This document shows positions 1-64,000 of a DNA stretch of 64,000 bases, one piece after another. This DNA comes from a bacterium (GTDB lineage Bacteria > Ratteibacteria > UBA8468 > B48-G9 > DTJG01). The translations under genes and the position numbers were made by a program. Positions within the stretch are counted from its first letter, which is position 1, and each line of letters begins with the position of its first letter. The notes under the pieces are model-generated. The model searched no databases and was not told where the DNA came from. It saw nothing but the letters and a program-made list of their open reading frames with translations. Where the stretch lies: positions 1,389-65,388 of the forward strand of contig JAJYYV010000001.1 of the NCBI GenBank assembly GCA_021800535.1, read 5' to 3'.

Positions 1-6
1 ACCCGA

Positions 7-3000
7 ATGCCAGGTACACCTTCTTATTATCAGTCAGCAGATTATATTTATCAATATTTTATATCTTCTGGTTTGACAGATGTTAAAAAAGAAGAATTTA
101 AAACAGTTGTTCCGATACAGAAACAAGCCGAACTAAAAAGTGGTAATATTACCATACCTTTAGATGCTTTATGGCCCAATAGTGTAAGAACATGTTCTAC
201 CGGAAAAAAAGGAATTACAGGTAGTCTTATTTACTATAGTGAAAAAAATCCTGCTTCTATTAATGGAAAAATAATAGCAGGAAATATTATTGTTATGAAA
301 TTTAATTCCGGGAATGAATGGATAACTCTTGCAGGTCTTGGAGCAAGAGCTATTATTTTTCTTGCACCGGATAATACCAATAGAATTCAGGCAGAAGATA
401 AATTTTTAAATGTACCTGTTAATGTCCCCCGTTTTTATATATTAAAAAAATATACTTCTTTCATTACAAATTTAATAAAATCATCTTCTCCTGTGAATAT
501 TTCCGCTAAAGTCCTATGGAAAAATGCGCCTTCTTATAATATATATGGTTTTATAAAAGGAACAGACCCGATATTAAAAAAACAATTGATATTAATTGAA
601 TCTTATTATGATAGTATTAGTGTTGTTCCGTCTATTGCTCCAGGTGCAGAAGCATCAGATGGAATTTCATCTCTCCTTAGATTGGTTAAATATTTCCAGG
701 AAAATCCTCCCAAAAGGAGTATTTTGTTTCTTGCCTGTTCAAGTCATTTTGAATACAATAAGGGTATAGATGCTTTTATACAAAGACATTTACGGACTGC
801 CCAACCTTTTAAATCTCAAACAAAAATCTCTTTTTCTCCAGCATTTGCTTTTTGTTTAGACCTGTCAAGTCATTCAAATCAAATTGGAGTGTGGGATAAT
901 CTATATGAGGAAAATCCTTATGAGCTGTCTATCCGGGGGATTATGGCACCTTATGCAAAAGAAATAATTAAATATGGTCAGCAAGCGGCTTCTTTACTTG
1001 GATATAGCTCACAAGATGAATTTGTTAATGGAGTAACGCCTGAAAAAGGAATAGTATGGAAGAATTATCTGCCTGGATTAATAAAAAGTGATGGAGGATT
1101 TTTAATATTGGATGGAGTTCCCACTCTTTCTTTTATTACTGTAAATGATGCCAGAGATAAAATAGATACACCTTTTGATACTGCAAATTTTGTAAATTAT
1201 CAAAACCTTGAACAACAATATCAGCTAATAAAGAATATACTTTCAAATGCTGTAAATAATTCTAACTTTTTTAGTGTGGGAAAGATTTCCTTACAAGACC
1301 ATCTTGCCAATCTTACTGTTAAATCTGTAATTTTTAATCCTACCAAAGGGTTTGTTCCAAATCAACCTGTTACTAATGCAATTGTTTTACCAAGATTTAT
1401 TCCGGGTACGGATAATCCTCCTCAAAAAACATATTTTGGGGTCAGGGGTGATATTTTTGATATGACGAATAAGAAAGGAGACGCAGTTGTTACCCAATTT
1501 CCTGTTGGTGTTCAAGTTCTTATTCAGGCATATTATTCTAACCCTAAAAATGGAAATATTATATATTCTTCAGATTTTGGTATTTATGGAGACCAACAGT
1601 ATCCTATGCTTACATCTATTGGTTTAAATGAAATGAGAACTACAAATGTTCTTTTTAGATGTAAGGCAATAAATCTTTTTAATTTAATAGACCCAAGATA
1701 TTTAATTCCATTAGAATCTTTGGATATTTTTAATTTAACTAACACCATACCTGATTCATATGGTTATTATCTTGAAAATCCAAAAGATACAGTTATCTGG
1801 AAATGGACATCCAAAAGTGAGCCAGTAGGGGTGGTTTTTGCCAAACCGAATTCTTTTATTAAGATAGCAGGAATTGCCGGGGCAATGGGAATAAGACTTT
1901 TACTTTTAAATTCAACACTCACAATAACAAATAAATCAGAGGCAGAAGGAAAGGGTTTTAATGTCAACAATATTATATCTATTAATAATGTTCCCTATCA
2001 AAGTGCGATTGATATGTATGCTTTAGACCATTATAGAACCCATATCTTTAAAAAATATAATATAGTAAATACAAGACTTGACCAACTTCAAAGATATGCA
2101 AAAAAACTTATTGCCAAAGCAGAATTAGCATATAAAGAAAAAAGTTGGGAACAATTTTTATCTTTTTCCAGACAGGCGCAGGCAATAGAATCAAGGGCTT
2201 ATCCTGATGTAAAAAGCACTTCTGACGATGTTGTAAAGGGTTTAATATTTTATTTCATGCTTCTTCTTCCTTTTGCTTATTTTTGTGAACGGTTATTTTT
2301 TGGTTTTGCCAAAATAGAAAAAAGAATAGCAGGTATTTTTGGCATATTTATTGTTATATATATAATAATGCGGTTTGTTGATCCGGCATTTAAACTTACC
2401 AGTTCTCCTGAAATTATTCTTTTAGCGTTTATTATTTTTGCGTTATCACTTGTTGTTATCGCCATTATAGCATCAAAATTTGAAGAACAGATGCAAAAAT
2501 TTAAGAAAGAATCCAATAAAGTATATCAAACAGATGTGGGTAGAATTACCGCAACAGGTACTGCTTTTTCTCTTGGTGTGGCAAATATGAAGAAAAGAAA
2601 AACAAGAACTTTGTTGACAGGTATAACTATTGTTCTTCTTACATTCACAGTCCTTTCCTTTACATCTATAAAATCATATATGAAATTTAATCAGATTATG
2701 CGTAGTAATAAACCTTTGTATAATGGATTACTTTTAAGAGATAGGGCATGGAATCCTTTGCAAACTATATCCCAGGAATATGTAAATTCTGAATTTAAAC
2801 ACAATGGGATTATTGCTGAAAGATACTGGTATTTAATAGGTCTTTCTAATCCAACATTTATACAGATTTCATCCGGAAATAAAAACACTTATGCTTCTTC
2901 TCTTTTGGGGTTGACTTCACAGGAAACAGAAATTACCCATGTTAATAAATGTCTTATTGCTGGTAAATGGTTAACCTCTGGAGAAAAAAATGTTATTATT

Positions 3001-4299
3001 CTTCCTGAAAAAATTGCAGATGCCCTTGGTATTAGTCCTGGAGATATTGGTAAAAAAACTGTAAGGATATATGGAGAAAAACTTATTGTGCAAGGCATTT
3101 TTAATTCAAAACAATTTAATAAAATCAAGGATTTAGATGATGAACCTCTGGCTCCTGTAAGTTTTTCAGCTTTACCCCAGGAAGAAATCTCAAAGATGAA
3201 AATGGAGCAAACTGCTCAGGTTACAGAATCTGTAGGAAAAATTAAAACTTTTGTACATCTTTCTTCTTCAAATGTGCCTATTGTCCCTGTGGCTTTTGTA
3301 AAACAGTTGGGCGGAACACTTCAATCTATTGCTGTAAAATTTTATCCGGGTCAGGATATCAAAAAACTTGTTGAGGATTTTATATCTAAATTAGCCGTGA
3401 CTATTTTTGTTGGGAATAAAGGAAAAGTTTCCGTATATAGTAGCATGGGACTTACTTCTATTTCCGGGGTAGCCAGTCTTATTATTCCTATTCTTATAGC
3501 TGCTCTTATTATTCTTAACACTATGCTTGGTTCAGTATATGAAAGAATGAGGGAGATAGGAACATATAGTGCAGTAGGGCTTGCTCCCGTACATATTGCT
3601 TCTTTATTTTTTGCAGAATCAGGAGTTTTTGCTGTGTTGGGGGCTGTAGGTGGATATTTGCTCGGTCAAATTGTTACAAAATTTCTAATTTATTTTCATC
3701 TGCTAAAAGGGATTTCTTTAAATTATTCATCACTTTCAGCTGTTTTTGCCACTATAGTAATTATAGCGACAGTTCTTTTGTCCACTTTATATCCTGCGCG
3801 AAAAGCGTCACAAATGTCAGTGCCTGATGTTACAAGAAGATGGTCAATGCCTGAACCAAAAGGTGATAATTGGAAATTTCAATTTCCTTTTACTGTAAGT
3901 GAAATAGAAGTTTTGGGTCTTATTACATTTCTTAATGAATATTTTAATTCTTATCAGGATGTTTCTCTGGGTTATTTTTATACCAGTGGAGCTTCGCTTA
4001 CAAATAATTTGGTTGGAAATAGGAATGAATATATTACAGAAACAAAAATTTGGCTGGCTCCATTTGACCTTGGAGTAAGTCAAAGCATGAAGATAATTAT
4101 GAAGCCTATGGGCCAATATAATTTTTATACAATTGATATAGAGCTTAATAGACTAAGTGGTGAAGCAAATGATTGGAAGAGACTAAACAGAAGATTTATT
4201 GATGGCATTAGAAAACAATTTCTTGTGTGGAGAACAGTAAGTCCAGACATAAAAAAAGATTATGAATCTCAAGGCAGAATAATTTTAAAAATAGCTTAA
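7..4299 (+). CDS. Large membrane protein, N-terminus cut off by the window edge; big N-terminal extracytoplasmic region and two C-terminal FtsX/MacB-type permease domains
   Basis: Open frame to base 7 with no start in the window. Two FtsX-like hydrophobic segments near the C-terminus (e.g. GVANMKKRKTRTLLTGITIVLLTF and LNTMLGSVYERMREIGTYSAVGL). Low-GC codon usage matches neighbouring genes. Confidence 0.5.
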   Translation: MPGTPSYYQSADYIYQYFISSGLTDVKKEEFKTVVPIQKQAELKSGNITIPLDALWPNSVRTCSTGKKGITGSLIYYSEKNPASINGKIIAGNIIVMKFNSGNEWITLAGLGARAIIFLAPDNTNRIQAEDKFLNVPVNVPRFYILKKYTSFITNLIKSSSPVNISAKVLWKNAPSYNIYGFIKGTDPILKKQLILIESYYDSISVVPSIAPGAEASDGISSLLRLVKYFQENPPKRSILFLACSSHFEYNKGIDAFIQRHLRTAQPFKSQTKISFSPAFAFCLDLSSHSNQIGVWDNLYEENPYELSIRGIMAPYAKEIIKYGQQAASLLGYSSQDEFVNGVTPEKGIVWKNYLPGLIKSDGGFLILDGVPTLSFITVNDARDKIDTPFDTANFVNYQNLEQQYQLIKNILSNAVNNSNFFSVGKISLQDHLANLTVKSVIFNPTKGFVPNQPVTNAIVLPRFIPGTDNPPQKTYFGVRGDIFDMTNKKGDAVVTQFPVGVQVLIQAYYSNPKNGNIIYSSDFGIYGDQQYPMLTSIGLNEMRTTNVLFRCKAINLFNLIDPRYLIPLESLDIFNLTNTIPDSYGYYLENPKDTVIWKWTSKSEPVGVVFAKPNSFIKIAGIAGAMGIRLLLLNSTLTITNKSEAEGKGFNVNNIISINNVPYQSAIDMYALDHYRTHIFKKYNIVNTRLDQLQRYAKKLIAKAELAYKEKSWEQFLSFSRQAQAIESRAYPDVKSTSDDVVKGLIFYFMLLLPFAYFCERLFFGFAKIEKRIAGIFGIFIVIYIIMRFVDPAFKLTSSPEIILLAFIIFALSLVVIAIIASKFEEQMQKFKKESNKVYQTDVGRITATGTAFSLGVANMKKRKTRTLLTGITIVLLTFTVLSFTSIKSYMKFNQIMRSNKPLYNGLLLRDRAWNPLQTISQEYVNSEFKHNGIIAERYWYLIGLSNPTFIQISSGNKNTYASSLLGLTSQETEITHVNKCLIAGKWLTSGEKNVIILPEKIADALGISPGDIGKKTVRIYGEKLIVQGIFNSKQFNKIKDLDDEPLAPVSFSALPQEEISKMKMEQTAQVTESVGKIKTFVHLSSSNVPIVPVAFVKQLGGTLQSIAVKFYPGQDIKKLVEDFISKLAVTIFVGNKGKVSVYSSMGLTSISGVASLIIPILIAALIILNTMLGSVYERMREIGTYSAVGLAPVHIASLFFAESGVFAVLGAVGGYLLGQIVTKFLIYFHLLKGISLNYSSLSAVFATIVIIATVLLSTLYPARKASQMSVPDVTRRWSMPEPKGDNWKFQFPFTVSEIEVLGLITFLNEYFNSYQDVSLGYFYTSGASLTNNLVGNRNEYITETKIWLAPFDLGVSQSMKIIMKPMGQYNFYTIDIELNRLSGEANDWKRLNRRFIDGIRKQFLVWRTVSPDIKKDYESQGRIILKIA

Positions 4300-4314
4300 A
4301 AATAAGGATTTTAT

Positions 4315-6309
4315 ATGAATAATACAATATCAGATTTTACTCCTGAAATTTCTGAAAAATTTGAAGAAGGATTTAATTTAAAGGTTCTTATAGCATCGTT
4401 ATTTATTGGTCTTATTATGCTGCCTGGCTCAATCTACCTTGGTTTAATTACAGGAGGTGGTTTGGGAGGTGCTGCCCAGTGGGTTGCTGTTATACTTTTA
4501 GCAGAGATTGCAAAAAGGTCCTTTGTTCAATTAAAAAAACAAGAAGTCTATATTTTATATATTCTGTCTGGAACAATTATGAGTTCTGCTGCTTTACTTG
4601 GCACAGCAGGACTTATTCTCCCTGGAGGCGCATTTGCCCAGCTTATATGGAACCAGTATATTATTCAATCCCCCTATGCCCATTTTTTCCATCTAGCCCA
4701 TTATTTACCTGGTTGGGTAGCTCCTCATCCTGGTTCAGCGGCCCTTATAAAAAGAACATTTTTTAGTAGTGTATGGCTTACACCTATTCTTATTATTATT
4801 GCTTCAACAATTCTGTATCAAATAACAAGTTTTAGTCTTGGCTATGTTCTTTTTCGTTTAACCAGTGATAGAGAAAAACTTCTTTTTCCTATGGCTCCTG
4901 TGGCTGCAGAAGGCGCGACTGCTCTTGCAGAAACAACAGGGAAAAAAGAAGGTTGGCGTTGGAGAATTTTTAGTATCAGTGCTATGATTGGTTTGATATT
5001 TGGAGCCATATATATTGTTGTTCCGGCAGTTACAGGTCTTTTTATGGCAAAACCGCTTCAGCTTATTCCGATACCATGGGTTGATTTAACACCTCAGATA
5101 AGTTCAATGTTCCCTGCATCTATGCTTGGTTTTGCTACTGATATAGGTGTTATTATTATTGGCTTTGTTCTTCCTTTTTGGGTTGTGGTAGGTATGTTTG
5201 TTGCTTCTATACTTTCTCAAACTATAGGCAATCCTATACTTTATAAAATGGGGATGTTAAAAAATTGGGAGTATGGAATGAGTGCTATTCCAACAAATAT
5301 TGTAACTACTATGAATTTTTGGATTAATGCGTTTATTGGAATTGGAATTACTGTTGGACTTATAGGTATCCTTACAATGTTTTTTACCACATTTCGTAAA
5401 AAAAATAATAAAGATTATACAAAAGAGCAAACATCATTACCAGAAGGAAGAGGGGATTATCCTATTCCTTTTGCTATTTTAATATGGTTTATAGCTACCT
5501 TATTATATGTTGTTCTATGTCATAAACTTGTTCCAAGTTTTTCTGTTATGGTTTTTGTCTTCTTTGGATTTATTCTTACTCCATTTTTAAGTTATGCATC
5601 TGCCAGAATGTTTGGAACTACCGGGTCCCCAACAGGTGTATCTTTTCCGTTTGTCAAAGAATCCACTTTTTTAATGAGCAGTTATGCCAGTGGATATAAA
5701 GGTTCAAGTATTTGGTTTGCGCCAGTTCCATATAATGATTTTGGTGGGATGCCACAAGGTTTCAGGCAGCTTGAACTGACAAAGACAAAGTTTACCAGTT
5801 GGTATAAAGCCCAAATTGCAGCTGTTGTTATAATGCTTTTATGCGGACTTTTATTCTGGTCAATAATATGGCATTTTGCTCCAATTCCATCTTCAACATA
5901 TCCATATGCCCAGATGATATGGCCCATGAATGCCCTTTTTAATACTTTATGGGCAACAAGTACTCTTGGAAGGAGTTCATGGTTGATGCATTCTTTAAAT
6001 GTTAAATATATTTTTGGATCTACACTAACCGGTTTTATTTTGTTTGGTATTCTATCTCTTACTACTTTACCTATTTCTTTTTTCTATGGTCTTGTAGCAG
6101 GGATTGTAACAATGCCACAGTTTGCTATTCCAATGTTTATAGGAGCACTTCTTAGTAGATTCTACTTTAGTAAAAAAATAGGGAAAGAAACATGGGCAAG
6201 GTATGCTCCAATAATTCTTGCAGGATATTATTGCGGTGAAGGTCTTATAGGAATGTTTGCTGTAGCAATAGCCCTTATTGTTAAGACTATTTATCATCTT
6301 ATATTCTAA
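4315..6309 (+). CDS. Polytopic integral membrane protein, function unknown
   Basis: 664-aa ORF starting 16 nt after the previous gene. More than 10 predicted TM segments, rich in G/A/L/I/F. No catalytic motif recognised. Confidence 0.5.
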   Translation: MNNTISDFTPEISEKFEEGFNLKVLIASLFIGLIMLPGSIYLGLITGGGLGGAAQWVAVILLAEIAKRSFVQLKKQEVYILYILSGTIMSSAALLGTAGLILPGGAFAQLIWNQYIIQSPYAHFFHLAHYLPGWVAPHPGSAALIKRTFFSSVWLTPILIIIASTILYQITSFSLGYVLFRLTSDREKLLFPMAPVAAEGATALAETTGKKEGWRWRIFSISAMIGLIFGAIYIVVPAVTGLFMAKPLQLIPIPWVDLTPQISSMFPASMLGFATDIGVIIIGFVLPFWVVVGMFVASILSQTIGNPILYKMGMLKNWEYGMSAIPTNIVTTMNFWINAFIGIGITVGLIGILTMFFTTFRKKNNKDYTKEQTSLPEGRGDYPIPFAILIWFIATLLYVVLCHKLVPSFSVMVFVFFGFILTPFLSYASARMFGTTGSPTGVSFPFVKESTFLMSSYASGYKGSSIWFAPVPYNDFGGMPQGFRQLELTKTKFTSWYKAQIAAVVIMLLCGLLFWSIIWHFAPIPSSTYPYAQMIWPMNALFNTLWATSTLGRSSWLMHSLNVKYIFGSTLTGFILFGILSLTTLPISFFYGLVAGIVTMPQFAIPMFIGALLSRFYFSKKIGKETWARYAPIILAGYYCGEGLIGMFAVAIALIVKTIYHLIF

Positions 6310-6352
6310 TTATTTTTTTGTGGTTCTCTAAGGCTGAAATTTTTAAAAACGA

Positions 6353-7390
6353 TTATTTTGCAATAGAACCTTTTACAAAAAAACTATGGTTCATCCTAGA
6401 AATAAATTCTATAGATGCTTTTACAACATTTTGGTCATATAATTTCCCTGAATTTTTTGTAATCTCTTCAATTGCTTCTTGTAAACTTAAAGCCGGTCTA
6501 TATGGTCTGAAAGAAGTCATGGCTTCTATGACATCTGCTATAGCAAGAATTCTTGCTTCAATGCAAATATTATGATTTCTAAGTCTGTTAGGATATCCGG
6601 AACCGTCTAATCTTTCATGATGTTGAATTATAATATTTGTTATATCCCATGGCAGATATATATCTTTCAAAATATTAAAAGCAGTAATAGGATGATCTTT
6701 TATCAAATTCATTTCATTTATTCCGATTTTTGATGGTTTTGATAAAATTTCCATGGGTACAGCGATTTTACCAATATCATGTAAAAGCCCTGCCATATAA
6801 ATTGTATTAATTGTATCCTGTGATAAATTAATATATTTTGCTATCCCTTTTGCGATTTCTGCCACCCTTTTTTGATGTCCTGCTGTATAGGGATCTTTTA
6901 TTGCCAATAGAGATTCAGGTAACCGGATGAGGTCCTCTGTAGCTCGTTGATTTTTAATATATTCTTCCTTTAAGGTTTCTGACATGATTTTTTTCTCTGT
7001 TATATCTTCTACCATAGCAATAATTTTCTTATCAGTTATCTTTTGACCAATTCGGGCAAGATACGCATTACATAAAATGTTTTTCCCGTCTTTTCGTTTA
7101 AAAGTGATTTCATGTTGATATGTTGATTTTTTTTCCAAATATGAATAATGTTCTTCTCCAACTTTTTTGTATGTTTCTTCAGAAGTATAGAAAATGTTTA
7201 CATCTTTTCCAATTAATTCTGTATTTTTCCAGCCAAATATATTTTTAACATTTTTATTTGCAAAGACAATCTGTCTATTTTGTAAGACAACCAGAGCGTA
7301 TGGAATTGCATTAAAAATTGCCTCAAATATGTCATAACAATCATCCATATTTTTTGCTATTAGTTTTAACCAGTTTTTTTTATCTTTCAT
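6353..7390 (-). CDS. PAS-domain HD-GYP phosphohydrolase, probable c-di-GMP phosphodiesterase
   Basis: HD-GYP hallmarks: HQKRV...LLHDIGKIAVP...HHERLDGSGYPNRL. The N-terminal ~120 aa are PAS-like. Confidence 0.8.
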   Translation of the reverse strand: MKDKKNWLKLIAKNMDDCYDIFEAIFNAIPYALVVLQNRQIVFANKNVKNIFGWKNTELIGKDVNIFYTSEETYKKVGEEHYSYLEKKSTYQHEITFKRKDGKNILCNAYLARIGQKITDKKIIAMVEDITEKKIMSETLKEEYIKNQRATEDLIRLPESLLAIKDPYTAGHQKRVAEIAKGIAKYINLSQDTINTIYMAGLLHDIGKIAVPMEILSKPSKIGINEMNLIKDHPITAFNILKDIYLPWDITNIIIQHHERLDGSGYPNRLRNHNICIEARILAIADVIEAMTSFRPYRPALSLQEAIEEITKNSGKLYDQNVVKASIEFISRMNHSFFVKGSIAK

Positions 7391-7449
7391 TAATTCCCCC
7401 TCTTATTTTTTTATTAGTTTTTATTATTTTTATTAATATATTATTTTGT

Positions 7450-7848
7450 TCAGAATTTATCTTTAATGCTATATTTACCGGGTCCCATGAGAATTAAGGC
7501 TATACATACTGAAATAATGATAAAATTATATTCAAATCCGCCGGGGAGAAAAAACCCTTTTGATATATTTACAGTTAAAATAGCCACTATCATATCAATT
7601 AACAATAAAAATGAGAATGTCCTTACAAAAATCCCCAAAATAAGAAATATTCCTCCCACAAGTTCTACAAATGTTACAAGATATGCAAAAAATAATGGAA
7701 AAGGAATTCCTAAATTAGTAAGTATATGAGCAAAACCGCTTATTCCCATGCCGCCAAACAAACCAAATGCTTTTTGCAGCCCATGTCCTGTAAACATAAT
7801 ACCAAGAAACACTCTTAGTACTAAACTTGACCAGTTTATTTTATTCAT
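7450..7848 (-). CDS. DoxX family membrane protein
   Basis: 132 aa with four TM segments. N-terminus WSSLVLRVFLGIMFTGHGLQK is typical of DoxX. Confidence 0.6.
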   Translation of the reverse strand: MNKINWSSLVLRVFLGIMFTGHGLQKAFGLFGGMGISGFAHILTNLGIPFPLFFAYLVTFVELVGGIFLILGIFVRTFSFLLLIDMIVAILTVNISKGFFLPGGFEYNFIIISVCIALILMGPGKYSIKDKF

Positions 7849-7942
7849 ATTAAATTTATAATCTCTGCCTTTAATTGATTTTGAATTGTTAACAGCATAA
7901 ATTAGAATAACATTATTTTTTCAAAATAGAAAATTTAATTTT

Positions 7943-8707
7943 TTGAAAGAGTATGTTAGTATTATTATTATGGAAATAGCAAATAAATCTAAAGAATTAT
8001 TCTCTATAAAAGGATGGGTGAAAAACTCATTTTGTGATTGGGAAGGTGAAATTTCTACTGTTATTTTTCTTCCCGGATGTAATTTCCGTTGTCCATTCTG
8101 TCAGAACTGGGATTTAGCAACAAATCCTGACTCTTTTGCATCTCTGGATTGGGAAACAATAAAAAAAAGTATTGATGCAGAAAAAGATTTTATAGATGGG
8201 GTAGTGATTACAGGTGGAGAGCCCTTTATGTCAAAAAATCTTGAAAATCTTTTAAAAGAAATAAAAGAAATAGATTTAAAAGTAAAAATTGATACCAATG
8301 GTTCTTTTCCAGAAAAGTTAGAAAAAGTTTTATCTAAAGGATTAATAGATAGTATCTCTATGGATATTAAAAATTCACTTAATCTTAAGGATTATGGAAA
8401 AACTATAGGGGGAACAAATGAGAAGATATTAGATAATGTTAAAAATTCTATAAATATAATAAAATCTTCAGGGATTGATTACGAATTCAGGACAACACTA
8501 CTTCCTGTATTTCATTCTTTATCCAGAGTAAAAGAAATAGGAGAATATCTTAATAGAGCCAAAAGATATATATTACAGGGTTATAGAAGTATTGGGGTGA
8601 ATCCGCAATTTACATGTAGTGAGACATTTTCAAAAGAACAACTGGAAACATTTAAAAAAGAAATAGAAGGATTTTTTGATGAATGTAGAATCAGATATTA
8701 TAAATAA
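7943..8707 (+). CDS. Radical SAM protein, glycyl-radical-enzyme activase-like
   Basis: CNFRCPFCQNW gives a Cx3Cx2C radical-SAM cluster motif near the N-terminus. The exact subfamily (NrdG, PflA or AmrS-like) cannot be decided by eye. Confidence 0.6.
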   Translation: MKEYVSIIIMEIANKSKELFSIKGWVKNSFCDWEGEISTVIFLPGCNFRCPFCQNWDLATNPDSFASLDWETIKKSIDAEKDFIDGVVITGGEPFMSKNLENLLKEIKEIDLKVKIDTNGSFPEKLEKVLSKGLIDSISMDIKNSLNLKDYGKTIGGTNEKILDNVKNSINIIKSSGIDYEFRTTLLPVFHSLSRVKEIGEYLNRAKRYILQGYRSIGVNPQFTCSETFSKEQLETFKKEIEGFFDECRIRYYK

Positions 8708-8721
8708 GGAGGATATTTTAT

Positions 8722-9597
8722 ATGTATGACCTTATTATTGTGGGTGCAGGACCTGCAGGATTATCCGCAAGTATTTATGCGGCAAGAGCTCGGCTAAATT
8801 TCATTGTTCTTGAAAGAGTATATCCTGGTGGAAAACTTATGTGGATTGATAAAATTGAAAATTATCCTGGATTTAATGAAATAATTTCCGGCCAGGTTCT
8901 TGGAGAAAAAATGTATATGCAGGCTTTAAAACTTGGGGCCAAATTTAACTTTGAGAGTGTAAAAGAAATTAAAGATGAAAGCAATACTAAAAAAGTTATT
9001 ACAGAAAATAATAATATTTATGAAACAAAAGCAATAGTTATAGCATCAGGCTCTATTCTTAAAAAATTAGGCATTCCCGGAGAGGAACAATTTTCTGGTA
9101 AAGGGGTTTCTTATTGCGCTGTGTGCGATGGATTTTTCTTTAAGAATAAAACTGTTGCTGTTATTGGTGAAGGTCCTATTGCTCTTTCAGATGTAAAATT
9201 TCTTAAAAATATAGCTTCAGTAATATGGATAAAAAAGAGAAAGGATGCAATTATAATTCCTGCGGATGTTAAAGTGATTTATGGAAATGTCAAAGAAATT
9301 AAAGGAAATCAGAAAGTGGAAGGAATACTCGTAGAAAATCAGGAAAAAGGTATTACAGAAGAAATTGGTGTGGATGGTATTTTTATTTTTTCCGGTTTTA
9401 GGCCATCTTCAGACTTCTTACCAGAAGATAAAATAAAATTGGAAGAAAAAGGGTTTATCACAACAGACAATAATTTACAAACATCTATTAGCGGAATATA
9501 TGCCTGTGGGGATATTCGGGCACATTCTTTAAAACAGATTGTATCTGCATGTTCTGAAGGAGCAATAGCTGTAGAACATCTCAGAAAGAATTTATAG
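8722..9597 (+). CDS. FAD-dependent pyridine nucleotide-disulfide oxidoreductase, thioredoxin-reductase-like
   Basis: N-terminal FAD motif DLIIVGAGPAGLSASIYAARA. Redox-active CAVCDG motif. Second GxGxxA motif VAVIGEGPIAL. RBS AAGGAGG upstream. Confidence 0.7.
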   Translation: MYDLIIVGAGPAGLSASIYAARARLNFIVLERVYPGGKLMWIDKIENYPGFNEIISGQVLGEKMYMQALKLGAKFNFESVKEIKDESNTKKVITENNNIYETKAIVIASGSILKKLGIPGEEQFSGKGVSYCAVCDGFFFKNKTVAVIGEGPIALSDVKFLKNIASVIWIKKRKDAIIIPADVKVIYGNVKEIKGNQKVEGILVENQEKGITEEIGVDGIFIFSGFRPSSDFLPEDKIKLEEKGFITTDNNLQTSISGIYACGDIRAHSLKQIVSACSEGAIAVEHLRKNL

Positions 9598-9604
9598 ATA
9601 ATTT

Positions 9605-11020
9605 ATGAATAAAGTTTATGCTGAAGAGGTTAATTTTGTTGAACCATGGAAAGTCTTTGTTGTTCTTAAAAACATTCAAGGGGTAGATAATATTTCTTTC
9701 CTTGATAGCAGTTTAAATAATGGGAATGGTGGAAGATTTTCATTACTTGCATGGGAACCTTTTTCTTCTTTCTCCTTTGAAAATAAAAGAGTCTTATATA
9801 AACAGAATGGTAAAAAAATTCAGACTGATAGCTTCCCTTTGGAATTTTTAGAGGATATATTGAAAAAATATTCATTAAAAACCAAACATTTTTTTTCACC
9901 GGGTGCTATTGGTTTTTTTTCTTATGATTTTGCATGGAATTTTGAAAAACTTCCATCAATAAAACCTGATGATATTAACATTCCAGAGTGTTTTTTCCTT
10001 TTCTATGACAGGGTGCTTGTTTTTGACCATTTTGATAAAAAGGTGCATCTTTTTATTTCTGATATAATTCATAAAAATGATTTTTCAAGATACCGGAAAG
10101 AAATAGTATCAAATATTTTATCCATTATAAGAAAAAGTCAGAATATTGCTGAACCGATATTTGCCCCTCAAAAAGTAAAAAAAATATATTCACAGATGGA
10201 TAAAAATTATTATCTCTCCTCTATAAAAAAAATCAGGAAATACATTGAGAAAGGGGATGTATATCAAATAAATTTTGCCCACCATATAAAAGGGGAAATA
10301 GATTGTTGTTCGGAATCTGTTTATTCTATGTTTAGAAAGATAAATCCTACAGGTTATTCCGCCTACTTTGATGCGGGGGATTTTGTTTTACTTTCAAATT
10401 CCCCTGAAATGTTTTTTAAAAAAGATGGTCAAAAAATCACTACAAGACCAATGAAAGGAACAAGAAAAAGAACCGGTTCTATGATGTTGGATAATAAATT
10501 TAAAAGGGAACTAAAAAACAGCAACAAGGAAAAAGCAGAGCTTTTGATGATTGTAGACCTTGAAAGAAACGATCTTGGAAGAATCTGTGCCCCAGGTTCT
10601 GTCAAAGTTACAAGATTTCCGATTTTGGAAGAATACAATACTGTGTTTCAAATGACAGCGGAAATAGAAGGATATTTAAATACTAAAAAACCGGATATTA
10701 GATTTATTTCATCTATTTTCCCATCAGGTTCAGTTACTGGTGCCCCAAAAATAAGAGCAATGGAAATTATAGAAGAAACTGAAATAGAAAAAAGGGGATT
10801 TTATACTGGAAGTTTCGGATTTTTGGGTTTTAATAATAATATGGAATTTAATATTTTAATCCGTTCCATGCTTTTAAAATCAAAAAAATTTTGGTATCCT
10901 GTTGGTGGTGGAATTGTTTGGGATAGTCAACCGGAAAAAGAGTATGAAGAAACCATGGTAAAGGCAAAAAATTTGTTTCTTTCTCTTGGAGTAAAAAATG
11001 ACAGGGAAATGCATATTTAA
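9605..11020 (+). CDS. pabB: Aminodeoxychorismate synthase component I (chorismate-binding enzyme)
   Basis: Chorismate-binding family motifs: GDVYQINFAH, PEMFF, TRPMKGT, LMIVDLERNDLGRIC, SGSVTGAPKIRAMEII. The next gene is a class-IV aminotransferase (pabC), which favours PabB over TrpE. Confidence 0.75.
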   Translation: MNKVYAEEVNFVEPWKVFVVLKNIQGVDNISFLDSSLNNGNGGRFSLLAWEPFSSFSFENKRVLYKQNGKKIQTDSFPLEFLEDILKKYSLKTKHFFSPGAIGFFSYDFAWNFEKLPSIKPDDINIPECFFLFYDRVLVFDHFDKKVHLFISDIIHKNDFSRYRKEIVSNILSIIRKSQNIAEPIFAPQKVKKIYSQMDKNYYLSSIKKIRKYIEKGDVYQINFAHHIKGEIDCCSESVYSMFRKINPTGYSAYFDAGDFVLLSNSPEMFFKKDGQKITTRPMKGTRKRTGSMMLDNKFKRELKNSNKEKAELLMIVDLERNDLGRICAPGSVKVTRFPILEEYNTVFQMTAEIEGYLNTKKPDIRFISSIFPSGSVTGAPKIRAMEIIEETEIEKRGFYTGSFGFLGFNNNMEFNILIRSMLLKSKKFWYPVGGGIVWDSQPEKEYEETMVKAKNLFLSLGVKNDREMHI

Positions 11021-11882
11021 TGGTAAGATTATTAATTCTGAAAATCTTACCCTGGATAAATTAACAAGGGGATTTTTATATGGGGATGGAATTTTTGAAA
11101 CAATGAGGTCTCAGGAATATAAAATTTTTAGATTTCCTGATTACTTAGAACGACTATTAAATAGTGTGAAATCTGTAAATCTTTCTCTTCCTTTTAGTCC
11201 AGATGAAATTCAGATGCAGATAGAAAACTTTTTACGATTATTAAAAATTCCAGATACATACATAAGACTTACCTTGTGGAGAAAACAACCCGATTCATTT
11301 GACCCTTTGACTGAAATGGGCTCCAATTATCTTGTAACTGTTCGTCCACTGGTTAAAATTCCCACTGTTTTATATAAAAAGGGTATATCCTGTATGATAG
11401 AAAAAAAATTCAGAAAAAATGAATTTTCTCCTATTTCCCATATAAAATCCCTTTCTTTTCTTGAAAATGTTTTATATAGACAGCAGGCACATCTTTCAGA
11501 AACCAAAGAAACAATACTTTTAAATACCTCAGAATTTTTGGCAGAAGCCTCTGTATCAAATATCTTTTTTATAAAAAATAATATTATTTTTACACCTTCT
11601 GTTTCCTGTGGAATTGTTCCCGGTATAATGAGAAAAACAGTATTGGAAATAACAAAGGATTTAGGGATTGAGATAAAACAGGGTAAGTACAAGTCCTCAG
11701 AAATTAAAAAAGCCGATGAGGTTTTTCTTACAAATACCTTAATAGAAGTCCTGCCAGTGACAAAAATAGATGATGTAAGAATAAACAATGGTAAAATTGG
11801 TAAATTAACCAAATTGATTTCAAAAGAGATAATAAAAAGATATTTTTCAAAAAAATGTTATAATAAAAAACCTATTTTATAA
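10998..11882 (+). CDS. pabC: Aminodeoxychorismate lyase / class IV aminotransferase
   Basis: GDGIFETMR class-IV fold signature. Start overlaps the pabB stop, suggesting translational coupling. Confidence 0.7.
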   Translation: MTGKCIFNGKIINSENLTLDKLTRGFLYGDGIFETMRSQEYKIFRFPDYLERLLNSVKSVNLSLPFSPDEIQMQIENFLRLLKIPDTYIRLTLWRKQPDSFDPLTEMGSNYLVTVRPLVKIPTVLYKKGISCMIEKKFRKNEFSPISHIKSLSFLENVLYRQQAHLSETKETILLNTSEFLAEASVSNIFFIKNNIIFTPSVSCGIVPGIMRKTVLEITKDLGIEIKQGKYKSSEIKKADEVFLTNTLIEVLPVTKIDDVRINNGKIGKLTKLISKEIIKRYFSKKCYNKKPIL

Positions 11883-11907
11883 ATTTTATTTCACAGGAGA
11901 CTATAAA

Positions 11908-13047
11908 GTGAAGTGGACACAATCTTTTATCAGAACTTTTAGGGAGCCGCCTGCTGATGCTGAAACCATAAGCCAGAAGCTTATGCATCAGACAGGTATG
12001 ATTGATAAGCTTATTTCCGGTGTTTATTCTTTTCTTCCAATTGGTTTAAAGGTGCTGCAGAAAGTATCAAATATTATTAGAGAAGAAATGAACAATGCAG
12101 GAGGTTTAGAACTTTTGATGCCTTCTTTACAGCCTGCATCTTTATGGGAGGAGACAGGTCGTTATGGAAAAATGGGTAAGGATATGATTACTTTTCAGGA
12201 TAGAAGAGACAGATGTATTCTTTTAGGCCCTACCCATGAAGAGGTAATAACAGATATTATTCGCAAATATGTAAAAAGCTGGAAACAGATGCCTGTACTT
12301 CTTTATCAGATTCAGACAAAATACAGAGATGAAATAAGACCCAGATTTGGAATTATAAGGGCAAGAGAATTTTTAATGAAGGATGCTTATAGTTTTGATG
12401 TTGATGATAAATCTTCAGAAATATCCTATTTTAAAATGAAGGATACATATATAAAAATATTTCAAAGGTGTGGCCTTAAAACAGATATTAAACAGGCGGA
12501 TTCAGGTGTTATTGGCGGTAAATTTTCTGAAGAGTTTATAGCAGAAGGTCAATGTGCAGAACTGGAGGTTGGTCATATTTTTAAATTAGGAATGGAATAT
12601 AGCACAAAAATGAAAGCAGTTTTTAATGATAAAGAAGGAAAAGAAAAACCAATTATAATGGGTTGTTATGGTATAGGGGTAAGCAGGATTGTTTCTGCTA
12701 TAATTGAAGGCAATTATGATAATAAAGGAATTATCTGGCCCATTTCTGTTTCTCCTTACCAGGTTCTTATTCTTCCTTTAAAAAGCGGAGAAGAAAAAGA
12801 AATGGCAGAAAAGATATATGAAAATTTAAAAAAACCAGGATGGGAGGTTTTACTTGATGACAGGGATGAATCAGCAGGTATTAAATTTTCAGATGGGGAC
12901 CTTTTGGGAATTCCCATTTGGTTAATTTTTGGTAAGAAATTAAAAGAAGGCAAGGTGGAAGTAAAACTTAGAAAAAATAATAAATTTTATGATGTGCCTA
13001 TAGAAAATATAGAACAATTTATAAAAGATATATTAAAGGAGTTATAA
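11908..13047 (+). CDS. proS: Prolyl-tRNA synthetase, short form without editing insertion
   Basis: GTG start at 11908 with AGGAGA RBS. N-terminus TQSFIRTFREPPADAETISQKLMHQTGMI matches the conserved ProS N-terminus. C-terminal anticodon-binding region present. At 379 aa it is unusually short. Confidence 0.7.
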   Translation: MKWTQSFIRTFREPPADAETISQKLMHQTGMIDKLISGVYSFLPIGLKVLQKVSNIIREEMNNAGGLELLMPSLQPASLWEETGRYGKMGKDMITFQDRRDRCILLGPTHEEVITDIIRKYVKSWKQMPVLLYQIQTKYRDEIRPRFGIIRAREFLMKDAYSFDVDDKSSEISYFKMKDTYIKIFQRCGLKTDIKQADSGVIGGKFSEEFIAEGQCAELEVGHIFKLGMEYSTKMKAVFNDKEGKEKPIIMGCYGIGVSRIVSAIIEGNYDNKGIIWPISVSPYQVLILPLKSGEEKEMAEKIYENLKKPGWEVLLDDRDESAGIKFSDGDLLGIPIWLIFGKKLKEGKVEVKLRKNNKFYDVPIENIEQFIKDILKEL

Positions 13048-13055
13048 TAAATTTT

Positions 13056-13808
13056 ATGAATAAACTAAAAGAAGGTTTTATCTTTGATAATAATTCACTG
13101 AAAATGGCAGGTGTAATTTTTTTCTGGACATTTTTAGTATTTTTGCTAACAAAAAATATTCCAGGTATAGTACCGCAGACAATTACCACTATACAATATC
13201 AAACATTTTTTTTACTTTTATCGTTGATGCTTATTGAAAATTATTTAACTTGTGCTATATATGGTTCTTTAAATGATATAACTTCATCTGTAGATTTCCA
13301 ATGGAAGAAATTTTTCTATTATGGCAGATATTATTTTGGACGATTTTTGCTTGTGAAAATTTTTCTTGTTTTATTTTTAATATTTATTTTTTTATTAGGG
13401 GGTCTTCTTGTTGGAAGTTTAAAATATATCCCACCTGATTTTCAAACACTGTTATATATTATTTTTGTGTTATGGCTTGGTTTCCCTTTGTTCCTTTTTT
13501 GTCTTGCACTTTTTTCTCCTCTTATTATTTTTCTTGAAGATTGTTCTGTTCTTACCAGTTTTAAAAAAAGTTTTAATTTTCTAAAAATTTATCTTGGAAA
13601 TGTAATGTTAATAACTATTTTATTTGGAATTATAATATTTTTTGTTAATTTTTCATTTAAAGGATATAATTTTAATAGCTGGCCAGGATGGTTTTTAAAA
13701 TCTGCAATTTTAGGCTTTGGAGGAACAGGATTTATAAAAACATATTTTTATTTTTATAAAAGTATAAAACATTCCACTTCAGAAATTGGGCAGGAGAAAC
13801 TTTTATAA
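13056..13808 (+). CDS. Hypothetical membrane protein
   Basis: 250 aa, several TM helices, no recognisable motif. Confidence 0.4.
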   Translation: MNKLKEGFIFDNNSLKMAGVIFFWTFLVFLLTKNIPGIVPQTITTIQYQTFFLLLSLMLIENYLTCAIYGSLNDITSSVDFQWKKFFYYGRYYFGRFLLVKIFLVLFLIFIFLLGGLLVGSLKYIPPDFQTLLYIIFVLWLGFPLFLFCLALFSPLIIFLEDCSVLTSFKKSFNFLKIYLGNVMLITILFGIIIFFVNFSFKGYNFNSWPGWFLKSAILGFGGTGFIKTYFYFYKSIKHSTSEIGQEKLL

Positions 13809-13841
13809 AATAAAGAAAAAGAATAGAAGGAACATAATCAA

Positions 13842-14414
13842 ATGAAAGAAAGATATGAAATCAGATGGCACGGAAGAGGGGGCCAGGGAGCAAAAACTGC
13901 TGCTCTTCTGTTTGGAGATGCAGCATGTTCAACTGGAAAATATCTTCAGGCTTTTCCTGAATATGGCCCGGAAAGAATGGGAGCTCCTGTGGTTTCTTTT
14001 AACAGAATAAGCAGTCAACCAATAAGAACGCATATACCTGTTACAAATCCTGATGTTGTTGTTGTTTTGGATGTGTCTTTGGTGGAACAGGTGGATGTGG
14101 TTTCAGGATTGAATCCTACAGATGGAATTTTACTTGTAAATACTTTCCAGGGTTCACAAGAGATTAAGAAAAAACTGAATTTTACCGGCAGAGCATATAC
14201 TGTAGATGCTTCCAAAATTTCTCTTGATACAATTGGACGAAATATTCCCAACACACCTATGATTGGAGCTCTGATAAAAGTCACTCAATTATTAAATATT
14301 GATGAAGTTCTTTCAGATATTAGAAAAAAATTAGAAGTAAAATTTAGAAATAGACCAGAAGTAATAGAAGGTAATATAAAAGCAATAGAGAAGGCTTATA
14401 ATGAAGTAAAATAA
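13842..14414 (+). CDS. porG: Pyruvate/2-oxoacid:ferredoxin oxidoreductase gamma subunit
   Basis: GRGGQGAKTAALLFGDAA...FPEYGPERMGAPVVSFNRIS is typical of the gamma subunit. Confidence 0.8.
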   Translation: MKERYEIRWHGRGGQGAKTAALLFGDAACSTGKYLQAFPEYGPERMGAPVVSFNRISSQPIRTHIPVTNPDVVVVLDVSLVEQVDVVSGLNPTDGILLVNTFQGSQEIKKKLNFTGRAYTVDASKISLDTIGRNIPNTPMIGALIKVTQLLNIDEVLSDIRKKLEVKFRNRPEVIEGNIKAIEKAYNEVK

Positions 14415-14431
14415 GAAAGGATATTATAAAA

Positions 14432-14716
14432 ATGGAAGAAAAAAAATTAACATGGAAACAACTTCCACAGGGAGATGTTTTAGAAGCGGGGACCTCTTTA
14501 AAGTTTAAAACAGGTAATTGGAGAAGTATAAAACCTGTTCATATTCCTGAAAAATGTATTAACTGTTTAATATGCTGGATGGCATGTCCGGATATGGCAG
14601 TAAAAACAAAAGATGATAAATTTTCTCACTTTGATTATGATTTCTGTAAAGGCTGTGGAATATGTGCTCATGAATGTCCAACAGAAGCGATAAAGATGGA
14701 AAAGGAAGGCAAATGA
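14432..14716 (+). CDS. porD: Pyruvate:ferredoxin oxidoreductase delta subunit (2x[4Fe-4S] ferredoxin)
   Basis: Two cluster motifs: CINCLICWMACP and CKGCGICAHECP. Sits directly downstream of porG. Confidence 0.8.
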   Translation: MEEKKLTWKQLPQGDVLEAGTSLKFKTGNWRSIKPVHIPEKCINCLICWMACPDMAVKTKDDKFSHFDYDFCKGCGICAHECPTEAIKMEKEGK

Positions 14717-15018
14717 AAAAAAAGATTCTTATATGGGTAATAATAATTGTATGTATTTCCGGATGGATTGCGTTTTTTATAGAGTATGGTATCTCTTATG
14801 AAAAAATAAAACATATTAAAGCGAAAAATTTAGAGTTAACCAGCAGATTAAAATATGTTAAGTCCGTTTCCCAGAATCTTAATGCCACTATAAGTATTAT
14901 AGATAAAACTATTGGGGATCTTCAGCAGATAAAAACAGGACTTATTGGAACAAAAAAAAGATTAGAGATAGTTGGTAATACCGGAAAAACTATAAATAAA
15001 AAACCCCAGAAAAAATAA
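14713..15018 (+). CDS. Small single-pass membrane protein, unknown function
   Basis: ATGA start/stop overlap with porD. MKKKILIWVIIIVCISGWIAFF is a TM helix followed by a charged coiled-coil-like tail. It occupies the position where porA would normally be. Confidence 0.4.
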   Translation: MKKKILIWVIIIVCISGWIAFFIEYGISYEKIKHIKAKNLELTSRLKYVKSVSQNLNATISIIDKTIGDLQQIKTGLIGTKKRLEIVGNTGKTINKKPQKK

Positions 15019-15122
15019 AAATTCACAACATAAGATAGAAGAGACCTCTGAAAAAGTCTATATGATAAGTTTGGATTGTCTTTTCAGCCAAAGGCTGATC
15101 CGCTGTAGTGAACAGTAAATAT

Positions 15123-15731
15123 TTACATTTTTTTTTTATTTAAAGGAACTCTGAATTCATAAGGGAAAACCTTATTATAAAATTTCATAAAGTATTTATT
15201 AAACTGTCCAAAAATATCTTTCCATGTCCAGATTATTATTGTAGAAATAATGCTAACTATAAAAGAACCTGCTATATCAAAAGGAAAGTGGACACCTACA
15301 AAAACTCTTGCAAGTCCCCCAATTACAGCCAGACAGAAAAAAACTATTCCTGAAGTTTTATGCTGGGTAAAGAAAAAAATTGCGAAAGATATTGCAAACA
15401 TAAAGGTAGCATGGTCAGATGGAAAAGAAGAATCTGGTTTATGTGGTATTAATAATTTGCCAAGATGCAGCATAAATGGTCTTGGATGAAAATAAAAAAG
15501 ACCAATTAAAAAATTTATAAACAACCCGACAATAGCGGTCCAGACAATCAATAAAAGATTTTGTCTGTAAATATCATCTGTGTTTTTGAAAAACCAATAA
15601 TATAAAAGTAAAGCAATAAAAAGCAAAGGCAAATATATAGCCAGCAGTTTAACAATTGCATCAAGAGTTGGATTGATTCCTGCGAACCTGTTTATATCCA
15701 AAAACAAGGAATCGTTGATTTGATTTAACAT
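15123..15731 (-). CDS. PAP2 family phosphatase (undecaprenyl-diphosphatase/PgpB-like)
   Basis: PAP2 motifs KPDSSFPSDHATFMF and GVHFPFD. Multi-TM. Confidence 0.7.
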   Translation of the reverse strand: MLNQINDSLFLDINRFAGINPTLDAIVKLLAIYLPLLFIALLLYYWFFKNTDDIYRQNLLLIVWTAIVGLFINFLIGLFYFHPRPFMLHLGKLLIPHKPDSSFPSDHATFMFAISFAIFFFTQHKTSGIVFFCLAVIGGLARVFVGVHFPFDIAGSFIVSIISTIIIWTWKDIFGQFNKYFMKFYNKVFPYEFRVPLNKKKM

Positions 15732-15737
15732 AATTTA

Positions 15738-16493
15738 TTATGTTTCCTTTTCATTTTTTACCATCATAAGACGGAAAATCCAAAAAGCTCCAATTAAAAA
15801 TATTATAACTCCTAAAATTTGTGTTGTGTATAAATTAAAAAAAGATGTAGGTATAAGGTCTCCGCGTAATCCATCCAATCCATATCTTAAACTTCCATAT
15901 AAAATAAGATACCAGCCTATTATTTCTCCATCTTTATGCTTTCCTTTGTAGAATAGAAAAAGGATTAAAAATATTATTAGATTTCCTATTAATTCAAATA
16001 AAGCTACAGGATATACTTTATATAAAAGAAAAGGGAACCTGATTCCCCAATTACTTGTGGTTTTTATTCCATAGAAACATCCACCAAGAAAACAACCGAA
16101 CATTCCTATTGCCTGCCCAATAGGAGCGCTTAAGGATAATATATCTAAAGTGGCAAATACATTTGTTTTATATATATTTAAAAAAGATATAAGCGCTATG
16201 AGAGCAACAATAACAGAGCCTTCCATAGATAAAGCTCCATCTCTTATATTAAAGATTTCAAAAGGATGGGAGATATAATAATGATAATTAATAAGAACAC
16301 TAACAAGTCTGGCTCCAACTATGCCATAAAATATAGTGATAAAAATAATCTTATATATATCTGTAGCGTTCAAAGACAATTTTTCTTTTGCCAGATTCTG
16401 AAATATAAGACTACTAATAACAATTCCTATAGCCAGCATTATTCCATACCAATAAATAACAAAATTACCTATTTTGAACAGTACAGGTGCCAT
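15738..16493 (-). CDS. lgt: Prolipoprotein diacylglyceryl transferase
   Basis: N-terminus PVLFKIGNFVIYWYGIMLAIG resembles the Lgt N-terminus. Polytopic, ~250 aa, directly upstream of lspA. Confidence 0.75.
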   Translation of the reverse strand: MAPVLFKIGNFVIYWYGIMLAIGIVISSLIFQNLAKEKLSLNATDIYKIIFITIFYGIVGARLVSVLINYHYYISHPFEIFNIRDGALSMEGSVIVALIALISFLNIYKTNVFATLDILSLSAPIGQAIGMFGCFLGGCFYGIKTTSNWGIRFPFLLYKVYPVALFELIGNLIIFLILFLFYKGKHKDGEIIGWYLILYGSLRYGLDGLRGDLIPTSFFNLYTTQILGVIIFLIGAFWIFRLMMVKNEKET

Positions 16494-16944
16494 TTTTTCT
16501 CCAGGCTTGTAAAATGTATAAACATACTCCTATTACAATACAGCAATCCGCTAAATTAAATACAGGCCAGACTCTAAGATTTATGTAATCAATAACAGCA
16601 TGATACCGAATTCTGTCAAAAAGATTTCCAAGTATACCTCCTGCTATTAATCCAAGACTTATAAATTCTAATTCTGATAAAGCATGAGATATTTTATGTA
16701 TAAAAATAATTATTAATAAAACAGCAATAATAGAAAATAATATTATAATAGATTCAGCTCCTTCTTTATTAAAAAAACCCCACACTATTCCTTTATTTCT
16801 AATATTTGTTATATATAAAAAAGAAAAGATTTTTATTGAAGAATTTTCAGGAATTTTTATATTTATAAAAAATTTTAAAAGTCTGTCAGAAAAAAAAACA
16901 GATACAACGGTAAGATAAAAAATTTTTTTAGAAAATTTCTTCAA
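16465..16944 (-). CDS. lspA: Lipoprotein signal peptidase II
   Basis: Conserved NKGIVWGFF and VFNLADCCIVIGV motifs. 4 TM, ~160 aa. Confidence 0.8.
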   Translation of the reverse strand: MKKFSKKIFYLTVVSVFFSDRLLKFFINIKIPENSSIKIFSFLYITNIRNKGIVWGFFNKEGAESIIILFSIIAVLLIIIFIHKISHALSELEFISLGLIAGGILGNLFDRIRYHAVIDYINLRVWPVFNLADCCIVIGVCLYILQAWRKNGTCTVQNR

Positions 16945-17333
16945 CCAGAATTCTCCTTTTTTTCTATATTATTTTGACATTTTATACAATATTTTGCATA
17001 AGGTATGGCTTTTAATCTTTTAATAGGTATAGGTTGATGACAGATTTCACATACTCCATATTTTTTCTGGTCTATTTTTTTCATGGCATCTTCTATAAGT
17101 TGAAGTATATTACTTTCTGAAGATGTAAGGTCAATCTCTAAATCTTTTTCAGTTGCATCGCTGCCAAGTTCTGCAATATGGGTAGGAACTCCAACAGTAT
17201 CTGATGCATTTCCCCTTAAGTTGTTTTCAGTTGTTTCTTCCAGTTGCCCTAAACTTTTTAAAATTCTTATTTTTTGTTTAAGTAATATATCTTTAAATTC
17301 TTTTGTCTGCACTGGTTTCCCCCTTAATTTCAT
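16941..17333 (-). CDS. DksA/TraR family C4-type zinc-finger protein
   Basis: C-terminal CEICHQPIPIKRLKAIPYAKYCIKCQ four-Cys finger. Acidic coiled-coil N-terminus. Confidence 0.7.
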   Translation of the reverse strand: MKLRGKPVQTKEFKDILLKQKIRILKSLGQLEETTENNLRGNASDTVGVPTHIAELGSDATEKDLEIDLTSSESNILQLIEDAMKKIDQKKYGVCEICHQPIPIKRLKAIPYAKYCIKCQNNIEKKENSG

Positions 17334-17365
17334 AAGTATTTATTCTAAATTAAAAGTTTAAAAAA

Positions 17366-19819
17366 TCAGGATTTTTCTTCTTCTTCAGCTGATACAACGG
17401 CGATATCAGCTATTTCATCTCCGCTGTCAAGGTTTATTAGTTTGACTCCCTGTGTATTTCTGCCAATTTTTCTAACTTCTTCTATAGGAACTCTTATTAT
17501 TATGCCATTTCTTGTAAGAATAATAATTTCATCATTATTTCCTACAATCTTTGTTTGAACAAGATTCCCTGTTTTTTGAGTTATCTTCAGGTCTATAATA
17601 CCTTTTCCTCCTCTTCTTTGTCTTCTATAAAATTTCAGGTAGCTTCTTTTTCCAATTCCTTTGCAAGAAACAGAGAGAATATCCCCCTGTGGATTTTCTG
17701 AAGAAAAAACTTCCCCGCTGATTACTTCATCATTTGTTTTTTTAAATCTTATACCTATAACTCCTATACCTGTTCTTCCAATTTCTCTTGCCTGTTTTTC
17801 AAAAAATCTTATACACAGTCCCTGTTTTGTAAAAAGCATTATATCCTGGGTTCCATCTGTAAGTTTAACATCAATAAGTTTATCTCCTGGTTTTAGATTG
17901 ATCCCTATAATACCTTTTTGTCTTGGATGGCTATAATGAATAAGTTTTGTCTTTTTTACTATACCCTTTTTTGTAAGCATTAATAAATATTTATCAGAAG
18001 AAAATTCATTGACAGGAATAATAGAGGCGATTTTTTCTTCCGGAGGTATCTGTAAAAGATTTACAAGGGGTTTACCTCTTGCTATTCTTGTAGCTTCTGG
18101 TAGAAGATAGGCTTTAATCCAGTGAACTTTTCCTGTTTCTGTAAAAATTAAAAGCTGGTCAATAGTAGAACAGGTAAATAGATGTTTTACAAAATCCTCT
18201 TCTTTTGTCTGGACACCAATAATACCTTTTCCTCCCCGTCTTTGTCTTCTATATGTTTCCAGTGGTAATCTTTTTATATACCCATGGTATGATATAGTAA
18301 CAACTATATCTTCGGGTCTTATAAAATCCATTTCTGTCATTTCTCTTATTTCTTCTGCTATTTCTGTTTTTCTTTCATCTCCAAATTTTTTTTTCAGATA
18401 TTCCAGTTCTTCTTCAATTAAGGCATCAATTTTCTTTTTATTTGCAAGAATATCTTTTAATTCAGCGATTTTCTTCTCAATTTCTTTTAATTCATTTTCA
18501 ATTTTTTCTCTTTCAAGTTTGGTTAATCTTCCCAGAGGCATTTCAAGGATGGCATTTGCCTGTTTTTCGCTAAGTTTAAATTCTGTTTGCAGAAGTGTTC
18601 TTGCTTCTTCAAGGCTACTGGAACCTCTAATAATTTTTATAATCTTATCTATATAATCAACGGCAATTTTTAATCCTAAAAGTATATGATGTCTTTCTTC
18701 TGCTTTTCTCAGGTCATACTGGGTTCTTTTTGTAATAATATCTCTTCTATGGTTAATAAAAAGAATCAATATATCTTTTAAGGGTAAAAGTTTGGGTTGT
18801 TTATTTACAATAGCCAGATTAATAATTCCATAAGAAGTTTGAAGCTGTGTGTGTTTATATAGTTGATTTATAATAATATCTGTATTTTCCCCCTTTTTAG
18901 TTTCAAGAACTATTCTCATTCCTTCTTTATCTGATTCATCCCGGACAGTAGAAATCCCTACAATCTTTTTCTCATCAACCAGAGCGGCAATATTTTCTAT
19001 AAGTGTGCTTTTATTTACTTCATAAGGTATTTCTGTAATAATAATATTTGTGTGATTTTTTTCTTCTTCAACATTTATTCTGCCTCTTAATATAATAATT
19101 CCTTTTCCGGTTTTATATGCTTCATGTATCCCCTGTTTGCCGCATATTATACCGCCGGTGGGGAAATCCGGGGCGGGTAGGGTTTCCATAATTTCCTCTA
19201 CAGAAATATCAGGATTTTTCAGGGTTTTTATAAGAACATTTGCTACTTCTGTAAGGTTATGCGGCGGCATATTTGTTGCCATACCTACAGCAATTCCAGA
19301 AGACCCGTTTATTAAAAGGTTAGGAACCTTGCTGGGCATCACAGAAGGTTCTAACAAGGATTCATCAAAATTTGGAACAAACAAAACTGTTTCTTTTTCA
19401 ATATCTGCAAGAATTTCCATTGCCAGAGGGCTTAATCTTGCTTCTGTATATCTCATTGCTGCAGGAGGGTCCCCATCAATTGACCCAAAGTTGCCCTGCC
19501 CATCAACAAGAGGATATCTTAGACTGAAACTCTGAGCCATTCTTGCGATTGATTCATATATAGCTGCATCCCCGTGTGGGTGATATTTTCCCATTACTTC
19601 TCCAACAATACGGGCACTTTTTTTAAAAGGCTTCCCGGATTCTACACCTAATTCAAGCATTCCATAAAGTATTCTTCTATGAACAGGTTTTAGCCCATCT
19701 TTTATTTCTGGCAATGCGCGGCCAACAATAACACTCATGGCATAATCCAGGTATGAATTCTTCATTTCTTCTTCTATGCCAACCGTAATTATTCTTTCTT
19801 TGTTTTGGTTTTCTTCCAA
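17366..19819 (-). CDS. gyrA: DNA gyrase subunit A
   Basis: [26 protein letters not shown], active-site region HPHGD, C-terminal beta-pinwheel repeats. 817 aa. Confidence 0.97.
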
Positions 19820-19828
19820 AATTCCTCC

Positions 19829-22225
19829 TTAAATATCTATATTCTTTGCTTCCAGAGCATTAGAATAAATAAAGTTTTTACGTGGTTCAACCTGTTCTCC
19901 CATTAAAATTGTAAATAAATCTTCTGCTTTTATAGCATCTTCCACACTGATTTTTTTTAACATCCTGTTTTTTACATCCATGGTTGTTTCCCATAATTGC
20001 TGGGGATTCATTTCCCCCAATCCTTTGTATCTTTGAATATTAAGACCCTTTTTACCATTTTCTTTTATTTCATCAAAAATTTTCTCAAAGGCAACTTCAT
20101 AATCTTTGGCTTCCTTTTTTATAATAAATTTTTCCTCCCAGAAAAGGTTATTCAAGCCAAGCTTTTTTGCTTCAGAGACGATTTTTTCACATTCTCTGAA
20201 TTCAAAAATCTCTGTTAGTTTGTATACACCTGAAAAAAGAGATTGATTGTTTAATTGATTTTTTTCCATAAATTGAGACAATTCATCATCAGAATAAAAA
20301 TAATATTCATTACTGTTAAGATTAATTTTATATGCTGGAAGAGAGCCTGTTTTTTCATCCAACTTTTTCATATATTTTTTGATATCAAGATTTTTTTTGG
20401 AAAATACAACAGAAAGTTCTGTAAATCTTTTTGAAATTCCGGCAATCTTTTTTATTTCAGCATGCGTTAACTGTTTTTTGGAATGTTTTATATAAACATC
20501 TAACTTTTCACTACCAAGGTCCAGAAGAATATTTTCCATGTGGGATTCTGTTTCAACATACATTTCTTTTTTCCCCCTTTTAACCTTATAAAGGGGTGGT
20601 TGCGCTATATAACAATAACCCTGTTTGATTAATTCAGGCATTTGTCTATAAAAAAATGTAAGTAAAAGAGTTCTGATATGTGCCCCATCTACATCTGCAT
20701 CTGCCATAATAATAACCTTGTTATACCTTATTTTGGAAATATCAAATTCTTCTCCATAACCGGCTCCTATAGCGCTTATTAACATTCTTATTTCATTATT
20801 ATTGAGCACTTTATCCAGCCGTGCCTTTTCAGTGTTTATTATTTTACCTCTTAAGGGAAGGATGGCCTGAAAGGCTCTATCTCTTCCTTGTTTGGCGCTT
20901 CCGCCTGCAGAATCGCCCTCTACAATAAAAATTTCTCTTACTTGCGGGTCTTTACTTGAACAATCAGCTAATTTTCCAGGTAAACTTCCTGTTTCAGAAA
21001 GTTTTTTTCTTGTAAGTTCACGTGCTTTCCTGGCAGCTTCACGTGCCTTGAAAGCTGTGAGAGATTTATTTAAAATATTTCTTGCAAATTCCGGATGTTC
21101 TTCAAGGAAGATATACATTTTTTCAAATGTTATACTTTCCACAACAGGTTTTACACTGGAATTTCCAAGTTTTGTTTTTGTCTGTCCTTCAAACTGGGGT
21201 TCAGGTATTTTTATACTTATTACAGCAGTTAATCCTTCTCTTATATCTTCTCCACCTAAGGTGGTGGCAGGTTCAAGTAATTGATATTTTTTACCGTATT
21301 CATTAATACTTCTGGTAAGTCCGCTTCTAAACCCTGTCAGGTGGGTTCCCCCTTCTTTGGTATTTACATTGTTTACAAAAGAAAGAATTGTTTCATTATA
21401 CCCATCATTATACTGTAAAGCAATTTCCACTTCTGTATTTTCATCTGTTTTCTTAAAACTACAAGGTGGTGTAAATAAAAGTGTTTTATTTTTATTAAGC
21501 TCTTCCACAAAAGACACAAGCCCCCCACCAAATTGAAAAGTTTCCACTCTTCCTTTTCTTTCGTCTTCAAATTTTATTGCAAGTCCTGGATTTAAAAAAG
21601 CCAGCTCTCTTAATCTATTGACAAGAATATTGTCATCAAATTCAACAATTTCAAATATTTCAGGGTCTGGTTTAAAGGTTACTTTGGTTCCTATATCTGT
21701 TGTTTTCCCAATTATTTTAAGCTTTGATACTGGACTTCCTTTTTCATATTTTTGATGATAGATTTGTTCATCTTTTTTTATTTCGACTTCAAGCCATTCT
21801 GATAAAGCATTAACAACAGAAACTCCAACCCCATGAAGACCCCCGGAAACCCTGTATGTTTTTTTATCAAATTTTCCTCCTGCATGAAGCATGGTAAGTA
21901 CCACTTCAACAGCAGGTTTTTTTTCTGTTTTATGTATATCAACAGGTATTCCTCTGCCATTATCATCTACAGAAACACTGTTGTCTGAATGAATAACCAC
22001 TTCTATTAAACTGCAAAAACCAGCCAAACACTCATCTATACTATTATCTATTACTTCATAAACAAGATGATGAAGTCCGGAAATAGATGTATCCCCTATG
22101 TACATAGCAGGTCTTTTTCTGACTGCTTCAATTCCACTTAAAACCTGTATATTGGTTGCATCATATTTTGCCTGAATTTTATTTTCTTCTGCCATAACAC
22201 TCCTTTTGGTACTTGTATTATCCAT
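19829..22225 (-). CDS. gyrB: DNA gyrase subunit B
   Basis: GHKL ATPase N-terminus (GLHHLVYEVIDNSIDE), Toprim region EGDSAGGSAKQGRDR, C-terminal tail. 798 aa, directly upstream of gyrA. Confidence 0.97.
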   Translation of the reverse strand: MDNTSTKRSVMAEENKIQAKYDATNIQVLSGIEAVRKRPAMYIGDTSISGLHHLVYEVIDNSIDECLAGFCSLIEVVIHSDNSVSVDDNGRGIPVDIHKTEKKPAVEVVLTMLHAGGKFDKKTYRVSGGLHGVGVSVVNALSEWLEVEIKKDEQIYHQKYEKGSPVSKLKIIGKTTDIGTKVTFKPDPEIFEIVEFDDNILVNRLRELAFLNPGLAIKFEDERKGRVETFQFGGGLVSFVEELNKNKTLLFTPPCSFKKTDENTEVEIALQYNDGYNETILSFVNNVNTKEGGTHLTGFRSGLTRSINEYGKKYQLLEPATTLGGEDIREGLTAVISIKIPEPQFEGQTKTKLGNSSVKPVVESITFEKMYIFLEEHPEFARNILNKSLTAFKAREAARKARELTRKKLSETGSLPGKLADCSSKDPQVREIFIVEGDSAGGSAKQGRDRAFQAILPLRGKIINTEKARLDKVLNNNEIRMLISAIGAGYGEEFDISKIRYNKVIIMADADVDGAHIRTLLLTFFYRQMPELIKQGYCYIAQPPLYKVKRGKKEMYVETESHMENILLDLGSEKLDVYIKHSKKQLTHAEIKKIAGISKRFTELSVVFSKKNLDIKKYMKKLDEKTGSLPAYKINLNSNEYYFYSDDELSQFMEKNQLNNQSLFSGVYKLTEIFEFRECEKIVSEAKKLGLNNLFWEEKFIIKKEAKDYEVAFEKIFDEIKENGKKGLNIQRYKGLGEMNPQQLWETTMDVKNRMLKKISVEDAIKAEDLFTILMGEQVEPRKNFIYSNALEAKNIDI

Positions 22226-22300
22226 TAAACCAAATTAAACTTATCCGAATATTTTACCATTTTTTATAATAAAATCAAATGAGTAATAGAAAAACATTAT

Positions 22301-22483
22301 TTATCTTTTTCTATAAAAAGATTTACAGAGTAAACGGGGCATTACATAGGCTACAATTTTTAGAAGACTTTGAAAATTTAAAGGATATTTAAGAAAACTT
22401 TTAATTGCTCTTGGTAATAAATCGGCTCTATTATAAGAGGGAATAATAATACTTACAAGTGGATATTGATTATTGTTTGTCAT
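22301..22483 (-). pseudogene. Remnant of a family-2 glycosyltransferase; only ~30 N-terminal residues recognisable
   Basis: The translation starts PLVSIIIPSYNRADLLPRAIKS, a classic GT2 N-terminus, then runs into unrelated sequence and a stop after 60 aa. Confidence 0.5.
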
Positions 22484-22688
22484 TTATACTAGTATATCTC
22501 AAAAGTATAATATAAACAATTTTTTGTTATCTGAAAATTTTAAGAAACTGGTAAATATTCAGCGATAAATTGACATTTGTTAATTTTTATATCAAAATGT
22601 AAAAAACAGGAAAAACGCCATTCCTTAAATTTAATATTGCGGATATCTAAATAAAATAATAACAGAAAAATTAACGGGATGATTTTCT

Positions 22689-25196
22689 ATGAGAATATTT
22701 ATATACATTTTTTTATTTGGATTAGTTATGTCTTTAGACACATCCGTTGTTTATGCAGTTGAAAACCGGGCGGTTTCAAGTGGCCGTGATGATGTTGTTT
22801 ATCTGACGCCTGCCAAAGAACCATACGAAGCTCTCCCATTAGGTAATGGAAATATGGGAGTAATGGTTAGCAATCTTACAGGGATGAATTATGTACTTTA
22901 CCCTGGAAATTTTTTTGCTTCAGCAGGTCAGAATCAATTACTTATTGCATCCGGAGAACTAACAATTCATCTGCCTGAAGAATGGATGAAAGGTTTTGTT
23001 AACGAACGACTGGAATTATATAATGCTCGTATTGTGACTAAATTTAAAACCATTAATGGTATTTATGAAGTTACATCATGGGTTATCAAGGGAATGAATG
23101 TTTTGGTGATTGAGATTAAAGGAAATAATCCTATTCCTGATTTAAAAGCTGAATTAACTATTCCAAATAAAAATAATCTACCGGTTTTGCTGCGTAATCC
23201 GAAAATTACAGTAGAACAAGGAAAAGCAGCTTTGACTACTATGGGTTTATCAGAACAAAGGGTTGCTTCACTTTTAGTTGAAAAATTAAACGGACAATTT
23301 GAGGCAAAATCAGATGGAAATAAAATTGCAATAGATATCCCTTCTGATGGGAGGAAGAAACTTATACTTTTAGTTGCAAGTCCAGTGGTCTGTGAAAAAA
23401 AAGTTTCCTCTAATGATGCCCTTAACAAAGCGCAGGAATTAATAGGAAGAATACAAAAATATGGAATCAGTTCATTTCGTAAATCGCACAATGCTTACTG
23501 GCATTCATTTTGGTCTAAGAGTTCTATTACTATGCATTCCAGGCATGGGTTCGCTGATTACCTTGAAAATCTGTATAATCTGTTTCTTTACATGATGGCA
23601 GATATGTCTACAGGACCGGATGCGCCAAAATTTAATGGTGGAGATTTTCTTTTTCTCAATAATTGGCGTTCCTGGGGAGGAGAATATTGGTATAATAATA
23701 CCCGGGAAATGTACTGGCCTTTGTTACCCAGTAATCATGCTGATTTATGGAAGCCTTTTATAGACCTATATTGGCGGCACATGTCTGTATTTAAAAAGTC
23801 AACTCATGAATTTTACGGTGTTGATGGAATCTGCGTGCCGGAAACCATGGATGGTTATAGCGGCATAGGTGATAATACCCATAATCCTTACACATGTCTT
23901 TATCTAACTTCAGGAACAGAACTTGCTTACGAATTTTATAGATATTATCTTTACACACATGATGAAACCTTTTTAAAAGAAAAAGCATATCCTATGATGA
24001 AGGATACAATTACTTTTGAACTAAACTTTCTTACTAAAGGAAAAAATGGAATTTATCATGTTTATCCATCAGATGCAAGAGAAACCTACTGGTGGATTAA
24101 GGATTCTATAACAACGCTTTCTTCATTAAAATGTGTATTGCCTATTTTAATTGATACCAGCAAAAAACTTGGTGTGGATGAAAAGGAACGTATTCATTGG
24201 CAATATGTTCTTGATCATTTAGCCCCATTTGTTATTGATAAAAAAACTAATACTTTTCTTCCCGGGACATTTCTTAATGTCTATCCTCCAACGCGTTTCA
24301 CTAAAGTTGAAGCTGTTTATCCTATTAACAAGCGGACAAATAAATCGGGGAATGCTTTTAATTGTGAGGATATTGTATGCGACCCTGTATATCCGTGGGG
24401 ACTTATTGGTTTAAATTCCTCTCAAAAGGAATTAGAAATAATGCGTAATACTTATCTTAAAAGTCCTTGGAGATGGTGGGGATATGGCAATGCGTGGAAT
24501 CCTACTGCTGTGTGGGCAGCGCGTTTAGGTATGACGGAAGAAGTAGTGAAACGTTTGAGAGAGTATGTAAACTATGTTCAGATGTTTCCTAATGGTATGG
24601 CTTCAACGCCGGGAAGGATGCCAAAAATCTGGGGTAAACAGTTGGGGGACAGTCCGGGTTTTGACTCTGCCGGGGTTATGGCAACCACAATTCAACAAAT
24701 GATGCTGCAATCTTATGATAATCTTATCAGAATATTCCCGGCATGGCCTAATGGCTGGCAATGTGAGTTTACGTTACTTGCACAAGGAGGATTTCTGGTA
24801 TCTTCTTCTATTGGAAAAAACGGGAACATCCCTATGATTAAAATTTTTAGTCAGAAAGGAGGCGTTTGCTCTATACTAAATCCATGGAAAGGGGATATAA
24901 AATTTTATTCAAAAACCGATAAAAAGATATTGAAATCAAGGAAAACAATTACTTTTTCAACTTTGACTGATGGATTATATATCCTTACTCCGGTAAAAAG
25001 CGTTGGAAAAATTTCTCGTATAAAAGCGATTAGAAACACAGGACCCAAATGGCCCCAACATATTAATGCAAATGATACTGCGGAAGATTATCTAAAAAGA
25101 GATACAGGATTTGGTTTTCTGGGTATTACCAAAGATGGTCAGAATGCTACCCTAAATATGGTTCAACGTGCTTTAAGGGCACAAAAAAAGACATAA
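22689..25196 (+). CDS. Secreted 835-aa protein, possibly a glycoside hydrolase; family not identified
   Basis: N-terminal signal peptide MRIFIYIFLFGLVMSLDTSVVYA. Large W/Y-rich protein. GC and codon usage look richer than neighbouring genes. No catalytic motif assigned. Confidence 0.35.
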   Translation: MRIFIYIFLFGLVMSLDTSVVYAVENRAVSSGRDDVVYLTPAKEPYEALPLGNGNMGVMVSNLTGMNYVLYPGNFFASAGQNQLLIASGELTIHLPEEWMKGFVNERLELYNARIVTKFKTINGIYEVTSWVIKGMNVLVIEIKGNNPIPDLKAELTIPNKNNLPVLLRNPKITVEQGKAALTTMGLSEQRVASLLVEKLNGQFEAKSDGNKIAIDIPSDGRKKLILLVASPVVCEKKVSSNDALNKAQELIGRIQKYGISSFRKSHNAYWHSFWSKSSITMHSRHGFADYLENLYNLFLYMMADMSTGPDAPKFNGGDFLFLNNWRSWGGEYWYNNTREMYWPLLPSNHADLWKPFIDLYWRHMSVFKKSTHEFYGVDGICVPETMDGYSGIGDNTHNPYTCLYLTSGTELAYEFYRYYLYTHDETFLKEKAYPMMKDTITFELNFLTKGKNGIYHVYPSDARETYWWIKDSITTLSSLKCVLPILIDTSKKLGVDEKERIHWQYVLDHLAPFVIDKKTNTFLPGTFLNVYPPTRFTKVEAVYPINKRTNKSGNAFNCEDIVCDPVYPWGLIGLNSSQKELEIMRNTYLKSPWRWWGYGNAWNPTAVWAARLGMTEEVVKRLREYVNYVQMFPNGMASTPGRMPKIWGKQLGDSPGFDSAGVMATTIQQMMLQSYDNLIRIFPAWPNGWQCEFTLLAQGGFLVSSSIGKNGNIPMIKIFSQKGGVCSILNPWKGDIKFYSKTDKKILKSRKTITFSTLTDGLYILTPVKSVGKISRIKAIRNTGPKWPQHINANDTAEDYLKRDTGFGFLGITKDGQNATLNMVQRALRAQKKT

Positions 25197-25213
25197 AATT
25201 TATATCTTAAAAA

Positions 25214-25828
25214 TCAAGAAAATTGGAATTTTTTTGTTTCAAAAAGATTTAGGCATACATCTACAACCCTGGAATCGTAAAAAATATTTTTTTTATTTGA
25301 TATTTCTTTAAGGGCAGTCTTTATTCCAAGGGCAGGTCTGTAAGGTCTGTGAAAAGTCATTGCTTCCACAACATCTGCTACAGCTATAATTTTTGCAGGG
25401 AATGTTATCATATTACTTTTAAGCCCATGGGGATATCCGGAACCATCTATTTTTTCATGATGTTGAAGTATGGAATTGGCAATAGGACCCATAAATTTTT
25501 TCAACTTTGTGGATTTTATTATTTCATATCCAATAATAGTATGTTCTTTTATAACAGAAAATTCATATGTGGCAAGTTTACCTGGTTTTCCAAGTATTTC
25601 TGCAGGAATCGCTATTTTCCCTATATCATGAATAATCCCGGCTATTTTAATTAAGGAAATATCTTCCTGGGATAGTTTAAACTTTTTAGCAATTGCACAG
25701 GATAATTGTGAAACCCTTTTTTCATGTCCCAATGTATAAGGGTCTCTTATTTCTATAATTTTTGAAATAAGGTCAACTATACCATTATAAATATTTATAT
25801 TAAATCTACCTGTTTCTATAGAGTTCAT
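25214..25828 (-). CDS. Stand-alone HD-GYP domain protein
   Basis: HEKRVSQLSCAIAKKF...IIHDIGKIAIP...HHEKIDGSGYPHGL. Confidence 0.8.
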   Translation of the reverse strand: MNSIETGRFNINIYNGIVDLISKIIEIRDPYTLGHEKRVSQLSCAIAKKFKLSQEDISLIKIAGIIHDIGKIAIPAEILGKPGKLATYEFSVIKEHTIIGYEIIKSTKLKKFMGPIANSILQHHEKIDGSGYPHGLKSNMITFPAKIIAVADVVEAMTFHRPYRPALGIKTALKEISNKKNIFYDSRVVDVCLNLFETKKFQFS

Positions 25829-25869
25829 TTTATAAAAATATTTTCTAATTTGTAATATTATATCATATT

Positions 25870-25989
25870 TTTTTAATTTCTATAAATTCTCAGACGCATT
25901 TTTTTTTATGAGCCATTCCCAAAATGCCGGGCAAAAGTCCAATCCATAGTGTAAACTACTCGCACTAATAAAAACATTTGCATCAAGAA
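25870..25989 (-). pseudogene. Truncated PIN-like (DUF4411-type) gene fragment of 39 codons
   Basis: The minus-strand reading gives MTYLLDANVFISASSLHYGLDFCPAFWEWLIKKNASENL* . This is near-identical to the N-terminus of the intact PIN gene at 27447-27944 (MAYLLDADVFIRAKNLHYGLDFCPAFWEWLIKENAAGNL). The DNA similarity is visible at 25890-25990 vs 27840-27945. Confidence 0.7.
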
Positions 25990-26041
25990 GATATGTCATT
26001 GGGTATGGACTCCTGAATCCTGGATAAGATGGATAAATGTT

Positions 26042-26662
26042 TTATCCTAATTTATGTTGTTCTCTAATGATTCTTTTCTCAATTACGGCACTTGAAACTC
26101 CAAAAACTCTGCATATTGAACTTGCAATGTACTCCCTTGCCGCATCTCCAGATTTTTCCCAATCTATAAAACCTGCTTTCTTAGCTTTTTTATATGCTTG
26201 ATGCAATTCTTGTTTTAACCTATCAGTCGGAACAAGCAATCGTCCGGCAAATTCGTATGCCTGTTGTTCAATATAAGCATACTGGTCTTCTGGTATACAT
26301 TGAACAAATTTAATCCATTCTTGAATAGAAGTATGTTTAATACTTTGATAAATATTTTTATGAAGAATAAAATGTCCAAGTTCATGGGCTATGGAAAATC
26401 GCATTCTATTAAGCATACGGTCATTCATATATTCATCCATGTCGACTATAATTCTCGTTAAGTCTCCGGTCAAAAGAGCATCTACATCACCTTCACCTTT
26501 CAATGATGCAATAGGGTCTATCTGTAGTTTAAAATACCAAAGGACTTCTTCAATTTCTATTGGTACTTTATTCGAAGGCCATGAAATAGAACGAACATAA
26601 TCAGCTTTAGCCCATACTTGTTCTGGTGTAATAAATGGCACTTTAAAACTTTGTGAATCCAT
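26042..26662 (-). CDS. ImmA/IrrE family (COG2856) zinc metallopeptidase
   Basis: HEXXH in RFSIAHELGHFILH. Start overlaps the stop of the upstream HTH gene. Confidence 0.75.
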   Translation of the reverse strand: MDSQSFKVPFITPEQVWAKADYVRSISWPSNKVPIEIEEVLWYFKLQIDPIASLKGEGDVDALLTGDLTRIIVDMDEYMNDRMLNRMRFSIAHELGHFILHKNIYQSIKHTSIQEWIKFVQCIPEDQYAYIEQQAYEFAGRLLVPTDRLKQELHQAYKKAKKAGFIDWEKSGDAAREYIASSICRVFGVSSAVIEKRIIREQHKLG

Positions 26663-27051
26663 TAATCACGACCATGTTTTCTTATTTTTTCTGCAATGCG
26701 TTTCATTTCTTCTGGTGTAGGTTTCTGTCCACGCAATGTACGGAAAAATAGAGGTAAAGATTTTTTGAGTTCATGATCAGAAAGTATGTCTTTGGGTATA
26801 ATCCCTTGGGTTGTTGCAGCAAGATCAAAAAATTTATACCAGTTATCCGTGCCTTCTTCAAGACATAGTGTAGTAGCATATCGTTCAAGAATTTTATGAT
26901 TTTTGGGTGGAGGTATCGCACCTCGTTCCATCCGGCTAATATTTGCCGGATCAGCAGCAGCTTTTCGACAAAATTCTCGTAAAGTCAAATGTTTTTGCTG
27001 CCGCAAGGATTCAAAAAATCGGCCAAATGTATCTATCTGAATGTTAGCCAT
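26662..27051 (-). CDS. XRE-family helix-turn-helix regulator
   Basis: Start chosen at MANIQ (ATG with GGAGGAG RBS) rather than the longest ORF start at 27093. HTH region LTLREFCRKAAADPANISRMERG. Confidence 0.65.
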   Translation of the reverse strand: MANIQIDTFGRFFESLRQQKHLTLREFCRKAAADPANISRMERGAIPPPKNHKILERYATTLCLEEGTDNWYKFFDLAATTQGIIPKDILSDHELKKSLPLFFRTLRGQKPTPEEMKRIAEKIRKHGRD

Positions 27052-27141
27052 ATCTCCTCCTGGTTTAATATTGTTGTAAAAATTATACAACATAAATACA
27101 TATCAAGTCAATAAAACGTATTGTGTCGAAAATAAATATAC

Positions 27142-27243
27142 ATGAAATTTGTTATAAACCCTATTATAGAGCACATACAAAAGTTCATACTCTGGCACTT
27201 TTGGATAAGAGGCACACTGGTTCAAATTGGTTGCACTTGCGGA
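27142..27243. repeat. 102-bp direct repeat, copy A; ~97% identical to 41835-41936, the 3' flank of tRNA-Ser
   Basis: Aligned by eye: atgaaatttgttataaacc...ttggttgcacttgcgga. About 3 mismatches. The two copies diverge exactly where the tRNA 3' end begins in copy B. Confidence 0.85.
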
Positions 27244-27446
27244 CGCATTCACAACCAATCCGAACCGCAGGAGAAATAGTCACCATAATCCGAATAGAAT
27301 CTACAAGTTTATTGCCGGTATATAGACAGATTGCTCAAAAAGCAACCCAATTACATCTTTTAGGAATGAATGCCTCAGAAATTGCCAGACGCCTTTATGT
27401 TGACCGCAGAACCGTTTGTAAATCCCTTAGAGTTTAATCCTTTCGC

Positions 27447-27944
27447 TTAGGGGCGGGGTCCCAAAATGAATCGTGCCCTTTCATGGCGTAACATTTCAAA
27501 AGGGGTTATACATTTAAGGCCTAATCCAATACAGGCATCAGGAATTTTTATTTTACGTGTAGAAGCAGAAGGAATTTCATGTGTAACAACGGTATGTTGA
27601 CCTGCTTTTGCCTGAGCCACGAGATAATAATCTGCGACTTGAAGAAATGTACTAACAGCAGATGGTTCATAGCGTTGACCATTTGACGCCCATGCACTAA
27701 CAATGGTTAATGCAGGAAATATAGTAGTATCAGGTTTAAGAAAAAAACTAGGACTTAGAGTTTTTGCCCATTTTGATAAATCATCTTCAAGTGCAAAAAT
27801 CTCATCACCAACTTTTTCAATACTATATAAATTTCCAGCTGCATTTTCTTTGATGAGCCATTCCCAAAATGCTGGACAAAAATCCAATCCATAGTGCAAA
27901 TTTTTTGCACGAATAAAAACATCCGCATCAAGGAGATACGCCAT
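27447..27944 (-). CDS. PIN-like nuclease domain protein (DUF4411-like), putative toxin
   Basis: N-terminal acidic PIN motif LLDADVFI. 165 aa. Start overlaps the stop of the upstream HTH-ImmA gene. This family typically pairs with ImmA/IrrE peptidases. Confidence 0.6.
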   Translation of the reverse strand: MAYLLDADVFIRAKNLHYGLDFCPAFWEWLIKENAAGNLYSIEKVGDEIFALEDDLSKWAKTLSPSFFLKPDTTIFPALTIVSAWASNGQRYEPSAVSTFLQVADYYLVAQAKAGQHTVVTHEIPSASTRKIKIPDACIGLGLKCITPFEMLRHERARFILGPRP

Positions 27945-29089
27945 CAGGTATGTACCCCCAAATTATGGCCAAGATGATTAAATGTTTCCATTTTCTTAAT
28001 GCCAAGTAAACGGAATGATTCGGTAAATGACGTTCGTCCTTCCAACGTACTGGCAATTAATGCGCGGGTAAAGCATTTGCTCATTCGTGCGCCCAACGTC
28101 AAATAAAAATCACCACCGGTTCCTTGAGGAATTTCAATTAAGCGTTTTTCTTCACGTTTATAAGCATCCTGAAAATTTGCGTATGTAAGTTTCCCAGTAT
28201 CATAAATGCGACGTAAAATTACAAGGGTGCTAACTTTGAAATATCTTGCCAATCTGTTGACCTCATTTTGCAGGTCTGCTGTTTTTTTGTATTCTTGTTT
28301 CATTAGGTCAAGTGGTACCAATAATTCAGCAGCAACTTGATTACACCAACGTTCTATATATTGATTGGGAACAATAGCGGGTTGAGCATTGGAAACGGCG
28401 GATTGGCCTAACCAGATATGAGCAAGTTCGTGTGCCAATGTAAACATTTGTGCAGATTTGGTATCTGCTCCATTGATAAATATTAATGGAGCAAGATTAT
28501 CTGATATGGCAAAACCACGAAATTCTTCAGGATCCAGGTGCCGGTGGGTATTATTATTAACTACACTATTGCACATTACCAAAATACCAATATTATCTGT
28601 TTGCTCAATAAAATGCCGAAGAGCATCTGTCCATGTTGGTATCTGGTGACGTTCATTTACATCAAAGTTTAGTATGTTCCGAATTTCTGTTGCTGTCAGA
28701 ATAATGTTATCGCGAAGATTGACAGAACCAACAAGGTTCAATGGTTTTTCGCCGTTAAAACGGGCATAATCTTGGTACCATTCTTGACGTTGCTGACAAA
28801 TATATATGGTATCTAACAAATCAGGAGATGGATGACTGAAATCTTCTTTTTCAATCGTGCGAAAATCAGGAATTGGTATTTTTTCAACCGGCGGCTCTTG
28901 AAGAAACAAATAACCTACAGGCGTATGTGTAGTATTGGCAAAAGATTCAATCTGTTTTAGTGTAGGATGCGTTTCGCCTCGTTCCCAAGCCGATAATTTT
29001 GGAAATTTACGTTCCAAATCAGAAATAATATATCCCGCTCGTTCATATGCCCAGCGTATAAGATTTGGATTAATTTCAACCCGATTCAT
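27944..29089 (-). CDS. HTH-ImmA/IrrE fusion: N-terminal XRE-like HTH plus COG2856 metallopeptidase
   Basis: HEXXH in FTLAHELAHIWLGQ. N-terminal ~70 aa are HTH-like (LSAWERGETHPTLKQIESFA). GC visibly higher than flanking genes. Confidence 0.7.
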   Translation of the reverse strand: MNRVEINPNLIRWAYERAGYIISDLERKFPKLSAWERGETHPTLKQIESFANTTHTPVGYLFLQEPPVEKIPIPDFRTIEKEDFSHPSPDLLDTIYICQQRQEWYQDYARFNGEKPLNLVGSVNLRDNIILTATEIRNILNFDVNERHQIPTWTDALRHFIEQTDNIGILVMCNSVVNNNTHRHLDPEEFRGFAISDNLAPLIFINGADTKSAQMFTLAHELAHIWLGQSAVSNAQPAIVPNQYIERWCNQVAAELLVPLDLMKQEYKKTADLQNEVNRLARYFKVSTLVILRRIYDTGKLTYANFQDAYKREEKRLIEIPQGTGGDFYLTLGARMSKCFTRALIASTLEGRTSFTESFRLLGIKKMETFNHLGHNLGVHT

Positions 29090-29165
29090 ACCAATAGTTT
29101 ATCATAAAAACAGAAAAATTTAATTAAATTTGACGGATTTTTGGGTCTGTTCAATTAAGATTACT

Positions 29166-32024
29166 CTATTTATTATGTTCATCGTATATTGACTTTAAAA
29201 ACTTATAATCAGAACTACGCCTAAAGTAAAGATTACAAATGTCATTTGCGTCTTTGATTTGTTCTTCTTTTTTTGTATCGTACAAAAATTTTACAATTGA
29301 AGATATATCTTCTTCTTTATAATCAGGATAATCAGGGGTAGCATGGTATAATATTTCTAAAAATATTTTCCCCACATATTTATAACTTGCTCCTTTGTCT
29401 TTCAATTCGTTAAGATATTCAATAAAAAAAGATGCGGTAAAATGAATATTAACATAAGGGGCTGATAACTGTAACCATTTGGCATTTTCATTGTTTATTT
29501 CTGGTAAAAAAACAGTAAGTTTAGCTAATTCTGACAAGATTTCTTTTTCTTCTTTAGAGAAAGAAGTTTTATTCTTATATTTATTTTTATAAACCCATTC
29601 CCAGAAATCAATAATTCTTTTTTTAAAACTTTCAATTTCCGGTGTCTTTTCTACTTTAGTTTTGTTTTGAATAGATTCTATAAGATAATCCCTTTGCATC
29701 CAGAAAAATCCGATTATACTTTCTATTTGTGCTGGATTCCATTTATCAAGAATTTTTCTGAATAAACCAGTAGTATTATCTATCTTTTCAATTTCACGCA
29801 AATATCCTATGCAAATATGTTGAACAAATCTATCAGCAGAATGTTCTTCATTCAATCCATAATTTAACATATTTTCATAATGCGATTTCATTAGTTCGTA
29901 TAATTCGTCATAAACATTAGCCCTGTATAAATATCCACTCATGAACGCTTTCCATAATTGTCCTTTTTCAGGGGTGATTGTTTCTATTTTCTTTTTTGTC
30001 CATTCTTTATCCATAGTGTAGAAATTTGGTAAATATACTCCAAGCCAGACATAACTTTCTACTATATTGTTAGCCAACAATTTTTCATATTTCTTCTTGA
30101 TATCTATTTCCCAACCAACGGATTGTTTATTTCCAAATTTATCCTCAATTTTTTTAATTCTGAAAGTTAACTTAATCAACGCTTCTGTTATTTTTCCAAA
30201 AGAAGAATTTAATGCATAACTTAAGAAACCGTTTCTAATAGGATGTTCTTTTAATATTTTTTCCTTCTCTGGCAGCATATTATCTAATAGGAAGAATAAA
30301 ATGTTTTGTATAGTATCAAAATGTTCTTCAGGTATTAACCATGCATCATATTCATATCCAGCCACAATAAGTTCACCTATCATATTTATTACCCACAGAT
30401 GATTTGCTTTAAGAAAATCATCTTCAGATTTATATTTGGTATTATCATTCCAGAAATCTTCTGGGTCTATATATTTTCTGATAAATTCCAAGAATTTTTT
30501 CCAATCAAATGTTTTTTTCTTCTTCCATGCATTCAATATTCCCCAAAGAATATCTGAGATATACAGATAGGCTGTTTCAAGGAAAGGTTCTAAATCTTCA
30601 ACAAATTTTTCCGGTTTTTCCTCAGCGGCTCTTTTTAAAATATCAGATAAACCGCCAACAGTTGGCCCTTTCCAAGGGTCCATTGTTCGGAATGTTTTTA
30701 AATATGCTGCCAGTTCTGTATTAGATTTCCCCAAAATATCTTCTATCGTTAATGGAGATGGACCAGGTCCTACATGTACTCCTGATTCTTCAAATCTAAG
30801 GTCTTCTTCTGGATGAGGTTCTCTGGGTACTTTGTTTTCTATAATATATTTAATATTTTCTTTTTCAGTGGGTGGAAATTTACTAAAATGTGAATCATTG
30901 AAAAGACTATTCTCTGTATCTTCTTTAATCATTTCCCAGAAAACATCTTTATAAATGTTCCATTCCATCCCAATTACATATAAAACAAGACGTTGAAATA
31001 ATGGATATGGATATTCTTTACTTAAAAATTTGTCTATTATTTTTTGTGTTGCTTCTTTATTATTTTTCGCTTTAGATAAGAAAATATCTTTTAATATCAG
31101 CGTAAGTGTTTCTTTTGGATTGGAATAAATATGTTTCGAAACATTAAATAGTGATGGGAGCCAAATATATGAATAATCATCTTTATGTTCTGGATATTCT
31201 TGTTCAAATATACCCATTAATTTATTGGCAAGATTATATATGATATTTTCGCTACACTTTTCTCCTATTTTAACGGCATTTTTTTTATTAATAAAAGATT
31301 CTATTAACCAATAAGTATCAATTGCCATTTTGGGTTCCTTTTTTTCAAAATCCAAAAATGCGAGACGAAGTTTTTCCTCATCGGTCATTTCATCTTGAGG
31401 CTTATTAAGAATGTCTGCATATTTTTCTTTCATCTCTTTTTTTTGTTGTTCAGTATATTTAGGAACCCATTTTATCTCGGTGATTATATCTATAATTTTT
31501 TCTGCTTTTTGAATATCCTGCGAAGTGGAATTATCAGAAAGAAATTTGGGCAAAAGATTTGTTGCTATTCTTACTCCTTGAGATGTGACGCCAAATTTGG
31601 AATTAAGCCAGATAGGAATTAGGTCCAAAATTTCATCACTAATTTTTTCATTTGGCAAATTTACCAGAATTTTTATGAAATATGTCCATGTGCGATAATT
31701 ATCAATATATTGCTTATTGTTATCTTTATAGCTTGATACTTTTTTTATAATATTCAGTAATTCATCAATATATTTTTCGTTTTCTGGAATATTAACTTGC
31801 TGAGAAATTTTTTCAAGATAAGGCAAAACATTCCATTGAGGGATTTTGTAGTAACCTTTTTCTTTTGCTTCTATAAAATTTGGGGCTTTATCTGGAGAAA
31901 AATAGTCTCGTTGTTTTAGGGAATCAAACCATTTTATATCAGAGATATTCTTGAAGAAGTAATCTTGATATATAGGATCTTCTATTAGTTTTAATACAGA
32001 CTGTTCTTTTGGAGTTAAGTTCAT
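29166..32024 (-). CDS. Uncharacterised 952-aa alpha-helical protein, translationally coupled to the upstream SIR2 gene
   Basis: Long ORF with no Walker, nuclease or other catalytic motif seen. K/E/Y/W-rich with a repetitive helical character. 4-nt overlap with the SIR2 gene at 32021-32024. Confidence 0.55.
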   Translation of the reverse strand: MNLTPKEQSVLKLIEDPIYQDYFFKNISDIKWFDSLKQRDYFSPDKAPNFIEAKEKGYYKIPQWNVLPYLEKISQQVNIPENEKYIDELLNIIKKVSSYKDNNKQYIDNYRTWTYFIKILVNLPNEKISDEILDLIPIWLNSKFGVTSQGVRIATNLLPKFLSDNSTSQDIQKAEKIIDIITEIKWVPKYTEQQKKEMKEKYADILNKPQDEMTDEEKLRLAFLDFEKKEPKMAIDTYWLIESFINKKNAVKIGEKCSENIIYNLANKLMGIFEQEYPEHKDDYSYIWLPSLFNVSKHIYSNPKETLTLILKDIFLSKAKNNKEATQKIIDKFLSKEYPYPLFQRLVLYVIGMEWNIYKDVFWEMIKEDTENSLFNDSHFSKFPPTEKENIKYIIENKVPREPHPEEDLRFEESGVHVGPGPSPLTIEDILGKSNTELAAYLKTFRTMDPWKGPTVGGLSDILKRAAEEKPEKFVEDLEPFLETAYLYISDILWGILNAWKKKKTFDWKKFLEFIRKYIDPEDFWNDNTKYKSEDDFLKANHLWVINMIGELIVAGYEYDAWLIPEEHFDTIQNILFFLLDNMLPEKEKILKEHPIRNGFLSYALNSSFGKITEALIKLTFRIKKIEDKFGNKQSVGWEIDIKKKYEKLLANNIVESYVWLGVYLPNFYTMDKEWTKKKIETITPEKGQLWKAFMSGYLYRANVYDELYELMKSHYENMLNYGLNEEHSADRFVQHICIGYLREIEKIDNTTGLFRKILDKWNPAQIESIIGFFWMQRDYLIESIQNKTKVEKTPEIESFKKRIIDFWEWVYKNKYKNKTSFSKEEKEILSELAKLTVFLPEINNENAKWLQLSAPYVNIHFTASFFIEYLNELKDKGASYKYVGKIFLEILYHATPDYPDYKEEDISSIVKFLYDTKKEEQIKDANDICNLYFRRSSDYKFLKSIYDEHNK

Positions 32025-33013
32025 TCGAGCACCTCGTCAATTAATCGTATTTTTTCTAGAAATTCCTTAGGCTGTGAAACAGGACCTATCTGCTTTGACC
32101 AATTTTCAATTACTTTAGAAAGATGTTCATAACCATCATTGTCTATAGGATAAGGAATCAATTTGACTCCAAAGCTTAAATAATATTTTTCAAGTCGGCG
32201 AAGTATATCAAATTCTTCCTGGAATATTGGATACAGCATAAAATGCTTTAATTCTTTTTCAACAATATGTGATTTACTAATCATAAACTCTAAGATTTCA
32301 TATTCCTCTAAACCGTAGCCAATAAATAATACCGTATGATTTACGAAAATTTCCTCTAACAACACTGAGGGTTCTGAACCTTTTTCATAATGGCTCATAT
32401 AATCAACAATTGTCATTATTCTGTCTTGATTTTGTATTCTTCCATGAAGATAAAGAACATTACCCTTATCTAAATTTACTGTTAGCATTTCTTTTTTTGA
32501 AGAAAAGATATTTTGTTTTTCCTTTCTAATCACATCTTCAGATATCGAGTTAGCGATGAGTTTCGGTGGTTCCAGATGAGTTTTTCTAGCTTCCTTGGCC
32601 AGATAATCATCATAATTTGTGGTTACGTAGATGACATTAAAATTGTACAAATGTTCATATATTCTATATTCTTCAATCAATTTATCTTTGCCCTTTAAGA
32701 AAGAATTTAAATCTGCAGGAACAATATTTTTTCCCTCTTCATAAATCTTCATACAGATAGATAACAATTTTCTTGCATCTAAAGATTCAAGATGTTTGTA
32801 TTCATGAAAGCTGATGGATTTCTTTTTACGTAAGTCTTTTAAATATAAAGTGGCCAACTTATACCAAGAAGGACAACCGATAATTCGAGAAACGCCTGCT
32901 CCAATAAATAAAACTAATTTCCCTCTTTTCGCAGCATCAAAAATTTCTGATGGTATATCAGGAATATTTTTTATTCTAATTTCATTAGATTTCCTAGGAG
33001 AATGCGTTTTCAT
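32021..33013 (-). CDS. SIR2-like protein, SIR2_2/DUF4020-type (defence-associated sirtuin)
   Basis: VLFIGAGVSRIIGCPSW (GAGxS), VTTNYDDYL (TTNYD) and LHGR motifs are typical of bacterial defence SIR2 domains such as ThsA and DSR. Confidence 0.7.
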   Translation of the reverse strand: MKTHSPRKSNEIRIKNIPDIPSEIFDAAKRGKLVLFIGAGVSRIIGCPSWYKLATLYLKDLRKKKSISFHEYKHLESLDARKLLSICMKIYEEGKNIVPADLNSFLKGKDKLIEEYRIYEHLYNFNVIYVTTNYDDYLAKEARKTHLEPPKLIANSISEDVIRKEKQNIFSSKKEMLTVNLDKGNVLYLHGRIQNQDRIMTIVDYMSHYEKGSEPSVLLEEIFVNHTVLFIGYGLEEYEILEFMISKSHIVEKELKHFMLYPIFQEEFDILRRLEKYYLSFGVKLIPYPIDNDGYEHLSKVIENWSKQIGPVSQPKEFLEKIRLIDEVLE

Positions 33014-33037
33014 TTTTGCACATCCTTATTTTTTTTA

Positions 33038-33223
33038 TCAATTTTTGACTAATTCCTTACTCATTTCACTCCAAAGAGGGCATTCATATATTTTTGAAAC
33101 TCCAGCTCCAAGAAAAAGAATAATATTATCTTCTTTAGCCGCCAGATGAAGTTCTTTAAAATCGTCTTTCTGAAATTGCAATAAACGTTCAATTTTATCT
33201 ATAGAAACATTTCCATTCTCCAT
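33038..33223 (-). pseudogene. N-terminal remnant (~61 aa) of a third SIR2-like gene
   Basis: MENGNVSIDKIERLLQ...NIILFLGAGVSKIYECPLWSEMSKELVKN* carries the GAGVS nucleotide-binding loop but stops before the TTNYD core. It lies between the MTase stop and the intact SIR2 start. Confidence 0.55.
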
Positions 33224-33224
33224 A

Positions 33225-36200
33225 TTATATACTCCTGGCTTTTTGAAGACGATTTTTAACAAGTTCACATACAGACCAATAAACTTCATTTCGTTCTTCT
33301 TGGGTCAATCCTAATTCATCAAATACAATGCTATCAAGTTCTTTCCTGTCCGGAAGAGGATTGGGCTCCTGCCCTCGAATTGGCTTTGACGGATCAAAGC
33401 CAAGTTCGGTGAAGATGGTAGGAATTTTTTTCTCTATAAAAGCTTGAAAAATCTCTTTATTAAATTTTAACAACTTTACATCAGGTAGAGGCATTTCACT
33501 ATAGTGATAAACTTTCATTTGTAATGCGCCTAGTCCTTCTGGAGCACGACACAAAAGTTCTTTCCAAAGCCCAATAATCATATTATTTAGAAGTAAATTT
33601 AAATTTTCTTCATTAATTCCTTTTGAATAGCACCAATACAATGCTGCATCTATATATGCCTGAGCAAAATTATAAAAACAATATTTCCTTTCGTTTTCAA
33701 ACATTGGTAAAATATTTTTACTTATTCCCCATATTCCTAAATCCCACCATTTAGGTCTTCCTCTACAGGTTGGTCTTTTATTAAATCCCTGTTTCTCACC
33801 CCATTCTATATATTCAAGCGCTTTTGTTTCTTTTAATTCTGCTTTTGATTTATGGCACATAAAAACAAGATAATTCAAATCTTCAAGACGCACAATTATG
33901 GTTTTTAATTCTCTGGGGCTTTTTATTACAGGTTTTAAAAATCTTACTTCAATTTCACCTTCCCAACCCCCTCCATTTTTCACTCTTATCAAAGCATCGG
34001 GATTTTTCTCTGAAATCTCCACCACTTCTTTAACAGTCATTCCAACTGGTTTTAAATAAAAAAATTCATTTGCTCCAGTTTTAATTCCAAATTTTACTTC
34101 TGCAATATCTCCTAAGCGGACAAGTTTTCCTTTACCTTTTTCCAGAATTTTGAAATAAATATCTGGAGCCCTTAGATATTTTCCACCCCATTTGTTTCCT
34201 GTATATTCACCCAACTGTAATTCATTTCCTTTTTTCAAGCCATACAGAGATTCCTTTTCTTCAGGGTATTTTAGGGCTTCTTCCAATAATTCCTTTTGTT
34301 TCTTTGGATATACCCGAAAATCAGAAGTTGCAAGAACTTTATCGGAATACTCAATTTTTAGAAGATTTTCAGCGTTTATAACTTCTTCAAAAGGTCTTTT
34401 GAACATAACGAATTTGACGATATTATCCAGAAATGAAAAATTTTTGCCTGTTTTATCTGGAGAACCAAATAAAGAAATAATAGTATTTACATCTGCATGT
34501 TCAAAACTCCGTTTTGCCTGATTATCATAAATGGCAATAACCGGTACATGTTTAAGAAGGAATTCCTGTAGTTCCTTACCATATCCAACATCAAGCCAGG
34601 AATTTGATGTTATAAAACAAAAAGTTCCTTTTCCGTTTAAAAGAGAAAGTCCGTGAAAGTAAAAATATACATAATAGTCACTTCTCTTATCTATATTTTG
34701 GATAAAAGGAAATTGAGCCTGTACGGATTTCAATAGTTTTTCCTTGTAATTCTGTTTGCTTTCATTATTAATTTCATTCTTCAGTTTGTTCGGAGGTGCT
34801 ATTTTTTCCTGTCGGACATAGGGAGGGTTGCCTATGATTATGTCAAAACCCCCTTTATCACCAAAAATTTCTACAAAATCAATGTCCCATATAAAAGGTT
34901 TCTGTTCTTTTAGTTTTTTTTCTGTTTCCTTCAGTTGAGATATTTCTGCATCAATCTCTTGTTTTTTTCTTTCAGAAATTTCCTGCAATTCATTTTCATC
35001 AAATAATTCCTTATCAGTTTTTTCTATTTCAAACAGTCTCAAGTCGTTTGCGTTAGATTTTTCTAAGTCCAGAGTTTGTTTTCTTTTTGTAAGGATTGTA
35101 ATCTGTTCATCTATTATTTCATAGAAAATTCGTAATTCCTCATGAATGAGAGATTCGGCTGTCTTAAATTTTGCTGTTGGCTCGTTGTTACAATATTTTT
35201 CCTTTTCCCTTTTAAGTTCAGAGAGTTTTCTTTTCATCCCGGGGGAAATTGTTTTTTCTCTTAAGTTTAAAGTAAGACCGCCAATTTCCTGCACCAAGGA
35301 ATCCCCAATACGAAGTTTTAGATTAAGATTAGGAAGTAGTGGTGTAATTTTAAGTTCGGCAAGTGTAAGATCGGATTCAATCATAAGCGATAACCACAAC
35401 CGTAATTCTGCTGAGTGCACAGCCCATGGCATTATGTCAACTCCATATAGAGAATTGCCTATAATGCGTTTTTTCAATTGATAATCTGTCATTTCCCGTT
35501 TTAAATGTTTATAATCAAATTTATAAAGTTCCACAAGAATATTTAGTATTCCAACCAAAAATGCGCCACTTCCACAGGCAGGGTCTAATATTGACAGATT
35601 ATCAAGAGATTCTTCCAATGTTTCATAGTCTTGAGATTGGAACTGTTTTTCAATTTTCATTTTGTCTTCATCAAATAGGAGATGATAGAGTAAATCTTTG
35701 GAGAATTTAGTTGTTTTTCCAAGATATTCAATAAGACTCCTTCTGCACATAAAATCTACTTCAATCTTAGGAGTATAAAAAATTCCCAGGTCTTGTCGTT
35801 CATAAATTTCTTCTGCCACGTTTGCAAGGGATTCATAGACGTATCCGAGCATTTGCGGGTCAATCGCCACCTCTACGTCAAGAGGCAGGTCTTCCCGAAT
35901 CGTAAAGTTATATTTTTCAAAAAACGCCAGAATGTTTTCAAGAAAAGCATCGTCGAGATTCACCTGCAACTCATCAAGGGGAGTTATTTTGAAAAGCCCA
36001 CCATTAAGAAAAGGCGCAAGGGAAAGTGCATCTTTTACATCCTGTGGTAAATATGCCGGATGACTAAACTGGTTATTGAAGGCTTCTAAAAATAATACTT
36101 CCAGCCATTTTTCATAAAACAAGTTTTCAGGAATTCCTTTTTTTCTTTCTTGTTTGTAGCGAGTCCAGAACCACTTCATAAATTTAGGGGAATGGCGAAA

Positions 36201-36869
36201 CCACATTTTCCTATCCACAAAATAAATGAACATAATCCGGTTAAGCAATTGTTGGGAAAATTCATGTGCTTTCTTAATGTCAATGTTCTGTGTTGTTAAG
36301 TTTTCCCTGAGGGCGAAGAAAATATTTTTATAATCTTCAAAAAACAAGCGGCTGACTTTTTCTATGCTAAGAGCTTCTTTAAAGATTTGATAAAGATGAA
36401 CAGGGTCATCGGTTTTTTGCTCGTTATACATCTGACATATAGTGAATCTATCCGTATAGTAAGCGTTTTCTCTATCAAAATGAAGTCTGACAAGTTTTTG
36501 CTTCCAAACCCCGACATCTTCTCTTATTTTCTCAATCAAAACAAAGACAAAATTCCGATAATCATCTGTAAAGATGAAAAGTGGATATTGAATTTCTTTT
36601 TCAAGAAAAAGAGAGATATTCTTAATTGTGGAAGGAGAAAGGGTTTCTAATTCTATTAGGGAAATCTGGAATCTTTTGGAGTAATTGCAAATCGTATATA
36701 TTTCTTTTATCGTATTCTTTTCTTTTTCCGGCAGGGTCCATGCTTCTTTCCCTTTATATTTTGAATCCAATATCTGATAGCCCAGTGTTTCAAATAGTTC
36801 ATAGACTTTTTCAGGGCTATTTATACCTAACAAATTAGTTTCTATATACTGGTTTATGTTCGTTTTCAT
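33225..36869 (-). CDS. 1214-aa gamma-class N6-adenine DNA methyltransferase, PglX/DrmMI/Eco57I-like (COG1002)
   Basis: Motif I ILDPACGSGAFLVGILN comes before motif IV IIIGNPPYVRQEKI. There is an N-terminal extension of ~430 aa and a C-terminal putative target-recognition region of ~450 aa. Confidence 0.8.
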   Translation of the reverse strand: MKTNINQYIETNLLGINSPEKVYELFETLGYQILDSKYKGKEAWTLPEKEKNTIKEIYTICNYSKRFQISLIELETLSPSTIKNISLFLEKEIQYPLFIFTDDYRNFVFVLIEKIREDVGVWKQKLVRLHFDRENAYYTDRFTICQMYNEQKTDDPVHLYQIFKEALSIEKVSRLFFEDYKNIFFALRENLTTQNIDIKKAHEFSQQLLNRIMFIYFVDRKMWFRHSPKFMKWFWTRYKQERKKGIPENLFYEKWLEVLFLEAFNNQFSHPAYLPQDVKDALSLAPFLNGGLFKITPLDELQVNLDDAFLENILAFFEKYNFTIREDLPLDVEVAIDPQMLGYVYESLANVAEEIYERQDLGIFYTPKIEVDFMCRRSLIEYLGKTTKFSKDLLYHLLFDEDKMKIEKQFQSQDYETLEESLDNLSILDPACGSGAFLVGILNILVELYKFDYKHLKREMTDYQLKKRIIGNSLYGVDIMPWAVHSAELRLWLSLMIESDLTLAELKITPLLPNLNLKLRIGDSLVQEIGGLTLNLREKTISPGMKRKLSELKREKEKYCNNEPTAKFKTAESLIHEELRIFYEIIDEQITILTKRKQTLDLEKSNANDLRLFEIEKTDKELFDENELQEISERKKQEIDAEISQLKETEKKLKEQKPFIWDIDFVEIFGDKGGFDIIIGNPPYVRQEKIAPPNKLKNEINNESKQNYKEKLLKSVQAQFPFIQNIDKRSDYYVYFYFHGLSLLNGKGTFCFITSNSWLDVGYGKELQEFLLKHVPVIAIYDNQAKRSFEHADVNTIISLFGSPDKTGKNFSFLDNIVKFVMFKRPFEEVINAENLLKIEYSDKVLATSDFRVYPKKQKELLEEALKYPEEKESLYGLKKGNELQLGEYTGNKWGGKYLRAPDIYFKILEKGKGKLVRLGDIAEVKFGIKTGANEFFYLKPVGMTVKEVVEISEKNPDALIRVKNGGGWEGEIEVRFLKPVIKSPRELKTIIVRLEDLNYLVFMCHKSKAELKETKALEYIEWGEKQGFNKRPTCRGRPKWWDLGIWGISKNILPMFENERKYCFYNFAQAYIDAALYWCYSKGINEENLNLLLNNMIIGLWKELLCRAPEGLGALQMKVYHYSEMPLPDVKLLKFNKEIFQAFIEKKIPTIFTELGFDPSKPIRGQEPNPLPDRKELDSIVFDELGLTQEERNEVYWSVCELVKNRLQKARSI

Positions 36870-36890
36870 TCTAAATCCTTCTGTAATCTT

Positions 36891-39800
36891 TCAGGAAATA
36901 AAATCTACACTGATAAGTGTCAATTTTTTCTCATCAAATTCTATCTGCTCAATTTGTTCTGTAACAGGTTTTTGTTTAAGGAAACTCATTATTTCCGTAA
37001 TAAAAACCTGCCAGTTCTTTGTATTTTTATAGACTCTCCATATTCTTCGGATTTCCTGCATTCTTTTTTTTGTCAAAGCAACATTGTGTAGACGTTCAAC
37101 TATATCGGTAATGCTATTTTTCAACGGGTCGTTCTGTTCCAAATAATTTTCCCGGATATAATCAAGTTCGTCTCTCATTTCTGCCAGTGTTTTTTCCATT
37201 CTACCGTGAGCCGTTCGTATCTGTGTTGCGACCAGGTTTGCAGAAAAGAATTTTTGAATTTCTTTTTTTACCTCTTCATGTATTTGAAATACATCAATGC
37301 CATCGGGAATTATCCTCGGTTCGTTTGGTTTACAACTGATATAATTCAAAATTTCAGTTTTGTTGGTTATGATTTTTTTCTGCATAATATCATATAAGTA
37401 CCATAAATGATAATCTTCATCATATTTGTAGTAAAAGAAAATCCCTTTCAAATCTCTTACTAATCCGCTTTGAATACCATGCGGTAATTCTTCACAGAAT
37501 TCCTTTAGTTTGTCTAATCCAAAATCTTTTAGAGGCTGCCAGAAATTTTCGCCACCGCCGAATTGTTCTTCTTCAAGATTTTGTAATACTTTTTCTTTAG
37601 TTTGTTCATCCCTTCTTAGGTTTCGTATGATGCCAAAAACTTTAGGATTGATAATTTCCCCAAGAACAGAGGCGTCCAGCCCAACAGTTTCATTGATAAG
37701 GTTAATTTTTTTCTCCAGTATTCTTACCAATTCAAGAAGGCTTTCCAGTTCTTTTTCCGGATAAAAATTGTAAATATTTATTTCTTCAAACGAAGAACCA
37801 ATTCTGTCTATTCTTCCGGCTCGTTGAATCATTCTGACAGGATTCCAGTGCAGGTCATAATTTATGCAAATTCCTGCTTTTTGAAGATTCTGACCTTCGG
37901 ACAAGATATCTGTGGAAAGAAGAACATCTATGTCAGATTCCAGAAAGTCATTGATTATTTCTTTTCGTTTTAACATCGGGAAACTGCCGGTAACACATTC
38001 TATGCGTTTGCCGAAATCTTTCTGAAATTGTTCATCATTCTTATCGTTCAATGCATTATACAGGTAATCTATTGTATCGGCATAAAAAGAGAATAACAGA
38101 ATTTTTCCTTTGTTCTTTAATTTTATAAGAGTATTTTTGAGTTCAACCAGTTTTGCATCTTTTGAAATGTCAATAGGATTTACAAGACAAAAAAGTTCCT
38201 CAAAAATGGAAATATCTTTTTTAATATCATTCATAAAAGCGGTGCCATTATATTCACTGATATTAATGGATTCAAGATATTTTCCGATTGTTTCAAAAAT
38301 ATAGGAATTGTCATCCAAATCGCCTTCAAGATAAGAGATATATTTGTCGTAAAATTTCTTTTTAAGAACTTTTCCTTGTTTGAAAAATTCTTCAAATTTT
38401 TTCAGAAATTTTATCTGACTTTGAATGCTTTTTCTGAAAGCCTCAACACTGCTTTCAAGACGTTTCAACAGAATGGTCTGAAGTATCCCACCTAAAGCTT
38501 TCATCCTACCCATGGCAAGAACATCTTTTTCCCCGGCAGTTTTGTATTCTTCAAGACGGTAATATGCCAATGTCAATTCTTTTTCAACTTTATCAGCAAT
38601 CTTGTGATATAAACCTTGATATGTTTCATCAAGGCTGTAATTGATTTCGTTCAGTTTCCGGTATGGAAATTTTATCGAAATCCAAATACCGTTAATATCT
38701 TTATATTTGGCATCAGGATAATTGGCCTTAATATACTGTCTGGTTCTTCGTATTGCAATAGACTGCAGGATATCGGATAGTTGAGCAATATCTCCTTTAT
38801 CCGCTTTTTTGAACTGGTTCTCAAGATTAAAAATTCCTTCTTTTGCGAAAATCCGTTTGTCGTTTCTTGCAATAAGCATCAACTGAAAATACAAATCCCA
38901 ATGAGTATTGTTCATCGGGGTTGCGGTTAAAAGGAGAATTTTTGGAGCAGTTTTTCCGCTTGCTTTTTCTATCAGAGTGAAAAGATTTTCATAGCGATTT
39001 GAAAATGGGTTTCGGAAATTGTGGGATTCATCTATAACAAATAATGCTACATCCTCTAATTTAAATCCAATTTCTTTTTCCATGAAGTCGAAATCTATGT
39101 TTTCAGAACCAAGTTCCTCTTGATGCAAGATGTTTTCTGAAACCCCTATATCCTTCAGAGCAGGTCTCCAAAGAGTTTCATCTACGGAAGCAGGACATAT
39201 GACTACAAATCTTCTTCTCCTATAAAACCCGAAATCCTCTATGATTTTCTTAGCAATCCAGGTTTTTCCCAACCCTACGGAATCCGCCACCAGAACTCCG
39301 TTATAAGTTTTTAGTCTTGAATAGATACGTTTAACCGCGTCTTCCTGGAAATTTGCGAGGTCAACTTCTGTGGAAGGCATTTCTTCGGGTGTTTCATAGT
39401 CAAAAAGAATGTCGTCTTTCTGCAATTCATAAAGGGATTTTATAAAAATATGATATGGAAGATACTCTTTTGTTCCAAATTTTGATGCATCAAGAATTGT
39501 AATGAGTTCTTGTTTAAAATCAGTCGCCTCAGTCCATAGTTTTTCAAACCATTCTTCTTTTATGTATCTGCTATGTGCTTCATCAAGTACTGCATTAAGT
39601 TCTGTATTAGAGGTGAATCCTGCAAATGTAAAATTGCTTGACCCAACAATGGCGAGTTTTTCAAAAATATATGCTTTCCCGTGGAGAAAACTTTTTTTGT
39701 AAAGTTTTACTTCAACGGATGACTGTTTAAGAAAAGAGATAAGTTTTATAACGGTATCTTTTATATTGTGATGAAAATCTTCATCTTCTATATCTTTTCT

Positions 39801-40049
39801 TAATTTCTGTTTATATTGCAACTCAGGTTCAAATAAATCTGGTTGTAAAGCACATTCATCCGTATAAATTCCCAGAAGTAGTCGGAAATGTTCAGTTTTC
39901 AGAAGAGATTCTTTAACAAGACTGAAACCAGCAACGTTAAAATAGGCTGTAGCAACTGATAAAGTTTTCTGTTCATTAATGATTTTGTTTAACTCATCAA
40001 AAAGTTTCAGTTTTTCATTATCAATAACCAGATTTTCAGGTCGATACAT
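36891..40049 (-). CDS. PLD-family nuclease domain fused to an SNF2-family helicase (DrmC+DrmD-like fusion)
   Basis: N-terminal single HKD motif HGKAYIFEKLAIVGSSNFT. SNF2 motifs: Walker A VADSVGLGKTW, DEAH-box VIDESHNFRN, motif III LLLTATPMNN, C-terminal HELICc SEGQNLQ and QRAGRIDRIGS. Confidence 0.75.
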   Translation of the reverse strand: MYRPENLVIDNEKLKLFDELNKIINEQKTLSVATAYFNVAGFSLVKESLLKTEHFRLLLGIYTDECALQPDLFEPELQYKQKLRKDIEDEDFHHNIKDTVIKLISFLKQSSVEVKLYKKSFLHGKAYIFEKLAIVGSSNFTFAGFTSNTELNAVLDEAHSRYIKEEWFEKLWTEATDFKQELITILDASKFGTKEYLPYHIFIKSLYELQKDDILFDYETPEEMPSTEVDLANFQEDAVKRIYSRLKTYNGVLVADSVGLGKTWIAKKIIEDFGFYRRRRFVVICPASVDETLWRPALKDIGVSENILHQEELGSENIDFDFMEKEIGFKLEDVALFVIDESHNFRNPFSNRYENLFTLIEKASGKTAPKILLLTATPMNNTHWDLYFQLMLIARNDKRIFAKEGIFNLENQFKKADKGDIAQLSDILQSIAIRRTRQYIKANYPDAKYKDINGIWISIKFPYRKLNEINYSLDETYQGLYHKIADKVEKELTLAYYRLEEYKTAGEKDVLAMGRMKALGGILQTILLKRLESSVEAFRKSIQSQIKFLKKFEEFFKQGKVLKKKFYDKYISYLEGDLDDNSYIFETIGKYLESINISEYNGTAFMNDIKKDISIFEELFCLVNPIDISKDAKLVELKNTLIKLKNKGKILLFSFYADTIDYLYNALNDKNDEQFQKDFGKRIECVTGSFPMLKRKEIINDFLESDIDVLLSTDILSEGQNLQKAGICINYDLHWNPVRMIQRAGRIDRIGSSFEEINIYNFYPEKELESLLELVRILEKKINLINETVGLDASVLGEIINPKVFGIIRNLRRDEQTKEKVLQNLEEEQFGGGENFWQPLKDFGLDKLKEFCEELPHGIQSGLVRDLKGIFFYYKYDEDYHLWYLYDIMQKKIITNKTEILNYISCKPNEPRIIPDGIDVFQIHEEVKKEIQKFFSANLVATQIRTAHGRMEKTLAEMRDELDYIRENYLEQNDPLKNSITDIVERLHNVALTKKRMQEIRRIWRVYKNTKNWQVFITEIMSFLKQKPVTEQIEQIEFDEKKLTLISVDFIS

Positions 40050-40082
40050 TTTGTTGAAATCTCCTTTAACAAAATATTATTA

Positions 40083-41192
40083 TTATTTTATGTCAAGAAA
40101 TTTTACAATGGAATCTTCATAATCAGTAACATTATTGGTAAAAGATTTATCTATACAAAGAAAATTTTTTTTGTAATAGGAAAACAACGTTTTGTATATG
40201 TTTGTTGCTCGGGGATCTATTATTGCAACTTTTAGTTGATTCCTCAATCGTAAAGCACTCTTTAAAAATGTTATGGTAATATAATCTCTGAAAGAATATC
40301 CTATAAAAATGATATATTGAGTATTATAAAAGCATTGTTGAAGATAAGAATATGCAGTAATAAATGGGTCAAAAATAATTTCTTTAGTATTATTGGGATA
40401 CAAAATAACAGGTTTTATCCTATGGTCGGTTGGAAAATTTGTGGCGATAGGAGAATAAACTATGCTTCCTTGATCATTATACCAAAAAATTGAACCATGT
40501 AATTTAAAAAAACATATTTTTAAAATTTTTCCTGCAGATTTTAATTCATCAAACGATGAATAGGTCCATTGCATTCTTCTATATTTATTTTTGTATTCAA
40601 AACCATCTGTTAATTCGATTCCTTCTTCTATTTCGCAGAATTTTTCAATGGAACGATCATAATTGGTTGTAAAAATACTGATAATTTTTTTCTTTTCTGC
40701 AATAAGTTTTTTTTTAATGATATCAAAAAATGGTTTATATAAATTGTTCACTTTTTGTTCATCTACAGAGTAATAGGTTGTAAATATTTCTGAATATATT
40801 TTCCAGCGTAATGATAAACATTTATTACACAATAATTCATATTGAATTCCAAAATTAGATTCTGACGGTAATTGAGTTTCCGGTAAATTTGATAATAATG
40901 CACTGAGAGTGTTGCTCGGAGTTTTATCGAATAAATTTTTGAAGTAATTTCGTGGAGAAGGTCCTTTAAAATAATCTTTTTTACATATTTCATCTATTTC
41001 ATCTAATATAGTCTCTAAATCTTTTCCTTTCGTTTTGATAATAGTGTTGATTATTTCTTTCTCTTCCTGGTCCAGAAAAGTTTTATTAAGCAATATATCA
41101 ACAAATCCTTTCATTAAAGGTTTATCCAAAAAAGCAGATGCTCCAGCTCCTAAAAAAATCACTATTGGGGCGTTAATAATTTGTTTATTCAT
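40083..41192 (-). CDS. SIR2-like protein, SIR2_2/DUF4020-type
   Basis: VIFLGAGASAFL, IFTTNYDRSIE and KLHGSIFW motifs. Confidence 0.7.
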   Translation of the reverse strand: MNKQIINAPIVIFLGAGASAFLDKPLMKGFVDILLNKTFLDQEEKEIINTIIKTKGKDLETILDEIDEICKKDYFKGPSPRNYFKNLFDKTPSNTLSALLSNLPETQLPSESNFGIQYELLCNKCLSLRWKIYSEIFTTYYSVDEQKVNNLYKPFFDIIKKKLIAEKKKIISIFTTNYDRSIEKFCEIEEGIELTDGFEYKNKYRRMQWTYSSFDELKSAGKILKICFFKLHGSIFWYNDQGSIVYSPIATNFPTDHRIKPVILYPNNTKEIIFDPFITAYSYLQQCFYNTQYIIFIGYSFRDYITITFLKSALRLRNQLKVAIIDPRATNIYKTLFSYYKKNFLCIDKSFTNNVTDYEDSIVKFLDIK

Positions 41193-41201
41193 TTTCTCTT
41201 T

Positions 41202-41405
41202 TTATTCATCAATGAAATGACTGGCAGTTTTTTTTAAGACACCTGCTATTTTTATGAGTGTTTCCAGTGAAGGGATTACTTTGCCTGTTTCATAAAGTGA
41301 TAAGCTCTTCTGGTTAGTGTGAATTTTTTTTGCGAGTTCAGATTGCGTAAGGTCAAGTTCAACACGGGCTACTTTTATTTTTTTTCCCAGTTTTTTGGCA
41401 TCCAT
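41202..41405 (-). CDS. XRE-family HTH regulator (67 aa) heading the SIR2 / PLD-SNF2 / MTase array
   Basis: LDLTQSELAKKIHTNQKSLSLYETGKVIPSLETLIKIA is a canonical XRE HTH. 10-bp gap to the SIR2 gene. Confidence 0.65.
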   Translation of the reverse strand: MDAKKLGKKIKVARVELDLTQSELAKKIHTNQKSLSLYETGKVIPSLETLIKIAGVLKKTASHFIDE

Positions 41406-41539
41406 TTATACTCCTTAGAATTTATTAATAAAAAATATTTAGCAATATTGCTTCTATGGTATAAATATACCTTAAAGAGAATAAAATAACACCTATAAAG
41501 ATAAATATATAGCACTTTAGGAATAAAGTCAAAGAAAAA

Positions 41540-41840
41540 ATGAATGTCTTATTTGAAGAACAAATTGAAAAAAGAATAGAACAGGAACAAGATATGAAAC
41601 AATATTTAATTTATACGGATAATCCTGCGGTACAAAATTTTTTGGACACTGTGGCAAAAATTATTGCACAGGAATTTATAAAAATAGCAAAAGGAAATTC
41701 TTTTCCTTCACCTTTCAGGGAATGGATAAATCACCGTTTAGAGCGGTTACATGAGACTTTGAATAAAAATACTACCATGGCAGCGTCAGCTCTTAAAGAA
41801 TTGTTAGGAAATATAGAACTTGAATCCGTAACAGATGAAA
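41540..41840 (+). CDS. Hypothetical protein; 3' end uncertain because the longest ORF reads through the direct repeat and into the tRNA
   Basis: The ORF is 41540-42004 in the track, but its last ~55 codons are encoded by the 102-bp repeat and the tRNA gene. Only the first ~100 codons look like independent coding sequence. Confidence 0.3.
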
Positions 41841-41936
41841 TTTGTTATAAACCTTATTATAGAGCGCATACAAAAGTTCAGACTCTGGCACTTTTGGATA
41901 AGAGGCACACTGGTTCAAATTGGTTGCACTTGCGGA
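41835..41936. repeat. 102-bp direct repeat, copy B (partner of 27142-27243); abuts and overlaps the tRNA-Ser 3' end by 4 nt
   Basis: See copy A. Ends ...ttgcacttgcgga, where cgga (41933-41936) is the tRNA 3' terminus. Confidence 0.85.
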
Positions 41937-42015
41937 GGGTGAGGGATTTGAACCCCCATGTCCAAAAAGGACGGCGGATTTCAAGTCCGCTGACTTACCG
42001 TTAGCCTAACCCTCC
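41933..42015 (-). tRNA. tRNA-Ser (anticodon UGA), type II with long variable arm
   Basis: The minus strand reads GGAGGGT-TA-GGCTAACGGTAAGTC-A-GCGGA-CTTGAAA-TCCGC-CGTCCTTTTTGGACAT-GGGGG-TTCAAAT-CCCTC-ACCCTCC-G. This gives a 7-bp acceptor stem, anticodon loop CTTGAAA (anticodon TGA), a variable-arm hairpin GTCC/GGAC, T-loop TTCAAAT, and discriminator G. CCA is not encoded. Confidence 0.85.
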
Positions 42016-42067
42016 ATTTATTTTCTGTTAATTTTTTTTAATTATAACATTTTTTTTAATAGATTTG
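41978..42067. repeat. Perfect 90-bp direct repeat, copy 1: tRNA-Ser 5' half (nt 1 to ~37) plus 52 bp of upstream flank
   Basis: 100% identical to 51590-51679 by manual alignment, including both T8 runs. Confidence 0.9.
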
Positions 42068-42128
42068 TTGTCTTAATTGGATTTTTTCACTTGAGAATTC
42101 CCTGTTGGTTTGCCACAGTGAGATTCAT

Positions 42129-42494
42129 TTATGATAAATACTTCAGAATTCTATTTCTATCTTCGTTTTCTTTATCACCTTTGTAATAAATCTCAATCAA
42201 TTCGATTTTATCTTCACTTTCGTAATATGAATAAATTATTCTTATTCCTGAACCAGCGCCCTTTCCTTTTAAGGATTTACATGCAAATTTTTTTACCTTG
42301 TAAATCTTTGGGGTTTTAACGCCAAAACCCGGAACCGGAAAAACTCCTCTATTATCAATTTTTAGTTTGTGGTACAAATTCAATTCATTCTTGATAAAAA
42401 CATTTAAATCATCTTCAATTGTTCGGAATTTTTTTTTGATTTTTTTAATGTCATTTTCAAACTCCGGTAGCCGACAAATTTCTTTAAATAGCAC
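42129..42494 (-). CDS. RelE/ParE-superfamily toxin-like protein
   Basis: 121 aa. C-terminal GIRIIYSYYESEDKIELIEIYYKGDKEN resembles the RelE/ParE YRIIY...HRKDIY core. Overlaps by 11 nt the stop of the upstream antitoxin-like gene. Confidence 0.5.
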   Translation of the reverse strand: MLFKEICRLPEFENDIKKIKKKFRTIEDDLNVFIKNELNLYHKLKIDNRGVFPVPGFGVKTPKIYKVKKFACKSLKGKGAGSGIRIIYSYYESEDKIELIEIYYKGDKENEDRNRILKYLS

Positions 42495-43272
42495 CGTAAT
42501 CTCTCATTGAATAAAGTTCTGTTCTATAAAATACAGATTCATATTCTATAATTTCTCCTTCTTTTGCCGTAAGCCATGGAACATCGTTGTGAGAATAATC
42601 ACTGATTTGTTTTGCATTCATATCCGACAAACGATTCAATACATTATCTATTAATTCTATTTCACTGGCTTTCAATTTTGTTAAATCAGGTTTCCTTAAG
42701 GGAAGATATTTCGCTTGGGGATAATTGAAATATTTACTTTGAATCTTTTCGATTTCCTTTTTTTCAATCATTCTATCTATAACCTTTTTAAATTCTATTG
42801 GTGTGGGTCCATGATGATTCTTCTGATATGAAGCGCCAATCAATTGTTCTTCATATTTTTCGTAATAATCAAAATCTATAAAATAGAGTAATTTATAAAT
42901 GACTGTTTCGCCAATATTAGGTTTTGAACCAACCTTATTAAGGATATACAAAAATACTTCTTGAAATTTCACAAGATTTTTTTGCGGCATGTTAATTCTT
43001 ATTTGTGGTTCTAAGTCTTTTCCCCGCTCTTTTTCTTCAAGAATTACTTTTGGCTGTTTATCAGGATTTAATAGACTATCAATGGGCATGTTAAATACTT
43101 TTGAAATTTTTATTAATTCCTCTGTGTTAACCTTTCTTTCTCCATTTTCTATCTGGGAAATTGCAGGTCTGGAAATGCCAATAATTTTGGCAAGATGTTC
43201 TTGCCGGATACCATTAAGTTCTCGTAATTTTTTTATTCTTTTTCCAAGATTCATTGCGATTGCCTCCATCAA
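42484..43272 (-). CDS. XRE-HTH plus Panacea (DUF4065)-domain antitoxin-like protein
   Basis: N-terminal HTH LGKRIKKLRELNGIRQEHLAKIIGISRPAISQIENGE. C-terminal VIYKLLYFIDFDYYEKYEEQLIGASYQKNHHGPTP matches the Panacea/SocA-like KLLYF...G.PL...Y....GPV signature. Confidence 0.55.
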   Translation of the reverse strand: MMEAIAMNLGKRIKKLRELNGIRQEHLAKIIGISRPAISQIENGERKVNTEELIKISKVFNMPIDSLLNPDKQPKVILEEKERGKDLEPQIRINMPQKNLVKFQEVFLYILNKVGSKPNIGETVIYKLLYFIDFDYYEKYEEQLIGASYQKNHHGPTPIEFKKVIDRMIEKKEIEKIQSKYFNYPQAKYLPLRKPDLTKLKASEIELIDNVLNRLSDMNAKQISDYSHNDVPWLTAKEGEIIEYESVFYRTELYSMRDYGAI

Positions 43273-43531
43273 AATTATTCAAACCATAATAATTATACCT
43301 AATGTTATATTTTCTGTCAAATTATTGTTGGATTATCTTACAAATCACCATAAAAGGTTTTTCGTAGAATTGCTTATTAAGAGACATACAATATGTAAAC
43401 TATGTGTTCGGAATATACCCTGTAAATTGATGAGGGATTGTGCTAAAATTTGCAGAATTGCATCCTTGACTCGCGCTCTACATATTCTTTGAAAAGCGAC
43501 TGCCTGTATGGGAAAAACAGGCGAAGTGGTG

Positions 43532-43570
43532 AATCTCCATGTCCAAAAAGGACGGAGGATTTCAAGTTCT
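43532..43570. repeat. Degenerate fragment of tRNA-Ser (variable arm plus anticodon stem-loop), same orientation as the intact gene
   Basis: ccatgtccaaaaaggacggAggatttcaagtTc differs from 41958-41990 by 2 mismatches over 33 nt. Flanking sequence is unrelated. Confidence 0.7.
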
Positions 43571-44047
43571 GAAAATATAACTTTAACCGGGAGTTTTCTC
43601 ATAGAATCATCTCTATAAATCCATTGAATAGCAAGGCTTTACATATCTTCATCAAAATTTATGATTTTTAATATAAAGACTATTTTTCGATGAATTCTGT
43701 CATACATTTTCCTGTCCGCTGTCTATTTGAAAACCTCAATAAAATTACGGCTTTTGACGGGTAATGGTAAACGAGAAAAAAGAAAAGCCGAGACATAAAT
43801 CGGCAATTTTAAGATTTTTGGCATTCTTTTGGCACTCTTTTTTTCTTGAAAATTCAGTAGGAAAATTATGAGATTCAGATAACGATAGTATTTTCAACCA
43901 GAATTCCTTTTTCCTTCATTATAGCTTGAGGTTAGGTTGACGGGTTGAATAAAAAAGAGCATACTATTTAAACATAAGGTATGAAAAAACAAAAATACTA
44001 TAGAGATGTTAATATTAATTTCATATTAACTGAATAAGAGGTGCGAT

Positions 44048-44248
44048 ATGACAAAAAAAAGAATATACGGTATTTACCCAAAGGATGAAGATAAATTCGC
44101 CAATGAGTATATTGCTGTTGTTGGGAATAAAATAGTATCGCATGGAAAAGAACCTGCGGAAGTGTTGAAAACGGCAAAGCAGATAGATAAAAATCCAGTG
44201 CTTACGAAAGTTCCTACTCGGGGCTGGCGGGAACAAATGATTCTATGA
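44048..44248 (+). CDS. Small hypothetical protein (66 aa)
   Basis: ORF with GAGG-like RBS (aagaggtgcgatATG). No motif recognised. Confidence 0.3.
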   Translation: MTKKRIYGIYPKDEDKFANEYIAVVGNKIVSHGKEPAEVLKTAKQIDKNPVLTKVPTRGWREQMIL

Positions 44249-44417
44249 CGGAAATCAAATTCAAGGGAAGAGAAGTTACTGTCAGGGGAATTGGTATGAA
44301 ATGGATTCCTTTGGCTCAGGTGAGAATAAGCAACGGGCTGAAGCAATTTTTTCAAAAATTTACATCTCAATTTTTTCTCTCAACCAAAGTGATAAAATAT
44401 TAAAAAAGAGAATCTCT

Positions 44418-45191
44418 ATGAAATTCTATACAATAGGCTACGGTAACAGAAAATCTGAAGAATTTTTGAATCTCATGAAAGAAAAAGATATAAAAGCAGT
44501 GGTTGATGTCCGTCTTCGATCGGATCATGCTCATTTGAGATGTTATGCAAAGGCAAAATATCCAGACAAAGGTATTGAATCTTTGTTAAAATCTGCCGGC
44601 GTTGGATATTTCCATCTTGTTGAATTGGGAAATATCTTCCTTGATTATGAAGACTGGGCTGATAGATATAAACAACTTCTTAAACTTGCAGGAGACTTAC
44701 TTATCCGGAAACTTGACCAAATTCCAACACCATTTTGTCTGTTATGTGCAGAAAAATATGTTGCTGAATGTCATCGTGGATTGATTGCAGAATATTTAGA
44801 AGAAAAAGGGTATACAACAGAACATCTCGGAGAAACCAATGAGTTTCCAGAAAAGAGGGAGAGAAGGACAATATCTCGTACTTATATCACCAGTATAAAA
44901 CATTATCTTGATGAAACAGGGGATATCGCTGAAGAAGTATTGATTTCGACTCCTGCATATAAAATGGCTATTTTTTTAACAGATATTGTTAATGCATCTA
45001 CACGAAAATTCCCGGCAAATGAAATCTTAACTACGGTCCAATGTAAACGTAGAGAGTGTCATGGTGATATTATAGTATGGTCTACCGACATCCAAAAAGA
45101 CATAAAATGGGAATGCGAGGAATGCGGAGATAATGGCTCCATCAATAACTGGCAAGGTACTAAGTGGGACAACACAAAAAAATTTGCTTAA
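44418..45191 (+). CDS. DUF488-family protein with C-terminal Cys-rich (zinc-ribbon-like) extension
   Basis: Start at MKFYTIGYGNRKSEEFLNLMKEKDIKAVVDVR, the characteristic DUF488 N-terminus. The C-terminus carries CKRRECHGD...WECEECGDNG. The longer ORF starting at 44301 is probably not used. Confidence 0.55.
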   Translation: MKFYTIGYGNRKSEEFLNLMKEKDIKAVVDVRLRSDHAHLRCYAKAKYPDKGIESLLKSAGVGYFHLVELGNIFLDYEDWADRYKQLLKLAGDLLIRKLDQIPTPFCLLCAEKYVAECHRGLIAEYLEEKGYTTEHLGETNEFPEKRERRTISRTYITSIKHYLDETGDIAEEVLISTPAYKMAIFLTDIVNASTRKFPANEILTTVQCKRRECHGDIIVWSTDIQKDIKWECEECGDNGSINNWQGTKWDNTKKFA

Positions 45192-45532
45192 ACACCGTGA
45201 AAAGCTGAACTCCTAAGGGTTTCCCCACTGGATTTTAAGTTCCACAATTATCAATTTTAACCGAGACTTTCTCCTGCTCTTAATTTCTGAAACCCATTGT
45301 CAATCAACGTTTTTCACAAGCGCTTAAGAAATGACAAATTTGTACAGAGAGCAGAAAAAACCACAGGTTTCTGGCACACATACGGCACACTTTTTCAGTC
45401 CACTCAACCCTTTAAAAATTAGATTTTTCCCGACTTGTTCAAGTCAAATTTCATAAAAATATAAGCATATGAATATCAATTAATTACAAATTAAAAAATA
45501 CACATTTGTCGCACTAACGGTAAAATATAGGT

Positions 45533-46321
45533 ATGTTTTATATCCGTACCGTTAAGACGGCTTCAAATTCTATAGCAGTGCAAGTAATCCGTTATCAAGA
45601 TAGAAAAAGGATTATAGTTAAGCACATAGGAAGTGCTCATAATGCAGAAGAAGTTTTATATTTAAAACAAACAGCAAATAAATGGATTGAAGAAATAACA
45701 AAACAAAAAAGTCTTTTCCCTTACAATGGAAAAGAAAAAACAAACCTTGTTGCAACTAATAAACTGAGAAATCTTGGGTTTAGATATACTTTTGCCTACG
45801 AAACAATCAGCAACCTTTTCCATTTTTTTCAATTTACAGGATTAGGAAATCAATTATTTTTAGATTTGGGTATAATACGCATTATCCAACCTGCATCCAA
45901 GATAGAATCTTTAAGGTTACTTTATGAGTTATTTGGAATTGTGCACAAAAGAACAGAATTATATCGTAGTATTCCTACCATTATTTCTTTAAAAGAAGAC
46001 ATTGAAAATAAAATTATAGCTGTTGCCCAAAAACATTTTGCTTTTGATTTTAGTATTGTATTTTATGATGTAACAACATTGTATTTTGAAACATTTAAAT
46101 CAGACCAAGATACACAGCAGGGAATAGGATTACGTAAAAAGGGATTTTCTAAAGATAACAAAATAAATCAACCTCAAATTGTCATAGGATTAATTGTAAC
46201 TTCTGAAGGATTTCCTGTAAGTTATGATATTTTTGAGGGAAATATTTTTGAAGGTAAAACTTTTCCACCATATTTTGCAGTAAATTTTTCATGGGTTTTG
46301 GCTTGTTGTGTTCTTTCCTGA
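45533..46321 (+). mobile_element. Truncated IS1634-family (IS4 superfamily) transposase gene; N-terminal ~245 aa only, so a pseudogene
   Basis: N-terminus MFYIRTVKTASNSIAVQVIRYQDRKRIIVKHIGSAH and internal YDIFEGNIFEGKTF (similar to PLSYEVFPGNTNDSKTL) match IS1634 transposases. The reading frame ends in unrelated sequence at the point where the opposite-strand REase gene begins. A full-length protein would be ~550 aa. Confidence 0.6.
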
Positions 46322-46791
46322 TAAATTTGTGTAATGTGGGAAACACCGCCGGCTGGTTTAATTTGCAATCCTATAAATTTATCTTTAATTTTTATGAAAA
46401 AGTCAACATTATATAATCTATCCCATTCATCCGGCGCTGGTTCTATCTTGACTTTAAGAATTTCTTGCAATTGGCCGTAAATTGTTTTTCTTTCTGTTTC
46501 ATACCCGTCAAAAGTTCTTTTGATAACAAGATTGATTATGAAATCTATACAATCTTGTTCTGTTACACTTTCAATCTCAGCCTGCAATATTTCTGTGATT
46601 TTCATAAATAATTTTCTTCCAAGGTCTATAAGGTGTTCTTTTGACCTGACATTGGCATAATAATATTTTCCCCAGTCTTCCATTGTTTTCGGGGAACATT
46701 TTCTTATTTCTTCTGCAACTTTTCCAACATTTCTTGAGAAATTTAACTGAAATCTATTTGTTGCACTATTCAAAATCCATTCCTTAGCCAT
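46222..46791 (-). CDS. Putative type II restriction endonuclease (PD-(D/E)xK-like), partner of the adjacent MTase
   Basis: 189 aa. 8-nt overlap with the upstream MTase gene. Candidate catalytic stretch YNVDFFIKIKDKFIGLQIK (D...QxK). Confidence 0.4.
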   Translation of the reverse strand: MAKEWILNSATNRFQLNFSRNVGKVAEEIRKCSPKTMEDWGKYYYANVRSKEHLIDLGRKLFMKITEILQAEIESVTEQDCIDFIINLVIKRTFDGYETERKTIYGQLQEILKVKIEPAPDEWDRLYNVDFFIKIKDKFIGLQIKPAGGVSHITQIYQERTQQAKTHEKFTAKYGGKVLPSKIFPSKIS

Positions 46792-48031
46792 ATCTTACTC
46801 CTGTCATTAATTTTTCAAAGGTATCTTTATATTTAAAGTTATACTTCGGAATGTTCGCCATCTTTTGTTTAATCAGTTCTTTATTTATAAAAATCTTGTT
46901 TTTGAGAAATACATAAGCAGGCATTACATTTTCATTTGGTTCAAATAAGGAATCAAATTTTAAGAATACCTGTTTACCTCTAACATATTCTTCAAGATAA
47001 TCTATAATCTTTTTTGATTGTTGTGGAATGCTGCTTACACCAAGAAATTTTACTTTAAGTCCTGTATCCAATTCAATGGTTTCTTCGTTTAAAATGTTTA
47101 TTACTTTGTATAACCGTTCTTTATCAAATTTGAATTTATCCGGGGAAATAATTGGTTTTGCATCTTTAATATTGGGAGTATAATCTATGTCATTTTCTAT
47201 TGAAATTGGATTATTTTGTTTTATTATTTCTGCTTTATGATTTAAGCTAAACAAGGTTCCATTCAGTCCTATTTTATTTTTTATGATAGGCAGAAATTTT
47301 TCATTTATTTCATAGCCTATGGAGTTCCGGTCTAAATTTAAAGCAGATTTAATGGTTGTACCGCTTCCTAGGAATGGGTCCAATACAGTATCTCCAACAA
47401 ATGAGAACATTTTAATTAATCTTTTTGGTAATTCTTCAGGGAACATTGCTTCATGTCCAACCTGTCTTTCTCCATTAAAGTTCCAATGTCCTGAGAAATA
47501 TTCTTTCCATTCTTCTTTGGTTAATTTTGATTTTTCTTTGGATACTTTAGAAGGTACAGTTTTCCCTGGTTTTTTGAAAATCAAAATAAATTCATAGTCT
47601 ATTTCCACTAGGCCATTAGGCGGATATGGATATGAACCCATTACACTTGCGCCACCTGTAGTGTTCATTGTTGTTTTTTTCTGCCATATTATAGAACCCA
47701 TATAATCAAATCCGATTTTTTCACATTGTGTTATAAATTCCGAGTGAAGGGGGGCTATTTTATATCTTCCGTAAATTATGCTTCTTAGAAACTGGTCGCC
47801 TGTATTTATGCATAATCTTGTTCCGGGTTTTAAAGTTCTGAAGCATTCTTTCCAGGCGAGAAATAAATCTTTAAGATATTCATGCAGAGATTGTCCATAT
47901 CCTATTTGGCCTTCAACACCATAATCCTTGATATCCCAATATGGAGGGGATGTTATAACTAAATCTACACTTTCATTTTTAATTTCAAGCATTCTTCTGC
48001 TATCACCAATTATTACTTTTGTGCTGACCAT
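46784..48031 (-). CDS. Beta-class DNA methyltransferase (N6-adenine or N4-cytosine) with C-terminal SNase/thermonuclease-like domain
   Basis: Motif IV VDLVITSPPYWD comes before motif I VLDPFLGSGTT, which defines the beta class. The C-terminal ~130 aa (LKVKFLGVSSIPQ...GKQVFLKFD...NVMPAYVFLKNKIFINKELIKQKMA) resemble the SNase fold VRLIGIDAPE...GK.V.L..D...DRYGRLLAYVYLDG..VNEELVRQGLA. Confidence 0.75.
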   Translation of the reverse strand: MVSTKVIIGDSRRMLEIKNESVDLVITSPPYWDIKDYGVEGQIGYGQSLHEYLKDLFLAWKECFRTLKPGTRLCINTGDQFLRSIIYGRYKIAPLHSEFITQCEKIGFDYMGSIIWQKKTTMNTTGGASVMGSYPYPPNGLVEIDYEFILIFKKPGKTVPSKVSKEKSKLTKEEWKEYFSGHWNFNGERQVGHEAMFPEELPKRLIKMFSFVGDTVLDPFLGSGTTIKSALNLDRNSIGYEINEKFLPIIKNKIGLNGTLFSLNHKAEIIKQNNPISIENDIDYTPNIKDAKPIISPDKFKFDKERLYKVINILNEETIELDTGLKVKFLGVSSIPQQSKKIIDYLEEYVRGKQVFLKFDSLFEPNENVMPAYVFLKNKIFINKELIKQKMANIPKYNFKYKDTFEKLMTGVRYG

Positions 48032-48267
48032 TACAATACCTGATTTATTTCTTTAATGGATTTTGCTTTAATAAATTTTTCTATTTAATTTTAACATTTT
48101 AAAAAGATTAGTGGAAATAAAATATAGTAAACTTCCTATTACTTGATATATTTTTACTTTGCAGAAGGTGGTAAAATTTTAAGTTACAGATGAAATTTTA
48201 TTGGATATTAATTAATAATAGATGATATAATTAATTCATTCTGTAAAAATTAAAACAGGAGATTTTT

Positions 48268-48942
48268 ATGGCTTTTTTAAATTCTTCTTTTTTTGTCGGA
48301 TTAACAACTTTCTTAGTTGCAATAACCGGTATGAGTGCTATATGGATTTATAAAAAGCAACAAAAAGATAGAAAAATGCAGGCAGCACGAGTTTTATTAA
48401 TGGAAATAAGAACCGCTGAGGAAAGGATTGAACAAATCAGAGATATATTATTAAAATTATTGCGTCCACCGGGTGTAAAAATAGTTGAAGTACCTGAATT
48501 CCCTATGGTTTTTCCAACTAAAAGCTGGAAAACTTATTCTTCTCTTTTTGTTAGCGACTTTGATCATGACGAATTTAAGTTGATAAGTTCATTCTACGAT
48601 TATGGTGAATTAATTGAAGATTTTGCTCGAAGAAATAATAATTTTTTCTGGATTACTACTGAAGAAAGAGCTCGGGTTACTCAACAAACAATTGCGGGCA
48701 CTATTGAAAAAGCATTTGATAAATTTAAAAATGATACTGAACAGGATATTGATAAACAACAAAATAAATATATTACTGAACATATAGATTTTATTTCGAA
48801 AAAATTAGATCAGTTTACTATTCCTTATGTACCAATAAGAACAATATCTGAGATTGATTCATATCTGAAGAAAATTCAAACTATAACAACATCAAGTTGT
48901 GGCATAAAATTAAAACGTATAGCAAAACTTGACAATTTATAA
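48268..48942 (+). CDS. Hypothetical protein with N-terminal TM helix
   Basis: N-terminus FFVGLTTFLVAITGMSAIWIY is a TM segment; the rest is soluble and charged. RBS AGGAG upstream. First gene of a four-gene plus-strand operon. Confidence 0.45.
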   Translation: MAFLNSSFFVGLTTFLVAITGMSAIWIYKKQQKDRKMQAARVLLMEIRTAEERIEQIRDILLKLLRPPGVKIVEVPEFPMVFPTKSWKTYSSLFVSDFDHDEFKLISSFYDYGELIEDFARRNNNFFWITTEERARVTQQTIAGTIEKAFDKFKNDTEQDIDKQQNKYITEHIDFISKKLDQFTIPYVPIRTISEIDSYLKKIQTITTSSCGIKLKRIAKLDNL

Positions 48943-48990
48943 TATAAAAATTTATGGAAATTTTTTGAAAAATTTGCTATAATTCATAAT

Positions 48991-50019
48991 ATGGATAGAG
49001 AAAAACTTATAAAGCAAATAGAAAATATTCGTAAATCCCGGGTAATAACTTATCTTACCAGTGATCGACAGGGGCCAATTAGTGCACGGATTGCTATGGA
49101 TGTCATTCCTTTAATTAGTAAACATCTTAGAATGATTGGTAAAACCGAAAATATAGATTTGTTTTTATATAGTGCAGGTGGCGATACAATGGTTCCCTGG
49201 CGTTTAGTATCAATGATGCGGGAATATTGTGATAAGTTTTCAGTCCTTATTCCATATAAAGCTCATAGTGCGGCAACAATGATTTCTCTTGGCGCAGATG
49301 AGATTGTTATGAGTGATCTTTCAGAGATTTCGCCTATTGATCCTTCAACTGCTAATATTTTCAATCCTCAGGACCCACATAACCCACAAAACAAAATTCC
49401 TATAAGTGTTGAAGATGTTATGGCTTATTTTGATCTGGCAAAAAATAAATTTGGCATAAAAAATGACGAGGACTTGGCAAGGGTTTTTAATAAATTTGTT
49501 GAGTCAAATCCACAAATCCATCCTTTGGCTTTAGGTAATATCAATCGTACGCATAACTTAATTCGTATTTTAGCCAAACGTCTTTTGAAAAGTCATAAAT
49601 TACCATTAAAAGAGGATGAAATTGAAAAAATTGTTGATTATTTCACGGAAAAATTATATTCGCACCAATACTTCATTGGTAGAAAAGAAGCCAAAGAAGA
49701 TTTAGGAGTTACAACCATTCAATATGCAGACAATATCTTATCTAAAGCAATGACTGATTTATATGAGGAGTACAAAGAAGAAATGGGATTGGGAATAAAT
49801 ATTTGGAATCCGGAGAATGAACTTGGAGTTAATGCTGTGCAGAATAGAAAAACCTATAAAATAGCTTTTATTGAAAGTGTCCAGTTATCAAACTTTTTTG
49901 AATCAATAATTGATTATAGAAAACAACAAGTTAATATTGTTCAACAAACCCCTCAAGGTCCAATTCAAGTACCGCAGGAACAGGTTGGGTTTAAAATTGT
50001 TGGACAAGGATGGAAATAA
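48991..50019 (+). CDS. SDH-family Clp-fold serine proteinase (S49-like)
   Basis: ITYLTSDRQGPISARIAMDV...LFLYSAGGDTMVPWRLVSMMREY...AHSAATMISLGADEIVMS...SPIDP follows the ClpP/crotonase-fold serine peptidase pattern. Confidence 0.6.
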   Translation: MDREKLIKQIENIRKSRVITYLTSDRQGPISARIAMDVIPLISKHLRMIGKTENIDLFLYSAGGDTMVPWRLVSMMREYCDKFSVLIPYKAHSAATMISLGADEIVMSDLSEISPIDPSTANIFNPQDPHNPQNKIPISVEDVMAYFDLAKNKFGIKNDEDLARVFNKFVESNPQIHPLALGNINRTHNLIRILAKRLLKSHKLPLKEDEIEKIVDYFTEKLYSHQYFIGRKEAKEDLGVTTIQYADNILSKAMTDLYEEYKEEMGLGINIWNPENELGVNAVQNRKTYKIAFIESVQLSNFFESIIDYRKQQVNIVQQTPQGPIQVPQEQVGFKIVGQGWK

Positions 50020-50023
50020 TACT

Positions 50024-50677
50024 ATGGATATAATTCAAAAACAATTGGCATTCTTCTTTAGAGATAGTTTTAAAGGAAGTTTTGAAGAACTGTCTCTAAA
50101 TATCAAAAAGAAACTTGGAGATAGTGAATCAACTCAATATATACCAATTTTCCCAAACGCCCCCTTAGAAATTCCTAGACTGGTTTTACGTTATAAAGAT
50201 TACGCTCTAAATCTTTCTATAAATAGAGCAGATATTTTAGTTACTAATGTTACTACATTAGATCATATGAAATCTGTGATAGATGATTTAATGACAGTTC
50301 TGACGGATACTTATAAAATCAATATTAATCGTATAGGATTCGTACAAAAAAGTTTTTTTGAATCTAATATAGGAAAATTACTTGATTTGATCGTAGAGAA
50401 AGAAAAATATAGCTCGGCGAAGGAACTAAGTATTAGAATAAATTTTCCTAAAGAAATAAATAAGTATTCCTGTAACAACATTGAGTCGTTAAATTTTGTT
50501 CTGGCGAATAAACTTGAAAATGGCAAGCAAGTCTCAGTACCGGGTATTCTTATAGAAAGAGATATGAACACTCTACCTGAAAAATGTTCGGAATATTTAT
50601 TTACCAAGGAAAATATACATGATCTTATTTCTGAAATAGCAAAAGAAATTAAGGATTCAATTCTATTAAAATTATAA
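50024..50677 (+). CDS. Hypothetical protein (217 aa)
   Basis: Start chosen at MDIIQKQ, 4 nt after the previous stop. The track ORF starts earlier at 49910 inside the previous gene. No motifs recognised. Confidence 0.4.
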   Translation: MDIIQKQLAFFFRDSFKGSFEELSLNIKKKLGDSESTQYIPIFPNAPLEIPRLVLRYKDYALNLSINRADILVTNVTTLDHMKSVIDDLMTVLTDTYKININRIGFVQKSFFESNIGKLLDLIVEKEKYSSAKELSIRINFPKEINKYSCNNIESLNFVLANKLENGKQVSVPGILIERDMNTLPEKCSEYLFTKENIHDLISEIAKEIKDSILLKL

Positions 50678-51180
50678 TGAGTATAGAGATTAAATCACCT
50701 AAAAGTTCGACAGGAGACACTAAAGTAGATGTTTCAAAGGGATACAAGATTGACGATGGTTATATATTACCCGAAAATCTTTCTGCAGAGGTTTACAATA
50801 AAATTATAATAGAAGTTTTAAATAAGGTCGTTGATGAAGAAAATAAACTTCAAAATAGACTTGCAAATATTGATGATAAAATAGAAAGACAAACCTCAAG
50901 AAACATTGAAATAATTGGTATTTTTTCATCTATTCTTGCATTATTAATTATTGATGTAAGTATTATTAAGTCTGTGACCTCTTTTCTATCGGCTATACTG
51001 TTAATTGTTTCTTTGGCCATAGTTTTATCAATTTTTGCGATATTGATTCATATGTTATTTGTTCCTGAAGATAAAGCAAAATTATCACGATGGAGTATTT
51101 GGTTGCCTATTATACTTTTAGCGATACTAATACTTCTCGGTATCATTGCAGAGATTAATAGATGGCCATGGTCTCACTGA
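50677..51180 (+). CDS. Hypothetical membrane protein (167 aa, 2-3 TM helices)
   Basis: ATGA overlap with the previous gene. Hydrophobic stretches IIGIFSSILALLIIDV, LSAILLIVSLAIVLSIFAILI and LPIILLAILILLGIIA. Confidence 0.45.
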   Translation: MSIEIKSPKSSTGDTKVDVSKGYKIDDGYILPENLSAEVYNKIIIEVLNKVVDEENKLQNRLANIDDKIERQTSRNIEIIGIFSSILALLIIDVSIIKSVTSFLSAILLIVSLAIVLSIFAILIHMLFVPEDKAKLSRWSIWLPIILLAILILLGIIAEINRWPWSH

Positions 51181-51589
51181 AACATAAAGGGGAAAAAGGA
51201 AAAATTAAAATATTATTTTTGGTCATGATTATACATTCTATTTTCTGAAATATATAGCCGTGTTTAAAAATATCAATTTTTTTATCTTTATTTTTGTTGA
51301 GTTTTTTAAAATTTAAATATTTTCACTACAAATAAAATAAATTTTGTTGGCATACTTTTTATCTCTTTTTTTATCAATTACCAGCTCTGTCAGAAACCTT
51401 TATTTTCCCTGCGTGTTTAAAAGTGCGGCGGACATATAACGGACATTAAAAGTATGACAGAAATTTCCAGAAATTGAGTTTTTCAGGTTTTAATACAAAA
51501 TATTCAAAAAATCTGGAAAGCGTTGTCTGACAAGGGTTTTTGGAGATAAAACAGGAAGAAAACCTCAGGTTAAATTTGCTTTTATAAGA

Positions 51590-51679
51590 ATTTCAAGTCC
51601 GCTGACTTACCGTTAGCCTAACCCTCCATTTATTTTCTGTTAATTTTTTTTAATTATAACATTTTTTTTAATAGATTTG
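51590..51679. repeat. Perfect 90-bp direct repeat, copy 2 (partial tRNA-Ser 5' half plus upstream flank), lacking the tRNA 3' half
   Basis: Identical to 41978-42067. Sequence to its left (tttataagaa...) is unrelated to the tRNA. Confidence 0.9.
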
Positions 51680-51808
51680 ATAGAAATGCATATATTAAAG
51701 ATTCATTTTTCTTGATAATTTGAATATAACCTAAAATATCTGTGGTTTTGTTCTATTATAAATAGTATGATATAGTATGATATTATAAAATAAAGGAGAG
51801 TGATAAAA

Positions 51809-51901
51809 ATGACGAAATGTGCAGGAAAAACAAAAGAAGGAAAAAGATGCAAAAATAATGCTGTTGGTAAATCGAAATTTTGCAAGACACATAAAAAATA
51901 A
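51809..51901 (+). CDS. Small 30-aa Cys-rich (C-C-C-H) protein, candidate zinc-knuckle micro-protein
   Basis: ATG sits 8 nt after AAGGAGAG. Translation MTKCAGKTKEGKRCKNNAVGKSKFCKTHKK. It is preceded by a tandem 10-mer atagtatgat x2 and a TATTAT box. Confidence 0.4.
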   Translation: MTKCAGKTKEGKRCKNNAVGKSKFCKTHKK

Positions 51902-52200
51902 GTAATATTTACCAACATACATAGGGAAAAAAAGATTTATAAAAAATTCATTAACTTCTATTATGGTTTTTTGTTGTGTCAAAAATAAATTTATGTGGAG
52001 TATTATTCAAGCAGTAATACCAGATATGTTTTCCCAAACAAGGGGAGAAGTGTTGTAGTAAACACGGGAAAATCTCAAAATCCGCGTCTATCAAACCTTT
52101 CTAAATTTGGCAGATAAGTTAACTTGACAAATTTTTTATTTTATTATATACTTTGATTATCAAACTATTTGATAGTTTAATTATTCGCCAGGTAAATTAA

Positions 52201-52647
52201 ATGAAAAACAAAAAAAAAGAATGTGCACAGATTTTATTGGAGGTTATGCCTCAGATATGGCGTGTTATGAAAGAGGTGGCTCAAAAAAAAGAATTTTCTA
52301 AATTTTCTGTGGCACAATTCAGAACACTTAAATTTATAAACAGAAATAACAAGGTGTCTCTTTCTGAAATATCCAAACATCTTGGGCCAGGACTTTCTTC
52401 TACATCAAAATTAATAGATGGCCTTGTAGAAAAAAAACTGATAAAAAGACAGATAAATGAAAAAGACAGAAGATATATAACAATAACACTTACAAAAACC
52501 GGTAAAAATATAATGGAAAGAATACAAAAAGAAACCATTGAGCACCTGGAAAAAAGTATATCTGACTTATCAGATTCACAATATTCTTTGATAATAAATG
52601 CTATGGAAATATTAAAACAAAAATACATAAGCAAAGGTGAAAAATGA
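52201..52647 (+). CDS. MarR-family transcriptional regulator
   Basis: 148 aa. Winged-HTH region FSVAQFRTLKFINRNNKVSLSEISKHLGPGLSSTSKLIDGLVEKKLI. Confidence 0.7.
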   Translation: MKNKKKECAQILLEVMPQIWRVMKEVAQKKEFSKFSVAQFRTLKFINRNNKVSLSEISKHLGPGLSSTSKLIDGLVEKKLIKRQINEKDRRYITITLTKTGKNIMERIQKETIEHLEKSISDLSDSQYSLIINAMEILKQKYISKGEK

Positions 52648-53450
52648 TTATTTTACAAACAGAGCAATTAACAAAACAGTTTGGAAAACTTATTGCAGTA
52701 AACCATGTAGATATCTCAGTTCAAAGAGGAGAGATTTTTGGCCTTTTAGGCCCCAATGGTGCGGGTAAAACCACTATGCTTAAAATGTTTACCACACTTT
52801 TATCTCCAAGTTTTGGAACAGTAAAAATAAGCGGATTTGATATAGTGAAACAACCAAATAAAGTAAGACAAATAATAGGTTATGTCCCTCAGATGCTATC
52901 TGCTGATGGAACTCTTACAGGATATGAAAATCTTTTGATTTTTGCAAAGATATATGACCTTCCAGCAAAAACAAGAGAAAAAAGGATATGGGAACTCCTT
53001 GAATTAATGAATCTAAAAGATTCAGCAAATTTTTTAGTACGAACATATTCCGGAGGAATGATTAGAAGACTGGAAATCGCTCAATCTTTATTACATCAAC
53101 CACATATATTGTTTCTTGATGAACCCACAGTCGGTCTTGACCCTATAGCACGACAAACTGTTTGGGATAGAATTATTCATCTAAGCAAAGAATATGATCT
53201 TACAATTATTTTAACAACACATTATATGGAAGAAGCAGAAAATTTATGCACACATTTAGCAATTATGCATCTTGGAAAAGTTGTCGCACAGGGCACACAG
53301 AAAGAATTAAAAAAATCAGCCGGGGACCCTGATATGTCAATGGATAAGGTTTTTTCTCATTATGCCGGCGCAGAAATAGAAATAGGAGGTAATATTCATG
53401 GACTCAGAGAAATTTCAGAAACAAGACAAACAGCAAGAAGACTTGGATAA
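52644..53450 (+). CDS. ABC transporter ATP-binding protein (DrrA/ABC-2 type)
   Basis: Walker A GPNGAGKTT, signature YSGGMIRRLEIAQ, Walker B ILFLDEPTVGLD. Confidence 0.85.
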   Translation: MIILQTEQLTKQFGKLIAVNHVDISVQRGEIFGLLGPNGAGKTTMLKMFTTLLSPSFGTVKISGFDIVKQPNKVRQIIGYVPQMLSADGTLTGYENLLIFAKIYDLPAKTREKRIWELLELMNLKDSANFLVRTYSGGMIRRLEIAQSLLHQPHILFLDEPTVGLDPIARQTVWDRIIHLSKEYDLTIILTTHYMEEAENLCTHLAIMHLGKVVAQGTQKELKKSAGDPDMSMDKVFSHYAGAEIEIGGNIHGLREISETRQTARRLG

Positions 53451-54237
53451 TTGGAAAAAATGGCCGATTATAAACTTTATCACTAAAACTCTTGTAATCA
53501 CCGAATTAGAAATACGTAAATTAAAGCATGACCCTACAGAACTTATCTCAAGGGTAATACAGCCTATTATGTGGCTGCTTATTTTTGGAGAAGTTCTGGC
53601 TCATGCCCGTGCAATTCCTACCGGGCATATGTCTTATTTAGCTTTTATGGCACCGGGAGTTCTTGCTCAAAGCGTTTTGTTTGTATCAATTTTCTATGGT
53701 ATTGCTGTAATCTGGGAAAGAGACCTGGGTATTGTGTATAAATTTTTATCAAGTCCTGCACCACGAACTTCTCTTGTTCTGGGAAAAGCTATTTCTGCTG
53801 GAATAAGAGGATTCTCACAAGCAATAATTGTATATATTCTTGCTTTATTACTAAAGATCCCTTTAAATCTTAATATATGGGCTCTTTTGGGAGTTCTTAT
53901 ATTTATACTTCTGGGTGCAATAATTTTTTCCACTTTTTCATTGATTATTGCCTGTATAGTAAAAGTGAGAGAAAGATTTATGGGAATAGGACAGCTTCTT
54001 ACAATGCCACTGTTTTTTGCCAGCAATGCAATATATCCAATAGCAATTATGCCCAGATGGCTCCAGATTTTTTCCCATGTTAATCCTTTAACTTATGAAA
54101 TAGATGCAATCCGCCATCTTATGGTGTTAAACGCACCAAGCGTCTATGGACTCGGAAAAGATTTTGGAGTTTTACTTTTAGCATCTATAATTATAGTATG
54201 GATTGGAAGTAAAATATATCCTAATATAGCAACATAA
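53398..54237 (+). CDS. ABC-2 family transporter permease
   Basis: 6 TM segments, ~280 aa, directly downstream of the ATPase (53-nt overlap as drawn in the ORF track). Confidence 0.65.
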   Translation: MDSEKFQKQDKQQEDLDNWKKWPIINFITKTLVITELEIRKLKHDPTELISRVIQPIMWLLIFGEVLAHARAIPTGHMSYLAFMAPGVLAQSVLFVSIFYGIAVIWERDLGIVYKFLSSPAPRTSLVLGKAISAGIRGFSQAIIVYILALLLKIPLNLNIWALLGVLIFILLGAIIFSTFSLIIACIVKVRERFMGIGQLLTMPLFFASNAIYPIAIMPRWLQIFSHVNPLTYEIDAIRHLMVLNAPSVYGLGKDFGVLLLASIIIVWIGSKIYPNIAT

Positions 54238-54313
54238 TTATAAAAATAGTACACTAAACTTTTTAAGATATTAAGCAGTCTGAATAAATATAGACCAGGA
54301 GTATTTAAAAATT

Positions 54314-55609
54314 ATGAAAAAAATTATCTTTTTATGTATTGGGATTTTAATTTTCCATCTTGTAAATATACAGGCACAGAATGTAATAAAAAAAGGTCAG
54401 GAACTTACATTAGAACAATGTATATCTATTGCCTTAAAATATAGCCCTGTTATTTCAGAAGCAGAAAATACAGTGCTGGTCAATCAAAGTCAGATCGGTC
54501 AGGCAAAGTCAAACTATTATCCTCAAGTATCAGGTTCAACCAGTGCTTCCAGAAATTCTACAACTTCTAGTGGCACACCATCAGAACAAACCAATAACTA
54601 TTCTGCAGGAATTAATCTTCAGCAAACTATATATGATTTTGGAAAAACATCCTCTAAGATAAATATTGCAAAATATAATACAAAATCTTCTTATGCCACA
54701 CTCTACAACACAGAACAACAGGTAATATTTAATGTGACTGAGGCTTATTTTAATGTTGTACAGGACCAAAACCTTGTCCAGGTTGACAAACAGACTATTA
54801 TTGAATATCAACAGCAATTGCAGCAGGCAAGAGCAGAATATAATGTAGGAGTAAAACCCTTGATAGATGTTACAAATGCAGAAGTAAATTTGGGAAATGC
54901 ACAACTAACGCTGATTAATGCAGAAAACACACTGAAAGATGCTATAATAACACTTAATGTTGCAATGGGAATAATAAATCCTCCATCATATAAATTGAAA
55001 AATACTCTTTCTTTTCAGTCATATAACATCAATTTAAATCAGGCTTTATCTACAGCCTATCAAAACAGACAGGACCTTAAATCTCTATATTTTCAAGAGA
55101 TGTCAGATAAATATAGTGAACAATTAGCAAGAACAGGTTATTATCCCACTATAGGCGCAAGTGCAGGATATAGCTGGTCAGGAGAAAATTATTCCCAACA
55201 AATAAGTTCTAATATGAGTAATGGATGGGATGCTTTACTGACATTATCTATTCCTATATTTAATGGATATCTTACCAAGTATCAAATAAAACAGGCACAG
55301 GCAACCCTGGATGTTTTAAGAGCAAGTATAACACAATTAAAGCAGAGTATATATTCTAATGTAAAACAATCTTATCTAAATCTTCTGTCAGCCTTACAAC
55401 AAATAAAAGTAGCACAGATTACAGTCCAACAGGCAAAACAAAATTTACAAATAGCTCAGGGCAGTTATAAGGTTGGTGTTGCAACATATCTTGATGTAAC
55501 TACTGCTATTGTATCTTATTTAACAGCACAGCAAAATTATATTCAGGCTCTTTACAATTATAAAATCGCAGAGGCAAGCCTAAAGCAGGCAATGGGGGTT
55601 ATAAAATGA
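54314..55609 (+). CDS. TolC-family outer-membrane efflux protein
   Basis: Signal peptide. Two repeats rich in Q/N/L/Y coiled coil. LDVTNAEVNLGNAQ and LDVTTAIVSYLTAQ are typical of the OEP family. Confidence 0.75.
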   Translation: MKKIIFLCIGILIFHLVNIQAQNVIKKGQELTLEQCISIALKYSPVISEAENTVLVNQSQIGQAKSNYYPQVSGSTSASRNSTTSSGTPSEQTNNYSAGINLQQTIYDFGKTSSKINIAKYNTKSSYATLYNTEQQVIFNVTEAYFNVVQDQNLVQVDKQTIIEYQQQLQQARAEYNVGVKPLIDVTNAEVNLGNAQLTLINAENTLKDAIITLNVAMGIINPPSYKLKNTLSFQSYNINLNQALSTAYQNRQDLKSLYFQEMSDKYSEQLARTGYYPTIGASAGYSWSGENYSQQISSNMSNGWDALLTLSIPIFNGYLTKYQIKQAQATLDVLRASITQLKQSIYSNVKQSYLNLLSALQQIKVAQITVQQAKQNLQIAQGSYKVGVATYLDVTTAIVSYLTAQQNYIQALYNYKIAEASLKQAMGVIK

Positions 55610-56784
55610 AAAAAAGTGGAAAAAAAATAATTACAATATTAATAATTATAGTGGTGATTGTAATAGCAGGTATTATTTATAAAAAACATAACAAAGTAAA
55701 TGTCCCTCAATTTGCAACTGTAAAAGTTTCAAAAGGCAAAATAGAACAAACTGTTATGGCTACTGGAACAGTCAATCCTATAAGAGAGGTTGATGTTGGA
55801 GCCCGCGTTTCAGGTCTTATAACAAATATTTATCCAAAACCTCTTGATTATAATCTTCCAGTGAAAAAAGGACAACTTTTGGCAGTTATAGACCCTTCTC
55901 CTTATGAAATCGCTCTAAACCAGGCAAAAGCCCAGCTTTTACAATCAAAAGCAACACTTATTGGAGCAGAAGCAACACTTGCAAATAATAAGTTAACTAT
56001 GGAAAGAGACCAAAAACTTTACAAACAAAATTTTATAGCAAAAAGCCAGCTGGATAATGATACCACAGCCTATAATAATGCACAGGCTGCTGTAGAGGCA
56101 GACCAGCAACAGATTAAAGCATCAGAAGAAAATGTGAAAAATGCAGAGATAAATCTTGGATACACACAAATTTATTCTCCTATAAATGGGGTTGTAGTAT
56201 CACAAAATGTTCAGATAGGCCAGACTGTAGCATCAAGTTTTCAAACCCCTACACTTTTTTTAATAGCACAGGACTTAACAAAGATGGAGATTGATACAAG
56301 TATGTCTGAGGCAAATATAGGGGGAATAAAAAAAGGAGACTCTGTTATATTTTCTGTATATGCCTATCCTCAAAAGATATTTAAAGGTATCGTATCCCAG
56401 GTAAGAATTTCTCCTACAACTGTTCAAAATGTTGTCACCTATGATGTTGTAGTTGGTGTAAATAATGATAAACTTTTGCTTCTTCCAGGAATGACGGCAA
56501 ATGTCACAATAATAGTGGCAAAAAAACAAAATGTTTTAAAAATCCCTAATTCTGCTTTAATGGTAAATATTCCCAGTGCAAGCGGAAAACAAGTGTATCA
56601 CAAAACAACAGGGGTATGGATTTTACAAAATAACAAACCTCAATGGGCATCAATAAAAACAGGTATCAGTAGTACAAACTATACTGAAGTGGTTTCAGGC
56701 TTAAAAGAAGGAGAAAAAGTGATTACAGGAATAAAAAATACTACAAATACCGGAAATCAGCCCCGACGGGGAATGTTCTTTTAA
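55606..56784 (+). CDS. Efflux periplasmic adaptor (HlyD/MacA-type membrane fusion protein)
   Basis: N-terminal TM, coiled-coil hairpin, beta-barrel/lipoyl motif GYTQIYSPINGVV. Start overlaps the TolC stop. Confidence 0.8.
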   Translation: MKKSGKKIITILIIIVVIVIAGIIYKKHNKVNVPQFATVKVSKGKIEQTVMATGTVNPIREVDVGARVSGLITNIYPKPLDYNLPVKKGQLLAVIDPSPYEIALNQAKAQLLQSKATLIGAEATLANNKLTMERDQKLYKQNFIAKSQLDNDTTAYNNAQAAVEADQQQIKASEENVKNAEINLGYTQIYSPINGVVVSQNVQIGQTVASSFQTPTLFLIAQDLTKMEIDTSMSEANIGGIKKGDSVIFSVYAYPQKIFKGIVSQVRISPTTVQNVVTYDVVVGVNNDKLLLLPGMTANVTIIVAKKQNVLKIPNSALMVNIPSASGKQVYHKTTGVWILQNNKPQWASIKTGISSTNYTEVVSGLKEGEKVITGIKNTTNTGNQPRRGMFF

Positions 56785-56797
56785 GGGGTGGTTCACC

Positions 56798-57493
56798 ATG
56801 GCTTTAATTGAAACTATACACATCACAAAGATTTACAGAATGGACGGTTCCATAGACCTGCTTGCCCTTGATGATGTTTCTGTCAAAATAGATAAAGGAG
56901 AATTTGTTGCTATAATGGGACCTTCCGGTTCAGGGAAATCAACATTTATGCATATACTTGGATGTCTTGATAAGCCTACAAAAGGCCAGTATTTCCTGGA
57001 TGGAAAGGATGTTAGTAATCTTAAAATACATCAGCTTGCTGATATAAGAAATAAAAAAATAGGTTTTGTATTCCAGGGTTTTAACCTTCTTTCAAGAACA
57101 ACAGCACTTGAAAATGTGGAACTTCCCATGATTTATGCTAAAATTAACCCAAAGGAAAGAAGAAACCGGGCCCTGGATGCCTTAAAACTTGTCGGACTGG
57201 CAAATAGAATAAATAATTACTCTAATCAATTATCAGGTGGACAACAACAAAGGGTTGCCATTGCCCGGGCCCTTGTAAATAATGCTTCTATAATCATGGC
57301 TGATGAGCCCACTGGAAATCTTGATACAAAATCAAGTCAGGAAATAATGAATCTTTTTGTCCATTTAAACAGAGAATTCGCAATAACAATAGTTCTTGTA
57401 ACACATGAACAGGATATAGCCGACTATAGCCAGAGAATTATAAGATTTCTTGATGGACATATTATAGGAGATGAAAAAATAAAAAATGACTGA
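56798..57493 (+). CDS. MacB/LolD-type ABC ATP-binding protein
   Basis: [35 protein letters not shown]. Confidence 0.85.
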
Positions 57494-58715
57494 TATTATT
57501 TCAACAATAAAAATTGCAATCAGGGCTTTAAAATCCAATAAAATGCGTTCCGGGCTAACAATGCTTGGTATAATTATAGGTGTTAGCGCAGTTATTGCCA
57601 TGCTTGCTGTGGGTTCAGGTGCAAAGCAAGGAATCAAACAAAGAATAGAAAGTATAGGAAGCAATCTTATAATGATTTTACCAGGTTCTATTAACCAGGG
57701 AGGTGTAATGTCTGGTTTAGGAAGTCAACCAACATTATCTATGGCAGATGCCCAGGCAATTAAAAAAGACTGTTCAGCTGTAGAGAATGTTTCCCCTATG
57801 GTTAATGGAAATGCCCAGGTTATTTATGGGAATCAAAACTGGTTTACTTCTATACAGGGAACTTACCCTTCTATTTTACAAATAAGAGATTGGAAATTAG
57901 CAGAAGGACATAATTTTACACAACAGGATGTTGAAACAGCAGCCAATGTATGTGTTTTAGGCCAGACTGTAGTAGACAATCTTTTTGGCAATATAGACCC
58001 TATAGGAAAAGTTATAATGATAAAAAATATCCCTTTTGAGGTTATTGGAACTTTAATTGCCAAGGGTTCCTCAGGTTTTGGAAGGGACCAGGATGATATT
58101 GTTTTTATTCCAGTAACAACAGCCCAGGAAAAACTTTTTGGTACAAATTTTCCCGGAATGGTAAATGTAATAGCAGTTCAGGCAAAAAATGATACAGATG
58201 TTGCTCTTGCCCAGCAACAGATAGAATCTCTTTTAAGACAAAGACATCATCTATCTCCAGGGCAACCAGATGATTTTCAGATAAGAAATATTGCTGAATT
58301 TTTACAGGCTGCTCAGCAATCTGTGAGTATAATGACACTCCTTCTTGCAGCAATTGCATCTATTTCTTTGATAGTTGGTGGAATTGGAATTATGAATATT
58401 ATGCTTGTTTCAGTAACAGAAAGAACAAGAGAAATAGGTATAAGAATGGCAGTTGGCGCAACAACTCTAAATATAAGACTACAATTTCTTATAGAAGCAG
58501 TGATATTATCTTTAATAGGAAGTATTATAGGTATTCTACTTGGTTCTTTTGGGTCAAAAGTAGTATCTGGCATTGCTGGCTGGCCGGTAATAATATCTGT
58601 TACATCTATTATTATATCTTTAGCTTTTTCTATATTTGTCGGTGTATTTTTTGGCTATTATCCTGCGTATAAGGCATCCTTGCTTAATCCAATAGAAGCC
58701 CTAAGGTATGAGTAA
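57486..58715 (+). CDS. MacB-type ABC permease (MacB periplasmic core plus FtsX domain)
   Basis: N-terminal TM, ~250-aa periplasmic domain, C-terminal FtsX with SVTERTREIGIRMAVGA. Confidence 0.8.
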   Translation: MTDIISTIKIAIRALKSNKMRSGLTMLGIIIGVSAVIAMLAVGSGAKQGIKQRIESIGSNLIMILPGSINQGGVMSGLGSQPTLSMADAQAIKKDCSAVENVSPMVNGNAQVIYGNQNWFTSIQGTYPSILQIRDWKLAEGHNFTQQDVETAANVCVLGQTVVDNLFGNIDPIGKVIMIKNIPFEVIGTLIAKGSSGFGRDQDDIVFIPVTTAQEKLFGTNFPGMVNVIAVQAKNDTDVALAQQQIESLLRQRHHLSPGQPDDFQIRNIAEFLQAAQQSVSIMTLLLAAIASISLIVGGIGIMNIMLVSVTERTREIGIRMAVGATTLNIRLQFLIEAVILSLIGSIIGILLGSFGSKVVSGIAGWPVIISVTSIIISLAFSIFVGVFFGYYPAYKASLLNPIEALRYE

Positions 58716-58717
58716 AA

Positions 58718-59755
58718 ATGACAGACTTTAATAAAAGATTAAAAAAAACAAGGAACTATTTATCAAAAATAAAAGGAGATGGACTTTTTATAGCATCTTA
58801 TCCCAATGTAGTATACCTTACAGGGCTAAAAGATGTTGAAGGTTTGTTATATATTACCAAAAATTATTCATATTTTTTTACAAGTTCAATATATCGCGAT
58901 TTTGCTGCCCAAAATATTAAAATACCTGCAGAAGTGACAGACCCTTATAAAAGCCATGATTTTAAAAAAATTTTATCCTCTTCAAAAAAGCCATTTTTTA
59001 TTCCTTCAGAGGTTTCTTATGAAAGGGTTAAAAACTGGGTAAAAATATCAGGGAAAGAAATTTTATCAGTAAAAACAGACCCGGTAAAAAACCTCCGGGC
59101 AATAAAGCAACAGGAAGAAATAAAAATCATAAAAAAATCTGTTCAAATATCAAAAGATATATTTAAGGACTTAAAAAAATTTATTAAGCCAGGAGTAAGC
59201 GAGATTGAAACAGTAGGTTATTTCCTTTATCTTATAAGAAAAAAATGGGCGGCAAAAGAAAGTTTTGCCCCTATTGTTGCTTTTGGAGAAAATGCTTCTT
59301 TTCCTCACCATGCCTCAAATGATAGAAAATTAAAAAAAAATGATATAATACTTATTGATTTCGGTGTAAATTTTCAGGGTTATCATTCAGATCTTACAAG
59401 GACATATTATGTAGGGCATATACCTGAAGACTTTAAAAATATTTATAAAATTGTTGAAGATGTTCAGAAAATGGTTATTGAAAAATTAACAGAAGAAAAA
59501 TCATGTAAAAAACTATTTTTATATGCATACAATCTATTTGAAAAAAAAGGACTGGGTAAAAATTTTACACATGGATTAGGCCATGGTATAGGACTTGAAA
59601 TTCATGAATCCCCCTCTTTAAGTTCTAAAAGCAGAGATATTTTAAAAGAAAATATGGTTATTACTATTGAACCAGGCCTATATATAACTAATAAATTTGG
59701 CGTCCGAATAGAGGATGATATTCTCATAAATGAAAATACTATAGAAATTTTGTAA
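58718..59755 (+). CDS. M24-family Xaa-Pro aminopeptidase/prolidase
   Basis: Pita-bread fold motifs DFGVNFQGYHSDLTRT and HGLGHGIGLEIHE. Confidence 0.75.
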   Translation: MTDFNKRLKKTRNYLSKIKGDGLFIASYPNVVYLTGLKDVEGLLYITKNYSYFFTSSIYRDFAAQNIKIPAEVTDPYKSHDFKKILSSSKKPFFIPSEVSYERVKNWVKISGKEILSVKTDPVKNLRAIKQQEEIKIIKKSVQISKDIFKDLKKFIKPGVSEIETVGYFLYLIRKKWAAKESFAPIVAFGENASFPHHASNDRKLKKNDIILIDFGVNFQGYHSDLTRTYYVGHIPEDFKNIYKIVEDVQKMVIEKLTEEKSCKKLFLYAYNLFEKKGLGKNFTHGLGHGIGLEIHESPSLSSKSRDILKENMVITIEPGLYITNKFGVRIEDDILINENTIEIL

Positions 59756-59757
59756 AA

Positions 59758-61809
59758 ATGTATAAATTTTTTTTAATACTATTTGCTATTTTTAGTGTGA
59801 TATTACTCAATAATCAAAAAGTATATGCTTTTACAAATCTGTTAAATAAAAATAATTATCCATACCTGAATTATTCAAATGAAATTTATTTTAAACAAGC
59901 ATATAATGATTATATTCATGGAGATTGGAAAAATGCAGCCGGACTCTTCTGGTTATACTCTGACAAAGGTAAAGCACTAATAAAATATTCTTTTTATTAT
60001 GAAGGGGTATGTCTTTTTAATCTTAAAGAGTATCATAAAGCCAATTATGTATTTTTAAAGCTGGTAGATTGGGGAACTGATTTTCCTTTTTATAAAAATG
60101 CTGTTTTTTATTTAGCTCTTTGTCAGGGTAAACTTGGTTATTTAAATTCAGAGATATCCATTTTACATTATATTGCTGCACATTCACATAAATATTCTAT
60201 CAAAGCCTATGCATCATATAATATGTATAAAGCCTATCTTAAATTAAATAATTATAATATGGCAGATATATATTTATTAAAATTATACTTAGACTATCCT
60301 GATTTCTGCCAAAAACATAATCTTCATATTAATTCATCAAATCTTACTGCCTACCAAAAACTTAAAAGAGGTATAAATTTATACTATGATTCTTACTATC
60401 ATCAATCTATATCTCTTTTAAAAGAAATTCCAGGAAAAAATAAAAAAGCAAATCTTATAATTTTAAAAGATTTAATGAAATTAAACAGTCCGAATTTTTT
60501 AAAAGATGTTAACCAGGCTTTAGTTTATGGTGATGGTATTGATTGTTATCAGGATTATGGAACAACAAGACAAGCATTTTTAAACCTGAAAATGTACTAC
60601 TATTATTATATTTTACATAATCTTTCAAAAACATGGGCTATTTTAAATAAAAATGCAGAAAAATATGAATATTTAAATTCCAGGGAATTAAACATTTATA
60701 GAATTCTCATGTGGTACCATGTATCAAATGATTTAAAACATGGAAATCTTGTAAATGCAGAAAAAAATCTAAAATTATTTTTAAGTATGGCAAATAATAA
60801 CAATGTTAATTCATCTAATGCAAAATTCTTTTTTTGGTACGGGGTTGTTTTAAAAAATTTAGGATTAAAAAATAAAGCATATTTTTATTTTATTAAAATA
60901 AAAAACTCAAATAGTATTAGATATTCTTATTATTACGCAATGGCTAATGTTATGATTAAGAAAATGATGCCTCCTGTTAAAGAAACAGAAAAAAATATAT
61001 CCGTAGATTATAGTAATATAAATTTTAATAAAAATATGCTTATATTTAAAGAAACCTTAAAAACAGATTGGCCGCTAAATCTTGATTTTATGGCATTAAA
61101 AGCTATTTTAAATCTAAAACTATATTCCCTTTCAAATATGGCAATAAAGCAGTTTATTAATATTGTAAATACAAAATTTTCAGATAATAGCGGTGATATA
61201 ACAGGATTAAATACCAGTGAGAAAATTATATCCGGGTTGGCTTATATGCTTTATAAAGATGGCAAATATGCCGATGCAATTAGTTTAATTAATAATTATA
61301 ATCATAGCTCTTTATTATTAAACAAACAATTTTTAACTATATTATATCCCAGACCTTATTATATATATGTTAAAAAATATGCTGATTCTTATGGAATACC
61401 TGTTAATTTGGTATACGCTATTATGAGACAGGAAAGTCTTTATAACCCTTCTTCTGTTTCGTATGATGATGCCATGGGACTTATGCAGATAATGCCTGCA
61501 ACTGCTTATTATATAGCATATCAGATAGGATATTATAATTTTTATCCGGAAATGTTATATGAAAAGAATATTAATATAGATTTTGGTACATATTATTTAA
61601 GTACTTTATTAAGCCAGTTTGCCGGGAAAAAATATCTTGCAATAGCCGCCTATAATGCAGGACCAGGTTCTGTATCTTACTGGAAAAATTATATGCTAAA
61701 AAATGATGATAGACCTTTATTTATTGAACAAATTCCATTTAATCAAACAAGGAATTATGTAAAGCAGGTTCTTACAAATTATTATATTTATAATTATATT
61801 TATAATTAA
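59758..61809 (+). CDS. Soluble lytic transglycosylase (SLT-domain) protein with N-terminal superhelical region
   Basis: Signal peptide. C-terminal SLT motifs MRQESLYNPSSVSYDDAMGLMQIMP and AYNAGPG. Confidence 0.75.
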   Translation: MYKFFLILFAIFSVILLNNQKVYAFTNLLNKNNYPYLNYSNEIYFKQAYNDYIHGDWKNAAGLFWLYSDKGKALIKYSFYYEGVCLFNLKEYHKANYVFLKLVDWGTDFPFYKNAVFYLALCQGKLGYLNSEISILHYIAAHSHKYSIKAYASYNMYKAYLKLNNYNMADIYLLKLYLDYPDFCQKHNLHINSSNLTAYQKLKRGINLYYDSYYHQSISLLKEIPGKNKKANLIILKDLMKLNSPNFLKDVNQALVYGDGIDCYQDYGTTRQAFLNLKMYYYYYILHNLSKTWAILNKNAEKYEYLNSRELNIYRILMWYHVSNDLKHGNLVNAEKNLKLFLSMANNNNVNSSNAKFFFWYGVVLKNLGLKNKAYFYFIKIKNSNSIRYSYYYAMANVMIKKMMPPVKETEKNISVDYSNINFNKNMLIFKETLKTDWPLNLDFMALKAILNLKLYSLSNMAIKQFINIVNTKFSDNSGDITGLNTSEKIISGLAYMLYKDGKYADAISLINNYNHSSLLLNKQFLTILYPRPYYIYVKKYADSYGIPVNLVYAIMRQESLYNPSSVSYDDAMGLMQIMPATAYYIAYQIGYYNFYPEMLYEKNINIDFGTYYLSTLLSQFAGKKYLAIAAYNAGPGSVSYWKNYMLKNDDRPLFIEQIPFNQTRNYVKQVLTNYYIYNYIYN

Positions 61810-63104
61810 GCCTTCACTACTTTCTTAAGCGATTTCTTATATACATTTCTTGTATCAATAATAAGCTGGCTATATTTCAAAATAGATTGATAATCAATAT
61901 TTGTGTGGTCAGTTATAATTACAACAGCATCATAAGAGGCAATTTTTTTATTTGTAATCTTTATTGAATATAAAGGATGTTTTATCTGTCTGCTTTTTAA
62001 TACCTGGGGAATATACGGGTCATAATAATCAATTTTTACATTATTTTGTTCTAATATTTTTAGTATTTTCAGGGCAGGGGATTCTCTTATATCATCTGTA
62101 TTTTTTTTGTATGCAATTCCAATAATTAAAATTTTACTTTTAAAAAGGGTTCTACCTGTTTTTTCCAGGGATTCTCTTAGTTTATTTATGACATAATATG
62201 GCATTTCTGCATTAATCTCTCCTGCAAGTTCAATAAATTTAGTATGAAACTCATATTCTCTGGCTTTCCAGGTAAGATAAAAAGGGTCTATTGGGATACA
62301 ATGCCCCCCAAGACCCGGCCCTGGATAAAAAGGCTGGAATCCAAAGGGTTTGGTTTTCGCGGCTTCAATAACTTCCCAAATATTAATTTTCATTCTATCA
62401 AAAAGCATTTTTAGTTCATTGACAAGGGCAATATTAATTGCTCTATATATATTCTCAAGCAGTTTTACAGATTCTGCCACTTCAACAGATGAAACAGGAA
62501 TTATTTTCTCAATTATACTCTGGTATATTGCTACACCAAGTTTTCTACATATAGGTGTCATTCCTCCCACAACTTTTGGAATTTTTTCTGTTGAAAATTG
62601 TGTATTTCCAGGGTCTTCTCTTTCTGGAGAAAAAACAAGAAAAAAATCTTTTCCAATTTTTAGTCCTGTTTTTAAAAACTCCTCAAGAAGTATTTCTCTT
62701 GTGGTTCCAGGATATGTTGTAGATTCAAGAGATATTAATTGGCCTGTTCTTAAAGTTTTTGCTATCTGGATAGAAGTTTCTTTGATAAATTTAATGTCAG
62801 GTTCTAAATTTTTTGTTAATGGTGTTGGCACACAAATTATAATAACATCCGGCTTTGAAAGCAGGTCCATATCCGCAGTTAAAGTTAGTTTATTGGATAC
62901 ATTTTTTATACGCAGGTCAGGTATATGGGAAATATACGACTTTCCTTTTTTTAGATTTTCAATTTTCTCTTTATCCGTATCAAAACCATATACCTTAAAA
63001 CCTTCCTCAGCAAATCTTAAAATAAGAGGTAACCCTACATATCCTAATCCTATTACTCCTATAACAGCTTGTTTATTTTTTATCTTCTGTTCAAAAGAAA
63101 TCAT
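61806..63104 (-). CDS. Nucleotide-sugar (UDP-glucose/UDP-ManNAc) 6-dehydrogenase family protein
   Basis: N-terminal Rossmann VIGLGYVGLPL. Catalytic Cys region GGHCIPIDP. 432 aa. Confidence 0.8.
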   Translation of the reverse strand: MISFEQKIKNKQAVIGVIGLGYVGLPLILRFAEEGFKVYGFDTDKEKIENLKKGKSYISHIPDLRIKNVSNKLTLTADMDLLSKPDVIIICVPTPLTKNLEPDIKFIKETSIQIAKTLRTGQLISLESTTYPGTTREILLEEFLKTGLKIGKDFFLVFSPEREDPGNTQFSTEKIPKVVGGMTPICRKLGVAIYQSIIEKIIPVSSVEVAESVKLLENIYRAINIALVNELKMLFDRMKINIWEVIEAAKTKPFGFQPFYPGPGLGGHCIPIDPFYLTWKAREYEFHTKFIELAGEINAEMPYYVINKLRESLEKTGRTLFKSKILIIGIAYKKNTDDIRESPALKILKILEQNNVKIDYYDPYIPQVLKSRQIKHPLYSIKITNKKIASYDAVVIITDHTNIDYQSILKYSQLIIDTRNVYKKSLKKVVKA

Positions 63105-63112
63105 AATATAAT

Positions 63113-63439
63113 TTATGAAACAGGTATTTTTTCTATTGTACTTCTATATCTATCTTTTAATTCTGCTTTTTTTCCTTTATTCCATGAATTAACCTTGGAA
63201 AAATAACCTGTGACTCTTGTAATTTGTTCAATATTTTTCCCATGGTGTGTCTGATTTAAAAGATAATCCATATTATTATCAAGAATCGCATTTTCTGAAA
63301 AAAAAGTCAGAGTATCAAACTGTTTATCTCTGACAATAAAACCTGTCATTTCATCATTTATTCTTTCCTCAATATCATAAATATTAGGAAATTTTTTTAG
63401 ATACCCAACAAATTTTTCTTTTTCCATTTTCTCCTCCAT
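63113..63439 (-). CDS. Small protein carrying an NrdD-type glycyl-radical motif at its C-terminus
   Basis: C-terminus ITRVTGYFSKVNSWNKGKKAELKDRYR matches the NrdD glycyl-radical signature RVCGYLG....FN.GK.EE...R. It is a separate ORF with its own GGAGGAG RBS, 11 nt downstream of the nrdD-like gene. Confidence 0.5.
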   Translation of the reverse strand: MEEKMEKEKFVGYLKKFPNIYDIEERINDEMTGFIVRDKQFDTLTFFSENAILDNNMDYLLNQTHHGKNIEQITRVTGYFSKVNSWNKGKKAELKDRYRSTIEKIPVS

Positions 63440-63450
63440 AAATTATTTTT

Positions 63451-63999
63451 TTATAATTGTTTTATCCCCTGTTTTTTTGATGAACAATAAGGACATTGTG
63501 AATATAACCCCCTATAAATTTTTCCACAGTCAAGGCATGATGTAAACTCCGGACTAAAAGCCACCTGAGAATTCTTAGAATATTTAAAAATTTTAATAAT
63601 AAAATTTGAAAGTGTTTTTGCATCAGGATTGGATTCTCCAAGCCATACATGACTTAAAGCTCCGGCATCAATAAGCGGATGAAAAATTCCTTCTTTGATA
63701 ACTCTTTCTATAGGCGAAATCTCTTCAGAAACATTCAGGTACGTTGAATTTGTATAATAAACATTGTCTGACAGAGTTCCTTTTATGACTTTTTTCGCCT
63801 GCTCAAAATAATGTCCGAGGTCCAACCGGGCAAATCTGTATGCAGTGGATTCTGCAGGAGTTTGTTCAAGCACAAACCTTAATCCTGTTTGTCTACTATA
63901 TTTTTCACACACAATTTTAAGATAAGAAATAATCTTAAGCCCAAGTTTAAAAGCATCTTCACTCTCGTGTAATTGCCTGCCTGTATGATATTGAACCAT
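63451..63999 (-). CDS. nrdD: Anaerobic ribonucleoside-triphosphate reductase (class III) C-terminal part; N-terminus lies beyond the window
   Basis: Partial ORF open to the window end. Ends with a CxxC-x13-CxxC zinc ribbon (CLDCGKIYRGLYSQCPYC), as NrdD does just before its glycyl-radical segment. Confidence 0.5.
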   Translation of the reverse strand: MVQYHTGRQLHESEDAFKLGLKIISYLKIVCEKYSRQTGLRFVLEQTPAESTAYRFARLDLGHYFEQAKKVIKGTLSDNVYYTNSTYLNVSEEISPIERVIKEGIFHPLIDAGALSHVWLGESNPDAKTLSNFIIKIFKYSKNSQVAFSPEFTSCLDCGKIYRGLYSQCPYCSSKKQGIKQL

Positions 64000-64000
64000 T

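Follow-up and report, generated by a model that had tools for sequence, protein, structure and literature searches.

A putative defence island at tRNA-Ser(UGA), very probably a decayed integrative element whose serine recombinase gene contained its own attachment site

Island A, a gene array at positions 27244-41936 of the 64-kb stretch of DNA that was analysed (hereafter the window), is very probably a decayed integrative element of Omnitrophota that was moved by a serine recombinase of the LSR type and whose attachment site (attP) was embedded in the 3' end of its own LSR gene. The direct repeats that border the array had been taken in the initial annotation for the native 3' flank of the adjacent tRNA-Ser gene. 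They are instead in-frame LSR coding sequence in both copies, and 72 native flanks found elsewhere are diverse and unlike the repeat.

The border repeats encode the 3' end of a serine recombinase gene

The features that carry this reading are the following (coordinates in the window, strand, description):

27142-27243, plus: repeat copy A, the last 34 LSR codons, P side, 5'-truncated at 27142
27219-27233, plus: P half-site of copy A, with the central GA at 27242-27243
27219-27266, plus: intact attP-type palindrome, 48 bp, GGTTCAAATTGGTTG-CACTTGCG-GA-CGCATTCA-CAACCAATCCGAACC, assigned from arm positions and family consensus
27244-27437, plus: LSR C-terminal tail, P' side, about 64-65 aa with a helix-turn-helix 'LLGMNASEIARRLYVDRRTVCKSL' and a stop, contiguous with copy A
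41202-41405, minus: HTH_3 backbone regulator, 67 aa (Pfam), conserved beside the LSR in related elements
41540-41936, plus: fusion ORF, a small backbone ORF (about 41540-41690) followed by LSR codons ~455-560 (about 41690-41936)
41835-41936, plus: repeat copy B, the same 34 LSR codons joined to the tRNA, attR-type junction
41912-41926, plus: P half-site of copy B, with GA at 41935-41936
41932-42015, minus: tRNA-Ser(UGA), the integration target (ARAGORN; Rfam 41933-42015, 57 bits)

As the initial annotation had it, two 102-nt direct repeats, at 27142-27243 and 41835-41936, enclose a gene array of 14.7 kb. They differ by three mismatches (96-97% identity, with a longest identical run of 55 nt), and two copies are found in the window, with 0 matches expected in shuffled sequence. 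The description of their tRNA-proximal end was also borne out: copy B overlaps the 3' end of tRNA-Ser(UGA) by its last 4-5 nt, as placed by both ARAGORN and Rfam, and this is where copy A diverges, the identity of the copies ending exactly at the central GA.

In both copies the repeat is in frame and reads as LSR coding sequence, 'EICYKPYYRAHTKV(H/Q)TLALLDKRHTGSNWLHLR', followed by the attP left half-site; the three mismatches amount to two synonymous changes and one H/Q change. The encoded sequence shows 40-60% amino-acid identity to LSRs from many genomes. The possibility that the 102 nt are conserved as DNA or RNA, for instance as a tRNA trailer or terminator, was also considered and rejected: across the family, synonymous sites vary freely except in the GSNW codons. 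These codons, the one exception, are the half-site. An Rfam scan of the window returned the tRNA and no other RNA family.

The remainder of the gene is distributed over the two ends of the island. The segment contiguous with copy A (27244-27437), which gives only weak HTH_23/HTH_29 matches, corresponds to the C-terminal tail. At the other end, a small backbone ORF is joined to the LSR codons through an internal deletion, and the frame of the resulting fusion runs on into the tRNA, up to 42004. Joining 41540-41834, the repeat and 27244-27437 restores an uninterrupted ORF of 196 aa; Pfam and PHROGs return only sub-threshold HTH matches for it, and its homologues are LSR C-terminal regions, either intact ('..SNWLHWRTRSQPIRT..HTH') or fused to a tRNA ('..SNWLHWRRGRDSNPR'). 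The small ORF is itself a conserved backbone gene, found alongside the gene for the 67-aa HTH_3 regulator, which is 67% identical to its counterpart (HTH67) in a related element, L025, and present as the same gene in another, L186. By structure prediction, the C-terminal region has a mean pLDDT of 52, the HTH alone being confident, and a homologous tail is predicted to be helical (pLDDT 78-87).

Within the 64 kb, we found no LSR piece other than codons ~455-560 and the tail, and all three LSR domains are absent. The initial statement that the island has no integrase or recombinase gene thus holds for an intact gene, and has to be amended in that a remnant is present, split between the ends (41690-41936 and the tail at 27244-27437). 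This remnant has lost its catalytic domains with an internal deletion of ~455 codons, which argues that the LSR element of island A is no functional member of its family and is probably immobilised. Since the remnant is without a catalytic domain, every statement on activity made here rests on relatives.

Copy A and the tail together carry an intact attP-type palindrome (27219-27266), which encodes GSNW...QPIRT and is to be compared with the consensus of 13 intact family sites, GGTtCGAATTGGTtgCAcTGGCG-GA-CgCGgtTGCAACCAATtCGAACC. The ORF is continuous through attP, both in copy A and in the homologues that span the site. On the opposite side of the crossover, the T-arm motif ATTTGAACC of the tRNA begins 10 nt past the GA, and ATCCGAACC in P' begins 15 nt past it. 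The outer (ZD) motif of attB therefore lies 5 bp closer to the centre than that of attP in the tRNA half, the half examined, as expected from the rule that the attB motifs of LSRs are 5 bp nearer the centre than their attP motifs (PMC3783163).

The two repeat copies are not a simple attL/attR pair. Indeed, island A has an attR at 41912-41960, and its distal end is an intact P-P' site, not B-P'; the attL junction expected for it (native flank plus P') is absent from the 64-kb window. Copy B is thus of attR type, and copy A is a 5'-truncated LSR gene end with an intact attP.

This anatomy suggests how the element would have integrated. In its free form, it would have carried one long gene for catalytic, recombinase and zinc-ribbon domains, a coiled coil, a conserved block upstream of attP (FKPYYxAHTKIQTLALLD..GSNW), attP itself and a 65-aa HTH tail. 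A crossover at the central GA between attP and the tRNA-Ser 3' end (attB) would have rebuilt the end of the tRNA from element DNA and separated the two parts of the LSR gene, its body now reading on into the tRNA and its tail stranded at the opposite end of the element. Because attP lies inside the recombinase gene, integration would swap the C-terminus of the LSR. Self-mobility would have been lost later, through the internal deletion in the LSR body.

The same gene anatomy recurs in related elements

A profile search gave 1231 matches of three kinds, namely bodies that stop at the junction, pieces with the tail alone and forms that span the junction. The host of the window is an Omnitrophota bacterium. 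Among 78 genome loci, nearly all labelled Omnitrophota, the LSR 3' end runs into tRNA-Ser at 49 and into tmRNA at 10; the LSR is full length at about 30, and a short LSR 3' remnant stands alone beside tRNA-Ser at about 14. Full-length members combine Resolvase, Recombinase and Zn_ribbon_recom domains (all three are present in P0033, P0165, L025 and L186) with a C-terminal extension of about 190 aa that characterises the family, and the nearest solved catalytic domain is that of the TP901-1 integrase.

Detached tails are found at the far ends of elements. One metagenome collection holds more than 469 tail loci, and in a metagenome scan made with closer sequences, the first tail alignment being too variable, about 90 tails were retrieved. 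Of these, 72 are attL-type, with diverse native flanks that are unlike the 102-nt repeat and a common core, TGGCGGA|CGCGG. The gene is thus self-splitting: at 59 loci its body is fused to tRNA or tmRNA, and 72 junctions show the tail detached. No contig joins a full-length LSR to its tail, the longest spanning forms starting at the zinc ribbon or being cut by contig ends. Since viral contigs gave no relatives, the elements do not appear to be recognisable phages.

A clean integrated element is provided by L025, which has the tail at one end, the LSR::tRNA-Ser fusion at the other, cargo on the opposite strand and both hybrid att sites, with no long repeat. The tandem layout of the window recurs in L186, L022 and L027. 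The repeat copies of L186 are only 77% identical and match without interruption over 42 nt at most, near the att site, and would for that reason derive from two different elements. At several metagenome loci, just a half-site of about 25 nt is left at the inner junction.

An older, related remnant adjoins island A

The cargo of island A and the genes outside copy A are as follows:

25880-27141, minus: E_old, remnant of an older related element (Pfam and a 175-nt repeat)
25880-25999, minus: DUF4411 stub of E_old, 39 codons, translating to 'MTYLLDANVFISASSLHYGLDFCPAFWEWLIKKNASENL*' when set against the DUF4411 of the island
26042-26662, minus: ImmA/M78 of E_old, 206 aa (Pfam)
26662-27093, minus: HTH of E_old, 143 aa; the E_old genes have a sigma-70-like promoter
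27447-27944, minus: DUF4411 (PIN-like), cargo
27944-29089, minus: HTH-ImmA/M78 (RmrA-like), cargo
29166-32024 and 32021-33013, minus: split Dsr1, a 952-aa ORF and a SIR2 ORF (330 aa)
33038-33289, minus: stray Dsr1 N-terminal fragment, cargo
33225-36869, minus: type IIG-like MTase, 1214 aa, cargo
36891-40049, minus: HKD/PLD-SNF2 helicase, 1052 aa (HKD+Snf2 C3a139, E = 4e-50)
40083-41192, minus: SIR2, 369 aa, cargo

All nine cargo ORFs are on the minus strand. The initial annotation had said as much of every gene in the array, which does not extend to the two plus-strand coding pieces, 27244-27437 and 41540-41936. Its domain assignments stand, except that the 330-aa SIR2 and the 952-aa protein are one split Dsr1 according to PADLOC (PDLC04166, E = 5e-66 and 4e-122). 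As judged from protein matches, the cargo would serve anti-phage defence; related elements carry Hhe, Mokosh, MADS and R-M genes, among others.

Outside copy A lies a decayed counterpart of the island's own distal genes. A 175-nt repeat relates E_old to the ImmA/DUF4411 junction of the island with 78% identity, and the older stub (25880-27243) directly adjoins island A. The distal 102-nt repeat would then be what remains of a closely related but older LSR gene, which belonged to a decayed earlier element together with the HTH/ImmA/DUF4411 stub. A leftover of this kind implies accretion: the newer element would have gone in between the E_old remnant and the tRNA, with the result that the inner junction again had an intact attP and two LSR 3' ends remained as direct repeats. 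The E_old remnant beside the island lends support to the original proposal of insertion or accretion at a tRNA hotspot. The empty site in relatives that had been proposed as a check was not encountered; a close relative with a GyrA match of 86% identity (L185) loses synteny right at gyrB and is uninformative in this respect. Neither a circular junction nor an excision product of island A was found, and an exact 33-mer from the repeat had 0 matches in JGI metagenome contigs, with no deletion or circle variant.

How the newer element entered can be considered in the light of its relatives. Quite possibly, if with somewhat less than even confidence on our part, a circular element was taken in by RecA-type homologous recombination of its LSR 3' end with the resident remnant (Campbell type). 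Such an event yields exactly the observed product; 102 nt at 97% identity, including the 55-nt identical run, offer homology enough, and short resident LSR 3' remnants beside tRNA-Ser are common, as seen at ~14 of the 78 loci. By contrast, the L186 copies, at 77% identity and with a 42-nt run, are a poor substrate for homologous recombination, as are the metagenome inner junctions with only the ~25-nt half-site.

The same loci speak for another route, which we consider possible while leaning against it, in which the incoming LSR catalysed a crossover between its own attP and the occupied site, made up of the old P half-site and the tRNA; a three-step accretion model has been published (PMC5704250). 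Site-specific entry accords with the low identity of the L186 copies, with inner junctions that keep little beyond the half-site and with the exact end of copy identity at the central GA. In addition, the native left half-sites lack conservation, suggesting that recognition depends mainly on the tRNA side. Canonical LSRs, however, recombine no pairing other than attP with attB unless a directionality factor is present, and they do not recombine attP with attR (PMC3783163), so that an LSR acting on an occupied site in this way would depart from canonical behaviour.

It is improbable, in our estimate, that both repeats descend from a single element, through a head-to-tail dimer or a tandem duplication followed by one deletion that took away most of the first copy, beginning in the adjoining DNA and reaching 27142. 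This scheme needs one deletion only, and the 96-97% identity of the copies is high compared with the family, where identity between pairs has a median of 79% and is at least 96% in only 0.3% of them. Yet the differences, two synonymous and one conservative, resemble the divergence of two working genes, and a decayed related module (ImmA and the DUF4411 stub, 78%) is found outside copy A, where the cargo of an older element would be. Moreover, L186 has the same layout with copies that are only 77% identical and thus points to two different elements.

That island A was instead brought in by a tyrosine integrase since lost, the native tRNA 3' flank having supplied the repeats as attL/attR identity blocks, is very unlikely. 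The direct repeats do abut the tRNA 3' end, and an intact integrase is absent, but the repeat encodes part of an LSR, with 40-60% of its amino acids identical to those of LSRs from many genomes, and the native flanks of the 72 attL junctions bear no relation to it. The repeat takes in no more than 4-5 nt of the tRNA, and there is no displaced tRNA 3' fragment at the distal end, where copy A has an intact attP palindrome and not a hybrid site. Of the ORFs around the tRNA, 29 were scanned, and none gave a Phage_integrase-type match.

The layout of the island is not an assembly artefact, because independent assemblies (ENA, 93 kb; JGI, 197 kb; a 326-kb contig) share the same junction genes and short-read strain contigs break exactly at the 102-nt repeats, as expected, with no alternative junction found among them. 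Although the sequence does come from a metagenome assembly, a misassembly or a dispersed REP/MITE element can hardly be credited, given the several independent long contigs with the same junctions and a repeat that is no widely dispersed element, having two copies only in 64 kb, both in-frame LSR sequence, and no Rfam match.

Discussion

An LSR-moved origin explains why this putative defence island appeared to have no integrase: the integrase would be there, split and decayed, and invisible to annotation pipelines. The domain set of its relatives (Resolvase, Recombinase and Zn ribbon) is that of the phiC31, Bxb1, A118/LI, TP901-1 and SPbeta SprA recombinases, and the ~48-bp quasi-palindromic attP with a central dinucleotide and an attB motif 5 bp closer in is likewise shared with phiC31-type LSRs. 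Unlike these, the island family has its attP inside the recombinase ORF, so that the last 65 aa (the HTH tail) are swapped for a few tRNA-antisense codons; it also differs in targeting tRNA-Ser and tmRNA 3' ends, in its ~190-aa C-terminal extension and in its Omnitrophota hosts.

In the literature searched, we found no description of an own-gene attP design for bacterial serine recombinases; there, tRNA targeting is a matter of tyrosine integrases, and self-splitting integrases are those of archaea and of phage Mx8. In mycobacteriophages with integration-dependent immunity, such as BPs and Brujita, attP is inside a coding gene, whose product is shortened and behaves differently once the phage has integrated at a tRNA; there it is the repressor gene that is cut and not that of the recombinase, and the enzyme that integrates these phages belongs to the tyrosine recombinases. 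The Mx8 attP is located in the 3' portion of the integrase gene, and integration at a tRNA gives a new C-terminus without necessarily killing the integrase (PMC6070905, PMC4383910). Mx8 IntP/IntX thus shares the design of the island family, but is a tyrosine recombinase with no sequence relation to these serine enzymes. In SSV1, pTN3 and pT26-2, the site is also inside the integrase gene, int(N) and int(C) flank the element by the tRNA, and trapped or decayed elements accumulate; according to a review, such 'suicidal' integrases of the SSV type are confined to archaea (PMC8371274). They are tyrosine recombinases whose catalytic part is split off and which are thereby inactivated, whereas the island family loses the C-terminal tail only, its catalytic and DNA-binding domains all staying in one ORF after the cut. 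The likeness to Mx8 IntP and to SSV-type integrases is therefore one of design, not of family membership.

Accretion of the kind proposed for island A is known from CIMEs (ICESt1/ICESt3 and streptococcal IMEs), where an old element decays and a new one enters at the tRNA-proximal att site, leaving a tandem with an immobile remnant (PMC5704250). That model was made for tyrosine recombinases with shared core sites, whereas the repeats of island A are the 3' ends of recombinase genes. Like defence islands at other tRNA hotspots, island A has a putative anti-phage cargo (Dsr1, the SIR2/HKD-SNF2/MTase cluster, ImmA-DUF4411); for island A, as opposed to these, a carrier and an insertion chemistry can be named.

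The relatives point to a large family of serine recombinases with the attachment site in their own reading frame and tRNA-Ser or tmRNA as target, and they illustrate the build-up of defence islands next to a tRNA in a phylum that is uncultured and little studied. We put forward only tentatively, as a doubtful proposition in its full extent, that this is an undescribed bacterial LSR family which combines the own-gene attP with recognition of tRNA-Ser and tmRNA 3' ends through a T-arm half-site motif, a switch of activity or directionality upon tail loss and stacking on occupied sites. Control of direction by the tail swap, should it exist, would add a new mode of regulation for serine integrases, and enzymes that read the conserved tRNA T-arm might become landing-pad-free integration tools.

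A second, separate island lies on the 5' side of the tRNA (42068-51679). We rejected it as an element of the same kind, there being neither an LSR remnant nor an ORF across the repeat in the circle join. It is bounded by 90-nt repeats (41978-42067 and 51590-51679) that are 100% identical and consist of the tRNA 5' half and promoter, and a tRNA fragment is present at 43530-43567.

Repeats and cargo of island A

A single tRNA-Ser(UGA) gene lies on the minus strand at 41932/41933–42015 (ARAGORN, Rfam). The 102-nt direct repeats that the initial annotation had reported around a gene array at this tRNA are indeed present: the sequence at 27142–27243 (copy A, distal) recurs at 41835–41936 (copy B, tRNA-proximal) with 3 mismatches, and identity ends 4–5 nt within the tRNA 3' end. 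With no further copy in the window (expected matches in shuffled sequence: 0), the unit does not behave there as a dispersed repeat. The layout is real: its junction genes recur in several independent long contigs, and short-read contigs break precisely at the points where a k=31 graph should be split by a 102-nt repeat whose identical core measures 55 nt.

The interval between the copies is filled by nine ORFs, all on the minus strand. The array is thus single-stranded as described, except that plus-strand coding runs through both repeat copies (see below).

Cargo of island A (27244–41936)
41202–41405, minus strand, HTH_3 protein, 67 aa (HTH67)
minus strand, SIR2 protein, 369 aa
minus strand, HKD/PLD-SNF2 helicase, 1052 aa
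minus strand, type IIG-like methyltransferase, 1214 aa
33038–33289, minus strand, Dsr1 N-terminal fragment
29166–33013, minus strand, SIR2 ORF (330 aa) and 952-aa ORF, jointly covering the Dsr1 profile end to end
minus strand, HTH-ImmA protein
minus strand, DUF4411

The cargo thus comprises a SIR2/HKD-SNF2/IIG-type methyltransferase cluster, a two-ORF Dsr1 and an ImmA–DUF4411 pair. The first four genes form one tight, operon-like cluster (33225–41405) that matched no single named PADLOC system (best matches: C3a139 'HKD+Snf2', DrmD and DrmMI). The two Dsr1 ORFs overlap by ATGA, and the stray fragment just upstream of them matches Dsr1 profile positions 16–51. The same split is seen in other assemblies, so that a naturally occurring two-gene form of Dsr1 is possible.

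The repeat is part of a serine recombinase gene

A plus-strand ORF starting at 41540 crosses copy B and enters the tRNA in antisense ('...GSNWLHLRRVRDLNP...'). Its frame is kept at the distal end, where it crosses copy A and continues for 64 codons that encode a helix-turn-helix ('...GSNWLHLRTHSQPIRTAGE...LLGMNASEIARRLYVDRRTVCKSLRV*'). Recombination between the copies would join the island ends via one of them, and this join yields a single uninterrupted 196-aa ORF. In a database search, this ORF matched the C-terminal regions of large serine recombinases (LSRs), some of them annotated with Recombinase, Zn-ribbon or Resolvase domains. The matches were of two forms, an intact one ('...SNWLHWRTRSQPIRT...HTH') and one in which this position is followed by 'RRGRDSNPR', the translated antisense tRNA T-arm. 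In the LSR frame, copies A and B differ by two synonymous changes and one H/Q.

A profile built from the intact forms retrieved 1231 proteins at E ≤ 0.001, falling into three classes: recombinase bodies of ~565–600 aa, whose match extends to the junction or stops just short of it; small proteins consisting of the tail only; and spanning forms. Resolvase, Recombinase and Zn_ribbon_recom domains are present in family proteins P0033 and P0165; among solved structures, TP901-1 integrase has the closest catalytic domain. Scanning one genome per species gave 78 loci, nearly all labelled Candidatus Omnitrophota, with which the window's host groups by GyrA. The LSR 3' end overlaps an opposite-strand tRNA-Ser of any isoacceptor in 49 of the 78 loci; in 10 it overlaps a tmRNA gene. 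For about 30 of the LSRs, a single alignment covers the full length. None of the family members found had a full-length LSR contiguous with the tail. Scanning metagenome contigs for tails gave more than 469 loci; among the 80 kept, 72 tails were joined to diverse flanks via the common core TGGCGGA|CGCGG and 15 were contiguous with an LSR 3' end.

Upstream of the LSR, cargo lies almost wholly on the opposite strand in 28 related loci, so that the one-strand layout noted initially recurs beyond the window; this cargo matches models for Hhe, Mokosh, MADS, PDC-S05/S37 and restriction-modification.

In the tmRNA subgroup (L042, L051, L061, L068–L072, L075, L103), the LSR 3' end is fused to ssrA instead of tRNA-Ser, the core reads TGGTGGA and not TGGCGGA, and a tRNA-Leu(CAG) lies 1–2 kb beyond in most loci. 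A 67-aa ORF, a candidate accessory or directionality factor, is conserved (62–70% identity between loci) immediately after the LSR tail in three related elements (L020, 5630–5833; L022, 10527–10730; L025, 622–825) and is absent from the window.

Attachment sites

The end of copy A and the next 23 nt form a 48-bp palindrome (27219–27266), GGTTCAAATTGGTTG-CACTTGCG-GA-CGCATTCA-CAACCAATCCGAACC, whose design is found in 13 intact sites from other loci. The conserved protein motifs GSNW and QPIRT are its two half-sites read as codons; family-wide, synonymous positions vary freely in the 22 upstream codons and are invariant in GSNW. Copies A and B part directly behind the central GA. The T-arm motif ATTTGAACC of the tRNA side starts 10 nt after it, versus 15 nt for the equivalent ATCCGAACC in P', the same 5-bp inward shift as described for serine-integrase attB relative to attP (Rutherford et al., PMC3783163). 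The tRNA stays intact because its last nucleotides are supplied by the element side.

The family has the enzyme class and att-site logic of large serine integrases, but differs from them in that attP lies inside the recombinase ORF, so that the C-terminus is swapped on integration, and in that the targets are tRNA-Ser and tmRNA. Both features appear to be new. Integrases extending across attP have been named for Mx8 and SSV (PMC4383910), and a 2021 review called self-disrupting integrases exclusively archaeal (PMC8371274). Mx8, whose Int gets a new 3' end upon integration and is not inactivated (PMC6070905), is a bacterial tyrosine-recombinase precedent for this design; no serine-recombinase equivalent was found in the literature searched, whose coverage is incomplete and excludes large att-site catalogues.

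Origin of the two copies

As the clean integrated element L025 shows, no long repeat remains after simple LSR integration. At one end its tail is joined to an unrelated flank at '...TTTTTCGGA|CGCGTC...'; the other end carries an HTH67 gene and an LSR reading into tRNA-Ser(GCU), the cargo is on the opposite strand, and the long repeat is absent.

In the window, copy B is an attR-type junction (P half joined to the tRNA) and copy A is an LSR truncated on its 5' side whose attP is intact. Directly outside copy A are genes for an HTH and an ImmA protein and a DUF4411 stub of 39 codons, the latter 78% identical in DNA to island A's own ImmA/DUF4411 junction, the module adjoining the tail. We read the DNA outside copy A as what is left of a related, older element; the last codons of its LSR would have survived beside the tRNA, and a newer element would then have inserted between this remnant and the tRNA. 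The stub and the occurrence of the same tandem layout in three other loci (L186, L022 and L027) fit the initial proposal of insertion or accretion at a tRNA hotspot. L186 (GCA_034680565.1, JAXOUH010055739.1, 1–11326) shows the layout in its best intact form. Its inner LSR is truncated and carries an intact attP and the tail; then come DUF6602, a type I restriction-modification system, a PDDEXK protein, HTH67, a 54-aa ORF and an LSR of full length that runs into tRNA-Ser(UGA). Its two LSR 3' parts are 77% identical, and 90–96% in the last ~110 nt. This layout matches the three-step accretion scheme proposed for tyrosine-recombinase elements (PMC5704250).

A less likely alternative, duplication of a single element followed by deletion, gains some weight because copies A and B are 96% identical, against a median of 79% for family pairs. 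If a newer element did enter, homologous recombination within the 102 nt is a feasible route, although for L186 and for loci keeping the half-site alone it seems less probable. Recombinase action on the occupied site, the other candidate route, would violate the canonical pairing rule (PMC3783163).

Decay of island A

The ORF at 41540 begins with ~50 codons homologous to the 54-aa ORF of L186 between HTH67 and the LSR, and the remainder corresponds to LSR codons ~455–560. One internal deletion has thus joined the small ORF to the 3' end of the LSR, with loss of the catalytic, recombinase and zinc-ribbon domains. There is no other LSR sequence in the 64-kb window. The initial statement that the island lacks an integrase hence holds for an intact gene and not for the remnant (codons ~455–560 plus tail). 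With HTH67 kept (67% identical to its L025 counterpart) and these domains lost, island A retains the family backbone and is predicted to be incapable of mobilising itself. Neither an excision product nor the empty site suggested initially as a check was found for island A.

Note that about 14 of the 78 genome loci, a count partly reflecting ascertainment by the search motif, retain of the LSR just a ~40-aa 3' remnant beside tRNA-Ser, corresponding to the 102-nt repeat (including L088, L090, L092, L093, L097, L099–L101 and L104), which shows that occupied, dead sites are common in the family.

A second island on the tRNA 5' side

Features on the 5' side of the same tRNA-Ser
41978–42067 and 51590–51679, 90-nt repeats, 100% identical: extended -10 promoter (TGTTATAAT) plus tRNA nt 1–38
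42068–51589, second island: HTH-Panacea and a 121-aa ORF, DUF488, MjaI-type restriction-modification pair, SDH protease, others
43530–43567, tRNA-Ser fragment: nt 31–68, 92% identical to the intact gene

The second island contains neither a recombinase nor an LSR remnant, and no ORF spans the repeat when its ends are joined into a circle. From its sequence, it looks like an element supplying the tRNA 5' half and promoter, instead of the usual 3' half. The tRNA fragment, which lies within the second island, and the end of the 90-nt repeat have in common the 9-nt ACTTGAAAT of the anticodon loop, which suggests an older insertion event at the anticodon loop.

What the first reader, a model, noticed from the sequence alone, without database searches (positions are those of the whole stretch)
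29166..33013. SIR2_2 gene translationally coupled to a 952-aa helical protein: a possible split DSR-like two-gene system
The 330-aa SIR2 (GAGVS, TTNYD) stop overlaps the start of a 952-aa ORF by 4 nt (ATGA-type coupling). The large protein has no recognisable enzymatic motif and looks alpha-helical and repeat-like. Single-chain defence-associated sirtuins (DSR1/DSR2) have exactly this layout as one polypeptide, an N-terminal SIR2 plus a ~700-1000-aa C-terminal sensor region. Here it appears as two genes, which would be a split variant. Alternatively it is a new SIR2 plus sensor pair.
Basis: inference. Interest (0 to 1): 0.7.

Follow-up and report, generated by a model that had tools for sequence, protein, structure and literature searches.

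The report
Two-gene (split) DSR1 antiphage sirtuin
A small NAD-degrading SIR2 enzyme gene and an overlapping gene for a large helical sensor protein together match, end to end, the single-protein antiphage sirtuin DSR1; the split is real and shared by dozens of unrelated microbes, so it is a common but barely described two-gene form of a known defence system, not a new system.

Summary
On the minus strand, a 330-aa SIR2_2 gene (32021..33013) overlaps a 952-aa ORF (29166..32024) by ATGA. A GAGG ribosome-binding site lies 7 nt upstream of the second start.

One PADLOC Dsr1 model (1227 positions) is covered collinearly by both proteins: SIR2 on positions 5-299 (E 5e-66), the large protein up to position 1225 (E 4e-122).

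The split is not a frameshift or an artefact:
- The DNA is identical in independent assemblies.
- Of 73 related genome loci, 37 have a separate SIR2 gene abutting the sensor gene, broken at the same linker position. Another 15 are fused SIR2-sensor and 15 fused TIR-sensor.
- About 70% of the sensor's nearest relatives are stand-alone genes.

The pair falls far below NCBI's Dsr1 equivalog threshold, so it is a divergent DSR1-type clade. B. anthracis pXO1 carries a fused member.

The likely mechanism is inferred, not tested: a two-subunit NADase that fires when the alpha-solenoid sensor binds a phage protein.

Also noted: a 61-codon remnant of a displaced SIR2 gene, and recurrent linkage of such modules to a type IIG methyltransferase gene.

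Novelty is modest: a new variant of a known kind.

The parts
32021..33013 (-). SIR2 effector gene (330 aa), equivalent to the N-terminal domain of DSR1. NAD-binding GAGVS is at 32888..32902, Asn133 at 32615..32617, His190 at 32444..32446.
   Evidence: Pfam SIR2_2 E 3.8e-12. PADLOC Dsr1 PDLC04166 E 5.4e-66 on model positions 5-299. In 38 related SIR2 sequences G40, D135, H190 and G232 are invariant and N133 is present in 37. Coordinates checked.
29166..32024 (-). Sensor gene (952 aa), equivalent to the C-terminal ~900 residues of DSR1. N-lobe aa 1-396 (30837..32024), disordered linker aa 397-422 (30759..30836), C-lobe aa 423-952 (29169..30758).
   Evidence: PADLOC Dsr1 PDLC04166 E 3.8e-122; no Pfam or NCBIfam hit. 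AF2 model pLDDT 86.6, all-alpha, two lobes. Only generic HEAT/ARM-type solenoid neighbours. 28% identity over the full length to the C-terminal part of the 1320-aa pXO1 protein.
32021..32024 (-). ATGA stop/start overlap (translational coupling).
   Evidence: In 32 split relatives, 22 junctions overlap (-1 to -14 nt) and 8 have gaps of 0-10 nt.
32032..32035 (-). GAGG Shine-Dalgarno for the sensor gene, embedded in the conserved ...IDEV codons of the SIR2 tail.
   Evidence: The same GAYGAGGT motif precedes the sensor start in many relatives.
33038..33223 (-). 61-codon remnant (plus stop) of the 5' end of a different DSR1-type SIR2 gene. It starts 1 nt after the stop of the type IIG gene.
   Evidence: PADLOC Dsr1 positions 16-51, E 4.5e-5. 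67-73% identical to SIR2 N-termini of another subclade (L019, L003, L011) but 42% to the resident SIR2.
33225..36869 (-). Neighbour: type IIG restriction-modification/methyltransferase (1214 aa). Recurrently found directly upstream of DSR1-type modules; not required for them.
   Evidence: Pfam Eco57I and MmeI_Mtase; PADLOC REase_MTase_IIG. Homologues or C-terminal remnants lie upstream of the module in about 15 loci. Its closest relatives lack the module.
36891..40049 (-). Neighbour: PLD nuclease + SNF2 helicase (1052 aa), partner of the type IIG gene.
   Evidence: Pfam PLDc_2, SNF2-rel_dom and Helicase_C. Directly upstream of the IIG homologue in at least 9 of 13 metagenome loci.

Best explanation
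This is a two-subunit, translationally coupled version of the antiphage sirtuin DSR1. The upstream gene makes a 330-aa SIR2 NAD+ glycohydrolase with an intact active site. The overlapping downstream gene makes a 952-aa, two-lobed alpha-solenoid sensor. It corresponds to the C-terminal region that, in single-chain DSR1, recognises a phage protein.

Shown here: both genes are homologous and collinear with single-chain DSR1-type proteins. The break lies in the inter-domain linker. The two-gene layout with overlapping or abutting junctions is conserved across many bacterial and archaeal phyla.

Inferred: the two proteins are made in about 1:1 ratio and form a complex. Binding of a phage structural protein to the sensor releases or assembles the SIR2 subunits. 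The major capsid protein is the candidate, by analogy with E. coli Dsr1. SIR2 then hydrolyses NAD+ and stops phage replication.

The module is a self-contained, exchangeable cargo. It sits in a defence island directly behind a PLD-SNF2 helicase / type IIG methyltransferase pair, where it displaced an earlier DSR1-type module.
For: Collinearity with DSR1:
- PADLOC Dsr1 PDLC04166: SIR2 on positions 5-299 (E 5.4e-66); sensor E 3.8e-122, up to position 1225. Stand-alone relative P0007 covers positions 309-1226.
- Concatenated split pairs align with fused relatives through the junction. The break is at the same linker position in every split pair.

Conserved pairing:
- 5 of 5 stand-alone relatives (42-50% identity) have a 321-339-aa SIR2_2 gene directly upstream.
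- 37 of 73 genome loci are split SIR2+sensor, 15 fused SIR2, 15 fused TIR.
- 30 of 32 junctions overlap or have a gap of 10 nt or less.
- 84 of the 120 best homologues, and 96 of 135 full-length 50%-cluster representatives, are stand-alone sensors.

Not an artefact: identical DNA in independent assemblies.

Active site: G40, D135 and H190 are invariant and N133 is present in 37 of 38 related SIR2 sequences.

Link to canonical Dsr1:
- NCBIfam Dsr1 NF041818 is the only family hit by stand-alone sensors (6 of 39, best E 1.5e-18).
- It hits the sensor region of fused relatives collinearly.
- The pXO1 1320-aa protein is a fused member.

Literature:
- DSR1 depletes NAD+ during infection (bioRxiv 10.1101/2021.12.14.472415).
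- The EcDsr1 sensor is shared with Avs7 and is triggered by phage major capsid protein (PMC12803255 / PMC13581612).
Against: - No experiment exists on any split member. Complex formation, NADase activity and the trigger are all inferred.
- The pair is far from the validated proteins: NF041818 gives 33 bits for the SIR2 and nothing for this sensor, against a 1400-bit cut-off. Extrapolating the capsid-protein trigger is therefore weak.
- Structure searches return only generic HEAT/ARM solenoids. The A1 profile finds no solved relative by sequence.
- SIR2-versus-sensor identity correlates less well in split pairs (r 0.38) than in fused ones (r 0.80). Partners may therefore re-assort.
- The genes lie in a co-directional array with no intergenic terminator-like site, so dependence on neighbouring genes is not excluded.
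Confidence: 0.78

Rival explanations
1. A decaying single-chain DSR1: one frameshift or nonsense mutation, or a sequencing error, cut a 1280-aa gene into two ORFs, and the locus is a pseudogene.
For: The two ORFs add up to 1282 aa, the size of fused relatives (1250-1358 aa). They differ by one reading-frame shift at the junction. A real SIR2 gene remnant lies just upstream, so gene decay does occur at this site.
Against: The DNA is identical in independent assemblies. The same break point recurs in 37 loci from many phyla, with different junction types (-14 to +10 nt), each with its own start codon and many with a Shine-Dalgarno sequence. Both ORFs are intact over their full length and active-site residues are conserved.
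Confidence: 0.03
2. The SIR2+sensor pair is a functional accessory of the adjacent PLD-SNF2 helicase / type IIG methyltransferase system. It would form a four-gene system, for example a second-line guard that fires when restriction is blocked, like PrrC with EcoprrI.
For: An IIG homologue, or its conserved C-terminal ~60-70-aa remnant, lies directly upstream on the same strand in about 15 of 73 loci, whatever the effector type. A PLD-helicase homologue is also present in L005, L040, L046, L067 and L069. Gaps are a few nt and no terminator-like site lies between the genes.
Against: Dispensability runs both ways. Most module loci have no IIG or helicase neighbour, and several keep only a ~70-aa IIG remnant (L009, L013, L063). 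None of the closest IIG relatives (54-66% identity), which do keep the helicase, has a DSR1 module downstream. Single-chain DSR1 works alone.
Confidence: 0.1
3. A SIR2+sensor pair with a different output or input from DSR1. For example, the SIR2 could ADP-ribosylate or deacylate a target rather than deplete NAD+, or the sensor could recognise nucleic acid or a host signal rather than a phage capsid protein.
For: The pair is very distant from the characterised DSR1 proteins. The sensor fold is a generic solenoid with no informative neighbour. Even for DSR1, NAD+ depletion was reported as transient and non-abortive.
Against: Every characterised defence SIR2_2 protein cited here (DSR1, DSR2, SIR2-HerA, SIR2/pAgo) is an NADase. 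The same sensor scaffold is fused to TIR domains, another NADase-type effector class (my own knowledge), in 15 loci. This fits interchangeable NAD+-degrading outputs.
Confidence: 0.09

Closest known systems
DSR1 (defence-associated sirtuin 1; PADLOC Dsr1 PDLC04166 clade; fused example WP_001074482.1 on B. anthracis pXO1)
   Same: Same SIR2_2 effector and same ~900-aa helical sensor, in the same order, with end-to-end collinearity. Same defence-island setting. Catalytic Asn/His conserved.
   Different: Encoded as two overlapping genes rather than one polypeptide. Far below the NCBIfam Dsr1 equivalog threshold (33 bits versus 1400; the sensor alone gives no hit), so only distantly related to E. 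coli Dsr1. SIR2 is 38% and sensor 28% identical to the pXO1 protein.
DSR2 (B. subtilis; PDB 8k98 and others)
   Same: N-terminal SIR2 NADase plus a large helical C-terminal sensor. The SIR2 domain is detectably similar (E 4.8e-11).
Avs7 (STAND NTPase whose sensor is shared with Dsr1; PMC13581612)
   Same: According to that paper, Dsr1 and Avs7 share a bilobed helical-repeat sensor that binds the phage major capsid protein and is combined with many effectors. The model here is also two-lobed and all-helical.
   Different: No STAND NTPase domain here (no Pfam hit). Homology of this sensor to Avs7 itself was not testable: no Avs7 structure or sequence was available in the libraries.
TIR-sensor fusions of the same sensor family (e.g. 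P0004, L008)
   Same: Sensor 52% identical to the window protein, with the same PADLOC model coverage.
   Different: TIR replaces SIR2 and is almost always fused: 15 fused versus 1 possible split, against 15 fused and 37 split for SIR2.
Short pAgo SIR2-APAZ/Ago and SIR2-HerA systems
   Same: A SIR2 NADase encoded as a separate gene next to its sensing partner. That SIR2-APAZ also occurs both fused and split is my own knowledge.
   Different: The partner proteins (Argonaute, HerA ATPase) are unrelated to this sensor, and none is present in this module.

Membership tests
DSR1 | N-terminal-type SIR2_2 domain with NAD-binding glycine motif and catalytic Asn/His | tested here: met
   Pfam SIR2_2. 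PADLOC Dsr1 positions 5-299, E 5.4e-66. GAGVS, N133 and H190 are present and conserved in relatives.
DSR1 | ~900-aa helical C-terminal region homologous to that of DSR1 | tested here: met
   PADLOC Dsr1 PDLC04166 E 3.8e-122. 28% identity over the full length to the pXO1 single-chain protein, E 3e-89. NF041818 hits 6 of 39 stand-alone relatives and the sensor region of fused relatives.
DSR1 | Single polypeptide / single-gene system (as defined by Gao 2020, PADLOC and NCBIfam) | tested here: not met
   Two ORFs in different frames with an ATGA overlap, reproduced in independent assemblies.
DSR1 | Passes the NCBIfam Dsr1 equivalog model NF041818 (cut-off 1400 bits) | tested here: not met
   SIR2 scores 33 bits and the sensor gives no hit. 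Fused relatives also reach only 40-80 bits.
DSR1 | NAD+ depletion on phage infection; protection abolished by SIR2 active-site mutation | not testable with these tools
   Known for DSR1/DSR2 from bioRxiv 10.1101/2021.12.14.472415. No data exist for any split member.
DSR1 | Activation by phage major capsid protein (EcDsr1) | not testable with these tools
   PMC13581612. This is an inference for the present pair only.
DSR2 | C-terminal domain homologous to the DSR2 tail-tube-binding region | tested here: not met
   No PADLOC Dsr2 hit. PDB sequence matches to DSR2 lie only in the SIR2 protein. The sensor profile has no PDB hit. No DSR2 chain is in the fold-search tops.
Avs7 / STAND | STAND NTPase (NOD) domain between effector and sensor | tested here: not met
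   No Pfam, NCBIfam or PADLOC NTPase hit in either protein.
SIR2-HerA | Adjacent HerA-type ATPase | tested here: not met
   No HerA in the locus. In L001 a SIR2-HerA pair is a separate neighbour of the split module.
Thoeris ThsA | SIR2 fused to a SLOG domain, with a TIR ThsB partner | tested here: not met
   Only weak ThsA SIR2-region hits (E 7e-9). No SLOG domain or ThsB is present.

The most novel reading that the evidence does not exclude
DSR1-type effector-sensor modules are mobile cargo that travels with the unusually conserved 3' end of a type IIG methyltransferase gene. They are functionally tied to the PLD-SNF2 helicase / type IIG restriction system as a second-line response when restriction fails. 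The split architecture lets the effector or the sensor be exchanged independently. The 61-codon remnant of a different SIR2 lineage at the IIG stop codon would be a footprint of such an exchange.
Probability: 0.1. Interest if true: 0.65.

Novelty: new variant of a known kind. Interest (0 to 1): 0.35.

Why it matters
DSR1 is catalogued and modelled as a single-gene system. Here, in the sensor clade around this locus, the two-gene form is the commonest layout: about half of the related genome loci and about 70% of the closest sensor homologues. Single-gene definitions can therefore miss or mislabel many instances, typically as "SIR2 family protein" plus "hypothetical protein".

A naturally split DSR1 also gives a simple experimental handle on how a sensor activates a SIR2 NADase. 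The two halves can be expressed, titrated, swapped and purified separately.

The interleaving of split-SIR2, fused-SIR2, fused-TIR and unknown-effector forms on the sensor tree documents frequent effector exchange on one sensor scaffold. None of this changes the basic picture of DSR-type NAD+-depletion immunity.

Tried and rejected
- The Foldseek afdb50 library was not available. The sensor could therefore not be compared with AlphaFold models of annotated Dsr1 proteins.
- The profile search of the sensor alignment against PDB sequences found nothing meaningful.
- A SIR2:sensor complex prediction was not possible. 330 + 952 aa exceeds the 1200-aa limit, all fused SIR2 relatives are longer than 1200 aa, and chimeric inputs are not accepted.
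- The supplementary tables of the Avs7/Dsr1 paper, which may list split proteins, are not held.
- Promoter and terminator scans were no better than shuffled sequence and gave no operon boundaries.
- The frameshift-pseudogene reading was considered and rejected.
- An obligate four-gene system with the helicase and IIG genes was considered and judged unlikely.
- M78 peptidase/DUF4411 and the 369-aa SIR2 as parts of the module were rejected: no homologues occur in any of the 82 related loci.
- The host organism was not identified.
Full report
**1. Observation**

The minus strand carries a 330-aa ORF (32021..33013) and a 952-aa ORF (29166..32024). Their junction is ...GAG GTG CTC GAA TGA, with the downstream ATG formed by the last A of GAA and the TG of the stop. 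This gives a 4-nt ATGA overlap at 32024..32021. An in-frame stop lies five codons upstream of that ATG and no other start codon intervenes. A GAGG Shine-Dalgarno lies 7 nt upstream, at 32035..32032.

The small protein contains GAGVS (38-42), TTNYD (131-135) and LHG (189-191), and hits Pfam SIR2_2. The large protein has no Pfam or NCBIfam hit. Its AlphaFold2 model has mean pLDDT 86.6 and pTM 0.57. It is entirely helical, with two lobes (aa 1-396 and 423-952) joined by a disordered linker.

The exact sensor protein is on 14 contigs. Three loci, from an ENA assembly, a JGI metagenome and a Logan run assembly, are 100% identical to the window over 14.7-22.9 kb.

**2. What it is**

A single PADLOC model named Dsr1 (PDLC04166, 1227 positions) is matched by both proteins:
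- The SIR2 protein covers positions 5-299 (E 5.4e-66).
- The large protein matches with E 3.8e-122; its best stretch, aa 404-951, covers positions 719-1225.
- A stand-alone relative covers positions 309-1226.

I concatenated the window pair, and five other split pairs, and aligned them with nine fused 1250-1358-aa relatives. The fused proteins read straight through. Every split pair is broken at the same place, in the short linker after the conserved ...LIDEV tail of the SIR2 domain.

A familiar fused member is the 1320-aa "SIR2 family protein" WP_001074482.1 on Bacillus anthracis pXO1. Its SIR2 part is 38% identical, and its C-terminal part is 28% identical over the full length of the sensor (E 3e-89). 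It hits the same PADLOC model.

**3. Is the split conserved?**

The sensor has many homologues, the best at only 55% identity. They occur in several architectures: stand-alone, SIR2-fused, TIR-fused, or fused to an unrecognised ~170-aa domain.

- All five stand-alone relatives whose contigs I looked up (42-50% identity) have a 321-339-aa SIR2_2 gene immediately upstream on the same strand. The junctions are -1, +2, -1, -14 and +3 nt.
- A scan of one genome per species returned 75 loci from many bacterial and archaeal phyla. My ORF/phmmer classification, with Pfam checks of the unclear cases, gave the table below.

| Architecture (73 loci) | Loci |
|---|---|
| Split SIR2 + sensor | 37 |
| Fused SIR2-sensor | 15 |
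| Fused TIR-sensor | 15 |
| Fused to the unknown ~170-aa domain | 2 |
| Possible split TIR | 1 |
| Other: one unclassified, one at a contig start, one fragment | 3 |

- In 32 split loci, 22 junctions overlap and 8 have gaps of 0-10 nt. Many carry the GAGG inside the IDEV codons.
- Of the 120 best homologues, 84 are stand-alone.
- In an exhaustive search of 1.84 billion cluster representatives, the family has 1951 members at E<=0.001 and 629 at E<=1e-30. Among the 135 full-length entries of the top 150, 96 are stand-alone.

One caveat applies. The genome scan used patterns from an alignment of stand-alone sensors, so the proportions describe this clade, not all DSR1.

On a rough neighbour-joining tree of the sensors, the architectures are interleaved. 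For example, a TIR fusion is sister to a split-SIR2 locus. This implies repeated fusion, fission and effector exchange.

**4. Relation to characterised DSR proteins**

NCBIfam's Dsr1 equivalog model (NF041818, cut-off 1400 bits) gives 33 bits for the SIR2 protein and nothing for this sensor. Even so, it is the only NCBIfam family hit by stand-alone sensors (6 of 39, best E 1.5e-18). It also matches the sensor region of fused relatives collinearly. The pair therefore belongs to a divergent DSR1-type clade and is not an equivalog of E. coli Dsr1.

**5. Likely mechanism**

Shown here:
- The SIR2 active-site residues are intact and conserved. G40, D135, H190 and G232 are invariant and N133 is present in 37 of 38 related SIR2s.
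- The gene pair is conserved and tightly coupled.

From the literature:
- DSR1 and other defence SIR2 proteins deplete NAD+ during infection (bioRxiv 10.1101/2021.12.14.472415).
- The Dsr1 sensor is homologous to the Avs7 sensor. E. coli Dsr1 is triggered by a phage major capsid protein (PMC12803255 / PMC13581612).

Inferred: the two products form a complex in about 1:1 ratio, helped by translational coupling. Binding of a phage protein to the sensor activates the SIR2 NADase, and NAD+ loss blocks phage replication. The identity of the trigger is the weakest step, given the distance from EcDsr1.

SIR2 and sensor identities correlate across split pairs (Mantel r 0.38; 2 of 2000 permutations reach it). 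The correlation is weaker than in fused proteins (r 0.80), which is compatible with occasional re-pairing.

**6. Surroundings**

The gene order on the minus strand is:
- tRNA-Ser (41932..42015)
- HTH, 67 aa (41202..41405)
- a second SIR2_2 gene, 369 aa (40083..41192)
- PLD-SNF2 helicase (36891..40049)
- type IIG methyltransferase (33225..36869)
- a 61-codon SIR2 fragment (33038..33223)
- the SIR2 + sensor pair
- M78 peptidase + DUF4411 (27447..29089)
- HTH + M78 (26042..27093)
- HD protein (25214..25828)

Housekeeping genes (GH95, gyrB, gyrA) follow.

The fragment begins 1 nt after the IIG stop codon. It is 67-73% identical to the N-termini of a different SIR2 subclade but only 42% identical to the resident SIR2. 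It is therefore the footprint of an earlier DSR1-type module that the present one displaced.

Homologues of the IIG gene, or only its last ~60-70 residues, lie directly upstream of the effector-sensor module in about 15 of the 73 loci, whatever the effector. Those last residues are 60-77% identical across loci, against 35-52% for the rest of the protein.

The closest IIG relatives (54-66% identity) keep the PLD-helicase directly upstream in at least 9 of 13 loci. None has a DSR1 module downstream. Many module loci also have no IIG gene. The helicase/IIG pair is therefore a separate two-gene system, noted before in PMC9881135, next to which DSR1-type modules are recurrent but optional cargo. 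A functional link is not excluded but is not favoured.

**7. Novelty and verdict**

The two-gene form is not described as such in the DSR literature I could search. [quoted passage not shown]

Splitting and fusing of effector and sensor is common in defence systems, so a specialist would not be very surprised. The useful points are these:
- The split form dominates this clade.
- SIR2 effectors are mostly separate genes, while TIR effectors are almost always fused.
- A natural two-subunit DSR1 is a convenient object for mechanistic work.

I rate it a new variant of a known kind, interest 0.35.

Noticed in passing
window 33038..33223 (-): A 61-codon ORF (MENGNVSIDKIERLLQFQKDDFKELHLAAKEDNIILFLGAGVSKIYECPLWSEMSKELVKN*) starts 1 nt after the type IIG stop codon. 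It is the 5' remnant of a SIR2 gene from a different DSR1 subclade: 67-73% identical to L019, L003 and L011, but 42% to the resident SIR2. This is evidence that one effector-sensor module replaced another at this site.
   Followed up: yes
window 40083..41192 (-) and 41202..41405 (-): A second, unrelated SIR2_2 gene (369 aa; PADLOC 'SIR2' E 4e-24, with Aga_SIR2-like hits) is preceded by a 67-aa HTH gene and lies directly upstream of the PLD-SNF2 helicase. No HerA or Argonaute partner is present. No homologue occurs next to the helicase/IIG pair in other loci.
   Followed up: partly
window 33225..40049 (-); loci L084-L095: The PLD-nuclease/SNF2-helicase gene and the type IIG (Eco57I/MmeI-like) methyltransferase form a conserved two-gene unit. 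The helicase is directly upstream of the IIG homologue in at least 9 of 13 metagenome loci. PADLOC and NCBIfam give only partial DISARM DrmD/DrmMI-like and 'HKD+Snf2' hits.
   Followed up: partly
L009:4776-5001, L013:4305-4602, L063:331-604, L067:3914-4142; full genes in L005, L012, L014, L036, L040: The last ~60-70 residues of the IIG protein (…PIREQKPNPLPDRK.LDDIVFD.LGLTE.ERNEVYW.VCELVKNRL.KARSV) are much better conserved than the rest. They survive as isolated remnants immediately upstream of DSR1-type modules. This suggests that modules move or recombine together with the 3' end of the IIG gene.
   Followed up: partly
genome loci L008-L082: The effector types differ in architecture. SIR2 is mostly a separate gene (37 split versus 15 fused). 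TIR on the same sensor scaffold is almost always fused (15 fused versus 1 possible split, L017).
   Followed up: no
L014 and L018 (N-terminal ~170 aa of the sensor ORF); P0012, P0014, P0042, P0095: A ~170-aa N-terminal domain with no Pfam hit replaces SIR2 or TIR on the same sensor. It contains …AHIAREIEGGIRD… and …HKYAHR.G.WK…. It is presumably an uncharacterised effector.
   Followed up: partly
window 27447..29089 (-) and 26042..27093 (-): Two toxin-antitoxin-like or regulatory pairs lie downstream of the sensor. One is M78/IrrE-type peptidase (381 aa) overlapping a DUF4411 gene (165 aa). The other is HTH (143 aa) plus a second M78 peptidase (206 aa). An HD-domain gene follows at 25214..25828. 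None is conserved next to the module elsewhere.
   Followed up: partly
window 41932..42015 (-), 42484..43272 (-), 44301..45191 (+), 46222..48031 (-): The defence island runs from the tRNA-Ser(tga) side. It also holds an HTH+SocA/Panacea antitoxin-type gene, a DUF488 protein, and a type II restriction enzyme with an N6/N4 methyltransferase. Housekeeping gyrB/gyrA (17366..22225) and a GH95 gene bound the other side.
   Followed up: no
L083 (B. anthracis pXO1, NC_007322.2 15174..19136): The anthrax plasmid pXO1 carries a single-chain 1320-aa member of this DSR1-type clade. It is annotated only as 'SIR2 family protein' and appears in about 120 Bacillus plasmid records.
   Followed up: partly
The homology search listed nothing above 55% identity, yet the exact 952-aa protein is on 14 contigs in the look-up index. 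An absence of close hits in that search therefore does not mean the sequence is absent from the collection.
   Followed up: no

Follow-up and report, generated by a model that had tools for sequence, protein, structure and literature searches.

Island B, which adjoins the tRNA-Ser gene of the 64-kb stretch of DNA analysed here (the window), is best read as an ordinary decayed tRNA hot-spot island and not as a new kind of integrase-free mobile element. The perfect 90-bp direct repeat that delimits it most plausibly represents what is left of the front half of another, wrecked tRNA-Ser locus. The locus consists of two tandem tRNA-Ser(UGA) units: unit 2 is intact and carries a 52-nt promoter stub, and unit 1 is dead. 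Island B itself is a stack of a TA module, the wrecked tRNA-Ser locus and one or two nested elements with terminal inverted repeats (TIRs), which carry DUF488, an IS1634 stump, a type II R-M system and an SDH-protease cluster. The initial annotation had described a single island of ~9.5 kb. Our analysis does not support that description, because the island boundary in the anticodon loop is the end of a separate insertion, B2.

A repeat search and blastn-short, with the letters read directly, bear out the earlier claim of perfect repeats: 41978-42067 and 51590-51679 are identical at 90/90 positions. ARAGORN calls one tRNA gene in the window, tRNA-Ser(tga) on the minus strand (41932-42015), which Rfam RF00005 places at 41933-42015 with 57.3 bits. 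This gene is 98.8-98.9% identical to tRNAs of relatives L019 and L025. Copy 1 is, as first described, the tRNA 5' half plus 52 bp of upstream sequence, and the repeat starts one base pair outside the anticodon loop.

41933-42015, minus strand: intact tRNA-Ser(UGA), unit 2 (ARAGORN, Rfam), with its 5' end at 42015 and its anticodon loop at 41979-41985
41978-42067, no strand: repeat copy 1, which joins 52 nt of upstream flank (42016-42067) to tRNA nt 1-38 (running from 42015 to 41978)
51590-51679, no strand: repeat copy 2, from the wrecked unit 1, with its orphan promoter and its tRNA nt 1-38 (51590-51627)

The upstream part of copy 1 contains an extended -10-like element, TGTTATAAT (42041-42049, minus strand), which from its sequence is probably the tRNA promoter motif. 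Within the window the 90-mer is not a multi-copy repeat, with just two copies, and chance would not be expected to yield a perfect 90-bp match in 64 kb of DNA at 31% GC. The same searches returned three significant duplicates of the tRNA locus in the window and none beyond these: the 90-bp repeat, a copy of tRNA nt 30-67 inside island B (43530-43567, 92%) and a 102-nt duplicate (27142-27243, similar to 41835-41936, 97%).

The remaining parts of unit 1 lie at 43355-43567. Copy 2 had been said to have no tRNA 3' half, which is correct locally, but the rest of the tRNA is found 8 kb away inside the island, as nt 30-67, a filler, a decayed 3' end and the native downstream flank.

43530-43567, minus strand: tRNA nt 30-67 of unit 1, with three GC->AT changes
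43440-43529, no strand: 90-nt filler that interrupts unit 1 in the T-loop
43429-43439, minus strand: decayed tRNA 3' end, GATGAGGGATT, corresponding to nt 68-76 and the acceptor strand, with a 5-7-nt deletion
43355-43428, minus strand: clade-typical tRNA-Ser downstream flank of unit 1 (alignment A3, with the native flanks of L025 and L019)
43568-51589, no strand: B2, 8,022 bp inserted into the unit 1 anticodon loop, with a 9-bp direct repeat at both ends

Unit 1 is broken twice, by the filler in its T-loop and by the 8.0-kb B2 in its anticodon loop. In tRNA genes, these loops are the two classical sites of recombination. Once B2 and one 9-mer are taken out, unit 1 can be aligned to unit 2 across 119 nt, from the promoter (position -52) to the T-loop, and all three mismatches (GC->AT) fall in nt 39-67. 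Taking out the filler as well extends the alignment of unit 1 to tRNA nt 1-76; ARAGORN then calls no tRNA. The three changes are absent from both L019 and L025 and so represent decay, not a foreign allele. Because B2 interrupts unit 1, the 90-bp repeat is the part of at least 119 bp of inter-unit homology that lies upstream of the B2 insertion point. The downstream flanks at 43355-43428 and 27094-27141 are far more diverged from each other than is the 119-bp core, and the relic's flank is closer to that of lineage L025 than to the resident flank. The 90-nt filler has no significant similarity to anything else examined. A T-loop scar is also present in L019, as a 26-nt direct repeat around a 133-nt filler.

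The anticodon loop had been proposed as the site of a crossover. It is instead one end of B2, a separate TIR-bounded insertion flanked by its own 9-bp direct repeat, ATTTCAAGT (43559-43567 and 51590-51598, the anticodon loop +/-1).

43568-43700, plus strand: a-end, the left TIR of B2 (local alignment, alignment A2)
45232-45375, plus strand: b-end, a third, internal end copy, with the O-like 9-mer ATTTTAAGT before it (45232-45240)
51456-51589, minus strand: c-end, the right TIR, homologous to the b-end over ~135 nt (A2, nhmmer)

The TIR of B2 has a local alignment score of 27 against a shuffle maximum of 25, and its same-offset inverted-repeat match was equalled by 4/20000 random position pairs. 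By nhmmer, the window holds exactly three end copies (a, b and c) and the fetched loci hold no others. The b-end appears to mark the boundary of a nested or tandem element, which would divide B2 into E1 (43568-45231) and E2 (45241-51589); no matching right end was found upstream of it.

B2 has imperfect TIRs and a 9-bp direct repeat, in keeping with the TIRs and fixed-length target duplication of a DDE transposon. A cognate transposase was found neither between its ends nor in trans; the only transposase is the IS1634-family stump, which has a different end, and none of the searches turned up a recombinase or transposase that would serve the TIR elements. In its imperfect TIRs (~30-135 nt) and 9-bp repeat, B2 resembles the IS4/Tn5/Tn10-like TIR transposons, with their 9-bp duplications and non-autonomous cargo derivatives, and its extra internal end suggests nesting, as in TIR-bounded transposons and their cargo derivatives. 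Unlike those elements, B2 has no transposase save the unrelated IS1634 stump, from whose family its ends differ, and its flanking 9-mer is conserved between copies (ATTTCAAGT, ATTTTAAGT), as in a site-specific element. We know of no other members of the B2-end family. One could envision that the a, b and c ends define an undescribed family of recombinase-less TIR elements, moved in trans, that target ATTTYAAGT in anticodon loops, and that recombination between the tRNA-side junction of an integrated copy and the resident tRNA-Ser captured adjoining chromosomal DNA, namely the TA module and the tRNA relic. We regard this scenario as improbable. If true, defence cargo could accrete upstream of tRNA genes as a 5'-type, promoter-carrying island without an island-borne integrase.

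The cargo agrees with the initial annotation, which listed TA, R-M and unknown genes together with an IS remnant, here assigned to the IS1634 family. The TA module, B1, sits between the two tRNA units and has a perfect TTGACA-17-TATAAT promoter (43320->43292).

42129-42494, minus strand: candidate toxin of module B1, a 121-aa unknown protein (Pfam, PHROGs and PADLOC for the module)
42484-43254, minus strand: HTH-SocA/Panacea antitoxin of module B1 (Pfam PF13274, 1.5e-19, and HTH_3; PHROGs, PADLOC)
44048-45191, plus strand: DUF5678 (66 aa) and DUF488 (296 aa), a candidate defence pair (Pfam; PADLOC PDC-M45/M19)
45429-46321, plus strand: IS1634-family stump (NCBIfam NF033559, 2.9e-37), right end missing
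46222-46791, minus strand: MjaI-like endonuclease of the type II R-M system (Pfam, PADLOC)
46784-48031, minus strand: N6/N4 methylase of the type II R-M system (Pfam, PADLOC)
48268-51180, plus strand: four-gene cluster of a 224-aa protein, a ClpP-like SDH protease (342 aa) and proteins of 217 and 167 aa (Pfam, NCBIfam, PHROGs)

The 224-, 217- and 167-aa proteins have no PDB sequence relatives. Island B had been described as free of recombinases, and this stands: profile searches for Phage_integrase, Resolvase and Recombinase (Pfam, NCBIfam, PHROGs, PADLOC) found none in ORFs of at least 50 aa, nor did six-frame translations of the intergenic DNA. The rest of the 64-kb window gave no such hit either. 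With no recombinase of its own, island B cannot at present move by itself. Its only built-in route of loss would be RecA-dependent recombination between the 90-bp copies, which would release a circle of 9.6 kb and leave behind a tRNA that is intact and has its promoter.

The IS1634-family transposase fragment inside the island raises the question of whether the 90 bp could be a long target-site duplication, made when an IS1634/IS1549-type transposase moved a composite transposon. IS1634 and IS1549 are reported to make long, variable direct repeats of 8-514 bp (PMC2266710), and island B likewise has a long repeat near such a transposase, but no IS end coincides with a repeat boundary. We rejected this candidate as very improbable. 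The left end of the stump, CCCGACTTGTTCAA (defined against the full copy L027), occurs once in the window, in mid-island at 45429-45442, and positions 42068 and 51589 have no IS end. Compared with each other, the two ends of the island show no inverted-repeat match above the random level (score 16), and the IS is a truncated stump, with a transposase that covers only N-terminal positions 2-197 of a 483-position model.

Candidate origins of the two tRNA units are Campbell-type or site-specific integration, or gene conversion. In the account that we prefer, and to which we give about an even chance, DNA carrying a tRNA-Ser locus and the TA module would have recombined Campbell-type into the resident tRNA-Ser, either by homology or site-specifically at the T-loop or anticodon loop, leaving two full tRNA units on either side of the TA module. 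The redundant unit may then have deteriorated as it acquired GC->AT changes, a deletion and the T-loop filler, before TIR elements with a preference for ATTTYAAGT inserted in its anticodon loop. Such an insertion would be tolerated without cell death because that unit was redundant. The 90-bp identity could reflect chance, as this segment offers few GC sites for mutation, and/or gene conversion at a later stage, restricted by the heterology of B2. The order of these events is inferred, not observed, because neither a single-unit genome nor one with an intact unit 1 was found among the available genomes and contigs, all of which are clonal.

Certain observations sit less easily with this Campbell-type account. 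It requires a source of circular DNA with a tRNA locus and the TA module, and the divergence of the two downstream flanks greatly exceeds that of the core. The TIR elements lack a known transposase and further end copies in the fetched loci. In addition, there are 0/90 mismatches in the repeat and 3/29 beyond the insertion, a contrast of marginal significance (p = 0.013 when scaled by length, 0.064 by GC sites). Together with two indels confined to the 3' part, it suggests that the 5' 90 bp may be younger than the rest; this would call for an extra step, such as gene conversion, or favour a later integration of the whole island. The initial annotation took the 100% identity as a sign of a recent event, which cannot be shown from clonal genomes and a marginal contrast.

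In a model that follows the initial annotation, island B (42068-51589 plus one repeat) is one cis-mobilizable, integrase-less element. A circle would have integrated by a site-specific crossover in the anticodon loop, through an attP with the promoter and tRNA nt 1-38 (5'-type); the integrase would have been lost or would act in trans, and a previous host would be the source of the TIR ends, the TA module and the tRNA relic inside the island, all carried along as baggage. In favour of this model, the repeat includes the likely promoter, as read from the sequence, so that the rebuilt tRNA would stay expressed. Both novel junctions are where it places them, the perfect 90 bp beside a decayed 3' relic fits a younger event, and the IS stump offers a possible route to integrase loss. 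We nevertheless consider the model unlikely. Its anticodon-loop boundary is explained by a TIR insertion end whose partner lies 8 kb away beside nt 30-67, and the resumption of tRNA homology straight after B2 would be a coincidence. The circle would hold a near-complete tRNA locus with both native flanks, which looks chromosomal and not like an attP. Since insertion of B2 destroys a tRNA-Ser, the donor would also need a spare gene. The scans and contigs searched showed neither an integrase nor a circular form, and neither an empty site nor a second copy.

Comparison with known island classes bears on the same model. Islands with a displaced 5' tDNA fragment exist and are the rarer configuration, 159/3919 in Islander (Hudson, Lau & Williams 2015, PMC4383910), in line with the earlier remark that the promoter-side geometry is less common. 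Island B shares with them an intact tRNA (41933-42015), a 5' fragment upstream of it in the same orientation (51590-51627), as the Islander configuration and orientation rules demand, an anticodon-loop boundary, accessory and defence cargo and a multi-layer hot spot. Unlike them, it contains no tyrosine integrase gene, and its fragment is not an attP-derived partial copy: the boundary was set by a separate TIR insertion, and the missing 3' part, decayed end and flank (43355-43567) complete a second whole, dead tRNA locus. Island B also resembles CIMEs and tandem accretion arrays (Pavlovic 2004; Bellanger 2011; reviewed in PMC5704250), and the Dehalococcoides ssrA islands without integration modules (PMC3146451), in its attL/attR-type repeats of the target gene, its lack of recombinase and conjugation genes and its place in a tandem decayed array. 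Unlike CIMEs, it has no integrase-bearing partner of the same att specificity that we could find in the 64 kb available from this clonal, uncultured species, its repeats are on the 5'/promoter side, and the tRNA-Ser array mixes at least three unrelated insertion chemistries: a large serine recombinase (LSR) at the 3' end, a T-loop event and an anticodon-loop TIR element.

Homology to L019, a related Omnitrophota MAG, crosses 51679/51680 and not 42067/42068 (alignment A4), so the DNA between the repeat copies is an insertion relative to that genome, as had been supposed. The 51679/51680 junction is ancestral because it is contiguous in L019, and 42067/42068 is novel because it has no counterpart there.

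51680-51725, no strand: ancestral upstream flank of the tRNA locus, conserved beside an up52-like sequence in L019 (A4)

The novel junction, which lacks homology, could also reflect capture without a recombinase. A linear or circular piece of a related chromosome, with a dead tRNA-Ser containing B2, its flank and the TA module, would have been taken up. Homologous recombination in the universally conserved tRNA 5' half would have anchored it at one side, and an illegitimate join would have formed 52 nt upstream. The copies would be identical because 90 bp of resident DNA was duplicated, and tRNA nt 1-39, identical even in distant GC-rich MAGs, would make a good homology anchor. The likeness of the relic's downstream flank to that of L025 fits this idea, as does the gene flow seen here: modules beside the tRNA match the Omnitrophota relative more closely (83-87% aa) than the core genes do (62-79%). 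Capture is quite unlikely in our view. Homology-facilitated illegitimate recombination usually deletes resident DNA and does not as a rule duplicate it. No donor was found, and the three relic changes are private GC->AT decay.

A chimeric join at the shared tRNA fragment was also considered, as the window matches metagenome-assembled contigs and short-k Logan contigs end exactly at the repeat edges. An assembly artefact has a near-negligible chance, because independent assemblies show the same arrangement at ~100% identity across several samples and pipelines: two ENA contigs with k=141, which exceeds the 90-bp repeat, a 197-kb JGI contig and NCBI MAG contigs. The 37 metagenomic contigs contained no empty attB, the site that the initial annotation had thought to look for, and no alternative context. 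Viral, genome and metagenome scans gave no matches except the relatives' tRNA genes.

The other side of the hot spot holds tandem remnants of LSR elements, an independent case of accretion and decay. Island A is probably a decayed LSR element, with its putative attP inside the recombinase's own coding region.

41540-41936, plus strand: LSR remnant, C-terminal region only, reading into the tRNA 3' end, with an attR-type junction at CGGA
27142-27437, plus strand: second copy of that recombinase gene, represented by its 3' end and containing an intact attP-like palindrome (27219-27266)

The 102-bp repeat (27142-27243/41835-41936) is the overlap of these two gene fragments. The LSR in the window covers the equivalent of the C-terminal 196 aa and lacks the catalytic domain; its homologues carry PF00239, PF07508 and PF13408 (Resolvase, Recombinase and Zn-ribbon). 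As for the palindromic att site, L057 carries a perfect 15-bp inverted repeat. Because the putative attP lies within the LSR's own ORF, integration would split the gene, as in the SSV-type 'suicidal' integrases (PMC8371274). Unlike those enzymes, the island A protein is a bacterial serine recombinase, not a tyrosine recombinase, and the part that would be swapped is a C-terminal HTH tail of ~64 aa, not the catalytic part.

The only tRNA gene of the window is a tRNA-Ser(UGA) on the minus strand (41932/41933-42015; ARAGORN; Rfam 57.3 bits), and an Rfam scan of 41000-52500 returned nothing besides it. The initial annotation described perfect 90-bp direct repeats carrying the 5' half of this gene, and these are borne out: 41978-42067 and 51590-51679 are identical at 90/90 positions. 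Copy 1 comprises tRNA nucleotides 1-38 and 52 nt of upstream sequence, and starts one base pair outside the anticodon loop (41979-41985). A sensitive self-search of the window recovered just two further significant duplicates of the tRNA locus. One (43530-43567) lies within island B, the DNA between the two repeat copies, and corresponds to tRNA nucleotides 30-67 at 92% identity. The other (27142-27243) matches 41835-41936 over 102 nt at 97% identity and covers the final 4-5 tRNA nucleotides plus 97 nt downstream. At ~100% identity, the same arrangement recurs in contigs from ENA (k=141) and from NCBI MAGs and in one JGI contig of 197 kb, which rules out an assembly artefact; short-k contigs end precisely at the repeat edges.

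We have high confidence that the structure of the locus is solved. Exactly 9 nt, ATTTCAAGT, are shared between the segment 43530-43567 and repeat copy 2, and these correspond to the anticodon loop with its closing pair. When 43568-51589 and one 9-mer are removed, 43530-43567 joined to 51599-51679 aligns gap-free to 41949-42067. Further leftward, a 90-nt filler (43440-43529) sits exactly between tRNA nucleotides 67 and 68, next to a decayed 3' end (GATGAGGGATT) whose acceptor strand has lost 5-7 nt, and ~70 nt homologous to the native tRNA-Ser downstream flank in two relatives, loci L025 and L019. Because all of these parts are found leftward of it, copy 2 is the front of a complete but wrecked tRNA-Ser locus, which we call unit 1. 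Unit 1 is interrupted twice, in the T-loop and in the anticodon loop, and its reconstructed sequence is no longer called as a tRNA. Its three substitutions are all GC to AT and are absent from the tRNAs of relatives, and thus reflect decay rather than a foreign allele. The TA module of island B lies between unit 1 and the intact gene with its 52-nt upstream stub (unit 2).

The anticodon-loop boundary of the 90-bp repeat belongs to a separate insertion, B2, which spans 8,022 bp (43568 to 51589) between the two copies of a 9-bp direct repeat. At equal offset from the boundary, the two ends of B2 form imperfect inverted repeats (TCTGAAAATAT-AACTTTAACCGGGAGTTTTC and TCTTATAAAAGCAAATTTAACCTGAGGTTTTC). 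Local alignment of end against end scores 27, compared with a shuffle maximum of 25, and the match was equalled by 4 of 20,000 random position pairs. A third end copy (45241-45375) lies inside B2, oriented like the left end and with ATTTTAAGT just before it; its match to the right end extends over ~135 nt. With nhmmer, the window and 18 comparison loci yielded three end copies of ~135 nt and no more (43568-43700, 45232-45375 and 51456-51589), two direct and one inverted, each beside an ATTTYAAGT 9-mer. Given the internal copy, B2 is probably two nested or tandem elements, E1 (43568-45231; DUF5678/DUF488) and E2 (45241-51589; IS stump, R-M and protease cluster). A search for a right-hand TIR upstream of the internal end gave nothing significant, and no recombinase is encoded near the three end copies. 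A degenerate TIR pattern matched viral contigs 18 times, none of the matches extending past ~20-28 nt, the chance level, and inverted-repeat scores at the ends of the whole of island B, of its TA module (B1) and of the neighbouring island A were at random level. The end copies may represent an undescribed family of site-preferring TIR elements. If so, recombinase-less elements with a conserved anticodon-loop target would be worth following up.

Cargo of island B, listed outward from the tRNA
Nearest the tRNA: TA-like pair of a 121-aa unknown protein and an HTH-SocA/Panacea antitoxin, with a perfect sigma-70 promoter
Next outward from the TA-like pair: DUF5678 and DUF488
Beyond DUF5678/DUF488: IS1634-family transposase, N-terminal 262 aa
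Beyond the IS stump: MjaI-like endonuclease and N6/N4 methylase
48268-51180, outermost: four-gene cluster around a ClpP-like SDH protease

Neither the ORFs of island B nor six-frame Pfam searches of its intergenic DNA gave any match to recombinase families or their remnants, and the claim that the island has no integrase therefore stands. The remainder of the window holds no recombinase save one serine-recombinase remnant. In the outermost cluster, the protease belongs to the ClpP-like SDH family, and the other three proteins have no Pfam, NCBIfam, PADLOC or PDB match; a PDB sequence search with these three returned no relatives. The location of the cluster within a defence island points to a defence system that is as yet uncharacterised.

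Comparison with a full-length IS copy in locus L027 places an IS terminus at 45429-45442 (CCCGACTTGTTCAA), a motif that occurs once in the window. The ends of B2 are not IS1634 ends. IS1634/IS1549 elements have been reported to generate long target duplications of 8-514 bp (PMC2266710). The reading of the 90 bp as such a duplication is rejected, as the IS end occurs only at 45429-45442 and is absent from the island ends. The L027 copy (ENA ERZ27237364 k141_78759) is an IS1634-family element 71% identical to the stump at the amino acid level, with ends CCTGACTTGTCCAA/TTGGACAAGTCAGG, and adjoins a MiaB/RimO-like gene. Its sample also contains the window's species, and an active relative of the stump may thus coexist with it.

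The nearest relative that we found is a Candidatus Omnitrophota MAG, in which six core proteins are 62-79% identical to those of the window and the tRNA-Ser is 98.8% identical. Its upstream region aligns across 51679/51680, not across 42067/42068, and the junction of copy 2 with the right flank is thus ancestral and that of B1 with copy 1 novel. The ancestral neighbourhood cannot be read from right-flank synteny, since in this MAG, from which locus L019 also comes, the closest MarR orthologue is not adjacent to tRNA-Ser. The window's own species is rare and clonal, all contigs being ~100% identical. No strain variation was seen: L026, L001 and L020 match at 100%, and at 90% identity the ten proteins of the window that were checked form clusters of 1-3 members, singleton or near-singleton. 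None of the 24 contigs with the right-flank MarR gene or of the 13 with the tRNA-overlapping ORF reveals an empty site, a circle or another context; each has the same arrangement or ends at the repeat. Plasmid and phage collections hold no near-identical DNA.

We give roughly an even chance to a history in which island B grew by accretion in a spare tRNA copy. DNA with a tRNA-Ser locus and the TA module would have recombined into the resident gene, giving the two-unit state. The redundant unit 1 would then have decayed and, being dispensable, taken up TIR elements that the sole functional tRNA-Ser(UGA) could not receive without lethal effect. Mismatches number 0/90 in the repeat against 3/29 in the rest (p = 0.013 by length, 0.064 counting GC sites alone). 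This contrast, along with two indels that both lie on the 3' side, hints that the 90 bp is younger than its surroundings. Within the accretion history, such an age difference would follow from gene conversion whose extent was limited by the B2 heterology. The age difference would also be accounted for by the initial annotation's model, in which a single 5'-type element brought in the whole block later. We consider this unlikely, as the dead tRNA and the separate insertion B2 argue against one island unit. The interpretation in the initial annotation is supported in part, the lack of a recombinase being among the points that hold. A recombinase-independent capture, in which foreign chromosomal DNA was taken in and resident sequence duplicated, would likewise make the 90 bp younger, and is in our judgement somewhat less likely still. 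Whatever its origin, the sole way out for island B at present is homologous recombination between the two 90-bp copies, which would leave one tRNA gene equipped with its own promoter stub. The 52-nt stub of unit 2 includes an extended -10 motif, TGTTATAAT (42041-42049), read off the sequence; it is a candidate for the tRNA's own promoter.

Displaced 5' tDNA fragments are a known minority among Islander islands (159/3919), for which two crossover sites are standard, one anticodon-centred and one in the T-stem (PMC4383910). Island B shares the configuration of these islands; however, it has no integrase, and its 5' fragment is not the attP-derived partial copy that would be expected. CIMEs are integrase-less islands with att repeats at their bounds that occur in tandem arrays and form by accretion and decay, and island B resembles them in having no recombination genes. 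On these grounds, it is a decayed composite island of a known kind at a tDNA hot spot, not a new integration mechanism, and the 90-bp repeat is the scar of ordinary accretion and decay, a verdict that would stand even if the TIR family and the island A recombinase described below were confirmed. The locus illustrates how a layered hot spot of defence islands builds up at one tRNA gene of an uncultured, Omnitrophota-like bacterium: at least three different insertion chemistries are stacked on the two sides of the gene, and a dead spare copy of the tRNA offers a safe landing site. It also cautions island-finding software that a tRNA 5' fragment and a perfect repeat need not by themselves delimit one element.

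The other side of the tRNA is occupied by island A. The ORF at 41540-41936 continues in frame at 27244-27437, and the fused product of 196 aa shows homology to the C-terminal part of large serine recombinases (LSRs); Resolvase, Recombinase and Zn-ribbon domains are found in some of its homologues. There are two classes of homologue (alignment A1): one reads "...NWLHWRT-RSQPIRT...HTH", as in the fused gene, and the other "...NWLHWRR-GxDSNPR", which is antisense tRNA. In loci L059 and L053 from other metagenomes, the LSR gene adjoins the tRNA-Ser 3' end at the same CGGA. The unsplit gene has a palindromic site within the ORF, with perfect 15-bp arms in L057 and a window version at 27219-27266. 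From the palindrome, the two homologue classes and the CGGA junctions, this LSR family appears to carry attP within its own 3' coding region. Integration at tRNA-Ser appears to exchange a ~64-aa C-terminal HTH tail for residues encoded by antisense tRNA. According to reviews, self-splitting recombinases are described only among archaeal tyrosine integrases (PMC8371274), and as of 2014 no serine recombinase was known to use a tRNA gene as its target (PMC4383910), although for both statements later literature was not exhaustively searched. A bacterial LSR acting on tRNA-Ser with attP in its own reading frame would, if confirmed, merit further study.

The 102-bp repeat of island A (mismatches at 27161, 27173 and 27188) is the overlap of two LSR gene fragments, not an att duplication. 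The left copy is an intact attP-like junction and the tRNA-side copy is attR, which together point to tandem LSR elements followed by a deletion that cut the older one to 102 bp. With tblastn, LSR matches were confined to 27132-27437 and 41528-41956, with none inside island B. The idea that the B1 end (42068-42135) is what remains of an LSR attP arm was rejected too, since its score of 14 lies below the mean of 16 for shuffled sequence. Public gene calls place a 154-aa "protein", P0015, over 41540-42004; it is the recombinase remnant read through the antisense tRNA into the 90-bp repeat, an annotation artefact of the attR junction. The cargo of island A (29166-41405) looks like a large defence cluster. 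It encodes a PLD-SNF2 helicase (1052 aa), an Eco57I/MmeI-like methylase (1214 aa), two SIR2_2 proteins, a 952-aa protein without family match and a small HTH protein.

The first 39 nt of the tRNA-Ser(UGA) (window 41978-42016) are shared without change by loci L018, L024, L019 and L025, from MAGs that include such distant ones as TA06-type genomes of 62-64% GC, and the 3' halves differ. Among ~185,000 species genomes, an exact 30-mer of the gene is present in only 2, and it also occurs in 2 records from metagenomes. The 5'-half pattern had no match in viral sequences and 2 genome and 2 metagenome matches, with a duplicated 5' half in none of them, the species' own genome lying outside both collections. 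At the tRNA-Ser of L019 in the Omnitrophota MAG (JAMDAS010000025.1, about 5011-5195), a GC-rich filler of 133 nt is enclosed by a 26-nt direct repeat made up of 7 nt of flank and the tRNA's 3' 19 nt from the T-loop, which is a scar of T-loop-type integration. L019 also has a 148-aa ORF between the tRNA and a promoter-like region.

In the Omnitrophota MAG, the immediate neighbours of the tRNA-Ser, one on each side, are homologues of two gene pairs of the window, HTH/M78 (26035-27122) and DUF4411/M78 (27708-29103). These modules are 83-87% identical at the amino acid level, against 62-79% for the core proteins, which indicates exchange at the tRNA-Ser locus and suggests that M78/DUF4411-type modules travel together with it. 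The window itself holds two paralogous M78-peptidase/DUF4411-type modules (25868-26042 versus 27813-27987; 26042-27093 and 27447-29089), one of which has shrunk to a 175-nt DUF4411 remnant.
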